DNA of 64,000 nucleotides from Candidatus Multivoradales bacterium (GCA_965248925.1 CBDFLE010000006.1:4512001-4576000), one strand, 5' to 3'; counted from the first letter of the stretch, positions 1-64,000 are shown. Made by a program: numbers and translations. The notes: a model not told the origin generated them from the sequence alone.

Positions 1-90
1 GGATTTATTGCTGTCGCGGGCAACTATAGGCGCCGCGGTCGGGCGCGACAAGGCGGGTCGCCGACGTGTTGGGCACGGCGGAAGGCCCCT

Positions 91-1836
91 TCAGCTGTCG
101 ATCACGGCGCGGTGGCGTAACTTGTCGGCGGCGCGGGTGGTGGGGGCGTGAGTGAGAATCTGCTGGATTCCCTCGAGCGCTTTCACCGCATCGCCGACCG
201 CTTGGTAGAGCAACACCTCGCCGTAGAGGTTTTGCGCCAGCACTTCTTGGCGTTCGCGCACCGTGGTGACATGGTCGCCAGTGGGGAAGTGTTGTAAATA
301 CTCGGCGCCATTGTCGAGACCGTCGTATTTCTTGGCCAGCTCAACCAGTCGCCGGTCGGCCAGCTGGCGCAACTCATCGTCCTCGATCTGGGCACTGAGT
401 CGCGCCAGGGCAGCGAGACGGTCGAGAAAAGGAGCCAGGTTGCGCAGGCCGCGCACCGCTTTGACCCCGGCTTCGCTATCCGGGCCGCTGTCGGCGGCGC
501 GCAGGTACTGCTCTACCGCGTCGGTCTGGCGGCCCAGCCGGCTGTAGGCGTTGCCCAGGGTCAGCGCTACTTCGGGACTTTCCTCGGCGGTGGGGTAGTT
601 GCTGAGAAAGGTCTCCAGGAAAGCGGTCTGGTAGATGCCATCTCGCCACAGGGTGGCAGCTTTGGGGTAGAGCTTGTCGGCTGCGGCTCGCAGCTCGTCC
701 ATGCGCTGCTCCAGCTTGTCCACGAAGCCGCTTTTCGGGGTTAGAGTGCTGACTTCTTCGATCTCGATCAGGAAGGCCCGCACCAACTCGCCATAGTCGC
801 GTTGCAACTCCTCGTTTTCGAGTTCTGTGTCGTGCAGCCGATCGAGGCGCTTGCCTCGCAACTCTTCGGCGCGCCGCCCTTGGGGCCAGGCGGTGAGGGC
901 CGAGAACTCCAGATGTTGCTGTCCCTCGGACTTCTTGCGCGGCTCGGCGAGCCCCCAATCGAGCAGCGCCTTCTGGGTCAAGGCGCGATAGTCATCGGCC
1001 GGTCTGCGGTCTTCGATTTTGAGTTCAGCGGCGCGGACCTCGGCGGCCCGTTGGCGGGTGTCGGAGAAGGGGTGGGTGCGCCAGTAGCCGTAGACCTCGG
1101 ACTGCGGCAGGCGGTCATTCATCAGTTGCCACAAGCGACGGGCACCGGCCGGGTCGAAACCGGCGGCAGCGGCGATCCGTTGGCCTTCGTCGTCGGCCTC
1201 GTCTTCGAAATCGCGGCTGTAATTGCGCAGTAGCAATTCCGAAAGCACCACACTCGACGCCAGGGTGCCCTGAATCAGGTCCCCTTTGCGATTGTCCGAG
1301 TAGGTGCCGTCGCGAGTTGGCGTGCGCTCGTCGTCGACCCCGATCAGTACTCCGGCCAGGGTTGCCAGACTGAGCAGATTCAACAGCGTGGCGCGACGTT
1401 TAAGGCGCATGCCGTGGGCTCGTGTCACATGGGCGATTTCGTGCCCCAGCAAACAAGCCAGCATATCGTCGTCGAGTCCCAGGTCGAGCATGCCACGGGT
1501 GACGAAAATATGCCCACCGGGCAGGGCAAAGGCGTTTGGCACCGGAATCTCTGCGAGGAAAAACGAGAAAGGGTAGTCGCTGAATTGGGCTTGTTGGGCG
1601 AGTTCATAGCCGATGTCGGCTATCCGCCGCAGCTCTTCCGGCCGGTCGCCGCTGCCGTACTCAGCCAACGCCTGGCGACTGGCTTCGAAGCTTTTCGCGA
1701 ACAGATCTTGGTTCTTGATCTCTATGTTCTGGGCCGCGCTCATCAGTGGCGTCAGCAGAGGCGTGCAGAGGGCCAGGGATAGAGAGCAGTAGAAGCGCAG
1801 CGAGCGAGGGCCACGGGCGGAGCGGAAATCGTCCAT
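91..1836 (-). CDS. M48 family zinc metallopeptidase (BepA-like) with C-terminal TPR-like helices
   Basis: PNAFALPGG and GHEIAH zincin motif; YSRDFEDEAD and THP motifs typical of M48; signal-peptide-like N-terminus. Confidence 0.85.
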   Translation of the reverse strand: MDDFRSARGPRSLRFYCSLSLALCTPLLTPLMSAAQNIEIKNQDLFAKSFEASRQALAEYGSGDRPEELRRIADIGYELAQQAQFSDYPFSFFLAEIPVPNAFALPGGHIFVTRGMLDLGLDDDMLACLLGHEIAHVTRAHGMRLKRRATLLNLLSLATLAGVLIGVDDERTPTRDGTYSDNRKGDLIQGTLASSVVLSELLLRNYSRDFEDEADDEGQRIAAAAGFDPAGARRLWQLMNDRLPQSEVYGYWRTHPFSDTRQRAAEVRAAELKIEDRRPADDYRALTQKALLDWGLAEPRKKSEGQQHLEFSALTAWPQGRRAEELRGKRLDRLHDTELENEELQRDYGELVRAFLIEIEEVSTLTPKSGFVDKLEQRMDELRAAADKLYPKAATLWRDGIYQTAFLETFLSNYPTAEESPEVALTLGNAYSRLGRQTDAVEQYLRAADSGPDSEAGVKAVRGLRNLAPFLDRLAALARLSAQIEDDELRQLADRRLVELAKKYDGLDNGAEYLQHFPTGDHVTTVRERQEVLAQNLYGEVLLYQAVGDAVKALEGIQQILTHAPTTRAADKLRHRAVIDS

Positions 1837-1899
1837 GGGCTCATTCTAAAGCACGCTCCATGCCAATCCTGGGGCGAGGCTGTGATAAATTCCCGCGCC

Positions 1900-2184
1900 A
1901 TGAGCGAGCTAGTTATAGAAGTCCCGACCGACAAGGGCAGCATGGCAGAGCTTCGGGAGGCTCTCGATACCGCGTTCAAGAGTCAATTCCCCGGCGGCAT
2001 GTTGAAGGCGCAGTGGGCCGAGGAGGTGCTGGAACTCCGTGGTCCCGGTGCCAAGGGTTCGATTGTCTTCGAAGCGGGCCAACTGGTGGGCCGGGCCAAA
2101 CTCTCACCGCCCGCCAGCATGATGAAGCCGATGATCCTGCAAAAGGTGACCGCGGCTCTCGAAGCCGCCGTGGCCACGGCCTGA
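1900..2184 (+). CDS. small protein resembling the polyhydroxyalkanoic-acid-system (PHA_gran_rgn) family
   Basis: 94 aa; W..e.L...GpGakGsI pattern and C-terminal helix resemble the family; ATG at 1900. Confidence 0.5.
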   Translation: MSELVIEVPTDKGSMAELREALDTAFKSQFPGGMLKAQWAEEVLELRGPGAKGSIVFEAGQLVGRAKLSPPASMMKPMILQKVTAALEAAVATA

Positions 2185-2196
2185 TCGGCTCAACTC

Positions 2197-3057
2197 GTGG
2201 GCATCGTGTCGCCGTCCTCGCTGCCCTCCGTGCTGGCCGCGCGAGCGGTGAGACATGGCGAGGAACCCTGGCTGTTTTATCGTCGCGAGCAACATTGGCG
2301 CTGGCTGTCCTGGGGGCAGCTGGCCGATCAAGTGGCGCGTGGCGCTGCGCGGCTGCGCGGCTCTGCTATCGCCGCTGAATCGAACGCTCCTTTGGGCTAT
2401 GCCTGTTGCCCACCAGCAGCGGCCGTAGCCGTCGATCTGGCGTTGCAAGCTGCCGGCCTGGCCGGTATGGCTTGCGGCGGCGAACCTGCCGCGGCTCGGC
2501 ACCAAGCTGAACAGGCGGGCTGCGCTGGCTGGCTGGAGGTGGCCGAGGACAACGTTAGCGGGTCCCCGGTCTCGCCTGCTCTTCCCACCTTGCGCCTGCC
2601 CACGGCGCAGTCGCGGTTGCGCCGTTGGCAAGGGCAGACGCTGGCACCCGATGCCCGACTCTCCCCACCCTCGTGGACCGCTTTACTCGACTGGAGCAAG
2701 CAGTTTCCTGCCAACCAGGAACGCTGGGTCGCCCACAGCGGGGTTGGGCTAGAACAGCCCGTGGGCCGTGCCTTGCTCGCTTGGAGCCTGCTCACCGGAG
2801 CGGCATTGGCACTGCCTCCAGCGGGCGCAGAGCTGGTTGCTGATTTGCTGTGGACTCGGCCCCATTTGGTGTTCGCCCCGGCGGCGGAACTCTCTCTGCT
2901 GGCGACGGCGCTTGAAGATCGCCGTCATCGTCGAAGTAGTCGATTGTTGGTGGTCTCGGCGAGCGACGGTGGCGTATTGAGCGACCAGGGCCAAGCTGCT
3001 GTCTGGGACCGTCTCGGGGTTCTCTGGCTGCCCCCTCCTCCTTCTCCGTCTCCTTGA
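2197..3057 (+). CDS. truncated or degenerate AMP-binding (acyl-CoA ligase-like) protein
   Basis: N-terminus (W..LSW.QL...V...AA.L) resembles long-chain acyl-CoA ligases; no TSGTTG loop; only 286 aa. Confidence 0.45.
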   Translation: MGIVSPSSLPSVLAARAVRHGEEPWLFYRREQHWRWLSWGQLADQVARGAARLRGSAIAAESNAPLGYACCPPAAAVAVDLALQAAGLAGMACGGEPAAARHQAEQAGCAGWLEVAEDNVSGSPVSPALPTLRLPTAQSRLRRWQGQTLAPDARLSPPSWTALLDWSKQFPANQERWVAHSGVGLEQPVGRALLAWSLLTGAALALPPAGAELVADLLWTRPHLVFAPAAELSLLATALEDRRHRRSSRLLVVSASDGGVLSDQGQAAVWDRLGVLWLPPPPSPSP

Positions 3058-3191
3058 GCAGCGCCAGATTTGCTGCCGCTTACGCCGCGACGCGGCGCGG
3101 CTTCGGGCTAAGATAGTGGTCATCGGTCTGGCACCGATTCCGCAACTCACTCCGGCCGGCATTGCCGGGCCGTCAGTAGTCAGGAGGATTC

Positions 3192-4646
3192 ATGGCAGAG
3201 AGACCTTCCCCAGACGCCGCCATCAACGCCACCACCGCCGCTCAGCTGAACGGTGATGTGGCGGCCGTGAGCCGCGAGATTCAGCAACGGGCCGATTCGG
3301 TGTGGACCCGGGGTGCCGGTCAGGCGCCGATGATCGCCAAGCGTCGGCGCCAGGCGCTCAAGAGTTCGCGCGGCCGGGTGGCGATTGTCGATGGTTGCCG
3401 CACTCCCTTCGCCAAGGCTGGTACGGTGTACTCGCAGATGGATGTGGTCGATCTGGCCAGCCGTCCGGTGGTGGCGCTGGTCAGCCGCATGGGGCTGGAT
3501 CCGCAGCAGATCGACCTGTCGATTTTCGGTCTGGTGGTGCCGTTGCTGGCCGCCCCCAACCTGGGCCGCGAGGTGGTGCTGCGCGCCGGGCTGCCGAAGA
3601 CGATCGAGGGCAGCACGGTCAATCTGGCCTGTGCCTCCTCTAATCGGGCCATCACCAGCGCTGCCGAAGCGATTCTGGCGGGCCAGGCGGAGGTAGTGCT
3701 GGCGGGGGGCGCCGAGTCGCTGTCCAACCCGCCAATCCTCTACTCGCGCAATGCTTCGCAGCGCTTCGTCGAACTCAGCAAGGCTCGCTCGGTGGCGCGC
3801 AAGGCTCAGATCGTCGGCAAGTTGCGGCCCAAGGATCTGCTGCCGGTAGCACCAGCGATCGCCGAGTACACCACCGGCATGAGTATGGGACAGGCTTGCG
3901 AGAAGATGGCCAAGGAGAATGGCATCTCGCGCCAGGCGCAGGATGAAATCGCCCTTTTGTCGCATCAGCGGGCGGCCGCGGCGACTGCTGCCGGGTGGTT
4001 CGATTCACAGATCGTGCCGACTTTTCCAACAGGGCAGTGGGACCAACCGGTGACGGCGGACACAGGCATTCGCCCGACCACGTCGTTGGAGCGTTTGGCC
4101 GAACTCAAGCCAGTCTTCGACCGCGGCTATGGCACTCTGACCGCCGGTAACTCCAGTCCGCTGACCGATGGTGCTTCGGCGGTGATCCTGATGAGCGAGA
4201 AAAAGGCCGCGGCGCTGGGCTACGAGCCATTGGGCTATATCCGCTCTTACGCCTACGCCGCTCTCGATCCGGCGACCCAACTGCTGCAAGGGCCTGCCTA
4301 CGCCGCTCCTCAGGCTCTCGACCGCGCCGGCATGAAGCTCGCCGATATTGACTTGGTGGAAATGCACGAGGCCTTCGCGGCGCAGATCGTGTCGAATATG
4401 AAAGCCTTTGCCTCGAAACGCTTCGCCCGCCAGGAACTGGGCCGCAGTCAGCCTCTGGGGGAGATCGATTTACAGCGTTTTAACGTCACCGGCGGTTCGA
4501 TCGCCATTGGCCATCCCTTCGGCGCCACCGGTGCACGGGTCACCCTGCAGGTGCTCAACGAACTCGCCCGGCGCGGCTTGGGCACCGGCCTGATCACGGT
4601 CTGTGCCGCCGGCGGCAATGGCTTTTCGATGGTCGTTGAGCGCTGA
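3192..4646 (+). CDS. fadI: acetyl-CoA C-acyltransferase (FadI-type thiolase)
   Basis: RTPF, ACASS catalytic Cys, MHEAFA, GHPFGATG, CAAGG motifs; SD AGGAGG upstream. Confidence 0.92.
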   Translation: MAERPSPDAAINATTAAQLNGDVAAVSREIQQRADSVWTRGAGQAPMIAKRRRQALKSSRGRVAIVDGCRTPFAKAGTVYSQMDVVDLASRPVVALVSRMGLDPQQIDLSIFGLVVPLLAAPNLGREVVLRAGLPKTIEGSTVNLACASSNRAITSAAEAILAGQAEVVLAGGAESLSNPPILYSRNASQRFVELSKARSVARKAQIVGKLRPKDLLPVAPAIAEYTTGMSMGQACEKMAKENGISRQAQDEIALLSHQRAAAATAAGWFDSQIVPTFPTGQWDQPVTADTGIRPTTSLERLAELKPVFDRGYGTLTAGNSSPLTDGASAVILMSEKKAAALGYEPLGYIRSYAYAALDPATQLLQGPAYAAPQALDRAGMKLADIDLVEMHEAFAAQIVSNMKAFASKRFARQELGRSQPLGEIDLQRFNVTGGSIAIGHPFGATGARVTLQVLNELARRGLGTGLITVCAAGGNGFSMVVER

Positions 4647-4653
4647 TCCGAGC

Positions 4654-5886
4654 ATGATGTCGACCCCTGCCGCGCCTTTGCCGCCATCCCAGCGTCCTCT
4701 CGAAGGGCTACTGGTGATCGACCTGAGTCGCTACCTACCCGGACCGTTGGTCAGTCGCTTGCTTGCTGATCTGGGTGCTCGAGTGCTGAAGATCGAGGAG
4801 CCTGGCCTCGGTGATCCATCTCGTCAGGCGCCACCAGCGGTCGCTGGCCAGAGCGCGTTAGCGACTCTCTTGCTGGCGGGTCATGAGAGCGTGGCGCTTG
4901 ATCTTGGCAAGGAGGCGGCGCGGGAAGTGCTCGATGGTCTGCTGGAATCGGCCGACGTGCTGGTGGAGAGCTTTCGCCCTGGCAAGCTGGCCAGTTTCGG
5001 ATTGGCTCCACGACGCCTGCGGCAACGCTTTCCCTCGCTGGTGATTTGTTCCCTGACCGGTTGGGGGCAGGAGGGGCCGTACGCCCAACGCGCCGGCCAC
5101 GATCTGGGCTACCAGGCGGTGGCCGGTAGCCTGGCTCCCGGTAGCGGCATGCCGGCGGTTCAAGTGGCCGACATGGTCGGCGGTTGGAGTGCCGCCAACG
5201 CCGTGTTGGCCGCCTTGTTGCGGCGCCAGCAAACCGGCGATGGCAGCTGGATCGACAGTGCCTTGCTCGACGCCGCTGGCCATGCCAATTTGATGGCGGT
5301 GGCGGCTGAGGCCGCGGCCGGCAAGCAGATCGGCGAGCGCTTGCTACTGACCGGCGCCTTGCCCTGCTATGACCTCTATCGCTCCCGCGATGGTCGGCCG
5401 GTGGCCATTGCGGCCCTCGAAGCCAAGTTCTGGCGCCTGTTTTGCCTTGCCGTTGGCCGCCGTGACCTGATCCGCCAGCGGCTTAGTGCCGAGCCGCAAA
5501 TCAAGCAGAAGATCGCCGATTTGATCGCCAGCCGCACCGGCGAGGAGTGGGCGCAGCTGTTTGCCGAGCAGGACTTTCCGGCCGAGCTGGTGCTGTCGCA
5601 GGCCGAGGCGCGGGAACATCCGCAAGTGCGGGCCCGGGGCCTGCTGCGACATGGCCAGGACGGACTCGACCGGATGGCTTATCCGGCATTGATCGACGGT
5701 CAACGGCCAGGCGGGGGCGGCGCCTTGGCGCAACTTGGTGAGCACACCCGGGCGGTGCTGGAGGAGTTTGGTCTGAGTTTCGAGGGCTCGCCGCTGCGCC
5801 GCCGGGCCAGCGGGGTTGGCCGCCGGCCTAGCCTGCGGCGATGGGTTTCGAGGCGGGTCTTGAAGCGCCGCCCGGAGGGCCGCTAG
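4654..5886 (+). CDS. CaiB/BaiF family CoA transferase (alpha-methylacyl-CoA racemase-like)
   Basis: DLSRYLPGP, LADLGA.V.KIE, ESFRPG, GHDLGY, HPQV.AR motifs. Confidence 0.9.
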   Translation: MMSTPAAPLPPSQRPLEGLLVIDLSRYLPGPLVSRLLADLGARVLKIEEPGLGDPSRQAPPAVAGQSALATLLLAGHESVALDLGKEAAREVLDGLLESADVLVESFRPGKLASFGLAPRRLRQRFPSLVICSLTGWGQEGPYAQRAGHDLGYQAVAGSLAPGSGMPAVQVADMVGGWSAANAVLAALLRRQQTGDGSWIDSALLDAAGHANLMAVAAEAAAGKQIGERLLLTGALPCYDLYRSRDGRPVAIAALEAKFWRLFCLAVGRRDLIRQRLSAEPQIKQKIADLIASRTGEEWAQLFAEQDFPAELVLSQAEAREHPQVRARGLLRHGQDGLDRMAYPALIDGQRPGGGGALAQLGEHTRAVLEEFGLSFEGSPLRRRASGVGRRPSLRRWVSRRVLKRRPEGR

Positions 5887-5907
5887 GCATCCTCCAGGGG
5901 CCACTCC

Positions 5908-5936
5908 TTGACGCTTCTCAGGGCCACCGGTAGAGT
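5908..5936 (+). promoter_or_regulatory. sigma70-type promoter of the TRAP/TPAT operon
   Basis: TTGACG-17 bp-TAGAGT, about 80 bp upstream of the operon. Confidence 0.7.
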
Positions 5937-6016
5937 GCTCTGCGAGCCTTCACCTAGCCTGACCTGGACCCTCTGGCAGTAGAGTTTCGCAATAAGACGT
6001 ACGCCCCTATCTCTCA

Positions 6017-7051
6017 ATGCACTCCAGAATTCATCTTTGCGGTCTGGCACCACTGATGGCGCGGCTCAAGGTTCTACCCACGGTGCTAGTCACCGTGTTA
6101 CTGACCAGCGCGCTGCTGTTGCTTGGTGGCTGTAGCTCGTTGAAGAACGCGGCCATCGGCCAAGTGGCCAAGGCGCTGACCACAACCGGCGACCTATTTG
6201 CTTCAGACGACGATCCTCAGCTGGTGCGCGAGGCGACCCCTTTCGCCCTGAAGGTTTTCGAGGGCTTGATTCTGCAGCGACCGCAGGACGCTGACTTGCT
6301 ACTTGCCACTTGCCAGGCTTTCACCCAATACACTTTGGCTTTTATAGAGATCGATGCGCGCCAATACGAGTTTAGCGATTTCCGCCGCGCCCGCGCTCTG
6401 GGCCAGCGGGCGTTGCGTCTTCACCTGCGCGCCAAGGGCTATTGCAGTCGTGCTTTGGAGCTGACCTTCCCCGGCATTTTGCAACAGCTCCAGCAGCGGC
6501 CGGAGGAGGCGCTGGCGAACATAGGCGAGCAGCATATCCGGCTGCTCTTTTGGAGCGGAGCGTCGTGGGGTGCCTCGGTAGCGCGGGGCTTGGACCGCCC
6601 AGAGTTGCTGGCTGAAGTGCCGGTGGTGCGAGCTTTGGCGCTGCGCTCCTTGGAACTCGATCCTGAATATGAGCGCGGCTTGCTGCAAGAAGCGATGCTG
6701 GTGCTCGAGTCCATCGAATTGATGGGCGGCTCGCCCGAGAAGGCACGGCAGCATTTCGAGCGCGCTTTGGAGATCAGCGGCGGCCAGCGGGTCAGTCCCT
6801 ACGTGGCCTATGCCTCAGCTGTCTCGGTGCCGAGCCAGGAGCGCGCTGAGTTTGAGCGTTTGCTGCGCCAGGCTCTGGCCATCGACGCTTATGCACCGGG
6901 TCCGGATCGGCTCGCCAACTTGGTCAACCAGCGTTTGGCGCGGATCTTGCTTTCTCAGATTGATGATCTCTTCCTCGACGATCTTGGAGACGACTGGGAC
7001 GATTCGGAAGGGACCACCGAAGCCTCGGGCGATTCGCCCGAGAATCTATGA
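6017..7051 (+). CDS. TRAP transporter TatT component (TPAT system lipoprotein)
   Basis: lipobox LLGGC; DDDPQLV.EA.PF.LK and GGSPEKA..HFERALE motifs; directly upstream of dctP and dctQM. Confidence 0.85.
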   Translation: MHSRIHLCGLAPLMARLKVLPTVLVTVLLTSALLLLGGCSSLKNAAIGQVAKALTTTGDLFASDDDPQLVREATPFALKVFEGLILQRPQDADLLLATCQAFTQYTLAFIEIDARQYEFSDFRRARALGQRALRLHLRAKGYCSRALELTFPGILQQLQQRPEEALANIGEQHIRLLFWSGASWGASVARGLDRPELLAEVPVVRALALRSLELDPEYERGLLQEAMLVLESIELMGGSPEKARQHFERALEISGGQRVSPYVAYASAVSVPSQERAEFERLLRQALAIDAYAPGPDRLANLVNQRLARILLSQIDDLFLDDLGDDWDDSEGTTEASGDSPENL

Positions 7052-7071
7052 AGTCAACGAGAGGAGGCCCG

Positions 7072-8109
7072 ATGAGCTCACCTCGATGGATCGATCGAAC
7101 GATTCTAACGACCTTTTTCTGCCTTCTGCCATCGCTGCTCACGGCACCGATGGCGGAGGCCAAGATGACCCTCAAGATGGCCACCCTGGTGCCCGCCGGC
7201 TCGGTGTGGGACAACGCCTTGCGCGAGATGGGAGCCGAGTGGCAGGAGGCTACCGAGGGCGAAGTAGTGATGCGACTTTACGGCGGTGGCCGGGCCGGTG
7301 ATGAGCCCGATGTGGTGCGCAAGATGCGCATCGGCCAGCTGCATGCCGGGGCGCTCACCGTCGGCGGTTTGAGCGAGATCGACAAGGGCTTCGAGATCTT
7401 CGAGATCCCGATGTTCTTCGAGTCTTATCCCGAGCTTTTCCATGTGCTCGACAAGTTGCGTCCCGAACTTGAGAAGCGGCTTGAGGCGAAGGGCTTCGTG
7501 CTCTTGCATTGGGGCCATGGTGGCTGGGTGCATTTCTTTTCCAAAGAGCCGGTGCGCACGGTCGATGATCTGCGGCGGCAGAAGCTGTTCGCCTGGGCCG
7601 GCAATGATGCGATGGTGCAACTCTGGCGGGCCAACGGTTTCAAACCAGTCGCCTTGGCGGCGACCGACATCATGACCGGCCTGCAAACCGGCATGATCGA
7701 GGCCCTGCCCACCACTCCGTTGGCGGCCTTGTCGTTGCAGTGGTACAGCCAGACCCCCTACATGCAGGACATCGGCTTGGCGCCGCTGGTTGGCGCGACG
7801 GTGGTGACTAAGAAGGCTTGGGACCGCATCTCGCCTGCGCATCAGAAGGAGATCCGGCGGGCGGCGCAACGCACCGAGCAGCTGCTAGCCCGACAGATTC
7901 CGCAACAAGATGCCAGTGCGGTCGAGCAGATGAAAGGCCGGGGTTTGAGCGTGGTCGAGGTCGACGACGCCACCGTCGCGATGTGGCGGGCGGCGGCGAA
8001 TGAGTTCACTCAGGTCAAGCGAGAGACGATGGAGGCCAAGGATCTGCTCGATCTGGCCCGACGTGAGCGCGACGCTTTCCGTGCCGCCCATGCGGAGGGG
8101 GACTCCTGA
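7072..8109 (+). CDS. dctP: TRAP substrate-binding protein DctP (TatP-type)
   Basis: LKMATLVPAGS.W, GDE.DVVRKMRIGQL, GLQTGMI motifs; SD GAGGAGG at 7061. Confidence 0.9.
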   Translation: MSSPRWIDRTILTTFFCLLPSLLTAPMAEAKMTLKMATLVPAGSVWDNALREMGAEWQEATEGEVVMRLYGGGRAGDEPDVVRKMRIGQLHAGALTVGGLSEIDKGFEIFEIPMFFESYPELFHVLDKLRPELEKRLEAKGFVLLHWGHGGWVHFFSKEPVRTVDDLRRQKLFAWAGNDAMVQLWRANGFKPVALAATDIMTGLQTGMIEALPTTPLAALSLQWYSQTPYMQDIGLAPLVGATVVTKKAWDRISPAHQKEIRRAAQRTEQLLARQIPQQDASAVEQMKGRGLSVVEVDDATVAMWRAAANEFTQVKRETMEAKDLLDLARRERDAFRAAHAEGDS

Positions 8110-9923
8110 ACCAAGCCCTCGGTCGTCTGGGCCGGCTATTCGGTCGCTGCGAGGGTGGCCTGGCCAGCTTGGCACTGGCTTTGATGGCCTTGTTGCCGCT
8201 GGCTGAACTGCTCAGTCGGGCGCTGCTGGGTCACGGCTTGCCGGGCTCGGGACCGTTTGTCCAGCACCTCACGCTGTGGGTTGGATTCTTGGGCGCCGCG
8301 TTGGCTGCTGCCGAAGGCCGGCTATTGGAGTTGGCTACCGGCACCTTTTTGCCCGCCGGTCGGCCGCGGGAGATTGCCAAGGTGTTCTCTGCCACGGTCG
8401 GGGTGGCGGTGTCGGCCTTGCTCTGCCGCGCGTCCCTCGACTTGGTGCTGATCGAGCGCCAGGCTGGCACCGAGGTGGCTGGGTTGCCGACTTGGGTGGC
8501 ACAGGTGGTGCTGCCGATCTCGTTTGCGGCGATTGCCCTGCGCCTGCTGTGGCGGGCCGGCGACAGCGCCTGGCCTCGGTTGCTGGCGGCGGCAGGGCTG
8601 GCGATTGGTATCTGGATCGGCCAAGTGCCTTATTTGCTCGAGTTCCGTCCGGCGTGGCCAGCGCTGCTGGTGATCGTCTTGGCTACTTTGCTCGGCGGGC
8701 CGATCTTCGTCGCTCTCGGCGGTGCGGCGATCTTCCTCTTCATGGCCGATGGAGTGCCGATTGCCGCGGTGCCGGCGGAGACCTACCGGTTGGCGGTTTC
8801 GCCCACTCTGGCGGCCATCCCGCTGTTTACTCTGACCGGCTTTTTGCTCGCCGAAGGCAAGGCATCTGAGCGCTTGGTTGGTGTTTTCCGCGCCTTGGTG
8901 GGCTGGATTCCGGGCGGCACGGCAGTGGTGGCGGCGGTGGTCTGTGCGTTCTTTACCGTTTTCACCGGTGGCTCCGGAGTGACCATCCTGGCGCTTGGTG
9001 GCCTGCTCTTCCAGGCCTTGCAGGCGGATGGTTATCGTGAGCGGTTCTCGCTCGGACTGCTCACCGCCAGCGGCTCTTTGGGGTTGTTGTTGCCGCCGGC
9101 TCTGCCGCTGATTCTCTATGGCATTGTTGCCCAGGTGCCGATTCGAGATTTATTCTTGGGTGGCCTTTTTCCAGGGCTGATCTTGGTCGGCTTGGTGGCC
9201 GCTTGGGGAGTCCGGGAGGGTCTGCGCACCTCCGCGAGCCGAACTAGATTCAATGGTCGGGAGGCTTTGGCGGCAATCTGGCGGGGCAAGTGGGAACTGA
9301 TGTTGCCGGTGTTCCTGCTGGTGGCAATCTTCAGCGGTCTCGCCACCCTGGTGGAAGCGGCCGCCTTGTCTGCGTTCTATGCCTTCGTGGTACAGGTTTT
9401 CATCCATCGTGACTTGCACCTGATCCGTGACCTGCCGGGGGTGCTGCGGCGCTGCGCCGTCTTGGTCGGTGGTGTGCTGGTGATTCTCGGCGTGGCGATG
9501 GGTTTGACCAGTTATTTGGTGGATGCGGATGTCCCCACCGTGGTGCTCGATTGGATGCAGAGTCATGTGTCCTCGCCGCTGGTGTTCTTGCTGATCCTCA
9601 ACGTCTTCTTGCTGTTGGTGGGTTGCTTGATGGACATCTTCTCGGCGACGGTGGTGGTGGTGCCGCTAATTGTTCCCCTGGGGGCGGCGTTCGGCATCGA
9701 TCCGATCCATTTGGGAATCATCTTCGTCGCCAATCTGGAACTTGGCTATTTGACTCCGCCGGTGGGGCTCAACCTGTTCTTGGCTTCCTACCGCTTTGAG
9801 CGTCCGCTGCTGACGATTTACCGGGCGGCGGTGCCAATGTTGGTGATTCTCGGCCTCGGTGTTTTGTTGATTACTTACGTGCCGGTACTGACCACCGGTA
9901 TCTTCAGCTTGCTCGGCCGCTGA
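8106..9923 (+). CDS. fused TRAP permease DctQ-DctM
   Basis: multi-TM; AIPLF, TGGSGVTI, ELGYLTPPVGLNLF motifs; start uncertain (CTG 8106 or TTG 8169). Confidence 0.88.
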   Translation: MNQALGRLGRLFGRCEGGLASLALALMALLPLAELLSRALLGHGLPGSGPFVQHLTLWVGFLGAALAAAEGRLLELATGTFLPAGRPREIAKVFSATVGVAVSALLCRASLDLVLIERQAGTEVAGLPTWVAQVVLPISFAAIALRLLWRAGDSAWPRLLAAAGLAIGIWIGQVPYLLEFRPAWPALLVIVLATLLGGPIFVALGGAAIFLFMADGVPIAAVPAETYRLAVSPTLAAIPLFTLTGFLLAEGKASERLVGVFRALVGWIPGGTAVVAAVVCAFFTVFTGGSGVTILALGGLLFQALQADGYRERFSLGLLTASGSLGLLLPPALPLILYGIVAQVPIRDLFLGGLFPGLILVGLVAAWGVREGLRTSASRTRFNGREALAAIWRGKWELMLPVFLLVAIFSGLATLVEAAALSAFYAFVVQVFIHRDLHLIRDLPGVLRRCAVLVGGVLVILGVAMGLTSYLVDADVPTVVLDWMQSHVSSPLVFLLILNVFLLLVGCLMDIFSATVVVVPLIVPLGAAFGIDPIHLGIIFVANLELGYLTPPVGLNLFLASYRFERPLLTIYRAAVPMLVILGLGVLLITYVPVLTTGIFSLLGR

Positions 9924-9926
9924 CCG

Positions 9927-10652
9927 ATGAGCGCCGCCCCGGGCTGCTCCGACCTTCGCCTAGCGCCGCTTGAGCGGGCGCGGTTGATGCTGATGGTCAG
10001 CCTGGTGCTGACCGCATTGCTCTATGCGATCCCCTGGGGCCGCTTCCTGGCCTATCCACCGATGTTGATCTCCACCTTGGCGCACGAGATGGGTCACGGC
10101 GTGGCCGCACTGTTGGTGGGGGGCAGCTTTCACCGCTTCGAGATGTGGTCCGATGGCTCGGGGGTGGCGGTGTGGAGTGGGGAGTTCGGACGCCTGGGCC
10201 GCGCCTTGGTGGCTGCGGGCGGTTTGGTGGGACCGGCGCTGGTGGCTGCGGTGGCGTTTGCTGCCGGGCGTCGGGAACGGGTGGCGCGGAGCTGTTTGGT
10301 GGTGTTTATCGCCGTCTTGGTGTTGGCCTTGCTGCTGGTGGTGCGCAATCCCTTCGGCTTGGCCTTTGTCAGCTTGCTGGTGTTGGTCGGTGGGTTGGTG
10401 GTGCTGCGTGGTGGTGGCGAGCTGGCGCAGCTGCTGCTGGTGTTTCTGGCCGTGCAGCTGGCTCTGTCGGTGTTCTCCCGCGGCGACTATCTATTCACCC
10501 CAGTGGCGGTGACCGCTGCTGGCACCCTGCCGAGCGATGTGGGTCAGATCGCCGCCGCCTTATGGTTGCCCTTTTGGTTTTGGGGTGGCTTGTGTGGAGC
10601 CGTCTCGGTGGCGGTGTTGGCGTTTGGATTGTGGATTTTTTGGCGACGTTGA
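9927..10652 (+). CDS. M50B-like membrane metallopeptidase
   Basis: HEMGH motif, AAGG..GP and SD motif in a multi-TM protein. Confidence 0.8.
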   Translation: MSAAPGCSDLRLAPLERARLMLMVSLVLTALLYAIPWGRFLAYPPMLISTLAHEMGHGVAALLVGGSFHRFEMWSDGSGVAVWSGEFGRLGRALVAAGGLVGPALVAAVAFAAGRRERVARSCLVVFIAVLVLALLLVVRNPFGLAFVSLLVLVGGLVVLRGGGELAQLLLVFLAVQLALSVFSRGDYLFTPVAVTAAGTLPSDVGQIAAALWLPFWFWGGLCGAVSVAVLAFGLWIFWRR

Positions 10653-10663
10653 GGTGGCGCACG

Positions 10664-13009
10664 ATGGCTAAGAGGATTTCGAAGATCTTCGTCCTTCTGC
10701 TGCTCTCGCTGCTGCTGGCGGCGGTGGTGGCGCTGCTGTGGCTGCGCTCCAGCGGCCTACCGGCACGGGATGGCGAGCATGTTTTGGCCGCTATCGATGC
10801 CTCGGTGACAGTGCGCTGGGACCGTTGGGGGGTGCCGGCGGTCGTCGCGGCGAGCGAGAGTGATCTGATCGCTGCTCAGGGCTGGCTGCACGCCAATGAT
10901 CGCCTGACCCAGATGGAGATTGGCCGGCGGGCGGCAGCCGGTCGCCTGGCGGAACTCTTTGGCGAGGCGGCTCTCGACACCGACATCTACTTTCGTACTC
11001 TGCGCATCGAGCAGGCCATCGACGCCATGGAGGCACAGCTGTCAGCGCGTTCGCGGCGCTGGTTGGAGGCTTACGCCCGCGGGGTCAATGCTTGGTTGGC
11101 AGAGCGCGGCAGCGATCTACCGCCCGGCCTGCGCTTGCTCGGCGTTGATCCGGAGCCATGGCAGATTCGCGACAGCCTGGCCTTCGTTTTGCTGATGGCT
11201 CGCGATTTGTCGTTTTGGAATGGGCGGCCGGAGGAGGAGCGCTTTCGCTGGCTTCGGGCTTTGGGTGCCGGCACGGTGCGGGAGCTGCTCGCCGATCCAC
11301 ACCTTCATGTACCGCCAGAGATCGCCGCTCTGGCTGCCGATCCGGCTTTCGAGCCCGCTGCCGCGGCAGACCTGGGGGTCGGCGGACCACTGGCTTCGCC
11401 GGGTAGTAACAACTGGGCAGTGGGGCCGAGCCGTAGTGCTCAGGGCCATGCCATGCTGGCCAACGATCCTCACCTAGGACTCAATCTGCCAGCTATCTGG
11501 TACCAGGTGATGCTGCGTTCGCCGGGCTACGAAGCCGCTGGCATGTCTCTGCCCGGAGCCCCCGGAGTGGTGATCGGCCGCGGTCCGCACGTCGCTTGGG
11601 CTTTGACCAACGTGATGTTGGACGACCACGATGTGTTTTTCGAGCAGCTCGACGAAAGCGGCGAACGCTACTTGCGCGGTGAGCGGTGGCTGCCGATCGA
11701 GTTCCGCCAAGAGACGATTGTTCTGCGCGGTGGCGAAGAGCGGCTGGTCGAATTCCGCGCGACCGATATCGGGCCCCTGCTGGCGGCCGACAGCGAACTC
11801 GGCCTGCCGCCTCGCAGCCTGGCTTGGACGGCTTACTACGGCGGCGATCCCTTCGCTACCTTTGGCGGTTTGGCAGCAGCTCGGACGGTGGCTGAGGTGC
11901 GAGCCGCGGTCGCGAGCTACTTCTGTCCGGCGCAGAATCTGGTGGTGGCATTCGACTCTGGAGAGCTTTTCTACACGGTGATCGGTCGAGTGCCGGCGCG
12001 GCGCCGGGGTGACGGTCGGCTGCCGTCGCCGGGTTGGTTGCAGGAGTATGGCTGGGATGGCTTGCGCTCCCCTGACTCCAATCCCTGGCTGAGCGCCCCG
12101 GCGGAAGATTTTTTAGCTACCGCCAACAGCGACATCCGTCCCGCCGGCTACGAGCTGCCGCTGACGGCCGATTTCTATCAGCCGTTTCGCCATCGTCGAA
12201 TCGCTGATCGGCTCAGCGAACGTCGCGATTGGAGCGTCGCCAATTTCGCCGAATTACAGGGTGATGTGGTGTCTCTCTATGCCGATCGCTTGATCGCCAC
12301 TCTCGACGACGACTATCCAGACGATGCTGGCCTGGCGGCGGCGGAACTTCGCAACTGGGATCGCGCTCATCGGCAGCAGGGAACAGCAGCGCTGTTCGCC
12401 CTTTTCGAGCGCTCCTTGCGGCAAGCGATTTTTGTCGATGAGGCCGAGGCTGCTGGTTTGCGGCGGGTCGACGACAGCTCCACCACCGTGCGTCTGCTCG
12501 AGGGCAAGATGGTCGAGCTGTGGTTCGACGATGTCACCACCGTTGCCGTCGAAGAGCGCCGGCAAGTGGTCGCGGCTTCCTTGGCAGAGGCCTGGCTCCA
12601 GGGCGTCGAGCGTTGGGGTGGTGAGGTCGCTCAGTGGGACTACGGCTCTATCCACCAGCTCACCCTGACCCATCCTCTCGATCCGCTGCCCTTGTTTGGA
12701 CGTTGGGCCCGGCGCGGTCCCTTCGAGCTGCCCGGAACCGGCGCCGCGATCAACGCTTTCGCCGGTCCCTGGCGCGGAGATATTCAGCAGATTGGCCATG
12801 GGCCGTCGATGCGCTGGATAGTCGATTGGAGCCAACCCGAGAAGGTGTTCGCCGGCCTGCCCGGCGGTCAGTCAGGGCATCCGGCCGATGTCCACTACAG
12901 CGATCGCTTGCAACCCTATTTGGCAGGTGAGCTACAAGAGTTTGGCTGGTCGGAAGCCGAGATCGAGGCGCGGACAACCGGCAGGCTGAAGTTGGTTCCG
13001 GGGCCTTGA
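10664..13009 (+). CDS. penicillin acylase family Ntn-hydrolase (S45)
   Basis: D.WGVP, HANDRL.QM, GSNNW, ANDPHL, PGGQSG motifs; SD GAGGTGG and ATG 10664; N-terminal anchor. Confidence 0.92.
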   Translation: MAKRISKIFVLLLLSLLLAAVVALLWLRSSGLPARDGEHVLAAIDASVTVRWDRWGVPAVVAASESDLIAAQGWLHANDRLTQMEIGRRAAAGRLAELFGEAALDTDIYFRTLRIEQAIDAMEAQLSARSRRWLEAYARGVNAWLAERGSDLPPGLRLLGVDPEPWQIRDSLAFVLLMARDLSFWNGRPEEERFRWLRALGAGTVRELLADPHLHVPPEIAALAADPAFEPAAAADLGVGGPLASPGSNNWAVGPSRSAQGHAMLANDPHLGLNLPAIWYQVMLRSPGYEAAGMSLPGAPGVVIGRGPHVAWALTNVMLDDHDVFFEQLDESGERYLRGERWLPIEFRQETIVLRGGEERLVEFRATDIGPLLAADSELGLPPRSLAWTAYYGGDPFATFGGLAAARTVAEVRAAVASYFCPAQNLVVAFDSGELFYTVIGRVPARRRGDGRLPSPGWLQEYGWDGLRSPDSNPWLSAPAEDFLATANSDIRPAGYELPLTADFYQPFRHRRIADRLSERRDWSVANFAELQGDVVSLYADRLIATLDDDYPDDAGLAAAELRNWDRAHRQQGTAALFALFERSLRQAIFVDEAEAAGLRRVDDSSTTVRLLEGKMVELWFDDVTTVAVEERRQVVAASLAEAWLQGVERWGGEVAQWDYGSIHQLTLTHPLDPLPLFGRWARRGPFELPGTGAAINAFAGPWRGDIQQIGHGPSMRWIVDWSQPEKVFAGLPGGQSGHPADVHYSDRLQPYLAGELQEFGWSEAEIEARTTGRLKLVPGP

Positions 13010-13131
13010 AGATTGCCTTGTATCAGCCGCCTTTCCTGCCCAGCAAGGTGGTCGGTCTTGCATTCAGCGGGTGGCCGGCGTAGCCTCTCGTCTCGCCGCC
13101 AACTCGTCCCTAGTCGCCAGGAGTCGTCCGC

Positions 13132-14460
13132 ATGAGCCAGGCCTCGATCCACCCCGTTGCCGCACTGCTGAATCGTCAACTGGAGCAAGAGTCTCCAGAG
13201 ATTCTTGCCGCGTTGTCGGCCTTGGGCCGCGGCGCGGTTTTTCCGCCTGACATCCCGGTCCAGGCTGCTGAAGCTCGCGACACGGAGTTCAACGGTACCA
13301 TCGGCGTCTTCACCGACGGCCAAGGGGGAGCGGTGCCGCTGCCGGCCATTGCCGAGGGGCTGGCCTTGGAGCCGGCGCTGCGTGACCGGGCGCTGCTCTA
13401 CTCACCGGTCGGTGGCCTGCCGGATCTGCGCCAGAGCTGGCGCCAATGGCAGCGGCGGGGAGTGGCGGAGGCGCCGCCCTCGAGTTTGCCGCTGGTCACC
13501 GCCGGGTTGACCCACGGACTTTCGCTGGTTGCGGACCTCTTTGGTGGCGCGGGTCGGCGGGTGGTGATTCCGGGCCCGTTCTGGGGCAACTACCGGCAGA
13601 CCTTCACTTTGCGCACCGGTGCCGAGGTGGTTACCGAGCCCTGGATTGTCGATGGGCGCTTTCGGCCGCGACTGGTCGCGGCATGTCTACAGGACATGCC
13701 GGCGGCAGAACCGGCAGTGGTGCTGCTTAATTTTCCGTCCAATCCCGGCGGCTACTCGCCCACTGTGGCTGAGCGGGCCGAGCTGCGCGACGGCCTGCTG
13801 GAAATCGCCGAAGCTCGCCCTTTGGTGGTGCTGTGCGACGATGCATATGCTGGCGTCGTCTACGACTCGGAGATTCCCGCTGAGTCGATGTTTTGGCAGC
13901 TCTCCGGCGCTCATCGCCGGTTGCTGGCGGTGAAGGTGGATGGCGCCACCAAGGAACTCGCGTTCTTCGGCGGCCGGGTGGGCTTTCTGACTTTTGGCGT
14001 TGAGCATGGATCGAAGACTGAAGCGGCATTGGAAAGCAAGGTGATGGGCTTGCTGCGGGCTACCATCGGCTCGCCGGTGGCGGTCAGTCAGGTGCTGCTG
14101 CTGAAGGCCCTTCAGAGTGGCGAGGTGGAGCGGCAGATGGCTGATATTCACCGCATCGCCCACCGTCGCTATGCTGCCCTCCAGCCGTTGCTGGCTGACC
14201 TAGATCCCGCCTTACTGCGGCCACTGCCATTCAATTCCGGCTACTTTGTGCTCTTCGAGCTACCGGCTGGAGTCGACGCGGACGAGGTGCGCAAGCACTT
14301 GATCGAGAAATACTCGACCGGTGTGGTGTCGATCACCGAGCGCTATATTCGGCTGGCGATCTGCTCGGTGCGGGCTGACGATTTGGCCGAGATGGTGCGG
14401 CGGATCGAAAACGGCGTCCGCCAGCTTGTTGCAGGTACCACGGTCGATGGTGCAGCCTGA
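13132..14460 (+). CDS. class I/II PLP-dependent aminotransferase
   Basis: NFPSNPGG, DDAY, DGATKE and GGRVGF motifs. Confidence 0.88.
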   Translation: MSQASIHPVAALLNRQLEQESPEILAALSALGRGAVFPPDIPVQAAEARDTEFNGTIGVFTDGQGGAVPLPAIAEGLALEPALRDRALLYSPVGGLPDLRQSWRQWQRRGVAEAPPSSLPLVTAGLTHGLSLVADLFGGAGRRVVIPGPFWGNYRQTFTLRTGAEVVTEPWIVDGRFRPRLVAACLQDMPAAEPAVVLLNFPSNPGGYSPTVAERAELRDGLLEIAEARPLVVLCDDAYAGVVYDSEIPAESMFWQLSGAHRRLLAVKVDGATKELAFFGGRVGFLTFGVEHGSKTEAALESKVMGLLRATIGSPVAVSQVLLLKALQSGEVERQMADIHRIAHRRYAALQPLLADLDPALLRPLPFNSGYFVLFELPAGVDADEVRKHLIEKYSTGVVSITERYIRLAICSVRADDLAEMVRRIENGVRQLVAGTTVDGAA

Positions 14461-14492
14461 TAGAGGTCATAAGAGTGGGGCTCTTGCTCTTC

Positions 14493-15206
14493 CTAAGACA
14501 TTGGGATGTGGGCCAGCCCGGTAGTCATCTCGGTCAAAGTCTGCAACTCGTCGGCAATCGCTAGTGAGTTGCGCATCGCCGCGGCGACCAATTCTTGCTT
14601 CTCTGGGGTGTCGGCGAGTTGCTCGAGCAAGCTGCGGCCGCGGCGGTGGTGGTGTATCTCTTCGGGCTGAATCACCTTCTCGTAAAGCCTGGCGGTTTCC
14701 TTGTCGCCGACGGAGAGGCAGAACTTGATGAATTGATCGTTGCGTACCTCGGCCACCGCCTCACAGGCGAAAGGGCCGGCGGCGATCCGCTCCAAAGTGG
14801 TGTTCAGGCCTCGCAGGTATTGCTGCAGGGGGCTGGTGTCTGCCTTGGCGGCGTCGTAGTCGGACATGTCCTCGCCGAGCTGCTCCAACCGCTTCCAGAT
14901 CAGTTGGAAATGGCGAATCTCGTCGGAACATTGCTCGGCCAGAACCGACTTGGCATCAATTTCCGGGGTGGTCGGAAGCCAATAGGCGGCGATCTCGCTG
15001 GCGTCGAGTTCAGTCTTCAGCGCCAGTTTGAGGAGATTTACGACATCTACTTGGCCGCCGGACTCGGCCTCCAGTGTTTCCTTCTCACCCAGGCGGGCAA
15101 ATAGTGCTTGCATCTCGTCTACTAGGCCGGCGACGAAAGTTTCGGCGTCCACTGGAGTTCCCCATTCAAGTCGGTCTTCTAGGGTCAGAGTAGGTTTGAA
15201 GGGCAT
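14493..15206 (-). CDS. ferritin-like (di-iron) domain protein
   Basis: paired ExxH motifs (DEIRH, EEIHH) in a helical protein. Confidence 0.7.
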   Translation of the reverse strand: MPFKPTLTLEDRLEWGTPVDAETFVAGLVDEMQALFARLGEKETLEAESGGQVDVVNLLKLALKTELDASEIAAYWLPTTPEIDAKSVLAEQCSDEIRHFQLIWKRLEQLGEDMSDYDAAKADTSPLQQYLRGLNTTLERIAAGPFACEAVAEVRNDQFIKFCLSVGDKETARLYEKVIQPEEIHHHRRGRSLLEQLADTPEKQELVAAAMRNSLAIADELQTLTEMTTGLAHIPMS

Positions 15207-15310
15207 TCTAACCGCGATTTTCCCGCTGCTGAAGCCGATGTTCGAATAGCAGGGCTGCTATGCTCGGCATCGTCGGCGGTGATACTCGTCCGGCGGCGGT
15301 CTTCCGTGCA

Positions 15311-16282
15311 ATGTCAGATCCACTATCAAATCCTCGCCAACCCACAGCCTTGCCGGCTGCTTGGGTCGTAGCTTGGGCGGCGGTGGCGCTGCTGCTGCCA
15401 TTGCCTGTGGTTGGCCAGCCCGCCATGGCGCCGGCAGTGGTGGGCGCAGATTTGGCGGCACCGACCCGTCTGCATACCGAGCCGGATTTTTTTCTTCACT
15501 TCACGCTGCGCGGTGACGGAGTCACGGTGCGTTACACGCCGGGCTCCTTGGACCGCTCGGCCAATCTACAGTTCCGGCTCGAGCTGGCCGTTCGCTTGTT
15601 CGAGAAGTGGACCGATCAGCCGATACGGCTAACTACCCATGTGTTGAGCCGCGAAGAGTGGCTGCAATCCCGCTATCGGGTGCCCTTTGGGGTGCCGGTT
15701 CGTGCCTCCACCCATGCCCTGGTGGCGCCATCGGCGGGCGACGAGGACACCGTCGTCCTGTGGCGGGGGTTGCTCCAGGGCAAGTTGCCAGCAGTGCTCG
15801 GAGTGCCCATGCTGGGCACCCCGGAGGAGGTGGCGACGATGATTCTGGCCGATCGCGTCGTCCAACTCCAAGCCGCCGAGGTGTTAGTGGACGTCCACGG
15901 TCTGGCCGGCGATCATCACTGGGTGCGAGGGGTCATGGCCCACCTGGTGGACCTCAGCTTGTTGCGCCGCATGGAGCCCAGAAGGGAAGGTGATGTCGAC
16001 CTCATGTACTCCTTGTTGGGCGAGCTTCACGGTGCCCGCGAACTTGCCGCCGACGACTATAACCCCGACCTGCCGCTCGCCGAGTGGCTGTGGTTTCAGG
16101 CCCAGTTTCACGCCGGGGCGAAGGCCATCCTCGACAAGGAAGGTAAGGGGTCGGTGAAAGCCATGCTGAAGCTCTCGCGGCGCGGAAGACTGCACGCCGA
16201 GCATCTGCGCAAGCGCTACAAATCGCTCGACCTGTGGCACCGAGAAACGTTCACCGCGGTCTCCTTGCGTCCTCCCCGCTGA
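15311..16282 (+). CDS. hypothetical exported protein
   Basis: long ORF with genome-typical codon use and a hydrophobic signal-like N-terminus. Confidence 0.55.
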   Translation: MSDPLSNPRQPTALPAAWVVAWAAVALLLPLPVVGQPAMAPAVVGADLAAPTRLHTEPDFFLHFTLRGDGVTVRYTPGSLDRSANLQFRLELAVRLFEKWTDQPIRLTTHVLSREEWLQSRYRVPFGVPVRASTHALVAPSAGDEDTVVLWRGLLQGKLPAVLGVPMLGTPEEVATMILADRVVQLQAAEVLVDVHGLAGDHHWVRGVMAHLVDLSLLRRMEPRREGDVDLMYSLLGELHGARELAADDYNPDLPLAEWLWFQAQFHAGAKAILDKEGKGSVKAMLKLSRRGRLHAEHLRKRYKSLDLWHRETFTAVSLRPPR

Positions 16283-16348
16283 TTGAGCATCTCTAGCTAA
16301 GCCCTTACCGCCGTGCCCTCTAGGGCTCCATGGCCAGGGCTCGGAGTG

Positions 16349-16375
16349 TTAGCGCTCTCTGCCGAGGAGTGCTAG
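16349..16375 (+). promoter_or_regulatory. CIRCE element 1 (HrcA operator)
   Basis: TTAGCGCTC-N9-GAGTGCTAG versus consensus TTAGCACTC-N9-GAGTGCTAA. Confidence 0.85.
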
Positions 16376-16383
16376 AATCGCCC

Positions 16384-16412
16384 TTGACATTGGCGCCTTT
16401 CCCGATTAGATT
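16384..16412 (+). promoter_or_regulatory. sigma70 promoter of groESL
   Basis: TTGACA-17 bp-TAGATT between the two CIRCE elements. Confidence 0.85.
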
Positions 16413-16413
16413 C

Positions 16414-16440
16414 TTGGCACTCGTCACTGGCGAGTGCTAG
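16414..16440 (+). promoter_or_regulatory. CIRCE element 2 (HrcA operator)
   Basis: TTGGCACTC-N9-GAGTGCTAG overlapping the predicted transcription start. Confidence 0.88.
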
Positions 16441-16505
16441 CAGAACCCAATACCGAACAGCTTCGAATAGAGCCTGTACAACCTTTTCCATTAGGAGGAG
16501 ATCCC

Positions 16506-16796
16506 GTGAAAGTTCGTCCCCTGCATGACCGAGTTCTGGTGCAGCGCATCGACTCGACAGAGGAAGTTCGCGGCGGCATCATCATCCCCGATTCCGCCAA
16601 AGAGAAGCCGCAAGAGGCCATGGTAGTCGCCGTTGGCCCCGGCAAGCTCGACGATTCCGGCAACCGTTCGCCCATGGACGTCAAAGACGGCGACCGTGTG
16701 CTGATCGGCAAGTACTCAGGTAGCGAGATCAAGGTTGATGGTGACGATTACGTCATCCTGCGCGAGGACGAGATCCTCGGCGTGATCGCCAACTGA
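16506..16796 (+). CDS. groES: co-chaperonin GroES
   Basis: [23 protein letters not shown]; GTG start after SD AGGAGGAG. Confidence 0.97.
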
Positions 16797-16833
16797 CTGA
16801 ATTTGAATGCAAGCGATTGCATTGCAGAAATAG

Positions 16834-18494
<1,661 letters not shown>

Positions 18495-18539
18495 GACGCC
18501 CTGATTGCTGGCCGGTGCTTCGCGCGCCGGCCCTGCCGA

Positions 18540-18569
18540 GGCCGGTTCCTTCACGGGAGCCGGCCTTTT
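18540..18569 (+). terminator. intrinsic terminator after groEL
   Basis: GGCCGGTTCC-loop-GGAGCCGGCC stem followed by TTTT. Confidence 0.7.
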
Positions 18570-18608
18570 CGCTACTGGCCTTTCGGCAGCAGTGCCGGCA
18601 GAGCTGCC

Positions 18609-19769
18609 TCAGTCACCCAGGCAGGTGCCAAGATCGCGCAGGGTGAGCAAAGTATCGCAGTCCAGCGGTACCGACTTCATTCGCCGCGTCGCCACCGCCA
18701 AAGGGACGGCGCGGACGGTGGGCGGATCTAGAGCCACCATGTGGCCGAAGCGCCCCTCCTCGGCCAGCCGTACCGCGGCGGCGCCAAAGCGTAGCGACAA
18801 AGTGCGGTCGCGGGCGGTGGGCTGGCCGCCTCGTTGCAGATGGCCGAGCACCACGGTGCGGGTTTCCTTGCCGGTGTGGTGCTGGATCTGCGCGGCAACT
18901 TGCTCGGCGACACCTCCCAGCCGCACCTCGCGGCCGGCTTCCTTGGCACCGTGAGTGCTGAGCGTTCCATCGATTGGCTTAGCGCCTTCCGCCACCACCA
19001 CCATGCTGAAATGCCGGCCGCTCTGCTCGCGTCTTTCGATCGCCCGGCAGACCGAGAGGATGTCGTAGGGAATCTCCGGTAGCAAGATCACATCCGCGGT
19101 GGCCGCCAGACCGGCATGGGCGGCGATCCAACCGGCATAGCGCCCCATCACCTCGACCACGAACACCCGTTCGTGAGCCTCGGCGGTGGAGTGCAGACGG
19201 TCGATGGCGTCGGTGGCAAAGCTCATCGCGGTGTCGAAGCCAAAAGTCACCACGGTCCCTTCAAGGTCGTTGTCGATAGTCTTCGGCACGCCGATGATCG
19301 GCATGCCGAGTTCGGCCAACCGTTCGGCGATGCGCATCGAGCCATCGCCGCCCAGGGCCACCAGGACATCGATGCCTAGCTTGGCGAAATTGGCCATCAC
19401 CTCCGCCGAACGGTCCACCACTTCGATCGAGCCATCCTCTCGCTCGACCGGGAACTCGAACGGGTGGCCTTTGTTGGTGGTGCCCAAGATCGTGCCCCCC
19501 TGGTGGGTGATGCCGCGCACCGCCTGGTGGTCGAGCTCGACCACCCGCGAGGTGTCGAGCAATCCGGTGTAGCCCTTCTCGATCCCCAGCACCCGCCAGC
19601 CACGGCCCAGCGCCGCCAGGGTCACGGCGCGGATCACCGCATTGAGCCCCGGAGCGTCGCCGCCACCGGTGTTGATCGCCAGGGTCTTGATCGGGGCGGG
19701 TTGGGCCGAGCCGCCGGTGATGGAGTCGGTGTTGATCGGTCCGGTTTCGTAAGTGGAGTCTTGGCTCAT
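18609..19769 (-). CDS. pfkA: 6-phosphofructokinase (PfkA family, group III-like)
   Basis: TGGGDAPGLN, GGDGS, PKTIDND, EVMGR, LGHLQRGG motifs. Confidence 0.93.
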   Translation of the reverse strand: MSQDSTYETGPINTDSITGGSAQPAPIKTLAINTGGGDAPGLNAVIRAVTLAALGRGWRVLGIEKGYTGLLDTSRVVELDHQAVRGITHQGGTILGTTNKGHPFEFPVEREDGSIEVVDRSAEVMANFAKLGIDVLVALGGDGSMRIAERLAELGMPIIGVPKTIDNDLEGTVVTFGFDTAMSFATDAIDRLHSTAEAHERVFVVEVMGRYAGWIAAHAGLAATADVILLPEIPYDILSVCRAIERREQSGRHFSMVVVAEGAKPIDGTLSTHGAKEAGREVRLGGVAEQVAAQIQHHTGKETRTVVLGHLQRGGQPTARDRTLSLRFGAAAVRLAEEGRFGHMVALDPPTVRAVPLAVATRRMKSVPLDCDTLLTLRDLGTCLGD

Positions 19770-19862
19770 AGGGGAGTGATTCTAACCCTGCCGGGCCGGC
19801 CGCTCTAAGAGAGTCTGGGATCGCTGTCCCTAAGTGTGGCACTCTGTTCAGAAGCTCATGAT

Positions 19863-19938
19863 TGGATGCAATCGGATGGACAAATGGCATGATGGGTGTC
19901 ATTCTTCCAGAAATGGATGTAACCGGATGCACAAATGG
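19863..19938 (+). repeat. two 25-bp direct repeats with GGATG boxes upstream of the Fic gene
   Basis: tggatgcaatcggatggacaaatgg (19863) versus tggatgtaaccggatgcacaaatgg (19914); 22/25 identical, 51 bp apart. Confidence 0.7.
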
Positions 19939-20990
19939 ATGATCCGCTGAGAATTTCCACCCTCGCGATCTCTGCAGAGATGCTCAAGGCGGTCGCCGAG
20001 ATCGAAGAATTCAAGGGTGCCTGGACAACACTCGGGCGCCTCGAGCCAGAGCGGCTGAATCGATTGCGGCGGGTCGCAACCATCGAGAGCGTTGGCTCGT
20101 CTACCCGCATTGAAGGAGCGCGGCTTTCCGATCGGGACGTCGATCGGCTGCTCTCCAATCTCCAGATCACAACGTTTGGCAGCCGCGACGAGGCTGAGGT
20201 GGTCGGCTACGCCGCAGTGATGGACACAGTGTTCCAGAGTGCAGATGTCGTACCGTTGACCGAGAACCACATCAGGCACTTGCACCGCGACCTTCTCGAG
20301 CACGTTGGCAAAGACAGCCGCCATCGCGGTGAGTACAAGAAGCTCGACAACCACGTCGAAGCTTTCAGCCCAGACGGTGAAAGCCTGGGAGTGGTATTCA
20401 AGACCGCATCCCCTTTCGAAACACCCGCCCGGATGGCAGAGCTGGTCGCCTGGACACGCGAGGCGCTGGATCGGGGCGAGCTGCATGCGCTACTGGTCAT
20501 CGGCGTTTTCGTGGTGGTCTTCCTGGCCATTCATCCCTTCCAGGACGGCAACGGGCGGCTGTCGCGCGTGCTGACCACTCTGCTGCTGATCCGCGCCGGT
20601 TACGACCATGTGCCTTACGCCTCACTGGAGAGCGTCATCGAGCGCAGCAAGGACGACTACTATCGCGCCCTGCGGCGGACCCAAGGCAGCTTGGATTCGG
20701 CGAGCCCGGATTGGCAGCCCTGGCTGAGCTACTTCCTCGGTGCGCTGTGCGCGCAGAAACGGGTCTTGCAGCGCAAGCTGGAGAGAGAACGAGCGTTGCA
20801 GGCCATGCCTGTCCTCTCGGCGCGGATTCTGGCGATCACCAGAGAGCAGGGGCGGATCACCGTTGCCGAGGCGGTAAAGATCACCGGCGCCAGCCGCAAT
20901 ACGATCAAGGGCCATTTGCGGCAGCTGTGCGCGACCCGGCAGCTTCGGCGCAGCGGGGCCGGTCGCGGTAGCTGGTACAGTCCTGCTTGA
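19935..20990 (+). CDS. Fic family protein with C-terminal HTH
   Basis: HPFQDGNGRLSR Fic motif, SSTRIEG inhibitory motif, C-terminal winged HTH (SRNTIKGHL...GRGSWY). Confidence 0.92.
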   Translation: MDDPLRISTLAISAEMLKAVAEIEEFKGAWTTLGRLEPERLNRLRRVATIESVGSSTRIEGARLSDRDVDRLLSNLQITTFGSRDEAEVVGYAAVMDTVFQSADVVPLTENHIRHLHRDLLEHVGKDSRHRGEYKKLDNHVEAFSPDGESLGVVFKTASPFETPARMAELVAWTREALDRGELHALLVIGVFVVVFLAIHPFQDGNGRLSRVLTTLLLIRAGYDHVPYASLESVIERSKDDYYRALRRTQGSLDSASPDWQPWLSYFLGALCAQKRVLQRKLERERALQAMPVLSARILAITREQGRITVAEAVKITGASRNTIKGHLRQLCATRQLRRSGAGRGSWYSPA

Positions 20991-21254
20991 GCTGTGCCCG
21001 AAGTTTCAGGCGTAGACACCGGGCAGGGCCGGAAACCGTTTTTAGGTATCAGCGTAGCAATAGAGAGGAGAGGGAGTCAGTAACTGAGTTTCTATCGCGC
21101 CTGGACGGTCTTCTTGTCAAATAACGGGTGTTGATATGTGTGCGCCTGATGTCGAGCTGCTACTTTTGTACTTGGTGCCGAGCGAGATACTTCCTTCCTA
21201 GAAGTGGCTGGCACCTCCTCGGCCCAGCACCACCTCATCTTGGCTTGAAGGTCC

Positions 21255-21290
21255 TCTTGCAGATTAGAAATCGAATTCTAATCTGCAAGA
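21255..21290. repeat. perfect 15-bp inverted repeat
   Basis: TCTTGCAGATTAGAA-6 nt-TTCTAATCTGCAAGA, 50 bp downstream of gap. Confidence 0.75.
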
Positions 21291-21340
21291 AAGTACCTGT
21301 GCCAGCAAGAGTCGGATTTGCCTCGGGCCGACCCCCAACC

Positions 21341-22372
21341 TCAGCCGTCGAATTCGGCCTGCATGCCGTCCATTTCGGCCAGCCTGACGATCAGGTCTTC
21401 GACCCGCGAGCTGTAGCCGTACTCGTTGTCGTACCAGCTGATCACCTTGACCAGGTTGCCGCCCATCACCTGGGTGAGGGCCGAATCGAAAATCGAGGAG
21501 TGGCGGTTGCCGATGATGTCGGTGGAGACGATCGGCTCGGTCTCGTATTGCAAGATGCCACGCATCGGGCCTTCGGCAGCCGCTCGCATGGCGGCGTTGA
21601 TCTCGTCTTTGGTGGTCTCGCGTTCGAGTTCGAGGGTGAAGTCGACGATGCTGCCGTCGGGCACCGGAACCCGAAAGGCCATGCCGTCGAGTTTGCCCTC
21701 GAGTTCGGGGATCACCCGGCCGATCGCCTTGGCCGCGCCGGTGGTGGTGGGGATGATGTTGGTCGCCGCCGAGCGCGAGCGACGGAAGTCTTTGTGCGGC
21801 GCGTCGACCAGCCGCTGGGTCGAGGTGTAGGCGTGGACGGTGGTCAGTAGACCGCGGCGGATGCCGAAGGTGTCGTGCAGGATCTTCGCCAGCGGTGCGG
21901 CGCAGTTGGTGGTGCAACTGGCGTTGGAGAAGATCTTCGATTCAGGGGTCACCACATGATCGTTGACGCCGAGTACCACCGTGCTCTCCAACGGATCCTT
22001 GGTCGGCACGGTGACCAATACGCGACGGGCACCGGCTTCGAGATGGTCGTCGAGTTTGTCGATGTGACGGAAGACGCCGGTCGACTCGATGACGTAGTCG
22101 ACGCCGAGTTCGCGCCAGGGCAGTTTGGCCGGTTCGCGCTCGCTGAGCACCAAGAAGGGATCGTTGTCGATGGTCATGCGGTTGCCATCGACTTCGACCT
22201 TGCCGGGGTAGACGCCATGCACACTGTCGTACTTGAAGGCGTAGGCCAGGTGGTCAGCAGGGTTGAGGTCGTTGATCGCCACCACATCAAAGTGGCGGCG
22301 TTGTTTGGCGATCCGGGTCACCATACGGCCGATGCGGCCAAAGCCATTGATAGCGATCTTCGGGACGGTCAT
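21341..22372 (-). CDS. gap: type I glyceraldehyde-3-phosphate dehydrogenase
   Basis: INGFGRIGR, NASCTTNC, WYDNEYGY motifs; SD AGGAGG. Confidence 0.96.
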   Translation of the reverse strand: MTVPKIAINGFGRIGRMVTRIAKQRRHFDVVAINDLNPADHLAYAFKYDSVHGVYPGKVEVDGNRMTIDNDPFLVLSEREPAKLPWRELGVDYVIESTGVFRHIDKLDDHLEAGARRVLVTVPTKDPLESTVVLGVNDHVVTPESKIFSNASCTTNCAAPLAKILHDTFGIRRGLLTTVHAYTSTQRLVDAPHKDFRRSRSAATNIIPTTTGAAKAIGRVIPELEGKLDGMAFRVPVPDGSIVDFTLELERETTKDEINAAMRAAAEGPMRGILQYETEPIVSTDIIGNRHSSIFDSALTQVMGGNLVKVISWYDNEYGYSSRVEDLIVRLAEMDGMQAEFDG

Positions 22373-22493
22373 GGATTCCTCCTGGGTGCGAGAGCGGCTG
22401 AGCAAAGGCGCATGCTAGCCGCTAGCCGCTATGCCGTCCAGACTCCCGTGTTGTGGCCCTGGCGGGACAAAGCGGATCGCCTTTGGCCGCCGA

Positions 22494-23117
22494 TCAGCCG
22501 TCGGGCTCGGCCTCGGCTGGTGGGTCGCCGCCGCTGTCCCGATCCGCGGAGATAGACAGCTGGCTAGTGCTGAGGAAGTCCAGGTTGTAGCGGCTCGCCA
22601 GGTGGCCGATGCGGGCAAGGTCGATCTCGCCGACGATGTTGACGAAGAAGGTTTCGTTGTTCTCGGAGATGTACATCGCCGCCAAGCCGATGGTGCGGTC
22701 GCCATCGAGTTTGAGGAAGACGTGGCCGTAGTCGCGCTCGACACGGATGGTCATCGCTTCGACCCAGCCCTGGCGGCCCAGGTTGGAGGCCGCTCGATCG
22801 ATCTTGCGCTGCCACTCTGAACGCTGATCTTCGTCGACCCGGTAGACCCCGACCTCAATGGCTTCGAGATTGGCCAGCAAGGCGGATAGGTCCGGGTCGC
22901 TCTCGCGGGTGGTGCCGGCGAGCAAGCGGATCATTGGGCCCTTGATCGAGATTGCTACCTCGTTCTGCTCTTCGCCGACCCAGGCGGCGAAGTCGAAGAA
23001 GCCGGGGTGATCGGTGAGCTTGTCTTGGCCGCCGGCTGGAGATACCGCCAGCATTGCCAGAGTCAGGTAGAGGACCCACCTACCCGCGCCGCGCCGCCAG
23101 CTCGGGTCAGAGCGCAT
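22494..23117 (-). CDS. DUF4252-like exported protein
   Basis: signal peptide; HPGFFDF start and FVNIVGEIDL..I..L C-terminal motif; third gene of an ECF operon. Confidence 0.7.
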   Translation of the reverse strand: MRSDPSWRRGAGRWVLYLTLAMLAVSPAGGQDKLTDHPGFFDFAAWVGEEQNEVAISIKGPMIRLLAGTTRESDPDLSALLANLEAIEVGVYRVDEDQRSEWQRKIDRAASNLGRQGWVEAMTIRVERDYGHVFLKLDGDRTIGLAAMYISENNETFFVNIVGEIDLARIGHLASRYNLDFLSTSQLSISADRDSGGDPPAEAEPDG

Positions 23118-23736
23118 GGTTGGTTTCTCCGGCCCTGGACGAGCGGCCGCCGAGAGTGCTTACCGTCCGCGCAATAGGCGCCACTAGGCGGTGACCCAAC
23201 ACCTCCTCCGACACTTGGTGAGTCGCTCGCTGGCCGATTTGGCCGAGGTAGGCCAGGGCCAGTTTGACCTCTTGCTCGGCGCGAGCTACTTCGGCGTCTG
23301 CAATGCCGGCCGGCTGTTCTGCTGACGGCATCCACGGCAGCAAGATGGCTAGCACGGCTAGTAGTGCGGCACCGGCCAGAGCTGGACGCAACCATTTGGC
23401 ACCGGAACCGGCGAGCAGCGCTGCCAGCTGGGACCAGAATGAAGAGTGGCTCTGCGATGCTTGTGCTGAGCGATTGGCAGCGGCATGGGCCAGTACCGTT
23501 CGGGTCACTTGCGGTGGGCATTCTAAGGCTGGCAGGGCTTGTAGACCGCCGCGAATGCGCTCGGCCAGGTGCAGTTCGTCGCGCAGTGTCGCCGAGGTGG
23601 CCAGGCGAGCTTCGAATTGCTGCCGGGCAGCACTGTCGAGATCGTCGGCGAGATCGCCGTCGAGAAAGGCCTCGATCAAGTCGAACTCCTCGGTGGCGAC
23701 GGCACTGGAGTCGTCAACAGGCTTTGACATAGGCAT
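23107..23736 (-). CDS. membrane anti-sigma factor
   Basis: N-terminal anti-sigma-like domain (I.AFLDGDL...FEA.L) and one TM helix; overlaps the ECF gene. Confidence 0.7.
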   Translation of the reverse strand: MPMSKPVDDSSAVATEEFDLIEAFLDGDLADDLDSAARQQFEARLATSATLRDELHLAERIRGGLQALPALECPPQVTRTVLAHAAANRSAQASQSHSSFWSQLAALLAGSGAKWLRPALAGAALLAVLAILLPWMPSAEQPAGIADAEVARAEQEVKLALAYLGQIGQRATHQVSEEVLGHRLVAPIARTVSTLGGRSSRAGETNHAL

Positions 23737-24244
23737 TCACCTCGCGCAGTTGATCGCGGAGCTGGCGGCGTCCGCGGTGTAGATAGCCTTTCACTGTCCC
23801 CAGTGGTTTGTCGACCACGGCAGCGATCTCATCGTACTTCAGCCCCTGGATCTCGCGCAGGATCACAATGCTGCGGTAGGGCTCGGCGAGCCGGCTGACC
23901 GCGGTTTGCAGCCGCTGCCGGAATTGTGCTTCTTCGGCAACGGCTTGCGGATCGGCGCTGGCGGTCGGCAGTGCTTCGAGTTCCTCCGGCTGACGCTCTA
24001 CCTCGCGACCGCTCACCCCGCGGCGTTGCTTGCGGGCCAGATCACGGCAAACATTGCGGGTAACTGTGTGCAACCAAGCCGGCAAACCCCCCAAGTCGAG
24101 TCGCAGGCGGTGTTTCCAAAACCGGATCAGCACTTCTTGGGTCACGTCTTCGGCATCCTGACGGTTGCGCAGGGTGTAGTACGCCAGAGAAAAAATCCGG
24201 TTTCGGTGCTGGCGCACATGATCTTGAAACTCGACCGCTTCCAT
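23714..24244 (-). CDS. ECF RNA polymerase sigma factor
   Basis: DAEDVTQEV, WL..VTRN, EIQGLKYDEIA...GTVKGYLHRGR motifs. Confidence 0.93.
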   Translation of the reverse strand: MEAVEFQDHVRQHRNRIFSLAYYTLRNRQDAEDVTQEVLIRFWKHRLRLDLGGLPAWLHTVTRNVCRDLARKQRRGVSGREVERQPEELEALPTASADPQAVAEEAQFRQRLQTAVSRLAEPYRSIVILREIQGLKYDEIAAVVDKPLGTVKGYLHRGRRQLRDQLREVNAYVKAC

Positions 24245-24254
24245 CGTAGAAAGA

Positions 24255-24281
24255 AACGCCGCCGGGCGGCAAATAGTTACA
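24255..24281 (-). promoter_or_regulatory. putative autoregulatory ECF promoter
   Basis: TGTAAC-17 bp-CGTT on the minus strand, 10 nt before the sigma ATG. Confidence 0.6.
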
Positions 24282-24295
24282 GCAGGTGCAGCGGG

Positions 24296-24853
24296 TTACA
24301 GCTCCGCGGCTCGGTCCTCCAGGTCGAAGAGCGAGCGCTGCACTTGTCGGGCCTTCTCCAGTTCGAGCAACCAACGCTTGGTCTTCAGGCCATAGGCGAA
24401 TCCCCCCAGATGGCCCGCCGCCAGGACTCGATGGCAGGGGATGATCAGCGGAATCGGGTTGGCGCCGCAGGCCGCTCCCACCGCCTGAGCGCCTTTGGGC
24501 CGACCGCAGAGCGCTGCGATCTCGCCATAGGTGCGGGTGCGGCCGTAGGGAATCTGCGCCAGCGCCCGCCAAATGCGTTGCTGGAATTCCGAACCCGACG
24601 GCGTCAGCGGCAGATCGAACTCCTTCAAGTCGCCAACCAGGTAGGCAGTGAGTTGTTCGGCGGCCCGCTGGCAAGTCTCGTTGGCGGTGGCCGAGCCGTC
24701 GCAGTTACGGGCTTGGGGAGTCCATTTCACCCGCACTACACCGCGGTCGTCGGCCCCGATCTCAAGCGGCCCGTGTGGGCTCGGGATCTTTAGGCGGGCG
24801 ATGGGGTGGGTAGGGTTCATCTGCTGCGCTTGTCTGCCGTGCTCGGTTGTCAC
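24296..24853 (-). CDS. ogt: methylated-DNA--protein-cysteine methyltransferase
   Basis: GSEFQ..IW, IPYG.T.TYG, IPCHRV active site; start may be ATG 24820. Confidence 0.93.
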   Translation of the reverse strand: MTTEHGRQAQQMNPTHPIARLKIPSPHGPLEIGADDRGVVRVKWTPQARNCDGSATANETCQRAAEQLTAYLVGDLKEFDLPLTPSGSEFQQRIWRALAQIPYGRTRTYGEIAALCGRPKGAQAVGAACGANPIPLIIPCHRVLAAGHLGGFAYGLKTKRWLLELEKARQVQRSLFDLEDRAAEL

Positions 24854-24989
24854 TCTACCGAGCGCTAGATACTATTGCCGAGGCGTGGCGAAAAGTCGCC
24901 GCGCCGCGGCGTGAATGCTCGCGAGTCACGCCCATCCTACGACAAGAGAGAACGTAGAGCCGGCAGGCCTTCCCGGCGCGAGGATCGAG

Positions 24990-27188
24990 ATGACTAACAA
25001 AACTGCCAGCACAGCCGACACCGTGAACCCAGTCAAGGCGGTCAACAGCGAATCTCCCGGCCGGGTAGAGATCGAAGATGGCGTTGCTTGGATCCATCTC
25101 GACGATCCAACGAAAGGCGTCAACACCCTGTCGAGCCGTCACTTCGAGTGGTTCGAAGAGACTTTGAAGGCGCTTGCTGAAGAGAACTTGAAGGGCGCGG
25201 TCTTCGTCTCCGACAAGCCGGGCTACTTCATCGTTGGTGCCGACATCGAGGAACTGAACGGGCTCTCCGATCCAGCAGCGGTGCGGGCGATGGTCAGCCG
25301 GGGCCATCGTTTGATGAGCCGTTTTTCTCAGCTTTCTTTTCCGGTGGTGGCAGCGATCGACGGAGTCTGCCTGGGCGGTGGCCTGGAGCTCGCCCTGGCC
25401 TGCGACCTGCGGGTCGCGACCGAAGCCAAACACACCAAACTCGGCCTGCCGGAGGTGCAACTCGGCCTGATTCCCGGTTTGGGTGGCACCCAGCGCTTGC
25501 CGCGGTTGATCGGCGTGCCCGATGCCCTGGAGATGATTCTCACGGGCCGCCAAGTGGTGGCCAAGAAAGCCAAGCGCTTGGGCTTGGTCGACGAACTCTG
25601 CCATCCGTTGGTGCTGCGCCAGGCAGCTATGAAGCTGATTTCCTGGGGCAAACCGTCGCGGCCTGGCTACCGTGGCCCAAACCGTAGCGTGGTCAAGAGC
25701 AAGAAGAGCCTGAGCAAGCGAGCGGGAGATTTTCTCGCCCACACTCCGGGTGCCCGCCGGTTGGTTTATGACAAAGCCCGCGAGAGCGTTTTGAAGAAAT
25801 CCGGCGGCCACTATCCGGCGCCACTCCGCGCTATTGAGGTGGTGCGTGATGGCCTCGATCTGTCGCTGGCCAAGGGCTTGGAACTCGAAGGCAACGCCTT
25901 CGCCGAACTGGTGGTGACGGATGTTGCCAAGGGTTTGATCTCAATTTTCTTTGCCAAGAACGATGTCGAGGGGCGGGCCAAGAAGACTGCCAAGAAGGCT
26001 CGCCAAGTCGAGCGGATCGGTGTCTTGGGGGCCGGTTTCATGGGTTCTGGCATTGCCCAGCTGCTATCCCATCGCGGCTATCAAGTGGTGTTGAAAGACC
26101 GTGATGCGGCCTCGGTGGGCCGCGGCCTGAAGCATTGCCATGGTCTCTTCGACGGTCTGCGCAAGCGGCGCAAGTACACTGAGGTCGAGGTTAAGACGGC
26201 GATGAGCCGCATTCAGCCGGCGGTGGATTACAGCACCTTCGGCAAGTTGCCGCTGGTGATCGAGGCGGTCTTCGAGGATGTGAAGGTCAAGCACCAGGTC
26301 ATCCGCGAGGTCGAAGTGGCGGCCTCCGACGGGGTGATCATCGCTTCCAACACCTCGACCCTGCCGATCACCCAGTTGGCCGCGGGCTCGAAGCAGCCCG
26401 AGAACATCGTCGGCATGCATTTCTTCAGTCCGGTACACAAGATGCCGCTACTGGAGATCATCCGCCACCCAAAGATCTCGGCCGAGGCGTTGGCGACGGT
26501 GGTCGACATCGGCAACAAGATGGGCAAGACGGTGATCGTGGTGGGTGACGGGCCGGGCTTCTTCACCAGCCGGGTGCTGGGTCCCTTCGTCAACGAGGCG
26601 CTATGGTGCTTATGGGAAGGTGCCCGCATCGATCAGATCGACCAGGCGCTAACTGGCTGGGGCTGGCCGGTAGGGCCGTTGGCCTTGCTCGACGAGGTGG
26701 GTATCGATATCGCTCACCACGCTGGCCAGGTGATGATGGCAGCCGCCGGCAGCCGCGCCCAGCCGTCGCCGGTATTCAAGCATATGGTCGAGACTGGCCG
26801 CACCGGCCGCAAGGGCAAGCGCGGCTTCTACGACTACCGCAAAAAGCCCAAGCGGGTCGACGAGTCGGTCTACGAGATGATCGCTTGGGACGAAGAGAAA
26901 ATTGCCAACCAGGAGATCGTCGAACGCTGCTGGATGCAGATGCTCAACGAGGTAGCTCGCACCATCGAAGACGGGGTGATCGAGAACCCGGTCGATATCG
27001 ACCTGGGAGTGATCTTCGGTTTCGGTTTCCCCCCCTTCCGCGGCGGCATCCTGCGCCAGGCCGACAAGCTCGGCCTAGACCACATCGTGGGTCGGCTGAA
27101 GCACTACGCCGACCGCCATGGCGAGAGGCTCGAGCCAGCCCAGTTGCTGGTCGACATGGCGGCCCGGGGGAAGCGGTTTTACGAGTGA
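24990..27188 (+). CDS. fadJ: fatty-acid oxidation complex alpha subunit (enoyl-CoA hydratase / 3-hydroxyacyl-CoA dehydrogenase)
   Basis: GADI, CLGGGLELALAC, GLPEVQLG, GAGFMG, SNTSTLPI, GMHFFSPV, FPPFRGG motifs. Confidence 0.93.
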   Translation: MTNKTASTADTVNPVKAVNSESPGRVEIEDGVAWIHLDDPTKGVNTLSSRHFEWFEETLKALAEENLKGAVFVSDKPGYFIVGADIEELNGLSDPAAVRAMVSRGHRLMSRFSQLSFPVVAAIDGVCLGGGLELALACDLRVATEAKHTKLGLPEVQLGLIPGLGGTQRLPRLIGVPDALEMILTGRQVVAKKAKRLGLVDELCHPLVLRQAAMKLISWGKPSRPGYRGPNRSVVKSKKSLSKRAGDFLAHTPGARRLVYDKARESVLKKSGGHYPAPLRAIEVVRDGLDLSLAKGLELEGNAFAELVVTDVAKGLISIFFAKNDVEGRAKKTAKKARQVERIGVLGAGFMGSGIAQLLSHRGYQVVLKDRDAASVGRGLKHCHGLFDGLRKRRKYTEVEVKTAMSRIQPAVDYSTFGKLPLVIEAVFEDVKVKHQVIREVEVAASDGVIIASNTSTLPITQLAAGSKQPENIVGMHFFSPVHKMPLLEIIRHPKISAEALATVVDIGNKMGKTVIVVGDGPGFFTSRVLGPFVNEALWCLWEGARIDQIDQALTGWGWPVGPLALLDEVGIDIAHHAGQVMMAAAGSRAQPSPVFKHMVETGRTGRKGKRGFYDYRKKPKRVDESVYEMIAWDEEKIANQEIVERCWMQMLNEVARTIEDGVIENPVDIDLGVIFGFGFPPFRGGILRQADKLGLDHIVGRLKHYADRHGERLEPAQLLVDMAARGKRFYE

Positions 27189-27232
27189 AGAACGACGCTA
27201 GGGTAACTAGCACTCGTTCGTTCCACACTTGT

Positions 27233-27568
27233 TCAGCTGTCTAGCGCTCGCTGAATAAGCAGCTCTTCCAGGTCGCGGCGGCCGTCGAGCACGCCGAGAA
27301 CAACGACCTTGTCGCCGACGATGCGGAAGGGTAGCCGGTAGTTTCCGACTAGTAGCTCGCGGTAGTCGAGGCCCAGCTCTCTGAGTTCAGGAAGCTGCCG
27401 GCAGCGGTGAGGGTGGAGGGTCAGGTGGCCCAGCCGCTGGCGCAGGTCCTGGTGCAGATTTTTTGCCTGGCCACGGCCGAAATTCGCTGCGGCGTAGTCG
27501 ATCAGGAGCACCAAGTCGCGGGTTGCTGAGCGCGACCAGGTAACTTGATAGCGCTCAGTCTTCGGCAT
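27233..27568 (-). CDS. RelE/ParE family toxin
   Basis: YQVTWS.SA..DL, R...EL, YRELL, VLGVLDGRRDL; overlaps the antitoxin gene. Confidence 0.88.
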   Translation of the reverse strand: MPKTERYQVTWSRSATRDLVLLIDYAAANFGRGQAKNLHQDLRQRLGHLTLHPHRCRQLPELRELGLDYRELLVGNYRLPFRIVGDKVVVLGVLDGRRDLEELLIQRALDS

Positions 27569-27842
27569 CCGGGGCCTCGAGGCGTTCATTGATCAGCGCA
27601 TCGACTTCAGCGTGACTCAGCACCTCCCCGCGTTGGTATTGCCTCTCACCCTGGGCCAGGAGCTTCAACATCAGCAGCTGATTGCGTTGGCGCTGAAACG
27701 TCTCAACATCCTGCAGCACGCAGGTCGGCTTGCCGTTCTGGGTGACGATCAGCGGCCTTCCACTTTCTCGAACACCGCGAATCAACTCTGCGGCACGAGT
27801 CCTGAGCGCGGTGATTGGCTCGATTCCCTTGGCGTAGTCCAT
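27555..27842 (-). CDS. Phd/YefM family antitoxin
   Basis: IEPITALR..AAELI, P.IVTQNGKP..VL; SD GGAGG. Confidence 0.88.
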   Translation of the reverse strand: MDYAKGIEPITALRTRAAELIRGVRESGRPLIVTQNGKPTCVLQDVETFQRQRNQLLMLKLLAQGERQYQRGEVLSHAEVDALINERLEAPDAED

Positions 27843-27939
27843 GAATGACCTCCGGACTGAATTTAGCATCATATTCGGGGCCAGGGCCACGAAAGTGCCA
27901 AGTGGCACCGTCAAGTGAATTGCTCGATCCAGGTCGCCC

Positions 27940-28230
27940 TGGAGGGGATTGGGCGACTTCCAGCCCAGCCGCTAACACCTGCTATCAGGCAGGCCAAGAC
28001 CGAAGAGGGCGGAGCCTGGATTCATCTCGACGATTCCTATCGAAGATGGAGTGATCTTCGGTTTCGGCTTCCCCCCCTTCCGCGGCGGCATCCTGCGCCA
28101 GGCCGACAAGCTCGGCTTAGACCACATCGTTGGGCGGCTGAAGCACTACGCCGACCGCCATGGCGAGAGGCTCGAGCCAGCCGAGTTGCTGGTGGATATG
28201 GCAGCTAAAGGGAAGCGGTTCTACGAGTAG
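27940..28230 (+). pseudogene. internally deleted relic of a second fadJ copy (5' fragment fused to the 183-bp 3' end)
   Basis: 28048-28230 matches 27006-27188 with about 15 mismatches in 183 bp; 28001-28036 (EEGGAWIHLDD) matches fadJ 25073-25108 (EDGVAWIHLDD). Confidence 0.88.
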
Positions 28231-28248
28231 AGAACGGCTCGGAAACCA

Positions 28249-28590
28249 TCAAGCAGCGAACATCTCTTGCAGAATTCGCAGTGATTCGTCGAGCGCTTGG
28301 GGCGACAGCTGGCCGAGTCTCCGGGTTAATCGCCCGCGATCCACGGTGCGGATCTGGTCGAGAACTACGTGGCCATCCTTGCCTTGGAAGCGGTATTGGA
28401 CGCGGAAAGGGTAGGTGTGACTGCCGCTGGTGAGGGGGGCAACGATGTAGGTCTGAGTGTAGGTGTTGATTTCATTTGGCGACACCACGACGCACGGCCT
28501 CATTTTTCTGATCTCACGGCTGTGGGTTGGATCGAGGGCAACCAAGTACACCTGGCCGCGGCGTACGGCGCTAACCCTCACCACTGCCAT
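28249..28590 (-). CDS. mazF: MazF/PemK family toxin
   Basis: RRGQVYLV.LDP, EIRK.RP.VVVS, VAPLTS, DQIRTVD..RL. Confidence 0.92.
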   Translation of the reverse strand: MAVVRVSAVRRGQVYLVALDPTHSREIRKMRPCVVVSPNEINTYTQTYIVAPLTSGSHTYPFRVQYRFQGKDGHVVLDQIRTVDRGRLTRRLGQLSPQALDESLRILQEMFAA

Positions 28591-28826
28591 TCTTCACTAT
28601 CAAAGTGCGTCGCTACAGGACTATCCAGCAGCTCGTCTTCGTCTCGACTTGCCATGGACTGCGCAGCCTTTGCCCAGCCTTGGCGGGGCCGTTCGGCCCG
28701 GCTGATCACTATTTCCCCTTGCCGCAGCTTGAGTTCGACCTCCTCGGCCAGGCCGGCCTCTTCGATGAAGGCTTTCGGCAGGCGAACTCCCCTTGAATTT
28801 CCAATTCTGACGAGCTTGGCCTTCAT
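28578..28826 (-). CDS. mazE: MazE/AbrB family antitoxin
   Basis: IGNSRGVRLPK AbrB motif and PRQGW...EWQW tail; SD GGAGG. Confidence 0.9.
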   Translation of the reverse strand: MKAKLVRIGNSRGVRLPKAFIEEAGLAEEVELKLRQGEIVISRAERPRQGWAKAAQSMASRDEDELLDSPVATHFDSEEWQW

Positions 28827-28840
28827 TACAGAGCCTCCGC

Positions 28841-28879
28841 GTGTAATCACATGGTAATTACTTTACGCAAAGGCGTCAA
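28841..28879 (-). promoter_or_regulatory. mazEF promoter with overlapping palindromic operator
   Basis: TTGACG-17 bp-TACCAT on the minus strand; GTAATTAC and GTGATTAC boxes flank the -10. Confidence 0.75.
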
Positions 28880-28913
28880 GCAGGTCAACGCGGGGGCAGC
28901 TCAGCGAAATCGC

Positions 28914-29339
28914 TCAGTCCCTGAAAGGGTTGAAGATCCTCAGTCCAGCGATCTTCTGGTCGTGCTGTAAATCTTCGCTGTAGAGGATCTCGCATTCGGC
29001 GTGCAGAGCAGCGGCGACGATCAGCGAGTCGTAGAACGAATAGCGCCAACGCTGCTGGAGGTCGAGGGCTGAATGATAGAGTTCTCGTGAGGGATAGACC
29101 TCGCACAGGGGTTGCAAGACCTCGTCGAGATAGCGATGAGTTTCCGCCGTGGTTAGCGGCTGTTCAAACTTGCGAAGCGCTACGTTGAGCCACTCTTGCA
29201 CCACCTGAAAGCTGATCACTCCTCGGCCTTCCGACAATGCCTGACGCACGAGTTCTAGCGCCTTGGCCTGCTTGGTGGCCGCGGAGGGATCGAAGGTGTA
29301 GGCGAGAATGTTGGTGTCGAGAAAGAATCTAGCGCTCAT
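28914..29339 (-). CDS. vapC: VapC PIN-domain toxin
   Basis: FLDTNIL, SFQVVQE, SFYDSLIVAAA, LYSEDLQH...NPF. Confidence 0.92.
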   Translation of the reverse strand: MSARFFLDTNILAYTFDPSAATKQAKALELVRQALSEGRGVISFQVVQEWLNVALRKFEQPLTTAETHRYLDEVLQPLCEVYPSRELYHSALDLQQRWRYSFYDSLIVAAALHAECEILYSEDLQHDQKIAGLRIFNPFRD

Positions 29340-29550
29340 TCATCTCGTCCCGACTGAATCGCCGGCCGGCCTTGACATGGGCCAGATCCTCCATAAGAGC
29401 ATCAAATCGACTCGACGATCGACCGCTTTGGCCGTAGCGTGCTAGCCACTGGCGAAAAGCCTGATTCAGGCTAGTGTGCTCTCGAACCGCGCGCTCGCGG
29501 GCGGCCCGGATCAAGGCCACGTCAGCGCTCAAAGTGATGTTCTTGGTCAT
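29329..29550 (-). CDS. VapB-type RHH antitoxin
   Basis: KNITLSAD..LI..AR...TSLN..FR.WL and FSRDEMNER tail; overlaps vapC. Confidence 0.8.
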   Translation of the reverse strand: MTKNITLSADVALIRAARERAVREHTSLNQAFRQWLARYGQSGRSSSRFDALMEDLAHVKAGRRFSRDEMNER

Positions 29551-29662
29551 CTTCAGGCTCCTAGACGATTCCAATTTCAAGCAAATCGAATCTGTCACAC
29601 TATTCTAGTGCGCACAAGTGCATCGTCTGCCGCCAGCGTTACGAGAGTACCGACTGGCGTCG

Positions 29663-31903
29663 TCAGGTGAACTGCCGGATCCACGTCGCCCAGAGGGGGT
29701 AGGCGACCTCTAGCCCAGCCGCGGTTTCGGCGATCAGGCGCTCTTCCTTGAGCGCCAGCACGGCTTGGCGGAACTCGTCGCCAAGAGGCATTCCTCGCGC
29801 CAAGCGGCGCAGCACTTCGCGGGCGTCTTCGTCACAGTCGCGGTCGAAGAGGTCGTGGAAGAGGGTCTGATCGTTGATCGCCAGGTCGAAGGCCGTTTGC
29901 AGGTCGCCATCGCTGGCTTGCAGCCGACCCACTTGGTTGAGGTGCTTGCAGAGTTGGTCGCAGACCAGCTGGATCAAGTACGGGTGACAACGGGTTTGTT
30001 CCAGGATCCGCTCGGCCCCGCCGGGTGGGTAGATGTCGGGAAAACCCACCATCGGCTCGGTGATCAGGCTGCGGGCCGCCGGCGGGTCGAGAACGTGGAT
30101 CCGCCGGGGAGTGATGCTGATCAGCCGGTCGGTCCAGTGTTGGCCAAGCCGATGGAGGGGTCTGGCCGAGACCAGCAGCAGGCGGATGCGGTCGAGCTGA
30201 TCGCTCGCGGCGCGCACGAAATCCAGGAAGTCGGTGTTGGCCCAACCTTCTTCGATGGCATCCTGCAGCCGCTCGACTTCATCGACCGCTACCAGCACTC
30301 GTTGGTCAGTGGCGGCGAGCTGCTGGTCGAGGGTGATCAGAGCTTCGAGGACCACTCCCCAACGTCCCGCCGGTACCAGCAGCTCGAAACCCAAATCGGC
30401 GATTACCTCGGCCACCCAACGGTCGGGGTGGTCGCGGTGTTGCGAGCCGCTGAGTCCTTGCATGCTCAGGACTCCGACCTGGGCGTTGGTGCCGAGGTGT
30501 CGGGGCAACATATTGAGCAGCGAAGACTTGCCCATCCGACGCTGGCCGGTGACCAGCAGCGCGCCGCGTCGTTCCCCGAGCAGGTCGTGGTCGATCAGGT
30601 GGACCAGATCCTGCCGGCCCTTGAACAGCTGCTGATCCGCTGCGTGCAGAACTTTTCCCGCGACGAAGGGAGTTGGCACTTGCGGCTTTTCTGCGATCTC
30701 ACGTTCGAGCCGCTGCTGTTCGTCTGTGACCACCCGCAGCCATGCCTCGGTGACGGATGGCGGTAGATTGCTGCCGTCGCTCACTGGTGTTCGAGAGCTA
30801 CCTCGCAGCGGCCGGAGGATGGCTTGCTCGGCACGATTCAACGCCTCTTTTCGACGGTGTTGGCTGCGGCTGACTTGTGCAGCTTCGAGATCTGCGGCCG
30901 CGTCACGGATGCTGAGGATCGGGTCTCTAGGGTGAATCTCGGCAGGCGGTGGCAGAAAAGGTAAGTCTAGGGCGGCCACCTCAGCGAAGGAGTGATGGCG
31001 TGCTGCCACGGTCAGGGTATCGGCTTGGGCTTGCAGCAGCGCGCGGCGGGCGACGGACTTCTGGCCAAGGGTGTCGGCTGCTCGGGTGATCAGCGCTTCG
31101 GCACCGGCGGGGTCCACGCGGGCCAACCGGACCAGGAAGCCCTGCAAGGCTGGGAGCGGAAAGTAGATGAAATCGTGGTGTAGGTATGGGAGTGCACGGC
31201 GAACGTCCCGGCCCTGGCGCTGCAACATCCGCAAGCCGAACATCCACAGGCTTTCAAAGAGATAGATCGGCAGCCGTAGATAGGTCGGTACGAAGGCGAC
31301 AAAGAAAGGGATCCCAGTAGTGAAGCCTGTTAGGATGCTCTCCTCAGCAACGCCGCCAGCAACGCCGAAAGCAACGCCGACAGCAACGCCGCCAGCAACG
31401 CCGCCAGCAACGCCGCCAGCAACGCCGCCAGCAACGCCGCCAGCAACGCCGAAAGCAACGCCGACAGCAACGCCGCCAGCAACGCCGCCAGCAACGCCGC
31501 CAGCAACGCCGACAGCAACGCCGACAGCAACGCCGACAGCAACGCCGAAAGCAACGCCGCCAGCAACGCCGAAAGCAACGCCGCCAGCAACGCCGACAGC
31601 AACGCCGCCAGCAACGCCGACAGCAACCTTTCCGAACTCGATCTCGAACCCCAGGCCCTTTAGCAAGAGCGAGCTGAAGACCGCGAGTGCAGGTCCCACC
31701 GCGAGCAGAATGAAGAGATATCTAGCAAATAGCACTGCCGCCATCTGCTGACCCGATCGCCAGCTCCGGAGTAGCTTCCATCCTGATATATCCGGATCGA
31801 TCTTGAGATCGCGGAGCAGCCGATGGAGTTGCAGTGGCTGCATGAAGAAGAGCCAGGTGAACCGCCAATAACCTGGCAACATTGGGTCTTTCAGCTCAGG
31901 CAT
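29663..31903 (-). CDS. membrane-anchored STAND-like P-loop ATPase with VAxG-repeat TM region
   Basis: PF.AG...FKGR, Walker A GQRRMGKS, Walker B VAVDE, HPYLIQ (GxP-like) motif; hydrophobic N-terminus; ATG 31903 overlaps the upstream stop. Confidence 0.8.
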   Translation of the reverse strand: MPELKDPMLPGYWRFTWLFFMQPLQLHRLLRDLKIDPDISGWKLLRSWRSGQQMAAVLFARYLFILLAVGPALAVFSSLLLKGLGFEIEFGKVAVGVAGGVAVGVAGGVAFGVAGGVAFGVAVGVAVGVAVGVAGGVAGGVAGGVAVGVAFGVAGGVAGGVAGGVAGGVAGGVAVGVAFGVAGGVAEESILTGFTTGIPFFVAFVPTYLRLPIYLFESLWMFGLRMLQRQGRDVRRALPYLHHDFIYFPLPALQGFLVRLARVDPAGAEALITRAADTLGQKSVARRALLQAQADTLTVAARHHSFAEVAALDLPFLPPPAEIHPRDPILSIRDAAADLEAAQVSRSQHRRKEALNRAEQAILRPLRGSSRTPVSDGSNLPPSVTEAWLRVVTDEQQRLEREIAEKPQVPTPFVAGKVLHAADQQLFKGRQDLVHLIDHDLLGERRGALLVTGQRRMGKSSLLNMLPRHLGTNAQVGVLSMQGLSGSQHRDHPDRWVAEVIADLGFELLVPAGRWGVVLEALITLDQQLAATDQRVLVAVDEVERLQDAIEEGWANTDFLDFVRAASDQLDRIRLLLVSARPLHRLGQHWTDRLISITPRRIHVLDPPAARSLITEPMVGFPDIYPPGGAERILEQTRCHPYLIQLVCDQLCKHLNQVGRLQASDGDLQTAFDLAINDQTLFHDLFDRDCDEDAREVLRRLARGMPLGDEFRQAVLALKEERLIAETAAGLEVAYPLWATWIRQFT
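31346..31627 (-). repeat. coding 12-bp tandem repeat, 23.5 units (GTT GCT [GGC/GTC/TTC] GGC = V-A-[G/V/F]-G)
   Basis: directly visible as cagcaacgccgc-type units on the + strand. Confidence 0.97.
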
Positions 31904-33293
31904 CGACCACGTATCTCCTCCAAGATTCGCCAACTATGCGGTAGCTGGCGTCGATTTGCACCAGCAAGCCCCGGCTGGCGAGTTCCACCGCCAGACGCCG
32001 GGGTGGACCGCTGAGGCTTGCCTTTCCGAGGCCCCCTGCGGCGCGACGTAGCAGCTCCTGCTCGGCTTCGCTGCAGTGCGACCACCAGCTCTCGTAGTGG
32101 GGCCACATGAGTTGGTCGAGGTCGTCCTGGAGGTTCTCTAACGGGGTGCCTCGCCAAAGCAAGTCGCCGGCGCCTTGCAGTGCTTGCGGGAAGCCCCCTG
32201 CCTGCTCTCGAACTAACGCCGAGGCTTCTCGGTCCATCCCAAGGGCCAGCAGGTTGGCTGCCGTGCTGCTGTCGAGCTGACCGACCCACACCTTGGTGGC
32301 GTCGTTTAGAAAGGCCGAAGTCCGGCCGCTATGGCGGAAAGCCTGATGAAGATCTTGGTGGGCGACGCTGATCCAGATCAACTGGCCTTTCTGGCCCAAG
32401 GTTCGTAGCTGGTCGAGAACACCGTCGTCGAAACGGTACTTCGGCGCGGTGAGTGCCGTCGCCTCATCAACCAGTAGAACAGCGCTACCGAGCAGCTCAA
32501 GTTGCCTTTCGATCGAGCGGCCACGCAGCTCCTTGATGACCTCGTCACGGCCCAGCTGCTTCGCGGCTGTCTTGACGAACTCTTCGGCCGAACGACCGGC
32601 CAGACCCTGGGCGTTGAGTCGCGCCACCGGGCGGTCTTGCCACAGGGGGGCATGCCGCTCAGCCCAGGCTAGGAGGGAGGTCTTGCCCATCCGGTGCTCG
32701 CCCAAGATCTGCAACGACTGCCCCTGACGCAGAGCTTGCTCGATTTGGCGGCACCCGGCATCGCGGCCGAAGAAGTCGTCGTCGTGGACTATCGGTGGTC
32801 CAACGATAAAGGGTGAGCACTCCATAGCCGCGGCTTGTGGTGGCTCGCCCACCTTGCCGATGAAACGCTTGCGGAGGTGCGGATAGTCGGCCAGCAGCTG
32901 GCATAGCTCGGTGGCTCCCCAGCTCGGAACAATCTCGAGGCGTCCACCAGCCCGCTGGCGCAAGGCTCTGTCGGTGCGGTCAGAAATGTCGCAGGTGGCG
33001 ACCAGCTGATAGCGGTCGGCGGCAGGCTCAGGAGAGTCGATGACAACTTTGTCCAGCTCAGCCTTCGCAGCTGTCGGGCCAAAGTCCCGCACTCGCTTGC
33101 ATTGGGTGATGCATTGTCGACCTTCGGGGTCGATGCTGCTCAGGTCGACTCCACGGTCGTGGCCGCCAGCGCCGGTGTGGCGGACTCGGGTATGACCCTC
33201 GGCACGCAGCAGTGCGAAGCAGAATTGCTCGAAATACTTTGGCTCCAGGCTTTGCAGCCGGAAGAGAATCCACTGCTGGTCACTCTCAGGCAT
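31896..33293 (-). CDS. Mrr-type PD-(D/E)XK nuclease fused to a STAND-like ATPase
   Basis: FEQF...L, D.GVD, QCKR (Mrr_cat pattern); SPF..GPP...FFGR, GEHRMGKT, LLVDE, GGFP motifs. Confidence 0.82.
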   Translation of the reverse strand: MPESDQQWILFRLQSLEPKYFEQFCFALLRAEGHTRVRHTGAGGHDRGVDLSSIDPEGRQCITQCKRVRDFGPTAAKAELDKVVIDSPEPAADRYQLVATCDISDRTDRALRQRAGGRLEIVPSWGATELCQLLADYPHLRKRFIGKVGEPPQAAAMECSPFIVGPPIVHDDDFFGRDAGCRQIEQALRQGQSLQILGEHRMGKTSLLAWAERHAPLWQDRPVARLNAQGLAGRSAEEFVKTAAKQLGRDEVIKELRGRSIERQLELLGSAVLLVDEATALTAPKYRFDDGVLDQLRTLGQKGQLIWISVAHQDLHQAFRHSGRTSAFLNDATKVWVGQLDSSTAANLLALGMDREASALVREQAGGFPQALQGAGDLLWRGTPLENLQDDLDQLMWPHYESWWSHCSEAEQELLRRAAGGLGKASLSGPPRRLAVELASRGLLVQIDASYRIVGESWRRYVVDA

Positions 33294-33511
33294 CCGCTCT
33301 CCCCAGGGAGATTCAACACACGCTCGGAAATGGGTCAGCGCGAGGTTATCAAAATGCGGAGCCGAAGGTGCCGAGTGGTCCTGGCGAGGGCAGTTCAGTG
33401 AGTTCGATCAGTCCTTGAAGGCGATTGATAGTCCAAGGTGATTTTCTTGATCATTTTCGGTGCTCATCAGCGACATGCTGGCGCCGCCCGGATCGGCGAC
33501 GCCATTCAATA

Positions 33512-34951
33512 TTACTGCGGCGGTCCTGGCCAGGTCATGAAGTAGCCGTCGGTCCAGATCACGTCACGGTGGAATTCGTCCGGGGTGAATGCACTGATCG
33601 TATAGCGGTGGCCGGAGAATTTGCCGTCTTTGCCGGTCGCGCGAATACCAGCGACACTACGGTTGCTGGCGAAGCGGGTGTCGAGGCAGAACTGGTAGTC
33701 GTTTCCCCATGGGTCGCTCCGCGGTAGCTCGGGCAGGCTGTTGGGAACCAACAGTGATTGCAAAGCCTGGTAGCTGATCGACGGACAGGCGTTCCAATCG
33801 GTGGTGGTTTCCTCTTCTTCGTCGGGGGCGGTCAGCTTGCCAGCCGGTTGGTGAGTAGTTAGCCAAGTGAGCATCACTCTGCCGGTCGTTCGAAGGTCGG
33901 CGATCGTCTGTGCTTGCTTTAAGCGATCTTGCTCTAATTCGCTGAGCTCAGGCTCGCTGTTACTTGCGCTGCCGGAGCCGGCTGCTGGCAGCGCGTCGGT
34001 AAGGCTGAACACGGCGAGGATTGCCAACACGTCGGCGGCGAGGAAGGCACGTTTGGGCGAGGGGGGGAGGTAATTCGAGATCATCTGGATCCTTCTTTCG
34101 AGGGTTTGTTTGGAGGAGATCCCCAACGCAGAGGCCGGTAGGGGATTCTGGGTGCTCAAGCGGAGCAAGGTTTGACCGTAGCGCGGCCGCTCAGCATGCT
34201 CGAGTTGACGCAGAACGGCGGCGTCGCAAGCGAGTTCACAATCGTCAGCGAAGCGGCGCACGGCCCAATGCAACAGCGGGTTAAACCAGTGGATAGCGGC
34301 CAGCCAACCGGCTAGCTGCAAGCTCAAGGGATCGCGCCGGTGAAGATGAGCCAGCTCGTGTAGCAGAACGTGGTGGATTTCTTCGTCGCTCAGGCCCTGG
34401 CCGAAACCTGGTGGCAGGACCACTCGTGGCCGCAGAACTCCGCAGGCCACCGGGCCACCCAGACCGGCGGCTTCGATCAGCTTGACTCTGCCGCTGCTCC
34501 TCAGAGTGCCTTGGCAGGTGGCGAAAATCGAAGCCACGCGGCCCTCGCGGAGCGTCCGTCCTCGGCGCAGAGCGAGCCGCAAGCCTCGGCTAGCCCACAG
34601 ACGACGGCCGGCGAGGATCAAGAAGCTCACCGTCCACAGGCCGACAACCCACGCCATCGGGGAGATTTCTTGAGCCGGCTGCGCCGCTACTCCAGTGGTG
34701 ATGGGTACCGGCGCCGAAAGAGCCGGCAGGGCGGCCATCGGTGAATAATCGCTGGTGAGTTGGAAGAGGCTCCAGGGGCTGGCCGGCAGGGATGGGAGCA
34801 GCAGGCGTAGGAACACCAACGACCACAGGCCATGCCGCCAGGCCGCCGGCAGGTGAGACCTGAGCAGGTGCTGGCTACCTAAGACCAAGATAACAACGGC
34901 GGTTGCCTCGGCTGAAGGCCACAGGACGAGGTCGGGCAGAAGATGGGTCAT
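33512..34951 (-). CDS. BlaR1/M56 family membrane protease-sensor with a GspG-like C-terminal domain
   Basis: LHELAH...D, WFNPL, ELACDA, LERRI motifs; C-terminus resembles the 54068 protein. Confidence 0.85.
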   Translation of the reverse strand: MTHLLPDLVLWPSAEATAVVILVLGSQHLLRSHLPAAWRHGLWSLVFLRLLLPSLPASPWSLFQLTSDYSPMAALPALSAPVPITTGVAAQPAQEISPMAWVVGLWTVSFLILAGRRLWASRGLRLALRRGRTLREGRVASIFATCQGTLRSSGRVKLIEAAGLGGPVACGVLRPRVVLPPGFGQGLSDEEIHHVLLHELAHLHRRDPLSLQLAGWLAAIHWFNPLLHWAVRRFADDCELACDAAVLRQLEHAERPRYGQTLLRLSTQNPLPASALGISSKQTLERRIQMISNYLPPSPKRAFLAADVLAILAVFSLTDALPAAGSGSASNSEPELSELEQDRLKQAQTIADLRTTGRVMLTWLTTHQPAGKLTAPDEEEETTTDWNACPSISYQALQSLLVPNSLPELPRSDPWGNDYQFCLDTRFASNRSVAGIRATGKDGKFSGHRYTISAFTPDEFHRDVIWTDGYFMTWPGPPQ

Positions 34952-35349
34952 TGGTCTCGACTTCTGCCTTGGCCGCGGCTATCGCTGCTTTCGAGCAGGC
35001 GATGGAGCTTGGCGATTTGCTCTTCACTGAGTTCAACCTCCTGCGCGAAATGGGCCAGCAGCGAAGCGCCGTCGCCGCGAAAAACCCGGCGCAAGAAAGA
35101 GCGGCTCTCGTGTCGAATGATCTCGCTGCGCCGCACCGCCGGCCGGTAGAGATAGCGCGCGCCGTCTTCCTGATAGGTCACGAAGCCCTTCTTGACCAGC
35201 CGGCCCAACAGGGTCTTGATGGTCTTCGGCCGCCAATCGGTGAGCCCGCAGAGCCGTTCGACCACCTCGCTCGAGGAAGTGGGCGACCGGTCCCAAAGAA
35301 CGTTCATGACTTGCCATTCGGCATCGGAGATCTTGGGGTTGTCGGCCAT
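34948..35349 (-). CDS. blaI: BlaI/MecI/CopY family repressor
   Basis: ISDAEWQVM.VLW, TIKTLL.RLVKKG motifs; overlaps the M56 gene. Confidence 0.92.
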   Translation of the reverse strand: MADNPKISDAEWQVMNVLWDRSPTSSSEVVERLCGLTDWRPKTIKTLLGRLVKKGFVTYQEDGARYLYRPAVRRSEIIRHESRSFLRRVFRGDGASLLAHFAQEVELSEEQIAKLHRLLESSDSRGQGRSRDQ

Positions 35350-35376
35350 GTAGGTACCTTGTGAATGAATGCTTGA

Positions 35377-35409
35377 TTACGACTGTAGTCAGTTTGACTA
35401 CAAACGTAA
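35377..35409. promoter_or_regulatory. BlaI/CopY-type double operator
   Basis: inverted repeat TTACGACTGTAGTCA-gtt-TGACTACAAACGTAA made of two TACnnnnGTA boxes upstream of blaI. Confidence 0.7.
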
Positions 35410-35547
35410 GCGAAGTCAAGAAGAGACTGCCCTCGCCTGGACCCGTGGGGAGTTGCTGGTTGCCGGCCAATGCTGGTTCGAGTCGCGATAGGATCAGGGA
35501 CGCTTAGATCTACAGCTTGCTGGCTCACTAACCGAGACCTCAACCCC

Positions 35548-37815
35548 GTGACATTTTCGTCGAGATATCCCCTGCTGCTCCTGCCATTCCTCGCCCTGGC
35601 CTGTGGGCCACCGACCGAGGAACGGGTGGTCTACGATCTAGTCGCCGATTTGTCAGCCGCCGAGGTACTGGTGGAACCGACTCGGTTGGAGCTGGGTGGG
35701 CCGGCGGCGCGAGCCTATTTCCGGGGTGGCTTTTCTCGCGGTGCGGTCGATGCCACCGACAACATGCCCTACGTCTGGGGGCTGGGCGAAGCCTCTGAGA
35801 TGCGTATTCCCTTAGTGGCGAAGCGTGATCTGAGCCTCACGTTCGAGGTCAAGCCGCTGGATTGGGAGGTCGCCCCGGCGCAGCACATCAAGGTGCTGCT
35901 CAATGGTGTCGAGGTCGACGATCTGGAGTTCTGGCCCGGTCGGCGTGAGCATTCGGTGGTGCTGCCGGCGGCGGCACAGCGGTTGGGCGAGAATGTGCTG
36001 CGCTTCGAATATCGTTGGAGCCGGTCGCCGCGGGAGTTGTTTCCGGGCAATTCCGACAATCGGCAGCTGGCGGTGGCTTGGTATTGGCTGCGGCTGGGGG
36101 ATCGCGGGGAGGCCGAGGTGCCGCGGGGTGAGGATGAGCTGCTGGTGCTGCCGGTGGGTTCGCAAATCGACTATCACCTGATGTTGCCAGCCGCGGCCGA
36201 GCTGTACGCACAGTCGTGGGCGGTTCGCGGTGGGCAGGATGCGCGGCTGGAAGTAGCGGTAGAGGAAGCCGACGGCGCGCGGACGGAGCGACGTCCTGAG
36301 ATCGGGTCCGGGCCGTTGCGGCTGCCGCTGGCGATCAGCAAGTCCAAGACATCGCGCCTGGTGCGCTTGTCGCTGCGGGCGGTGCCGGGAACCGCCGGTG
36401 AGGCCGCGGCGGTGGTCCTGCGGCAGCCACGGATCCTTGCCCAAATGGTGATCGAGGATAAATCGCCGGTGGCAGCCGGCGCCGAAACGGTGGTAGGCGC
36501 AAGCACCAACGGCGAGCGCCGCCCTGATCTGCTGGTCTACCTGATCGATACTCTGCGCGCTGACTATCTGGGGGTCTATGGGCAAGAACGCGATCTCAGT
36601 CCGAGGATCGACGCCTTTGCCGCTGGCGCCACGGTTTTCGCCAATGCCCAAGCACAGTCGTCGTGGACGCGCTCTTCGGTGGCCTCGATCTTCACCGGTC
36701 TGTGGCCGCTGGCTCACGGCGCCAATCGGCGTACTGACAAGCTCAGTTCCGAGGCGCTCACCCTGGCCGAGTTGCTCGGTGCGGCGGGTTATCGCACTGC
36801 TGCGTTCGTGACCAACCCCAACGTCACTCCGACTTTTGGCTTCGATCAAGGTTTCGATCATTTCGAGTATCTGGGTGAGGCGGCTACCGCCTCAGAGGTC
36901 AGCGAGCAAGTGTTGCAGTGGCTCGACGATTCGAACGCTGGTGGTGAGTCTGGTGCTGAGGAAGACCGGCCCCTACTGCTCTATGTACACACCATCGATC
37001 CGCACACTCCTTACGTGCCGGCAGCGGAGTTGCGACGGCGCTTCGCACCTGGCATCTCGGCGGCGGCGGCACGGCGCTCTTCGCAAACGGTCAACGATTT
37101 GCAGGCCGGCCGTCGGCCGGTGACCCCCGAGGCACTGACCGAGTTAACCAGCCTCTATGCCGCCGAGGTTGCCGCTGCCGATGCCGGATTTGGCGAGCTG
37201 CTCGACGGTCTAGAGGGCCGTGATCGTCTTCGCCACACCGCGGTAGTGATGCTGTCGGACCACGGCGAAGAATTCTACGAGCATGGCAACTTCGAGCACG
37301 GCAAGGCTCTCCATGTGGAGTCCTTGCGGGTACCGTTGATTATCCGCTTGCCGGCGCAGACCGTGGGCCAGCGCTGCTCAGAGATGGTGCAACATATCGA
37401 TCTGCTACCGACTTTGCTCGAGCTGGCGGTGGCCAGCGGGCCGGGGGGGCTTGGGGGGCGCAGTCTGGTGTCGTTGCTCGACGGCGGCGGCAATGCTAGC
37501 GATGGATCCCTCGGCGAGCGCCCTCACCATGCCTACCTGCACCTTGATGGGCCCGCGCGGGTGGCGATCCTCGAGGGCGGCTACAAGGCCATTCATCGGG
37601 TTCAGGATGGGCGGCTAATATGGCCTCGCTTGTTCGATCTCGCGGCGGACCCCGAGGAACTTGCCGAGCTGGAGGGCGAACGGCCGTTGCGCCTCGGCTA
37701 TATGGCGGCCCAGACGCGGGCTCGCTTGGCGCGCCCTGGCGGGCTATCGGCTGAGCGGGCGGACCTCGATGAGGAGCTGCGCGACAGTCTGCGCGCCCTC
37801 GGCTATTTGGATTGA
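35548..37815 (+). CDS. lipoprotein sulfatase-like hydrolase
   Basis: lipobox LALAC; IDTLRAD, SSWTRSS (Ser-type), DPH.PY, SDHGEE, LRALGY end. Confidence 0.85.
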   Translation: MTFSSRYPLLLLPFLALACGPPTEERVVYDLVADLSAAEVLVEPTRLELGGPAARAYFRGGFSRGAVDATDNMPYVWGLGEASEMRIPLVAKRDLSLTFEVKPLDWEVAPAQHIKVLLNGVEVDDLEFWPGRREHSVVLPAAAQRLGENVLRFEYRWSRSPRELFPGNSDNRQLAVAWYWLRLGDRGEAEVPRGEDELLVLPVGSQIDYHLMLPAAAELYAQSWAVRGGQDARLEVAVEEADGARTERRPEIGSGPLRLPLAISKSKTSRLVRLSLRAVPGTAGEAAAVVLRQPRILAQMVIEDKSPVAAGAETVVGASTNGERRPDLLVYLIDTLRADYLGVYGQERDLSPRIDAFAAGATVFANAQAQSSWTRSSVASIFTGLWPLAHGANRRTDKLSSEALTLAELLGAAGYRTAAFVTNPNVTPTFGFDQGFDHFEYLGEAATASEVSEQVLQWLDDSNAGGESGAEEDRPLLLYVHTIDPHTPYVPAAELRRRFAPGISAAAARRSSQTVNDLQAGRRPVTPEALTELTSLYAAEVAAADAGFGELLDGLEGRDRLRHTAVVMLSDHGEEFYEHGNFEHGKALHVESLRVPLIIRLPAQTVGQRCSEMVQHIDLLPTLLELAVASGPGGLGGRSLVSLLDGGGNASDGSLGERPHHAYLHLDGPARVAILEGGYKAIHRVQDGRLIWPRLFDLAADPEELAELEGERPLRLGYMAAQTRARLARPGGLSAERADLDEELRDSLRALGYLD

Positions 37816-37947
37816 GCGAAGGGCGCTGCTAGCTGCATGACTAGCAGGGGATCTACAGCGCGATAAGATGCACCGTGGATTCTGATTTCAAGCCACGTTA
37901 CGACAGGCCCGGGGCGGTGGGGAGTAGCGACTTGGGAGGACAGCCTA

Positions 37948-39894
37948 ATGCACTTCAAGCGGTCGATTGTCGAGAACCTCATCTACGGCGCCCCCGATAC
38001 GCCGCGCTACACTCAGGACTCGCCGGTATTGCCGGATGTTTGGTTCGGCTATGGGCGCCGTCCAGGCGAACCTATCGACCTCCTGCTGACCCCGCATGTG
38101 GATTCCGGCGCTGGTGCTTTGGCGGTGTGCCTGCGTGATCGCCTGACGGCGGAGCGCAAGGGCGGGCGGCGCGGCGCGGCGGACATCGCCTACACTCAAA
38201 GCTACGTTGTTGCCCGCTTGTATCTCGACGAGTTAGTGCGCCTCGCCCTGCCCTTGACCGGCTGGTGGCGGGACTATGTCTGGGCGTCGACCCGGCAGCT
38301 GTCGCACTCGAAAAATCATCAGACCCCGCCCCTCGATCGCTTGGCCGAGCCCAAGTTGCGAGTGCTGATGGAGCGGGCGTTGGCCACCTTCGAGCAGGCC
38401 GAGGAGGCGGGTGTCAGCCAAGCGTCGGAGGAACGACGTGCCGATCTACCGATCGATCTGCTGTGGATGATGCGCATCGTCGGCAGCCTGGCATGGCTGG
38501 CCGATTGCCAAACTAGGGATCTTGGCAAGAGTTCTACGGAAGATCTTACCGAGTTGCCCGAGCCGTCTGAGATGGTCGACGCCATTGTCGAGCTGCTCGG
38601 AGATTTGCCGGAGGTCAGCAAAGACGATCCGTTGCTGCTCTGGCAGGTCAACTTGAACCGTGCCGCCAAGACCGCGGTCAGCCGTTCATCGTTGGCGATC
38701 AAGGCCGATGCCGCGCGATTGTTGTTCGAGGTGCATTGCAACAAACTGTCTTGGGCGGTGGTCGATAGCGGCATCGATGCTCGTCACCCGTCGTTTTGGC
38801 ACCGCCTACCGCCGGGGCAGCATGATCCTCGGGACGAAGACGACGAAGACCTCGAACTCGAACATTGGGCAGAGCGTACGCGGGTCAAAGAGACATTCGA
38901 CTTCACCCGCGTGCGAGTGTTGCTCAATCCCAGCCGGCTGGCGCGGCCCCAGAGCTTGCCGGAGCCGGTGCGCAAGCTACTCGAAGAGGGGCCGCCGGAA
39001 CGTTGTAAAGAACTGCGCCAACAGCTCAAGGAACTCAAGCGTCGCCTGCTGCGGGGCCGGTCGATCGATTGGCAGTTGTTAGAATCCTTCCTACGGGTGC
39101 CGCACGACGATGCCTACTTGCCGCCGCGTTCCGAGCACGGCACTCACGTTGCTGGCATCTTGGCGGCCGACTGGCCGCAGGAGGGGTTGCAGGGCATTTG
39201 CCCAGACCTCAATCTCTACGATTTACGAGTTCTCGACCCACAAGGGGAGAACGATGAGTTCACCGTCCTTGCCGCGTTGCAATTCGTCGACTATCTAAAT
39301 GCCAAGAAAGAGTTTCTATCGATCCACGGCGCCAATCTCAGTCTGGCGATCCATCATGAAGTCGCCAACTATGCTTGTGGCCGGACGCCGATTTGTGAGG
39401 AGTGTGAGCGGCTGGTGAGTTCAGGAGTAGTGGTGGTGGCGGCGGCGGGCAACGAAGGACATCAGCAATACCAGACTGCCAAGGGTTTGCGCGATGGCTA
39501 CAACACAGTGTCAATCACCGATCCGGGCAATGCCGCCGGGGTGATCACCGTCGGTTCGACCCACCGCGATCAGCCACACAACTACGGTGTCAGCTACTTC
39601 TCTAGCCGCGGTCCCACCGGCGATGGCCGATTGAAACCGGATCTGGTGGCGCCGGGGGAGAAGATCGTTGCGCCGACGCCGCACCGCAATCGGCGGCGCA
39701 AGGATGGCACCTCGATGGCGGCACCCCATGTTAGCGGTGCGGCGGCGATGTTGATGGCTCGCTACAGCGAGTTGATCGGCGAGCCCCAACGGATCAAGAA
39801 AGCTCTCTGTGACACTGCCACCGACCTCGGTCGCGAACGTTATTTCCAAGGCGCCGGCATGCTCGACGTGCTGCGCGCTCTCCAATCAATCTAA
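37948..39894 (+). CDS. S8 subtilase family serine protease, no signal peptide
   Basis: catalytic triad motifs VDSGID, HGTHVAGI, GTSMAAPHVSG; oxyanion AAGN. Confidence 0.92.
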   Translation: MHFKRSIVENLIYGAPDTPRYTQDSPVLPDVWFGYGRRPGEPIDLLLTPHVDSGAGALAVCLRDRLTAERKGGRRGAADIAYTQSYVVARLYLDELVRLALPLTGWWRDYVWASTRQLSHSKNHQTPPLDRLAEPKLRVLMERALATFEQAEEAGVSQASEERRADLPIDLLWMMRIVGSLAWLADCQTRDLGKSSTEDLTELPEPSEMVDAIVELLGDLPEVSKDDPLLLWQVNLNRAAKTAVSRSSLAIKADAARLLFEVHCNKLSWAVVDSGIDARHPSFWHRLPPGQHDPRDEDDEDLELEHWAERTRVKETFDFTRVRVLLNPSRLARPQSLPEPVRKLLEEGPPERCKELRQQLKELKRRLLRGRSIDWQLLESFLRVPHDDAYLPPRSEHGTHVAGILAADWPQEGLQGICPDLNLYDLRVLDPQGENDEFTVLAALQFVDYLNAKKEFLSIHGANLSLAIHHEVANYACGRTPICEECERLVSSGVVVVAAAGNEGHQQYQTAKGLRDGYNTVSITDPGNAAGVITVGSTHRDQPHNYGVSYFSSRGPTGDGRLKPDLVAPGEKIVAPTPHRNRRRKDGTSMAAPHVSGAAAMLMARYSELIGEPQRIKKALCDTATDLGRERYFQGAGMLDVLRALQSI

Positions 39895-39904
39895 GGAGGT
39901 ATCG

Positions 39905-41101
39905 ATGTTATTTACCCTCGAAGTACTACAAGCTAAGAAAGGTGACGCCCTGCTCCTGCATCTGGGCTCGGCCGACGATCCACGATTGATCGTGCTCGAT
40001 GGAGGACCCTCAGGGGTCTACAGCAAGAGCCTACGACCGCGTCTCGATGAGCTGCGGGCGGCGCGCAATCCTGGTGGGCCGTTGAATATTGATCTGATGA
40101 TGGTCAGCCACATCGACGACGATCACATCCACGGCTTGATCGATCTGACCGACAAGCTGATCGACCAGCAGAGCGATCAACAAGAACTCGATTACCGCAT
40201 TCACGGCCTGTGGCACAACGCCTTCGACGACGTGTTGGGCAACAACTCAGAGGTGCTGTTAGAGATCGTGGGCGAGATCGTCGGCGAGGCTTCGGCCGGA
40301 GGTGGCGCGGCGGCGCTAACCGGTCTCAGTCAGCCGGCGTCGCTGGTCTTGGCCAGTGTCGGCCAGGGGCAGTGCCTGCGCGACAACGCCAACGCTCTGG
40401 GCATCGAACTCAACAGCGCTGGCGAGGGTGGATTGATCGTCGCGCCGGGGGATGGTTCGGCCCTCGACCACTCGCTGGCCGCGGGGGTCGAGACCTTGGT
40501 CGTCGGCCCCAGCAAGGCACGTTTGCGCAAGCTGCAGGAAGACTGGGACAAGAAAGTCGAGAAACAGCAGCAAAAAGCCGAAGCTGCGGCCTATCTGGAC
40601 AAGTCGGTCTACAACCTCGCGTCGCTGGTGCTGCTATTACGCGCTGAGGGCAAAGAAATGCTGCTCACTGGCGATGCCCGCGGCGACGACATCCTGGCCG
40701 GCATGGCCGAAGCCGGCTTACTCGATGACGATGGTGGTCGCCACGTTGACGTTCTCAAGTTGCCGCACCACGGTAGTGACCGCAACGTCGAAACCGATTT
40801 CTTTCGCGACATCACCGCCGACCATTACGTGATTTCCGGCGATGGCGCCCACGGTAACCCCGAACTGGCCACTTACGAGATGCTGTTCAGCGCCCGTCGC
40901 CAGGACAATCGCCCTTTCACTCTTTACCTGACTTATCCGCTAGAAGAGCACAAGGGTCACCGGGGCCATCCTTATCCGGTAGCGGAAGTGGAGGCTCTGT
41001 TCAGTCGCGAGCGCGACGCCGGACAGCGATTCGACGTGGTGTTCCCGGCGGCTGGCAAGACTTCGACGGTGATCGATCTGCTCGATCCTTTCGTTAGTTG
41101 A
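39905..41101 (+). CDS. ComEC/Avs1a-like MBL-fold metallohydrolase (putative nuclease)
   Basis: GDA, DGGP, SHIDDDHI.G, N.AS, LLTGDA, KLPHHGS, HGNP motifs; SD AAGGAGG overlapping the S8 stop. Confidence 0.85.
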   Translation: MLFTLEVLQAKKGDALLLHLGSADDPRLIVLDGGPSGVYSKSLRPRLDELRAARNPGGPLNIDLMMVSHIDDDHIHGLIDLTDKLIDQQSDQQELDYRIHGLWHNAFDDVLGNNSEVLLEIVGEIVGEASAGGGAAALTGLSQPASLVLASVGQGQCLRDNANALGIELNSAGEGGLIVAPGDGSALDHSLAAGVETLVVGPSKARLRKLQEDWDKKVEKQQQKAEAAAYLDKSVYNLASLVLLLRAEGKEMLLTGDARGDDILAGMAEAGLLDDDGGRHVDVLKLPHHGSDRNVETDFFRDITADHYVISGDGAHGNPELATYEMLFSARRQDNRPFTLYLTYPLEEHKGHRGHPYPVAEVEALFSRERDAGQRFDVVFPAAGKTSTVIDLLDPFVS

Positions 41102-41342
41102 GCGCCCGGCCCAGGGTGCAGGCTCGCTGAGTCGATCGCGCCGAGCCTGTCAGGGGTAGAAAACCGTGGTCGGCGTTTGCGGACTGCCAGACGGCTACTA
41201 CCGAAACGGCGGCTCTACTGGTCAAGGCAAGTCCGGTCCGTCGAGGTTACCCAATTTGAAGCGGTGGGTCTGCTGAGCCGCTCTTAGCGCGCCCGCAGTG
41301 GGTTCATATGGTTAGAGGATCAAGGAGGCGTCCGCCGCGACC

Positions 41343-41765
41343 CTAACCCAGCCCCAGGCGACTGAGGGTATCGGCGGTTTCGAGGTTGAGATCGTAGTCC
41401 GCGAGCTTCTTGCTCGGCACCCAAGCGTATTGGTCGTGTTCTTCGCCGAGGGTCACGCCCGGGTCGACGGCGAGGCAGCGGAAGAGCAGGAAGATCATGT
41501 AGATCGGGCGCTGGCTGCCGTCGGCGAAGGTCTTGTCGTAGGTGCCGTCTTTGAACAAGGCCGGCTCGATGTCGCGGACCTCCAACCCGACTTCCTCTTG
41601 CAGTTCTCGGCGTAGGGCCTCGATCATTTGTTCGCCGGGCTCGATACCGCCACCAGGCAAGCCCCACTGGCCAGGAAATACGCCGCGCTGGTCGCACATC
41701 CGGCAGAGCAGCAGGTCGCCGTTGTCGTTGCTGACCAGCGGCACGACGATGATCCGGGTCTCCAC
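41343..41765 (-). CDS. nudI: Nudix nucleoside triphosphatase NudI-like
   Basis: RGVFPGQW.L.GGG.EPGE...ALRRE..EE.G Nudix box; IYMIFL.F.C. Confidence 0.8.
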   Translation of the reverse strand: METRIIVVPLVSNDNGDLLLCRMCDQRGVFPGQWGLPGGGIEPGEQMIEALRRELQEEVGLEVRDIEPALFKDGTYDKTFADGSQRPIYMIFLLFRCLAVDPGVTLGEEHDQYAWVPSKKLADYDLNLETADTLSRLGLG

Positions 41766-41767
41766 CC

Positions 41768-43348
41768 TCAGACCTCTCGGCACGCCGCGGGGCCGGACTG
41801 CAGCTGTCGTTTCAGCGCTCCGCGATCGATCTTGCCCAGGTGGGTGCGGGGCAGTTCGCCCAAGACAATCACCCGGCGGGGATGCTTGTAGGGTGCCAAG
41901 CAGGTCAAGGCATGCTGCTTAAGCTGCTGGTCGAGATCGGCGTCAGCAGCTGTAGCGAGGACGAAGGCGTAAGGCTTCATCAAGCCGTCGTTGTCGAGAG
42001 CGCCGATGACCGCGCATTCTTCGACCTGCGGATGCTCTAGCAGGCATTCCTCCAGTTCTTTGGGAATCAGCCACTTGCCGCCAATCTTGAGTACGTCGTC
42101 GGAACGGCCGCAGAAGCTCACCCAGCCTCCGCTATCGCGGCATACCAAGTCACCGCTGGCGAACCACTCGCCACGGAAGGCGGCGGCGCTCTTGTCCGCT
42201 TCCTGCCAGTAGCAGTCGGCCCGCGACTGCCCACGTACCCAGAGGCGGCCGATCTCGCCATCGTTGAGGGGTTGGTCCTGAGCGTCGCGAACTTGGATCT
42301 CGAATCCCTCTACGACCTTGCCAAGGGTGCCGGGTCGGACTTCACCGGGTCGGTTAGTGAGGAAAACGTGCCACATCTCGGCGGTGCCCAAGCCATCGAG
42401 CAGCTCGACGCCGAAGACTTCTTTCCACTGTTCGTACAGCGCCGTCGGAAGAGCTTCGCCGGCACTGGTGGCGAAACGCAGGCTGGAGAGATCTTGCTCG
42501 GCGGCATCTGCCTGGGCCAGCATGCGGCTGATCACTGTCGGCACGTTGATCAGGATGGTTGGCCGATGACGGGCGATCTGGCGGAAGATCTCCTCAGCGG
42601 TGGGTTTTTCCGGGAACAGCACCGCGCTGGCACCGACCGAGAATGGGAAGAGCAGGTTCGAGCCGGTGGCATAGCCGAAGAAGAGCTTCGGCACCGACAG
42701 GGTGACGTCATCTTTGTGGTAGCCCAAGGTGCGGCGGGCGTAGAGCTCGGTGGTGTTGGCGAACGAGCGGTGGCTTTGCACCACCGCTTTGGGGCGACCG
42801 GTGGTGCCGCCGGAAAACAACCAGATGGCGGCGTCGTCGCGGTGGCTGGGGAAGCAGGCGATCTCCGTGTTGGCTGGCGATACGTCGGCGAAACGGGTCT
42901 CGTCGGCAAAATCCTCACCTGACTCGTCAGAACCCACCGTTAGCACTGCTGCCGGCCAAGCCGAGCCCTGCCTTGCGGCTCTGAAAGTTGCCGCCGCGGC
43001 GGCGTCCACCACCAGAGCACGGCAGCGGGTGTAGGCGAAGAGTGCCGCCAGCTCGGCCTCGCCCAGAGCCGGATTGACCATCACCGCCACCGCGCCGAGC
43101 TGTAAGGCACCCAACAGCGCCCCGACCATCTCGGCGCCGTCTGGCAAGGCTAGCATCACCCGTTCCTCTGAGCGCACCCGCAAATGCCGTAGCGCTTGCG
43201 CGAAATGTTGAGCCAGCTCGTGAACTTGCCGATAGGTCAGGTTGCGCTCGGCCAGTCGCAGAGCGATCCGATTCCCTTGGCCGTTGCGCAAGCGCTGGCC
43301 GAGAAAGTGGTCGGCAATATTAAGCTGTTCGGGGAACTCGAAAGGCAT
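41768..43348 (-). CDS. benzoate-CoA ligase family acyl-CoA synthetase
   Basis: FSGGTTGRPK, KLFFGYA.G, SAGEALP, DGLGTAE, GRSDD..K motifs. Confidence 0.88.
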   Translation of the reverse strand: MPFEFPEQLNIADHFLGQRLRNGQGNRIALRLAERNLTYRQVHELAQHFAQALRHLRVRSEERVMLALPDGAEMVGALLGALQLGAVAVMVNPALGEAELAALFAYTRCRALVVDAAAAATFRAARQGSAWPAAVLTVGSDESGEDFADETRFADVSPANTEIACFPSHRDDAAIWLFSGGTTGRPKAVVQSHRSFANTTELYARRTLGYHKDDVTLSVPKLFFGYATGSNLLFPFSVGASAVLFPEKPTAEEIFRQIARHRPTILINVPTVISRMLAQADAAEQDLSSLRFATSAGEALPTALYEQWKEVFGVELLDGLGTAEMWHVFLTNRPGEVRPGTLGKVVEGFEIQVRDAQDQPLNDGEIGRLWVRGQSRADCYWQEADKSAAAFRGEWFASGDLVCRDSGGWVSFCGRSDDVLKIGGKWLIPKELEECLLEHPQVEECAVIGALDNDGLMKPYAFVLATAADADLDQQLKQHALTCLAPYKHPRRVIVLGELPRTHLGKIDRGALKRQLQSGPAACREV

Positions 43349-43361
43349 CGGTAAATCTCCG

Positions 43362-44867
43362 TCAGCTTGTTTGATGTTCGGGGCGGAGCAGGTCGAAGAC
43401 GGTCTTGACCGGCGCGAAAGTGGCCGCCGGGACTTCGACGAAGACTGTTGTCCAATGAGCCATGGCGCCGTTCCATAAGCCGGGGTGCTCGAGGGCCAGC
43501 AGGGGACGGTCGCCAGCGGTCTTGCGGCTAACGAAAGCGGTCGCTGGGTCGACGAAGTCGGCCAGGCGATACGGCTTGCCGTGGCGGTCGCGCAGAGCAC
43601 AAGCCAGATCGACTGGATTGAAATGTGTGGCCGCAGCGACAACAGCTTGTTGCCGTGGGTCTGTGCGATCGATCTGCGCGGCTTCGACTATCTGCGCCGT
43701 GGCTCCAGCCGTCTTGCCGACCCAGAAAGGGCCGCCGCCGGGCTCGCCCTCATTGGGCACCATGCCGCAAACCCGCAACGGTCGGTCGATCGCGTAGCGG
43801 AGGAACTCGCGGACGGCAGGTTCAGCGGAGTCGGCGAGCTGTCTAGCGGCGGTGATCTGCAACGAATCGGCGGCAAATTCGAGGGCCGCGGCGAGTTCCT
43901 CGCCGGCCAGCGGGGGGCTTGAGTCGAGGTGCTCCAAGATCTCGAAGGCGGTGTTTTGTAAGCGTGCCAACAGACCGCCGAGGAGCCGCTGGTAGCGCGC
44001 CGCCACCTGCCGGTGCTCGGCCGGCAGGATGTTGTCAATATTCTTCACCAACACCAGATCTCCAGCGGCTGCTTCGAGGTTGGCGAGCAGCGCCCCGTGG
44101 CCGCCCGGACGCAGGAGTAGCTGGCCGTCTCGGCGGCGAAAGAATTCACCGTGGGGAGTCAGGGCGATGGTGTCGGTAGCCGCGCCTTGGTGGGAGAAGG
44201 CGACTTCGAAGCGTACCCCATGGGCTGTTTCCAACGGTTCTCGGAGGGCGTTCAGATGCTGGTCGAAGTCGTTCTGATAGTCGGCGCCAACGGTGAAGTG
44301 AAGGCGGCAGATCCCCGAGCCGTCGGTGACCACCTCGGCAGCCTCGGCGAGATGCTCAGCGAAGGCTGTACGCGAGCCGTTGGCGATGCGGTGGAACGGC
44401 ACCAAAGCCTTGGGCCGGCTGGCCAGATCGAGCCCTTGGCGCGAGAGGAGAGCGTCGAGCAGTGCCGCCGGTTGGCTAGCCTGGGCGGCCAACGGCTCGC
44501 TGAAGGGAAGGCGATCCAACTCTCTGACCAACCGGTCGCGGGCGGTCAGTGCAGTGCCGGTGGTGCTGCCGGCCCAGGCCGCTAGGAGATCGGCGAACAT
44601 CCTCGTCGCGGCCCCCGAGGCGGGCACGAATTTGCTGAACCGGCCGGCTCGCGCTGCCGCTTGTTGTTCCTTTTCGAGGTTTGCGAAATCGGCTGGCGCG
44701 AGTCGCAGAATGCCATCGCCGACAGTGCAGGGTCGCAGCACGGGGGCTGCCGGCGGCGGCGAGGCGAGTACCGCGAGCTGGCGTTTGACCTCGGCTCCAC
44801 TGAGGCCGTGGGCGGCGAGTTGGCGGCGGTCGGCAGCGGTCAGCCGGGGGCACGGGTCAGTGCTCAT
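43362..44867 (-). CDS. DUF4301 family protein (nucleotidyltransferase-like fold)
   Basis: KFVPASGAATRMF, RPGGHGAL, KNIDN, GEPGGGPF, THFNPVD, PGLWNGAM, F.PVKTV.DLL motifs. Confidence 0.88.
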   Translation of the reverse strand: MSTDPCPRLTAADRRQLAAHGLSGAEVKRQLAVLASPPPAAPVLRPCTVGDGILRLAPADFANLEKEQQAAARAGRFSKFVPASGAATRMFADLLAAWAGSTTGTALTARDRLVRELDRLPFSEPLAAQASQPAALLDALLSRQGLDLASRPKALVPFHRIANGSRTAFAEHLAEAAEVVTDGSGICRLHFTVGADYQNDFDQHLNALREPLETAHGVRFEVAFSHQGAATDTIALTPHGEFFRRRDGQLLLRPGGHGALLANLEAAAGDLVLVKNIDNILPAEHRQVAARYQRLLGGLLARLQNTAFEILEHLDSSPPLAGEELAAALEFAADSLQITAARQLADSAEPAVREFLRYAIDRPLRVCGMVPNEGEPGGGPFWVGKTAGATAQIVEAAQIDRTDPRQQAVVAAATHFNPVDLACALRDRHGKPYRLADFVDPATAFVSRKTAGDRPLLALEHPGLWNGAMAHWTTVFVEVPAATFAPVKTVFDLLRPEHQTS

Positions 44868-44882
44868 TTCGCGCCTGTTCCG

Positions 44883-45440
44883 TCAGTCGCCGGGGTAGAC
44901 CGGCAGCTGTACTTCGATCTCCGAAAGACGTGGTGCGACGGCGTCTTTGGCCGACAGCTGGGGGGTGTCCAGGGGCCAGGCGATGGCCAGGTCGGGGTCG
45001 TTCCAAATCACTGCCAACTCGTCGTCACGGTCGTAGAGGGCGGTGCATTTGTACTCGACTTGGGCGCTTGCAGAAAGCACGCAGAAGCCATGCAGAAAGT
45101 CCGGCGGCACGTAGAGCTGGCGGAAATTGCCGGCCGATAGCACCTCGCCGACCCACTGGCCGAAATGCGGTGAGCCGCGGCGCATATCGACTGCCACATC
45201 GAAGATCTCGCCTTCGACGGCACGCACCAGCTTGCCCTGGGGGGTCTTGGCCTGAGCGTGCAGTCCGCGCAAAATGCCGCGACTAGACTTCGAGTGGTTG
45301 TCTTGGATGAAGGGCAGGGGGATGCCGCCGTCAACGTATTTTTCTTGGTGGTAGGTCTCAAGGAAGAAACCTCGTTCGTCGCCGTGCACATCGGGCTCGA
45401 CGAGAATCACTCCTGGCAGGGCAGTCTGCTCGAATCTCAA
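44883..45440 (-). CDS. rfbC: dTDP-4-dehydrorhamnose 3,5-epimerase
   Basis: DERGFF.E, QDNHS.S, LRGLH, QGKLVR, HGF, YKC motifs. Confidence 0.95.
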
Positions 45441-45457
45441 GGCATTCTCCTCCGGGC

Positions 45458-46579
45458 TCAGCTCTGGCTGGCCAAACCAAGGCGTTGGCGGCTGTCGCCC
45501 GCGACTTCACGGCACCAGTCGAGATGTGCTAGGTACCAGCGCACGGTCTCCGCCAGGCCGCTCGAGAAGTCGTGCCGCGGTTGCCAGCCGAGTTCGCTGC
45601 GCGCCTTGCCGGCGTCGATGGCATAACGCCAATCGTGCCCCGGACGGTCGTCGACAAAGGTCTTGAGTTCCACATAGGACTGTAAGCCTTGGTCGCTGAG
45701 TCGCGGGTTCTCGGACGCGGGTCGCTGTTGTTCGAGAATTCTGCAAATCTCGTCCACCACTTGCAGATTGGTGCGTTCGTTGCCGCCGCCCAAGTTGTAC
45801 TTCTCCCCCGGTTGGCCTGCCCCCAGGGCGTCGAGAATGCCAGCGCAATGATCGCCGACATAAATCCAGTCGCGGACGTTCTGGCCGTTACCGTAGATCG
45901 GCAGCGGGCGACCGTCGAGGGCGTTCAAGATCATCACCGGGATCAGCTTTTCAGGGAATTGGAAGGGGCCGTAGTTATTCGAGCAGTTGGTGATGATCAC
46001 CGGCAGACCGTAGGTTCGGTGATAGGCGCTGGCCAGGTGATCGGCGGCTGCCTTCGAGGCCGAATAGGGAGAACTCGGATCGTAGGCGGTGTCTTCGCGG
46101 AATAGGCCAGTGGCACCGAGTGAGCCGTAGACTTCATCGGTCGAGACATGTAAGAAGCGTAGCTTTTTCCGCTCGTTCGCCGGCAGCTCGTCACGCAGGT
46201 GGCGAGCGGCGTCGAGAAGTTCGAAGGTGCCGACGATATTGGTGTTGATGAACTCTCCGGGAGCGTCGATCGAGCGATCCACATGGCTCTCGGCGGCAAA
46301 GTTGACTGTCCAGCGCGGACGTTCTTCGGCAAATAGCGCGCGCACGGTTGCGCGGTCGGAAATATCGCCTTCGACGAAGCGAAAACGGGAGTTCTCGGCG
46401 ACCTCACGCAGGCTCAGCAAGTTGCCGGCGTAGGTTAGCTTGTCGAGCACCACGATGCGGTCGGTGGAGCGTTCGAGCGCCAGGCGGACAAAGTTTGAGC
46501 CGATGAAGCCAGCGCCACCGGTAATCAGAAGGGTGTCGCTGAGGGGCGGGTCGCTGTGGGCTTTGCTCAGTTTGCTCAT
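45458..46579 (-). CDS. rfbB: dTDP-glucose 4,6-dehydratase
   Basis: [37 protein letters not shown] motifs. Confidence 0.96.
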
Positions 46580-46648
46580 GGTTCCTCTCGGGCGCGCAGT
46601 ATACCCTTGCCCGGCGTGGCGCCGCCGCCCTCCTGGAGAGACCTTTCG

Positions 46649-47455
46649 ATGTCGTTGATGCAAGCCGTCATTCTCGCCCTGGTGCAGGGGTTGACCGAGT
46701 TTCTGCCGATCAGCTCTTCAGCCCATTTGGTGCTGTTGCCCTGGTTGCTGGGCTGGAATGAGCACGACCTGCTCTTCGATGTTGTCACCAACACCGGCAC
46801 GTTGCTGGCGGCGGTGGTCTTTTTTCGCCGTGAGCTGATTCTGAGCCTCGGTCTGGCACCGCGGGTCGATGGAGCCGAGGGTCGGCTGGGGAGCCCCCGA
46901 TTGGCCGCCAAGCTGCTTCTGGCGACTTTTCCGGCAGCTCTCTGTGGACTCCTATTCTACGATCTTCTGGCCGGGGTCGCGCGCAGTCCGGCGGTGATCG
47001 CCACGACCTCGATCGTCTTTGGCCTACTGCTGTGGTGGGCCGACCGCTGCGGCCGCCGGCAGCGACAAATGGACGATATTGGCTGGCTCGAGGCACTGTG
47101 GATCGGTCTGGCGCAAGCGTTGGCACTGGTTCCTGGAACCTCGCGATCTGGAGTCACCATCACCCTTGGCCTGGGGCTTGGTCTGAAGCGGAGCGAGGCC
47201 GCCCGATTCTCCTTTTTGCTGGCGATTCCGGTGGGCCTGCTGGCGCTAGCCAAACAGCTGCTGGACCTGTTTTTGGCGCCTAAAGTTGAGGTCGAAATGC
47301 TGCCTTTGGTAGTCGGTTTTGGAGTCTCGGCAATCTCGGCTTATCTTGCTATTGGCGGTTTACTACGCTGGCTCGAACGCCAAACAATGGGCCCTTTCGT
47401 GGTCTACCGAGTGCTCCTCGGTGCGCTCGTAGGTGCTTTAGTTTGTTGCATTTAG
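46649..47455 (+). CDS. uppP: undecaprenyl-diphosphate phosphatase (BacA)
   Basis: QGLTEFLPISSSAH, PGTSRSG.T, AARFSFL motifs. Confidence 0.95.
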   Translation: MSLMQAVILALVQGLTEFLPISSSAHLVLLPWLLGWNEHDLLFDVVTNTGTLLAAVVFFRRELILSLGLAPRVDGAEGRLGSPRLAAKLLLATFPAALCGLLFYDLLAGVARSPAVIATTSIVFGLLLWWADRCGRRQRQMDDIGWLEALWIGLAQALALVPGTSRSGVTITLGLGLGLKRSEAARFSFLLAIPVGLLALAKQLLDLFLAPKVEVEMLPLVVGFGVSAISAYLAIGGLLRWLERQTMGPFVVYRVLLGALVGALVCCI

Positions 47456-47508
47456 CAGTCTGGGTTGAGGCTGGGTGTATTGCTCAGGGAAAATGGCGCG
47501 TTATACGG

Positions 47509-47537
47509 TTGACTCAATCCGGAGCTACCCCTAGTAT
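47509..47537 (+). promoter_or_regulatory. sigma70 promoter driving the sRNA candidate
   Basis: TTGACT-17 bp-TAGTAT. Confidence 0.7.
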
Positions 47538-47544
47538 CTTTCTT

Positions 47545-47609
47545 GCGAGGAGGCAAAATCCTCCTCTCATCCCTCCCAACGAGGGGCGCAAGACGCCCCT
47601 CCTTTTTTT
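47545..47609 (+). ncRNA. candidate ~65-nt small RNA
   Basis: promoter upstream; 5' hairpin GAGGAGG/CCTCCTC; C-rich linker; intrinsic terminator. Confidence 0.55.
47581..47609 (+). terminator. intrinsic terminator
   Basis: GAGGGGCG-caaga-CGCCCCTC followed by C and T7. Confidence 0.88.
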
Positions 47610-47724
47610 GTCTAAAATATTTTCTCAAGTTTTTTCTTGTTTAATACTCCGCGGCCGCCGCGGCGGCAAGAGGGTGCTGCGTTTGCGGTGTATCTTCTCC
47701 CGGTCCCCTGCGTAGAGCCAGGGA

Positions 47725-48357
47725 GTGGCCTATCCCGTCCGCGGCCACTATCCGGAGGAAGACATTACCGACGCCGAACTTGTCGCCCGTGCCTTGGCCG
47801 GCTCAGAAGAGGCCTACCGTCAGCTGGTGCTGCGCTTCGAGCGACCGGTGATGACGGTGATCCTGCGATTAGTGAGAGATCGGCAGTTGGCCGAAGATCT
47901 GGCCCAGGAGTCCTTCGTTAAAGCCTTTCGCCACTTGGCTCGCTACGATTCGCGGCGCAAGCTGGCGAGCTGGTTGTTCAAGATCGCTCACAACACGACT
48001 CTCGACTACTTGCGCAAGTTTCGCCCGGTGACTGTGCCGCTGGAGGCTTCCAGTGGCGATGATCCGGCGGATTCCTGGGAAGTGCTGCGAGCGCCCGAGG
48101 ATCAGAAGCCAGATCGTCGGGCGGATAGCGCGGCGCTGCGCCAAGCTCTCGATCGGGCTCTTGGCAAGCTGCGTCCTTCCTACAGCGAAGTGTTGACGCT
48201 GCGTTTTCAGGAAGGTCTGTCGTACCAGGAAATCGCTGAAGTCACCGGCCTTGCTCTGGGTACGGTCAAGATACATTTACATCGGGGTCGCAAGGCATTG
48301 GCCCAGCGGCTGGCTGAGGCCGGTTGGGCACCACCAGGGCGTTGGGGCGTGGACTGA
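47725..48357 (+). CDS. ECF sigma factor (SigW-like)
   Basis: AEDLAQE.F, WLFKIAHN, EGLSYQEIA...GTVK..LHRGR motifs. Confidence 0.93.
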   Translation: MAYPVRGHYPEEDITDAELVARALAGSEEAYRQLVLRFERPVMTVILRLVRDRQLAEDLAQESFVKAFRHLARYDSRRKLASWLFKIAHNTTLDYLRKFRPVTVPLEASSGDDPADSWEVLRAPEDQKPDRRADSAALRQALDRALGKLRPSYSEVLTLRFQEGLSYQEIAEVTGLALGTVKIHLHRGRKALAQRLAEAGWAPPGRWGVD

Positions 48358-48428
48358 ACAGTCGGTCGAGACTTGAGTGTCGAGCACCGGCGCGGCGAGA
48401 CTCGCAGCGCGCTGATGACACGAGCAGC

Positions 48429-48454
48429 GAAACTCGTCGCGCAGCGATAGCGTA
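48429..48454 (+). promoter_or_regulatory. SigW-like promoter between the sigma and anti-sigma genes
   Basis: GAAAC-17 bp-CGTA upstream of SD GAGGAG. Confidence 0.5.
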
Positions 48455-48475
48455 GGGTTTCTGAGGAGAGATTGG

Positions 48476-48982
48476 ATGAAGAGTTCGGAGAATGACCCTC
48501 AACTAGCAACCTGGCTTGCCGCTGAAGCGGCAGGTCGCGACGAGGACGCTCAGGCAGCGCTGCACCAGCTGTTTCGCTGCTTGCCGCGAGCGCGGCCGTC
48601 GGCCCACTTTGCCGATCGGGTGCTGCGGCTGTCCGGCCACGCCCCTCCCAGACGCTCGCGGCAAAGAAGTCGTTGGTTGCTGGCGGCGGCGGTGTTGGTA
48701 TCGATATCTCTTCCCTGGCTGTCGCTCACTGCCCGTCTGGCTCCGTCGAATGCTGGCGGCTTGGTGGTGACTGGGGTCAATGCCGTACTGGCTGCTAGTG
48801 GTTGGCTAGATCGTTTGCATAGCGTGTTCGAAGTTCTCGGCCATCTGCGCCAGGCTTGTTTGGCCGTCGCCGGCATGCCGCAGGTGGCTTTGATCGCTCT
48901 GCTCTCGCTGCTGATCTCGGCTCTTTCCCTGCGCGGCTTGGCCACGCTGACCCACCGGACCGGGAGCGCTAACTATGCCTAG
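48476..48982 (+). CDS. putative membrane anti-sigma factor
   Basis: PS..FADRVL motif and two TM segments; directly after the ECF gene. Confidence 0.65.
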   Translation: MKSSENDPQLATWLAAEAAGRDEDAQAALHQLFRCLPRARPSAHFADRVLRLSGHAPPRRSRQRSRWLLAAAVLVSISLPWLSLTARLAPSNAGGLVVTGVNAVLAASGWLDRLHSVFEVLGHLRQACLAVAGMPQVALIALLSLLISALSLRGLATLTHRTGSANYA

Positions 48983-50486
48983 GTTGAAATCTTACGGGTT
49001 GACCACCGCGGTTTCCGCACGGCCCTTCACTGTGCTGACCGTTGGCTTCTGGTGCCGTGGTTTGTTGTTAGCGGCCTTGTGCAGCTGCTGGGTGCTGGTG
49101 GCTCAGGGCACTCCCGAGGCAGCTCTCGAGACAGTTGCAGAGCGCTACGAAGTGTTGCCACTGAGTGGCGGTTGGGCGCTGCGACCCCTGAATCCGGCAG
49201 CTGAGTTTCGCATTATCGAAGTACGCCAAGGGATGGTAGCCATCGATGGCGAGGACCGGCAGGCGGGGGAGCTTGTCCGCCTGTTAGGCGAGGATGCGGC
49301 GCCGGTGTTGGAGTTGGCTGGGCTGGCGCTTCCCGAGGTGCCGCCGGAACTCGGAGCTGGCTTGCCCGCCGAGTCGCCAGAGTCCGCCGAACCCTCTGAA
49401 CCTGCTGCGGACTCTAGCGACAGCTGGCGCGAGGAGCGCCGTCAACGCACCTCAAGGCGCCGCTCGGAAGCCCGTCAGAGCTTCGGCCGACCGTTGCATA
49501 TTGGCGCCGAAGAGTCGGTGGCCGAAGCCCTGGTCCTGGGCAGCTACTTGGAGGTCGATGGCGAGGTGCGCGGCAGGGCCACGGTAGTCGGCGGGTCGGC
49601 TCGGATCGAGGGTGAGATCGGCGATGACTTGGTGGTGGTGGGAGGCTCGGTCGAGCTCGGTCCCGAGGCCGAAATCGATGGCGACGTGGTCTCGGTTGGC
49701 GGCACGATCAACCGCAGCCTCGGCTCGCGGGTGCGCGGAAAAATCTCAGAAGTTGCGCTCGGCTCGGTCTTCTCGCGTCCCTGGAATCAGGGCTGGGAGC
49801 GGCCTCGGCGGCACCATAGGTGGCGCTCTAATTTCAGCCGCTGGCTGATGCCGGCTGTCCAAGCAGGGTTGATCGCTCTGGTGCTGCTGATCGTCTTGCA
49901 ATTTGCTCGGCCGACGGTCGAGGGTGTGGCGCAGCGCACCCGGAGCGAACCTCTCAAGGCGGGCCTGACGGGACTGCTGGCACAAGTGCTCTTCGTGCCG
50001 TTGATGGCGGTAGTTTCATTTGTTCTGGCGATTACCATCATCGGCATTCCGATCATGTTGGCGCTCTGGTTGGTGGTGACGGTCGTGGTTTTGGTGGCGC
50101 TATTGATCGGCTATACCGGAGTAGCGCTGAATTTTGGCGGATTTCTCGAGCGACGATTCTCAATGCGTGGCGCTAGCCTCTATTTGACCCTGCTTCTCGG
50201 CGTGCTGCTGATCCACGGTTGGGAGGTAGTTGGAGGTGCCTTGACGGCTGCCAGCGGGCCGTTGGGCTGGACAGCTTGGCTGTTGGTGTTGGTCGGCGGA
50301 GTGGTGCAGTACGTCGCCGTCACCGTCGGCCTCGGTGGTGTCCTGTTGCATCGTTTCGATGCCGCTGGCAGCTCTTCTGCGGTGGCCCGATCCCCTGAGC
50401 TTCCCCCGGCATGGCCGCCTGAAGAAGATGGCGATGACGACGACGATGAGGACGATGAGGACAGCGCTGGCGAGCCCCTCGACTGA
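48975..50486 (+). CDS. membrane protein with a bactofilin-like beta-helix repeat and multi-TM C-terminus
   Basis: repeated V.GEV.G...VVGG / I.GD.V.VGG units followed by several TM helices and an acidic tail. Confidence 0.7.
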   Translation: MPRLKSYGLTTAVSARPFTVLTVGFWCRGLLLAALCSCWVLVAQGTPEAALETVAERYEVLPLSGGWALRPLNPAAEFRIIEVRQGMVAIDGEDRQAGELVRLLGEDAAPVLELAGLALPEVPPELGAGLPAESPESAEPSEPAADSSDSWREERRQRTSRRRSEARQSFGRPLHIGAEESVAEALVLGSYLEVDGEVRGRATVVGGSARIEGEIGDDLVVVGGSVELGPEAEIDGDVVSVGGTINRSLGSRVRGKISEVALGSVFSRPWNQGWERPRRHHRWRSNFSRWLMPAVQAGLIALVLLIVLQFARPTVEGVAQRTRSEPLKAGLTGLLAQVLFVPLMAVVSFVLAITIIGIPIMLALWLVVTVVVLVALLIGYTGVALNFGGFLERRFSMRGASLYLTLLLGVLLIHGWEVVGGALTAASGPLGWTAWLLVLVGGVVQYVAVTVGLGGVLLHRFDAAGSSSAVARSPELPPAWPPEEDGDDDDDEDDEDSAGEPLD

Positions 50487-50537
50487 GGCCGGCCAGCGGT
50501 GCTGAGGCGGTTTGAGGTCGCAGTTGCGAGCGGCGAG

Positions 50538-52712
50538 CTAGGCTCGCAAGCGGCGTTCGAGCAAGGTGGCGCGGTGGGTGGCGGTGGTGGTGTGGATGGC
50601 AATCTCCAGCGCTCGTTTACTGCCGATGATGACAACCAGCCGTTTGCCACGGGTCAGGCCAGTGTAGAGCAAGTTGCGCTGCAACATAACGTAGTGCTGA
50701 GTATGCAGGGGCAAGACTACGCAGGGGTACTCACTGCCTTGGGACTTGTGGATCGAACAAGCGTAGGCCAGGACCAGCTCTTCCAGGTTGTTGAAATCGT
50801 AGGTCACAAGTCGGCCGTCGAAATCCACGGTTAGCTGGCTGTCTTCGCTGTCGATTTCGTGCACCAGGCCAATATCGCCGTTGAAAACTTCGAGATCGTA
50901 GTTATTTCGCTGCTGCATCACCCGGTCGCCACGACGCAGCAGTCGGGCCCCACGGCTGACCGCGGGACCGTCTGGATTGAGCAACGCTTGCAGCTCGGCG
51001 TTGAGATTGGTGGCACCGAGCAGGCCGCGGCGCATCGGTGTCAACACTTGCACTTGCCGCCGCGGATCGAGAGCAAAGCTAGAGGGCACCCGTTTGGCGA
51101 CTACCTTGAGCAAGGTGTCGAGTACCGCTTCGGATTGCTGGCGCTCGATGAAGAAGAAATCAGCGCCATCTTCGGCCCTTCGCAGCTCGGGCAGTTGACC
51201 GGCCAGCACGCGGTGGGCGTTGACCACAATCAGACTCTTTTGGGCCTGGCGAAAGACCTCGGTCAGGCGCACCACTTCAACGGCGTCTGAGCGGATTAGA
51301 TCTTCCAATACTCGGCCCGGACCCACCGAGGGCAGCTGATCGACATCGCCGACCAGCAGCAGCCGAGCCTTATCGGGTACCGCCGACAGCACCTGCTGAG
51401 CCAGCACCGTATCGAGCATCGAAGCCTCGTCGATCACTACCAGGTCGGCGGCCAGCGGCAGCTCAAGGCCACGGCTGAATTGGCGGCTGACGGGATTGTA
51501 TTCGAGCAGCCGGTGCACCGTCTTGGCTTCCATGCCGGTGACCTCTGCCAGTCGCTTGGCGGCCCGGCCGGTGGGCGCCGCCAGCACTATCTGCAAATGC
51601 TTGCGTTGCAGAACCCGAACAATAGCTCGCAGCAGGGTGGTCTTGCCGGTGCCGGGGCCGCCGGTTAGCACCATTACCTTGGCAATGGTGGCGCGAGCCA
51701 AGGCTTGGCGTTGCTGAGCAGCGAGGCGAATCCCCTCGGCGTCTTCGAACCAGCTGACCGCTTTGTCGATATCAATCCGTAGCGGCAGCTCGCGCTGAGC
51801 AGTCAGCGCCCGCAGGCGCTGCGCCAGGCTGTGCTCGGCGGTGGCCAAGGGAGCGAGGAAGATGGCTTGTTCGCCAGGCGGACCTTCGCGGGGGCTGTCG
51901 AAGGGTTCCGCCGCCAGGTCACCGCGCTCGAGCAGCCGGTCGAGGGCTGGGTTGAGGTTGGACTCCTCGATCTGCAGCAACTCCATGCTGGTCTCGACCA
52001 GCCGCTGGCGAGGTTGGAACACATGACCCTGCTCGGCGGCCCGGCGCAGGGTGTGCAGCACTCCAGCAGCGGCGCGCAGGGGAGAGTCACGGGCCAGGCC
52101 GAGGTCGGCGGCGATCTTGTCGGCGGTGAGAAAGCCGATTCCCCACACCTCTTCGGCCAAGCGGTAGGGATTCTCCCGTACTCGCGCGATCGACTCGGCA
52201 CCGTAGCGCTTGAAAATCTTCACCGCGTGTCCGCTCTGCACGCCGTGTGACTGCAGAAAAACCATGACCTCGCGGATTTCACGCTGCTCGCCCCAGGCTT
52301 CGACAATCCGCCGACTACGCTTGGCACCAATGCCCTCGACCTCGCGCAGGCGCTCGGGCTGGCGATCAATCACATCCAGGGTGTCAAGGCCAAAGTGGGC
52401 GACCAGCTTCTTGGCCAACCCGCGGCCAATACCCTCCACTAGGCCGGAGCCCAAATAGCGCTCGATGCCGAGATAAGTCGAGGGACGTACGCTGACGAAA
52501 GAAGCAACTTCAAACTGCTCGCCGAAACGCTTGTTGTTAACCCAATCGCCGCCCAGCCGCAGAGTCTCGCCCACCTGGACGCCGAGTAGCTTGCCCACCG
52601 CGGTCACCTTGCCGCGGCCGCGCACCTTCAGCCGAATCACACTCCAGCCGTTGTCTTGGTTGGCGAAGGCTATGCGTTCGACAACGCCCTCGATGGGTTC
52701 TTGCTGGCTCAA
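50538..52712 (-). CDS. recD2: RecD2 ATP-dependent DNA helicase
   Basis: N-terminal OB/HhH region (YLGSG...GIG), GGPGTGKT, DEASM, GDVDQL, HKSQGSE; TTG start overlaps the psd stop. Confidence 0.95.
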   Translation of the reverse strand: MSQQEPIEGVVERIAFANQDNGWSVIRLKVRGRGKVTAVGKLLGVQVGETLRLGGDWVNNKRFGEQFEVASFVSVRPSTYLGIERYLGSGLVEGIGRGLAKKLVAHFGLDTLDVIDRQPERLREVEGIGAKRSRRIVEAWGEQREIREVMVFLQSHGVQSGHAVKIFKRYGAESIARVRENPYRLAEEVWGIGFLTADKIAADLGLARDSPLRAAAGVLHTLRRAAEQGHVFQPRQRLVETSMELLQIEESNLNPALDRLLERGDLAAEPFDSPREGPPGEQAIFLAPLATAEHSLAQRLRALTAQRELPLRIDIDKAVSWFEDAEGIRLAAQQRQALARATIAKVMVLTGGPGTGKTTLLRAIVRVLQRKHLQIVLAAPTGRAAKRLAEVTGMEAKTVHRLLEYNPVSRQFSRGLELPLAADLVVIDEASMLDTVLAQQVLSAVPDKARLLLVGDVDQLPSVGPGRVLEDLIRSDAVEVVRLTEVFRQAQKSLIVVNAHRVLAGQLPELRRAEDGADFFFIERQQSEAVLDTLLKVVAKRVPSSFALDPRRQVQVLTPMRRGLLGATNLNAELQALLNPDGPAVSRGARLLRRGDRVMQQRNNYDLEVFNGDIGLVHEIDSEDSQLTVDFDGRLVTYDFNNLEELVLAYACSIHKSQGSEYPCVVLPLHTQHYVMLQRNLLYTGLTRGKRLVVIIGSKRALEIAIHTTTATHRATLLERRLRA

Positions 52713-53587
52713 GGGAGGTCGTTGTCGGCGGTGGTGGGGAGATGGCCGATGCGCTGCCCTAGGCGTAGGGGGGTGCCGACGGACTGGGTGTCGAGGCAGA
52801 GGGCATCGGCGGTCGCCACCAAGATGATGGTCGAGCCGAGTTCGAATCTGCCCCATTCCACCCCACGGCCGATCAGTTGCCCGCCATAAGTGCGGCGGAC
52901 GGCGGTCGCGCCGCGTAGGTTGGTGGTCAGATCATCAAAGCTCACCCGCACCTTGCCGACCACCGTCGCGCCCACCGCCACCAGCGCCAGGCGCCCGCCG
53001 CTGGCGAGGTCAAAAAAGGCACACAAGCGCTCGTTCTGCGCGAACAGTCCATCGATCCCTTCAACCCCGGCGCGGTTCACCGGCCACAGGGTGCCAGGTA
53101 AGTAGGTGGCGGCGGTGAGCTGGCCGTCCAAGGGCATGTGAAAGCGGTGGTAGTCGCGCGGTGAGAGGTAGAAGGTGGCGAACTGGCCACCCTCAAAGTG
53201 CGCCGCTTGGCGATCCGCGCCGAGCAAGGCGCCCAGCGAGTAGGGCCTCCCCTTGATCTGCAACAGCGCGCCGTCCCGCACCTGGCCGCTAGCCCCCCAA
53301 GCGCCATCGCAGGGCGCCACCAAGGCCATAGGATCTGCATCGATGGGCCGGGCACCCGGACACAGGGCGCGGGTGAAGAAGGACTGAAGGGTGGCGAAGC
53401 TGGACAGAGGATCGCGGACTTCGCTGAAGTCGACCCCGGCAAAGCGGCCATAGATCCTGATCACCAGGCGCATGAGAGGGCCCGGTAGGCGCAGCTCGGC
53501 GAGTCGCCCGAGGAGCCGGGAGAGGGTGTTTCTCGGCAGCAGGCGTACCGCGCCGAGGGTGAGTTTACGCTGCCATGGACTCATCAT
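52709..53587 (-). CDS. psd: phosphatidylserine decarboxylase proenzyme
   Basis: FFTR.L, QIKG..YSL, YLSP.DYHRFH.P, NER and LGST cleavage motif. Confidence 0.93.
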   Translation of the reverse strand: MMSPWQRKLTLGAVRLLPRNTLSRLLGRLAELRLPGPLMRLVIRIYGRFAGVDFSEVRDPLSSFATLQSFFTRALCPGARPIDADPMALVAPCDGAWGASGQVRDGALLQIKGRPYSLGALLGADRQAAHFEGGQFATFYLSPRDYHRFHMPLDGQLTAATYLPGTLWPVNRAGVEGIDGLFAQNERLCAFFDLASGGRLALVAVGATVVGKVRVSFDDLTTNLRGATAVRRTYGGQLIGRGVEWGRFELGSTIILVATADALCLDTQSVGTPLRLGQRIGHLPTTADNDLP

Positions 53588-53652
53588 TCTTGCGGCTCAG
53601 AGGAGCGTTGACTCTACCACCGCCATCCGGAAGCGGTAAGCTTCGAGCACAG

Positions 53653-54048
53653 ATGCGTCTGCGCCCATTCCTATCGCTGCTCCTGATCGCCGTCGGGCTC
53701 TTCGCCTTGTTTCGGCTGCAATGGCAGCATCAGCTCGGCGGCCTGGCTTCGAGTCCACAGGAGATCTACGTCGACTTGGGGCGAGCCAAGATAGTCGGCG
53801 GCGGCATGGCCTTGTTGCGTTTTCATGCCTGGGACGGCGAGCGTGCCAACCTGGAGGTGCGCTGCGCCGCCGAGCGCGAGGTCTACGATCTGCGGACTGA
53901 CGACACCACCGGCGCGGTCTGTGGGTTGCAGGTCCGTTTGATGCTGATCTTCGAAGCTTCAGCCGAGGATCCCCTCAAGGCCTGGTTCGATGTCTACTGG
54001 CCAGCAAGCTCCGATTCGACGACTCACAATGTAAGCACTCTCGAATAG
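53653..54048 (+). CDS. hypothetical membrane-anchored protein
   Basis: ORF with N-terminal TM and a Cys pair; co-oriented with the next gene. Confidence 0.5.
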   Translation: MRLRPFLSLLLIAVGLFALFRLQWQHQLGGLASSPQEIYVDLGRAKIVGGGMALLRFHAWDGERANLEVRCAAEREVYDLRTDDTTGAVCGLQVRLMLIFEASAEDPLKAWFDVYWPASSDSTTHNVSTLE

Positions 54049-54067
54049 AGGCTTCGGAGGTATTCCT

Positions 54068-54673
54068 ATGTCAGAAGCAGTAGTTACCTGCCCGCTGTGC
54101 GGGGCCGAGAATTCCAACCGCCGACTTTGTGTCGGCTGTGGCAAGTCCTTGAAAGTGTCCACGGCGGCAAAGCGCGACCGGCGAATGATCTTGATTCCTC
54201 TGAGCATCGGCTGTGGAATCATCGGCCTCGCATTCAGTGGGGTGATCGCTGCGGTCCTGATTCCCAACTTCATAGACGCGGTGCAAAAAGCGAAGCAGAA
54301 GCGCACCGTTGCCGACCTGCGCATCTTTGGCAGTGCGTGGCAGACTTGGGCGGCTGATCAGGGAATCTCGGTCGTTGATCTGGCCGAAGATACGCAAACC
54401 TACGACTTCGATTCCCTCCAGGCCCTAGCCTGGACAGAGTTCGAATCACGTTTAGTGCCCGACTATCTGACCGAGATGTCGGCTACTGACGGATGGTCTC
54501 ACCCTTTCGAAGTCCGTGCCGATCTCGAAGACGGCCGCCTGGCGTTGCGTTCAGCCGGCCGCGACGGTGTCTTCGATTCTGACCAGCTGCCGATCGAAGG
54601 ATTTACCACCACTGACTACGACCAGGACATTGTCTGGGCCGAGGGGTTGTTCCTGCGCTGGCCACAGCGGTAA
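54068..54673 (+). CDS. zinc-ribbon + TM + GspG/pilin-like domain protein
   Basis: CPLC...CVGC; IAAVLIPNF..A.QKAKQKRT.AD; DGW..P; RSAG.DG; SD GGAGG. Confidence 0.75.
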   Translation: MSEAVVTCPLCGAENSNRRLCVGCGKSLKVSTAAKRDRRMILIPLSIGCGIIGLAFSGVIAAVLIPNFIDAVQKAKQKRTVADLRIFGSAWQTWAADQGISVVDLAEDTQTYDFDSLQALAWTEFESRLVPDYLTEMSATDGWSHPFEVRADLEDGRLALRSAGRDGVFDSDQLPIEGFTTTDYDQDIVWAEGLFLRWPQR

Positions 54674-54737
54674 GTGGCCTTGGGTTAGCACTAACCAGCC
54701 CGGAGGCAGTCTTGGCAAAGGCAGCATCGCTGCTCAT

Positions 54738-54845
54738 GCCCCCACTCAAGATCTGCTGGACCCAGAGCGGGATCGACTGCGACGTCCTGACCACCGTGAT
54801 GGGTGGGTGTATTGCCTTCTCCAGTGGCAAAGAGAACCGATGTCG
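54738..54845 (+). pseudogene. decayed fragment paralogous to the 3' half of gene 59378-59788
   Basis: DLLDPERD identical in both; after an 8-bp gap, D.D.LTTV...CIA..SG aligns with DYVGLITVLDARIARFRG. Confidence 0.7.
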
Positions 54846-55095
54846 ATTGTTCTTGACATTTTCGTGAGCCACGCGTAGCCTTTTATCGGTTGTCAACGAG
54901 CCATGCTTGGTTGTTTGCGGTTGTTTCCACGCTACTGCTTTCCCATGATCTTGGGAAGTTTCGTGCCTGGGTACCTGGCAGTCTTATTCGTTGGGAGAAG
55001 GTTCTGTTCGATCTTGGCAGGGTTCGTTTCCACCTCACGCCGACCTTGTCGTCGGTTTCGCGGACAGTTTCTCAACACTATCGAAAGGAGTACAC

Positions 55096-55440
55096 ATGTC
55101 TCGAAAAACTCTCACCGTATCTATTCTGCTGACGCTATTCTGCGCGCCAAGCGTTTTTGCTGCCTGTAAGTACTGTGCGGGAAACTGGCCCGGCATGACT
55201 TGTAAGCTAGCCACCGGCACCAAGAGAGGCAATACAAAATGCAAGACTTCAGTGGGTTGGTGTACTTATGATACCGGTGGTGAAAGTTGCAACGGCGGCG
55301 GTTCATGCAATCCCGAATGGGCTTGCGAACCTGAGAATCAGGCGAGCTACGAGCTACCGAAAGTGCCTGCCGGCGAGACGCTGGTGCTGGTCGCGGATAC
55401 GCCGAAGTGCCAGGGTTCTGGGCAGACTATCGAAGCCTGA
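55096..55440 (+). CDS. small secreted Cys-rich protein (114 aa)
   Basis: SD AAGGAG; Sec-type signal ending in VFA; 9 Cys in the mature part. Confidence 0.75.
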   Translation: MSRKTLTVSILLTLFCAPSVFAACKYCAGNWPGMTCKLATGTKRGNTKCKTSVGWCTYDTGGESCNGGGSCNPEWACEPENQASYELPKVPAGETLVLVADTPKCQGSGQTIEA

Positions 55441-57698
55441 TGAGCATTACTGCTTGGCCTCTGGCCTGGCTGGTCGGCGCACTGCTCGGTGCGCCGGCTC
55501 CTGCCGAACATTTCACTGTGCAGCTGAAGGTCGTCGGGGTGCAAGGGGTCATAGTCCCGGTCATGGTGGAGATTCGCGCTGCGAGCGATGATAACGCCAA
55601 GGTCATCCTACGACGGGAAGCTATGGCTCCGGGTGCGATTCGCCTACCTTTGCCAGCTGAGGCTTCCTGGTTGGTTTATCTCACCGCAGCAGGCTATTGG
55701 AGTGCCCCACGGCAATTCGATAGCAGCGCGGATCTGAGCGAGTTTGAGATCGAATTGTGGCGCGCGACGGAGGTTCACGGCCAGTTGCTGGTCTCTGAGA
55801 GGACGCCATCGCCCCATGCCATCGCCCTACGCTTGCAGTCGCACGACGGCAGATCGAGACCGCAGATCGCCCGCACCACCTTGGTCTGCCCGGTCGATGG
55901 AGAGGGATCTTTTCGCTGTTCCGCACCACGCGTTCCGGGGGCGGACTTGCGCTTTCGGGTGCCGGGATTCGCATCGCGGTTTTTTTGGGATGTTGATCTG
56001 ACGAAGGACCAGGAGTTCAACACCGGTGAGTTGACCCTGCGCCCCGGCGCAAGCGTCGTCGGACAGGTGACAGTGACCGGTCGCGCGGCCGCTGAAGAGG
56101 TGACGATCGAGCTTGCTCCCGCTCGACGCTCACCCTATGCACCAGTACCCCAAGCGGAGGTCGATGATGAGCAGGCGCGCCTCAGCAGCCGTCCCGACCC
56201 GCACGGCTTTTTTGCTCTGGAGGGCCTGGATCCTGGCGTTTACCGCTTGACCGCCCGGCACCCCGGCTTAGCGGCCGCTGAAGTGGAGCCTATTCGCGTG
56301 GTCGAAGGGGCTCAGACTCTGATCGAAGTGCCGATCGTCATGGCACCCGCCGAGCCGTTGCTGCTGAACGTCGAGCCGCAATTCGATCCCGACCAGGGGG
56401 ATTGGCGATTGCGGATCTTCAGCAGCTCGCTGCCCGGCCAGCACAGCGCGAGGCCAGTGGCCGAGGTTGATACCGTGGCGGGCTTTGTCAAGACGGCAGG
56501 GATTGCTTTGGGATTTTACGAGATCGAAGTGCTTGATTCGCTGGGTAGAGAGGTACAGAGCGCGCGGATATCGCACAGCGGCAGCAGTGGTATGCAATCC
56601 ATCGTGGTGACTTCTCTCCGTGTTGTTGGCCGGGTCAACCTTGGCGAAGATCCGCTGCTGGCCCTGGTCTCATTCCATCGCCTCGCGGTTGACCGGACTG
56701 CCGAGACCGACCCCGAGGGTAGCTTTCAGATCCTCTTGCCGGCTGAGGGCATTTGGGAGGTTGAGGTCGTCTCCGAGTTTCCCGAGGTCGCCTGGTACGA
56801 GCCCGAGGTCGAGTTGAAGGCCAAAGAGGGCATCGCCCAGTGGGTGCTGAATCTTCCCGGCACTCACCTCAGCGGAACGGTGGTGGATGCGGACGGCCAG
56901 GCTCGCGCCGGTGCTGAAATCACGGTTGATACTCGCATTCCGGTTTCGCGACAGAGCGACTCCGACGGCCATTTCGCGTTTCACGGATTGGAAGAGGGGC
57001 CGCACAAGATTGTGGCGACCGCTGGCGATGCCTTCAGCTCAGAGCCCGAGAGCATCGAGTTGCAAGAAGGCCACGAGTTGGAGGTGCAACTGGTTCTCGG
57101 GGAGAATCAGATCCTGGAAGGGCGGTTTCTAGATGCGGCCGGCAATGCCTTGCCCGGCCTCTGGCTGCTGACGGACGCTTTCACCGCTTCTGGCGCCCGC
57201 AGGTCATTTGGCGACTCCACCAGCACCGCGGATACCCAAGGTCGTTTTCGTTTCTTGCTAGGAAAATCCACCACCGAGGTTTTCTTAATGGCCTTAGTTC
57301 CTGGTGTCGGAACTCGCTCCGTGCTGCTCGAACCCGGCAACGTGGGCGACATCGTGGTAGGTCCAGAAACTGGCACTCTCCAACTAGATCTGGAGGTTCC
57401 TGCGGCCTGGGATCGTCGCTTTCAGCCCTTACCGGTGCTGGTGACACCTGCTGGTCTGCGCGTCCCCTGTGGCGCACTCATTCATTGGGCGAGCCTCAAC
57501 GGTGTCGCGAATGATCCGTTGGATACGAGTTTCACTTTCCCGCTACTGGAGCTAGGAACCTATCGGGCTTGTTGGCTGGGACCAGCCGATTTCTCCAGCC
57601 GTTTCTCGACTGGCACTGGTTGTGTTGCTGGCGAACTGCGGGCGGGTGCAACCGTGACTATGCGCTTGGCAAAGCTCGGTGGTGCTGACGATAAATAG
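55440..57698 (+). CDS. exported protein with repeated carboxypeptidase-regulatory-like beta-sandwich domains
   Basis: repeated G.V...G.P..A.V / D..G.F...GL.PG.Y.L.A patterns; TGATG overlap with the peptide gene. Confidence 0.78.
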   Translation: MSITAWPLAWLVGALLGAPAPAEHFTVQLKVVGVQGVIVPVMVEIRAASDDNAKVILRREAMAPGAIRLPLPAEASWLVYLTAAGYWSAPRQFDSSADLSEFEIELWRATEVHGQLLVSERTPSPHAIALRLQSHDGRSRPQIARTTLVCPVDGEGSFRCSAPRVPGADLRFRVPGFASRFFWDVDLTKDQEFNTGELTLRPGASVVGQVTVTGRAAAEEVTIELAPARRSPYAPVPQAEVDDEQARLSSRPDPHGFFALEGLDPGVYRLTARHPGLAAAEVEPIRVVEGAQTLIEVPIVMAPAEPLLLNVEPQFDPDQGDWRLRIFSSSLPGQHSARPVAEVDTVAGFVKTAGIALGFYEIEVLDSLGREVQSARISHSGSSGMQSIVVTSLRVVGRVNLGEDPLLALVSFHRLAVDRTAETDPEGSFQILLPAEGIWEVEVVSEFPEVAWYEPEVELKAKEGIAQWVLNLPGTHLSGTVVDADGQARAGAEITVDTRIPVSRQSDSDGHFAFHGLEEGPHKIVATAGDAFSSEPESIELQEGHELEVQLVLGENQILEGRFLDAAGNALPGLWLLTDAFTASGARRSFGDSTSTADTQGRFRFLLGKSTTEVFLMALVPGVGTRSVLLEPGNVGDIVVGPETGTLQLDLEVPAAWDRRFQPLPVLVTPAGLRVPCGALIHWASLNGVANDPLDTSFTFPLLELGTYRACWLGPADFSSRFSTGTGCVAGELRAGATVTMRLAKLGGADDK

Positions 57699-57904
57699 GC
57701 GCTAGCGACTTGAAAAGCTCGCTGTTGCCGCGTCGCGAGCGAGATCGGCACAGCTCTTTTGGTGCGATGACGGCCCTTTTGACGTGTGGCGTAGATATCA
57801 AGTGGGCAAGGCGCAGGCAATGTGCTAAAGTATCTCCCGTCGACTATTGACATGGATAGGTGATTTGAAACCCACACCGAGCGGGTCTCTGCGCTAGGAG
57901 GTAG

Positions 57905-58909
57905 CGGTGGAGACAATGCAGCGCATTGCCGCTGACCGCTCGAATGCGGAACAAGAGCCGCACAGAGGGGCGAAAGGATCGCCAGTTGGGGGTACAGCTG
58001 GCACAGTTGGCGCTGGAGAGTCTTGAAGGTATTGCCGAAACTGGCTCGTCTGAAAAGCATCGGAACCTTCTTGCCCATGGGTGGACTTGGTTGGGAAGAG
58101 CTTATCGCGTGGCATTGGACTTCCTGGCTGTTCACCAAGCCTTACGACGTGCGTCTGAGGAACTACCGCCTAAAGCTGATCTGCTGGTACGTGCAGAATT
58201 GCTGGTCAACAAGGCTTGTCTGAGCTGGGCACAGCGGTGCTACGAAGACGCTTTGGCGTTCGCGAATGGCGCTCTGCCTCTGTTCCGCAACCTAGGAAAC
58301 ACCGGTTTCTTGGTCGAGGCTCTAGTCCTGCACTCGAACATCGTGAGGAAGGCACGGAGTGTTGAGGCGGCACTGCCGGATCTCATTGAAGCCCAGGAAC
58401 TGGTGGGGCGTTGGGCGGCGGCCGATCAACAGCTTGTTCTTGCGATCCACTCCAGCCTTGCCGATCTCCAAACCTCCGCGGGTAACTACCGCGCCGCGGC
58501 CCGAACCATAGCTACCGCGCGGGCCGATGCTCGTGAAGATGCGACCAATGAATTCAGTCTGGCCTTGCTGCAAGCCCAGGAAGGTCGTATCGCACTCGGT
58601 GAGAATCGCCTTTTGGAGGCGATCGACGTGCTAGAGCAGGCTCGCGAGAGATTTGTTTCATTGTAAGAGCTAGCGCCAGCTACACTGGTCTCCCTCGACT
58701 TGGCCGGTTTGTACATGCGGCAAGAGCGCCAGTCGGAAGTGGTCCGCATTGCAACGGACCTTCTTCCCATCTTTCGGGCCTATCGAATCGATAGTGGGAA
58801 GTTCGTGGCCAGCCAGCTCCTTGAAAACGCGCTGGAGTCGCAGACGGTCACTGAGAGTCTCTTGCAGCAGCTACGAGTTCTTGCGGTCGAGTATTTGCCC
58901 GGTCTCTAG
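57905..58909 (+). pseudogene. TPR-like helical-repeat protein, N-truncated, with an in-frame TAA at 58664
   Basis: ORFs 57926-58666 and 58700-58909 share one frame separated by a single TAA; A....G.A.R....F..A..AL..A repeats; in-frame TAG at 57902. Confidence 0.68.
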
Positions 58910-59244
58910 AGCCAGTCCTTCATCCGTGCGGGTCAATCGCAAGATTGAACCTCCCTCGGCGCCTTGCTTCAATCCCGACGTGCCACCCGTTCAATCGCGC
59001 GTGGTGCCGTTCCTTTTGCATCTCCTCTTTCCTCTCGAAGCTGCTCCCTAGCCGGTCGACATGACCACCGAAGGTCAGCTCCTAGCACGACCCTAGCCTC
59101 ACTTCGGCGAAATATGCAGTCTTTTTGGTCGGTCTTTTGTGGCAGAAACCGATGGCCGGAAAGGTGAGCCCGCCGGGCGGAACTCCAGTCAGAATGCTCT
59201 GGCAAACGCGACCGGCGTTGCCTGAGGTCTGCTTCCCCTCCGAT

Positions 59245-59300
59245 TGGCGGTCGCAGTGGATCCGAGCATCCCCCGCCACTGCGATCGCCACCCTCTTTTT
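59245..59300 (+). terminator. 15-bp hairpin with a C-rich loop and T-tract
   Basis: TGGCGGTCGCAGTGG-16 nt-CCACTGCGATCGCCA followed by CCCTCTTTTT. Confidence 0.55.
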
Positions 59301-59377
59301 CTCCTGAGCAAGAAAATGCTGGCTCTCATCACCGCTACCGCAACCATGGAAGAGCTGGGTGGCAGGAGGTTATTTCT

Positions 59378-59788
59378 ATGACCAAGGCCCTCGCTCCCAA
59401 GCTCGACGATGTGGCGAATCTGTTGCTACTATCGGAGGAGGCGAGTGCCGATCTCGGCAAGCTAACTCGGTACCTGATCAGCAGAGATCCATTGACGGGT
59501 CCGCTGCTGGCTGAGTTGCACCGGAAGGCCCAGGAGGCCCGCATCCAGATCGGCACTTTTCACTGGGCGTTCTCGGCGTTGCCGCTGAGCGGCGAGGTGG
59601 ACTTGCTGCTCTCTGCGGATGGGCGGACCTGGAAGCGCGCCCATGACTTGCTCGATCCAGAGCGGGATCGCGGCATAGACTACGTGGGTTTGATCACCGT
59701 GCTCGATGCGCGGATTGCGCGTTTCCGTGGCAACAAGATCCGGATGCGGCAGATCTGCCAGCGGCTGGCTAGGGTAGCGGAAAGGTAG
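59378..59788 (+). CDS. hypothetical protein
   Basis: SD CAGGAGG; 136 aa; has a decayed paralog at 54.7 kb. Confidence 0.7.
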   Translation: MTKALAPKLDDVANLLLLSEEASADLGKLTRYLISRDPLTGPLLAELHRKAQEARIQIGTFHWAFSALPLSGEVDLLLSADGRTWKRAHDLLDPERDRGIDYVGLITVLDARIARFRGNKIRMRQICQRLARVAER

Positions 59789-59843
59789 GCAGGGGAGACC
59801 AAGACCCAGGCGTTTGGGAACGCTAGCCAGAAACAAAGAGAAC

Positions 59844-60392
59844 TCAGGCGGAACGCGAGTCGAGCGAATAGCGGGCGACGGCCTGCTGCCAATCGCCGCG
59901 AGCTTTCAAGATCAGCTCGATCATCTCGCGCACGACCCCCTCGCCGCCGCGAGTGGCGAGCACTCGGTGGACCACGGAGCGCACTTCGGCGACGGCGTCG
60001 GCGGGGGCGAAGCTCAAGCCGGAGCGGCCCAGTACCGGCAGGTCTTGCAGGTCGTCGCCGATGTAGGCCACCTCAGCCGGGTTGACCCGCTGCTCGGCGA
60101 GGAAGCTGTCGAAGTCGGCGCCCTTGTCACCGGAACCAAGAATGCTGGCGTCGAGGTCGAGTTCGTGAACGCGACGCTCCAGCGGCCGGCATTTGCGGCC
60201 GGAGAGCAGGCCGACCCGCAGCCCAGCTCCCTGCGCCAGGCGCATGGCCAGACCATCGCGGACGTGGAAGATCTTGACCTGCTCGCCGCGCCAGGTGTAG
60301 ACCAAGCGGCCGTCGGTGAGCACGCCGTCGACATCGAGCAGAATCCACGCCAGGCCGGCGGCGCTCTTGGCGAAAGTGGCATCGCTAATCAT
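59844..60392 (-). CDS. kdsC: 3-deoxy-D-manno-octulosonate 8-phosphate phosphatase
   Basis: DVDGVLTDG, F.VRDG, YIGDD..D, GG.G.VRE motifs. Confidence 0.93.
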   Translation of the reverse strand: MISDATFAKSAAGLAWILLDVDGVLTDGRLVYTWRGEQVKIFHVRDGLAMRLAQGAGLRVGLLSGRKCRPLERRVHELDLDASILGSGDKGADFDSFLAEQRVNPAEVAYIGDDLQDLPVLGRSGLSFAPADAVAEVRSVVHRVLATRGGEGVVREMIELILKARGDWQQAVARYSLDSRSA

Positions 60393-61374
60393 TAGAAAAG
60401 CTCCAGTCCCCACAGGTCGTGCAGATGTATCAGGCCCTGCAAGTGGCCGCCGGTGTCGCAGACGAAGAGCGCCGTGATGCGATGTTCTTCCATCTCATGT
60501 AGGGCCGCCGAAGCCAGCGGATCGGCGGCAATGGTGCGTGGCTGGCGGTGCATGCAGTCGGCGGCGCGGCGGGCCAGCAGGCTGTCACCCTCAGCCAGTA
60601 GGCGGCGCAGGTCGCCGTCGGAGATGCAGCCCTCCAAGCGGCCTTCGGCGTTGGTGACGGCGGTGATACCTGCGCCTTTGGAGGAGATCTCGACGATCAC
60701 CTGCGCCATCGAAGTGTCTTGATCGACCCGCGGCAGACGGTCGCCGGTGCGCATCAGTTCGCTGACTCGTAGTAGTTTTTTGCCTAGCTGGCCGCCGGGA
60801 TGCAGCTTGGCGAAGTCTTCGTGGGTGAAGCCACGAGTCTCGAGCAAGGCCATGGCCAAGGCGTCGCCCATCGCCAGGGTGGCGGTGGTCGAAGCGGTCG
60901 GCGCCAGGTCCAGGGGACAAGCTTCTTGGTCGATGGCCACCGGTAGGTGGACGTCGGCGTGGCGAGCTAGCGGGCTGCTAGCCTTGGCGGTCATCACCAC
61001 GACCGGCACTCCCAGGCGGCCGATCAGCTCGACCAGTCGCAGCAGTTCCTCGGTTGTGCCGGAGTAGGACGCCGCCAGCACCACGTCGCCGTCTACGACC
61101 ATGCCGAGATCACCGTGGATGGCTTCGGCAGGGTGGAGGAAGAAGGCCGGGGTGCCGGTGGAGGCGAGGGTGGCGGCGATTTTTTTCATCACCAGGCCGC
61201 TCTTGCCCATGCCGGAGCAGACCACTCGGCCGCGGCAGGCGGCGAGCAGGTCGACGGCGTGGTCGAAGCTGCTGTCGAGCTGGGCGACCAGGCCCTCGAT
61301 GGCGGCGGCTTCGATGCCCAGCACCCAGCGAGCCACCTCGCGCGGTGCGCGGCTGCGGGTGGGTGGGTCGCTGC

Positions 61375-61378
<4 letters not shown>
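60392..61378 (-). CDS. kdsD: arabinose-5-phosphate isomerase (KpsF/GutQ)
   Basis: GMGKSG, HPAEA.HGDLG, APTAST, HPGG.LG motifs; CBS pair. Confidence 0.94.
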
Positions 61379-63977
<2,599 letters not shown>

Positions 63978-64000
63978 CTAGCTGTTTTCGATCTCGGCCA

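Follow-up and report, generated by a model that had tools for sequence, protein, structure and literature searches.

What might two overlapping genes do that each encode a STAND-type ATPase, one of them fused to a nuclease domain and the other to a long glycine-rich hydrophobic repeat? The question arises from a window of 64,000 nucleotides of a Candidatus Multivoradales bacterium (GCA_965248925.1, CBDFLE010000006.1:4512001-4576000), where an earlier note, made from the sequence alone, had placed two overlapping minus-strand genes and proposed that they form an undescribed defence system. Both genes are indeed found there, gene A at 31896-33293 and gene B at 29663-31933. As argued below, they probably constitute a system of immunity or cell suicide that is made of two proteins and so far uncharacterised, because many other bacteria have the same pair with the nuclease replaced by other "death" enzymes. 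All features are on the minus strand, and coordinates are those of the window.

The A/B locus and its neighbours

Gene A encodes 465 amino acids, and gene B 756 amino acids if read from a TTG at 31933 or 746 if read from an ATG at 31903. At the junction of the two genes (31896-31933), a GGAGGAG sequence (31921-31915) lies 11 nt before the ATG (31903-31901), and the ATG start overlaps the end of gene A, with its stop codon at 31898-31896, by 8 nt. Judged from this arrangement, the ATG is more likely to be the start of gene B than the TTG. Directly downstream of the pair, Pfam scans identified the three abutting toxin-antitoxin (TA) modules that had been reported earlier (27233-29598), namely ParE/PhdYefM (27233-27914), PemK/MazE (28249-28850), and a PIN gene together with an 89-amino-acid ORF (28914-29598) for which the Pfam scan was empty. 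We regard these modules as the genomic context of the pair. No second A-type or B-type copy was found in the bacterium's own genome, so that B is single-copy.

Gene A fuses an Mrr-type nuclease domain to a STAND-like ATPase

The N-terminal Mrr-like domain attributed to A was recovered by Pfam as Mrr_cat at residues 13-107 (32973-33257), with 33.4 bits against a cut-off of 21. This score and the presence of a D...(E/Q)xK motif point to the Mrr / PD-(D/E)xK fold; going by the Mrr motif, D50 and Q64-x-K66 are the putative catalytic residues. The Mrr N-terminus is 49% identical over 163 residues to that of an Mrr-kinase-FGE-sulfatase protein encoded elsewhere in the same genome, in which both GVDL (containing D50) and QCKR (containing Q64-C-K66) are conserved. 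Because the Mrr domain lacks a confident model (poor AF2 model, pLDDT < 60), we infer from the Pfam match and the motif only that A is an active nuclease.

The remainder of A is an ATPase module (residues 160-465; 31899-32816) that ends in a winged helix and is predicted with pLDDT > 90. In alignments it displays a Walker A motif, GEHRMGKTS (32676-32702), and a Walker B motif, LLVDEA (32457-32477), in addition to FFGR and the GxP-like GGFP..LQ. Pfam assigns AAA_22 to residues 190-317 (33.8 bits, cut-off 27), while nSTAND1 scores 14.9 bits against its gathering cut-off of 27.1 and nSTAND6 is matched weakly.

Gene B encodes a predicted membrane protein with a glycine-zipper repeat

B starts with a conserved WLFFMQP motif, whose P33 is invariant in our alignment of the family (A1), followed by a first long hydrophobic helix at residues 63-93 according to the model helices and hydropathy (motif and helix, 31646-31876). 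Next comes a 94-residue repeat of the form (GVAx)n at residues 103-196 (31346-31627), which tandem repeat finder describes at the DNA level (31345-31627) as 23.6 copies of a 12-nt period with 92% match. The repeat consists exclusively of G, V, A and F, has no charged residue, and holds 23 consecutive glycines at period 4, that is, tandem GxxxG in a hydrophobic segment. In line with the transmembrane helices and Gly-rich repeat that had been noted before, B is thus predicted to be a transmembrane glycine-zipper protein; the Gly-zipper families were unmatched in a Pfam scan of B. Short-read contigs from four runs on one sample end inside the repeat, between 31374 and 31598, and the exact copy number therefore depends on the assembly. 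Among 69 B homologues, the Gly-rich hydrophobic region ranges from 0 to 287 residues, with a median of 144. Residues 145-206 of B are modelled with low confidence. Searching the PDB with the repeat brought up MakA and NheL1, two alpha-pore-forming toxins whose hydrophobic heads it weakly matches in sequence (E 0.008); these matches are low-complexity and close to noise.

The repeat is followed by an all-helical domain, predicted to be cytoplasmic and modelled at high pLDDT (residues 221-420; 30674-31273). It had no match to a known family in the Pfam scan and is the least conserved region of B (mean pairwise identity 0.27 in A1), and we consider it a candidate coupling or sensor domain. Residues 425-756 (29666-30661) form the B-type ATPase module, again ending in a winged helix, with Walker A GQRRMGKSS (30521-30547), Walker B VDEVE (within VAVDEVE, 30272-30292), LFKGR, and the GxP-like CHPYLIQL, of the form (G/C)HPYL.QL. 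The Walker A motif is present, and G468, K469, D551 and E552 are invariant, in 30/30 B-type sequences. Both AAA_22 (26.7 bits, cut-off 27) and nSTAND1 (22.7 bits, cut-off 27.1) fall marginally under their Pfam thresholds in B. The model of the whole protein has a pLDDT of 83.5 and a pTM of 0.70, and 521 of 7,999 scored candidates are B homologues at E <= 0.001.

The two ATPase modules are STAND-like paralogues

The ATPase modules of A and B align end to end (hhalign probability 99.8%, E 2.6e-29, 306 columns) and are paralogues. Walker A (GxxxxGK[ST]), Walker B (hhhhDE) and a GxP-type motif are present in both, and in both models a beta-hairpin winged helix comes after bundles of helices, which bears out the assignment of a STAND-like NTPase to each gene. 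Structurally, both modules are nearest to 2qen and 2fna (E 1.5e-8 and 1.6e-10, TMt 0.58-0.65), with NB-ARC proteins, CED-4/Apaf-1, MalT (8bob) and ORC/Cdc6 as further neighbours. The best matches of the A module are 2qen, 2fna, plant NLR resistosomes and ORC/Cdc6, and those of the B module in Foldseek are 2qen (E 1.5e-8, TMt 0.65), ORC2/Cdc6, NRC4/ZAR1/Sr35 and CED-4.

The nSTAND1 threshold (PF20703) is passed by relatives, among them P0060 (33.9 bits) and the A-type proteins L013 (35.3), L008 (32.4) and L022 (28.0), and 25 of 80 A-type representatives match nSTAND1 at E <= 1e-4. For nSTAND2 (PF20702), neither A nor B gave a Pfam match at E <= 1; A-type L011 passes it (27.7 bits, cut-off 24), as do 2/80 A-type representatives. 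A and B stop straight after the winged helix, and therefore neither carries a C-terminal repeat sensor: TPR, WD40 and LRR were absent by Pfam, models and hhalign, in agreement with the earlier statement on TPR and WD40.

The pair is conserved across phyla and patchily distributed

A profile of B identified 80 genome loci, of which 12 with < 1.2 kb of upstream DNA were set aside as unjudgeable. An A-type ATPase gene lies beside B in 63 of the 68 assessable loci, from several phyla, so the co-occurrence on which the earlier proposal hinged is borne out. This gene is upstream of B and on the same strand in 62/63 cases and divergent in the remaining one; two of these 63 genes run into a contig end, and three are present as truncated fragments. 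In five of the 68 loci, no A-type gene was found within 6 kb of B. Given this rate of pairing and the lack of a second A or B copy in the own genome, chance adjacency is negligible. By longest-ORF calls, the two genes abut or overlap in 9/11 loci of the closest clade and are <= 60 nt apart or overlapping in 26/58 pairs. A and nearly all of the 58 A-type neighbours keep an intact Walker A, the exceptions being L040 (eroded) and L030 (truncated).

The distribution of the pair is patchy. The best match to B in 40 relatives is just 44% identical, and most of B is covered at only five places outside its own genome in this set. With the A-type profile, the own genome gives 433 bits; of 400 further genomes from the phylum, 12 give a match, none above 108.5 bits.

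The N-terminus of A-type proteins is a swappable effector slot

A constant upstream ATPase with exchangeable effectors had been suggested as a feature to look for, and this is what the neighbourhoods contain, with SIR2, TIR/SEFIR, PNP-type, kinase, CHAT and Mrr domains in the same position. The ten closest A-type neighbours carry SIR2_2 (6), TIR/SEFIR (2), Pkinase (1) and PNP_UDP_1 (1) by Pfam. Among 80 A-type representatives, the commonest N-terminal domains are SIR2_2 (19), PNP_UDP_1 (8; a PNP-type phosphorylase/nucleosidase domain), TIR_2 (7) and Pkinase (3), and rarer ones are CHAT and Metallophos (2 each) and EAD1, DUF4062 and SLFN-AlbA_2 (1 each); the only one with Mrr_cat is gene A itself. 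Several of these domains match PADLOC effector models: bSEFIR (155.9 bits), the PD-T4-6 kinase (259.9 bits), the CBASS PN-superfamily effector (199.1 bits) and the Aga SIR2. The N-terminus of A-type proteins is thus a swappable effector slot.

The bulk of the B homologues found belong to Nostoc, Microcoleus, Calothrix, Chloroflexota and Thiomargarita. In Cyanobacteria and Chloroflexota, which make up the majority of the family, the partner of B is an A-type ATPase of ~360-400 residues with no recognisable enzymatic effector. Its N-terminus of ~70-100 residues looks HTH-like by sequence and had no match in Pfam. Because most of the family is without an enzymatic effector, a model of nuclease activation cannot cover the family as a whole.

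Modelling of an A-B complex

The earlier note had further proposed that A and B form a hetero-oligomer. Complex prediction with full-length A and residues 240-756 of B gave scores of 0.47, 0.32 and 0.49, the best control scoring 0.00; the pass mark is reached by 58/80 solved complexes and by 2/110 mismatched pairs, and a score that clears the mark at 0.60 or below is wrong more often than it is right, unless the pairing was likely beforehand. At least 67% of contacts are shared between runs, with a partner pLDDT of at least 78. Paralogous AAA+/STAND modules may, however, be docked from their likeness to solved oligomers. The hetero-oligomer thus passed weakly (0.47 against 0.00), and the modelling lends weak support to binding of A to B.

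Comparison with known systems

We found no description of the A/B pair in a literature search. Searching PADLOC-DB v2.0.0 (2023), which the earlier note had recommended as a check against named systems, we obtained no match for 3/3 B homologues or for the ATPase modules of five A-type proteins, of which the effector domains alone match; the STAND, Avs and NLR models were matched by neither ATPase module. The N-terminus of A has weak REase-type PADLOC matches (PDC-S73, 3.7e-5; LmuA, 5e-4), and B gave nothing usable.

The closest described theme, as far as the available part of its description goes, is a mobile two-gene nSTAND2 operon whose two STAND NTPases are predicted to assemble as a hetero-multimer, and in which one module, with eroded NTP-binding motifs, is fused to variable effectors, mostly GT4 or HEPN (Kaur et al., 2021; PMC8195603). 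The A/B locus resembles it in having two STAND NTPases in one operon, one of them with variable effectors. In contrast to what that part of the account relates, however, both A and B retain their Walker A and Walker B motifs, the A-type effectors are Mrr, SIR2, TIR, PNP-type, kinase and CHAT rather than mainly GT4 or HEPN, and B is predicted to be embedded in the membrane by its glycine-zipper repeat, a kind of partner that the available part does not mention. Also, A and B lack a Pfam match to nSTAND2, the family for which the operon is named.

With nSTAND1-centred, Avs/AVAST and bNACHT proteins, A-type proteins share an N-terminal effector (Mrr, SIR2, TIR) in front of a STAND NTPase and winged helix, and Avs proteins with Mrr-like N-termini exist. 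Unlike Avs/AVAST and bNACHT proteins, A and B are without a C-terminal TPR, WD40 or LRR sensor, and what these do in a single chain is divided between two paralogous ATPases, one predicted to be membrane-embedded. Plant sensor/helper NLR pairs and CC-NLR resistosomes (NRC2/3/4, ZAR1, Sr35) offer a parallel for a possible joint action of two paralogous ATPases, one of which would supply a membrane-inserting N-terminal module upon oligomerisation. This likeness concerns a possible working mode, since the structural match is limited to the NTPase core (TM-scores 0.2-0.3 on the target) and does not cover the N-terminal parts; moreover, B is predicted to be an integral membrane protein from the outset, whereas the plant proteins are soluble and then insert. 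PABY2304 (2qen) and SSO1545 (2fna) of Pfam ATPase_2 (PF01637), to which both modules come closest in structure, are in contrast stand-alone soluble archaeal Walker-type ATPases of unknown function, and ATPase_2 is matched by A/B relatives below its cut-off only.

Interpretation and alternatives

Our preferred reading, to which we assign a probability of roughly 60%, is that A and B are the two parts of a single NLR-like conflict system switched by NTP, most likely acting in anti-phage defence or abortive infection. Counted against this reading are that neither A nor B has an identifiable sensor, that B stands alone in five of the 68 loci, that the predicted complex passed weakly, that both proteins are under the nSTAND1 cut-off, and that the effector-less, HTH-like majority of A-type proteins suits a regulatory switch at least equally well. 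We infer the following course, from A-B binding, trigger and order of events to DNA cleavage, membrane effect and role in defence. B would be the constant subunit, anchored in the inner membrane by the hydrophobic helix and the period-4 glycine-zipper repeat, with its helical domain and STAND-like ATPase on the cytoplasmic side; A would be a soluble paralogue of the B ATPase module with an Mrr-type nuclease in its N-terminal effector slot. A trigger would free both ATPases from an off state, upon which the modules would co-assemble and the clustering of N-terminal domains would switch on the effector of A, which in gene A would lead to cleavage of DNA. In relatives, SIR2, TIR or PNP-type domains would instead deplete NAD+ or nucleotides, and a kinase would phosphorylate. 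The clustered glycine-zipper helices of B may also disturb the membrane.

It is unlikely that A/B is a non-immune regulatory switch through which filamentous or social bacteria link the state of the membrane to development, transcription or programmed cell death, the versions with effectors being a derived side branch. A non-immune role draws its plausibility from the enzyme-free cyanobacterial and Chloroflexota versions, that is, from the taxa where most B homologues reside (with Thiomargarita besides) and where the short N-terminus of the A-type partner looks HTH-like; STAND ATPases also include transcription regulators, of which MalT (8bob) appeared as a structural match and AfsR in the search listing. 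Against this, the HTH assignment is a reading of the sequence for which Pfam was empty, in the clade of gene B the partner bears classic death effectors recognised by PADLOC effector models, the distribution among relatives is patchy and of low identity, and TA and nuclease genes sit within or beside the loci. The same enzyme-free majority could also be accommodated if B were itself the sufficient effector, an ATP-gated glycine-zipper pore, with A an accessory sensor or amplifier and Mrr dispensable for the core function. The glycine-zipper region is the sole candidate effector common to the entire family, and helper-NLR resistosomes are structural neighbours, but the MakA and NheL1 matches that also favour a pore (E 0.008) are near noise, the repeat varies in length, between about 40 and 290 residues, and is in part modelled at low confidence, and the effector fusions of A would then be redundant; we consider such a pore quite unlikely.

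Membership in the described nSTAND2 operon would explain a mobile STAND pair with variable effectors on one partner, and L011 and 2/80 representatives do pass nSTAND2, but A and B do not match it at E <= 1, and their intact Walker motifs, other effectors and predicted membrane partner depart from the available part of that description (Kaur et al., 2021), which makes this identity very improbable. That A and B are independent genes, neighbours by chance in a TA-rich islet, is hardly credible: it has the general clustering of such genes in its favour and nothing further, while the pair is kept in 63/68 assessable loci from several phyla, the modules are paralogous and the reading frames overlap.

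Returning to the conflict system, a bolder version, which we hold to be doubtful, is that B is a membrane-resident bacterial counterpart of helper-NLR resistosomes, whose ATP-driven co-assembly with A would both gather the period-4 glycine-zipper helices, variable in length, into a pore or membrane lesion and activate the exchangeable enzyme of A, and whose membrane domain or 200-residue helical domain would detect an envelope-proximal infection event. If true, A/B would combine two proteins and two weapons in an NLR pair without a repeat sensor. Lastly, the reuse of the Mrr domain within the own genome, in the kinase-FGE-sulfatase fusion, was counted together with the three abutting TA modules as context toward a conflict role.

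A pair of overlapping genes with paralogous STAND-like ATPase modules

Gene A (31896-33293, minus strand) encodes a protein of 465 aa, and gene B (29663-31933, minus strand) one of 756 aa when read from a TTG; both ORFs were found exactly where the earlier note had reported two overlapping minus-strand genes. Judging from the sequence, an ATG at 31903-31901, located 11 nt after a GGAGGAG (31921-31915), appears to be a better start for B than the TTG. This ATG overlaps the last codons and the stop (31898-31896) of A by 8 nt, a layout that would be expected for translational coupling.

In Pfam searches, A matches Mrr_cat at aa 13-107 (33.4 bits; cut-off 21) and AAA_22 at aa 190-317 (33.8 bits; cut-off 27), with weak matches to nSTAND1 and nSTAND6. 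B scores 26.7 bits against AAA_22 and 22.7 bits against nSTAND1, each slightly below its cut-off. A search of NCBIfam with A and B gave no meaningful match, a PDB sequence search with A gave no match, and in the ESM Atlas residues 1-425 of B returned only unnamed 'hypothetical protein' clusters, the best of which, at 0.88, fell short of a score that counts.

Modelled with AlphaFold2 on an alignment of 30 sequences (pLDDT 83.5, pTM 0.70), B runs from N-terminal helices through a long hydrophobic helix (aa 63-93) into glycine-zipper helices, where confidence is lost across aa 145-206. These are followed by a confident all-helical domain (aa 221-420) that matches no known family, and then by the ATPase, lid and winged helix (aa 430-756), with which the protein ends. 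Conservation within B is lowest in the helical domain, whose mean pairwise identity is 0.27 vs 0.39 for the ATPase. For A, the AlphaFold2 model is confident only for the ATPase module (aa 160-465); the Mrr domain has a pLDDT below 60 and is unusable, because the alignment lacks depth there. In Foldseek searches against the PDB, A and B alike retrieved the archaeal Walker-type ATPases 2qen and 2fna first, and after these ORC/Cdc6, the plant NLR resistosomes NRC2/3/4, ZAR1 and Sr35, CED-4/Apaf-1 and MalT. When the profile of A-type modules (homologues of A's ATPase module in other genomes) was aligned to the C-terminal module of B-family proteins, the two matched end to end over 306 columns (probability 99.8%, E 2.6e-29), and the ATPase modules of A and B are therefore paralogous. 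Common to both are an FxGR before the P-loop, Walker A, Walker B, a GxP-type lid motif and the winged helix. The earlier reading of STAND-type motifs in both genes and a repeat sensor in neither was thus borne out by Pfam, the models and the profile alignment; the models end at the ATPase module, and neither they nor Pfam place a repeat sensor in A or B. A role in mobile elements or replication, as in TniB/ORC-like proteins, was rejected: the TniB matches are weak, there is no transposase nearby, and one partner is a membrane protein.

At the DNA level, the sole similarity between the two genes is a stretch of 46 nt (72% identical; 30516-30561 vs 32671-32716) over the Walker A coding regions, which would fit old paralogy better than recent duplication.

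The glycine-zipper repeat of B

Residues 103-196 of B consist of G, V, A and F only; glycine recurs 23 times with a strict period of 4, and none of the residues is charged. The underlying DNA is a 12-nt tandem repeat (31345-31627, 23.6 copies, 92% match). Contigs assembled from short reads (four runs of one sample) confirmed the flanks and ended on either side of the repeat, at 31374-31598, between which we found only small repeat-internal contigs; the exact copy number therefore rests on the assembly. Terminator-like matches within the repeat were discarded as repeat artefacts. Among 69 B homologues, the Gly-rich hydrophobic region is 0-287 residues long (median 144). In a PDB sequence search, the repeat weakly matched the hydrophobic heads of MakA and NheL1 (E 0.008); these matches are at most low-complexity leads, and we do not count them as evidence.

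The A-type gene is usually kept upstream of B

Among 7,999 scored candidates, 521 proteins were homologous to B at E ≤ 0.001, the best at 45-47% identity. Scanning genome contigs with the B sequence alone produced 48 pattern matches, none of which was confirmed. A scan of species-representative genomes with a 12-sequence B profile returned 80 loci, from Thermoanaerobaculia, Holophagales, Myxococcota, many Nostoc, Microcoleus and Calothrix, Chloroflexota and Thiomargarita. All ORFs of these loci were translated and searched first with the modules of A and B and afterwards with an A-type HMM; 12 of the 80 loci, with less than 1.2 kb of DNA upstream of B, were left unjudged. An A-type ATPase gene was present in 63 of the 68 judgeable loci, which answers the neighbourhood survey proposed in the earlier note in favour of a conserved pair. 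The gene lies upstream on the same strand in 62 of the 63 and is divergent in one (L065). Three of the 63 carry truncated fragments (L030, L044, L057), and two are cut by a contig end (L032, L052). In the other five (L017, L054, L063, L082, L083) no A-type gene was found within the approximately 6 kb fetched on each side, or less upstream in L063; L017 holds only a B fragment. No second B and no second A-type module was found in the 8-Mb genome that carries the pair and, together with the locus counts, this led us to dismiss chance adjacency of A and B.

Closer to home, the pair is sparse. In a set of 40 relatives, no more than five places outside its own genome matched most of B, the best with 44% identity, and the nearest relative genome with B again has an A-type gene immediately upstream of it. 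When 401 genomes sampled from the phylum were searched with the A-type profile, it scored 433 bits in the own genome, and in 12 others its score did not exceed 108.5 bits. In five loci from the same phylum (L093, L094, L097, L101, L104) such matches, of about 90-108 bits, lie in frames of 600-1500 aa. Several of the weaker matches adjoin a second ATPase gene that corresponds to the ATPase part of B alone, without the membrane part, so that related paired-ATPase arrangements seem to exist.

Exchange of the N-terminal domain in A-type proteins

A word-based homologue search with A gave seven proteins, and four when the ATPase region was the query. Six of these relatives have only the ATPase part in common with A, and their N-termini are protein kinase (two), SIR2_2 (two), TIR/SEFIR (one) and PNP_UDP (one). 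A similar assortment was seen in ten A-type neighbours of the closest B homologues: SIR2_2 in six, TIR/SEFIR in two, and Pkinase and PNP_UDP_1 in one each. An exhaustive search with the A-type module profile yielded 9,873 representatives at E ≤ 1e-3, of which 2,767 passed E ≤ 1e-10 and 122 passed E ≤ 1e-30. The best 80 were scanned against Pfam, which found SIR2_2 in 19, PNP_UDP_1 in 8, TIR_2 in 7, Pkinase in 3, CHAT and Metallophos in 2 each, and EAD1, DUF4062, SLFN-AlbA_2 and Mrr_cat (gene A itself) in 1 each. The earlier suggestion that the upstream ATPase would carry swappable effectors is thereby supported, with SIR2, TIR/SEFIR, PNP_UDP_1, kinase, CHAT and Mrr all seen in this position.

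The Mrr domain of A recurs in its own genome with 49% identity over 163 aa and with GVDL and QCKR kept. The second copy forms the N-terminus of an 803-aa protein of Mrr_cat, protein kinase and FGE-sulfatase domains (minus strand; 3963-6374 of the own-genome locus L091, corresponding to about 1846962-1849373 of G000:C6). One Mrr domain in two architectures within a single genome is what would be expected if the domain were a shared effector cassette.

A possible two-subunit switch

The evidence fits a two-subunit STAND/NLR-like switch, in which B would be the constant membrane subunit and A a soluble paralogue of its ATPase bearing the exchangeable effector. A trigger, perhaps sensed by the helical domain or the membrane domain of B, would lead to NTP-dependent co-assembly, and thereby to clustering and activation of the effector, here presumably the Mrr nuclease. 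The glycine-zipper bundle of B may also damage the membrane itself. Complex prediction with full-length A and residues 240-756 of B gave scores of 0.47, 0.32 and 0.49 vs 0.00 for the best control, with at least 67% of contacts agreeing between runs and a partner pLDDT of at least 78. Of 80 solved complexes, 58 reach the score mark, as do 2 of 110 mismatched pairs, and passes of 0.60 or less are weak. The prediction thus weakly suggests that A binds B physically, and the pass may reflect likeness to solved structures, because AAA+/STAND oligomers are well represented among these. Of the interpretation in the earlier note, the pair and the swappable effectors hold, while binding, envelope sensing and pore formation are so far hypotheses.

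The main rival explanation is that the family has a regulatory, non-immune role, and it is favoured by the effector-less members, which are the majority of the family. The A-type partners of Cyanobacteria and Chloroflexota have about 350-460 aa and an intact P-loop, and a Pfam scan found no enzyme domain in them. The first ~70-100 residues of these proteins look like a helix-turn-helix, although no Pfam model matches. In one partner, from Thermoflexales, there is a TCAD9, which is a kinase-like 'ternary complex associated domain'. Where an N-terminal domain has been swapped in, it matches effector models of PADLOC, namely bSEFIR, the PD-T4-6 kinase, the CBASS PN-superfamily effector and the Argonaute-associated SIR2; no PADLOC model matched any ATPase module, nor the B homologues (0 of 3). 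We consider A and B best filed as an NTPase-switched conflict system with exchangeable effectors, set apart by having a glycine-zipper STAND partner in the membrane and by lacking a repeat sensor.

In Nostoc and relatives, small ORFs lie between the A-type and B-type genes and are not conserved across loci. On reading their sequences, the inserted ORFs (5459-5863 in L020, 5415-5819 in L026, 3861-5546 in L045, 4647-5258 in L037 and 4857-5210 in L061) resemble PIN/VapC toxins and their partners, a PD-(D/E)xK-like and a GIY-YIG protein.

Comparison with known systems

Repeat sensors define Avs, bNACHT and eukaryotic NLRs. The Avs, bNACHT and nSTAND1 single-chain systems have the effector-STAND logic in common with A and B, whereas their repeat sensors are absent from the pair. 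With plant sensor/helper NLR pairs, the analogy is purely functional. The closest described theme, in the part of PMC8195603 available to us, is a mobile two-gene operon of two nSTAND2 NTPases, one of which bears the effector, mainly GT4 or HEPN, and is inactive; A and B lack these defining features and have no Pfam nSTAND2 match. The available parts of PMC7159879, PMC13581612, the ParA preprint (10.64898/2026.10.19.760177) and PMC8195603 do not describe the A/B pair. In the literature searched, there was no glycine-zipper membrane STAND paired with an effector-STAND, although STAND catalogues (589-clade; eLife source data) may list it unnamed.

If our reading holds, the pair represents a widespread, uncharacterised family (521 B homologues; 122 A-type cluster representatives), and a bacterial NLR-like system that is split, tethered to the membrane and able to work without repeat sensors. 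It would then become testable how a STAND switch senses without a repeat domain, and whether bacteria had paired sensor/helper logic and membrane-targeting NLR outputs. The exchangeable slot would be a clean natural experiment on how a single ATPase scaffold can turn on nucleases, NADases, nucleosidases and kinases.

Genomic surroundings of the pair

Directly upstream of A, on the same strand, are genes for a BlaR1-type M56 peptidase and a BlaI-type repressor (33512-35349), and beyond these, on the plus strand, a 781-aa ORF (35470-37815) followed by an S8 subtilase gene (together 35470-39894). Downstream of the pair, the Pfam scan identified ParE/PhdYefM, PemK/MazE and PIN modules. The ParE/PhdYefM module is flanked by a 199-nt direct repeat (26996-27194 and 28038-28236; 90% identical) that duplicates the 3' end of a FadB-like gene (24915-27188), its second copy encoding a 59-aa FadB-like C-terminal fragment (28051-28230). 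The arrangement resembles an insertion of the module at the end of that gene with target duplication.
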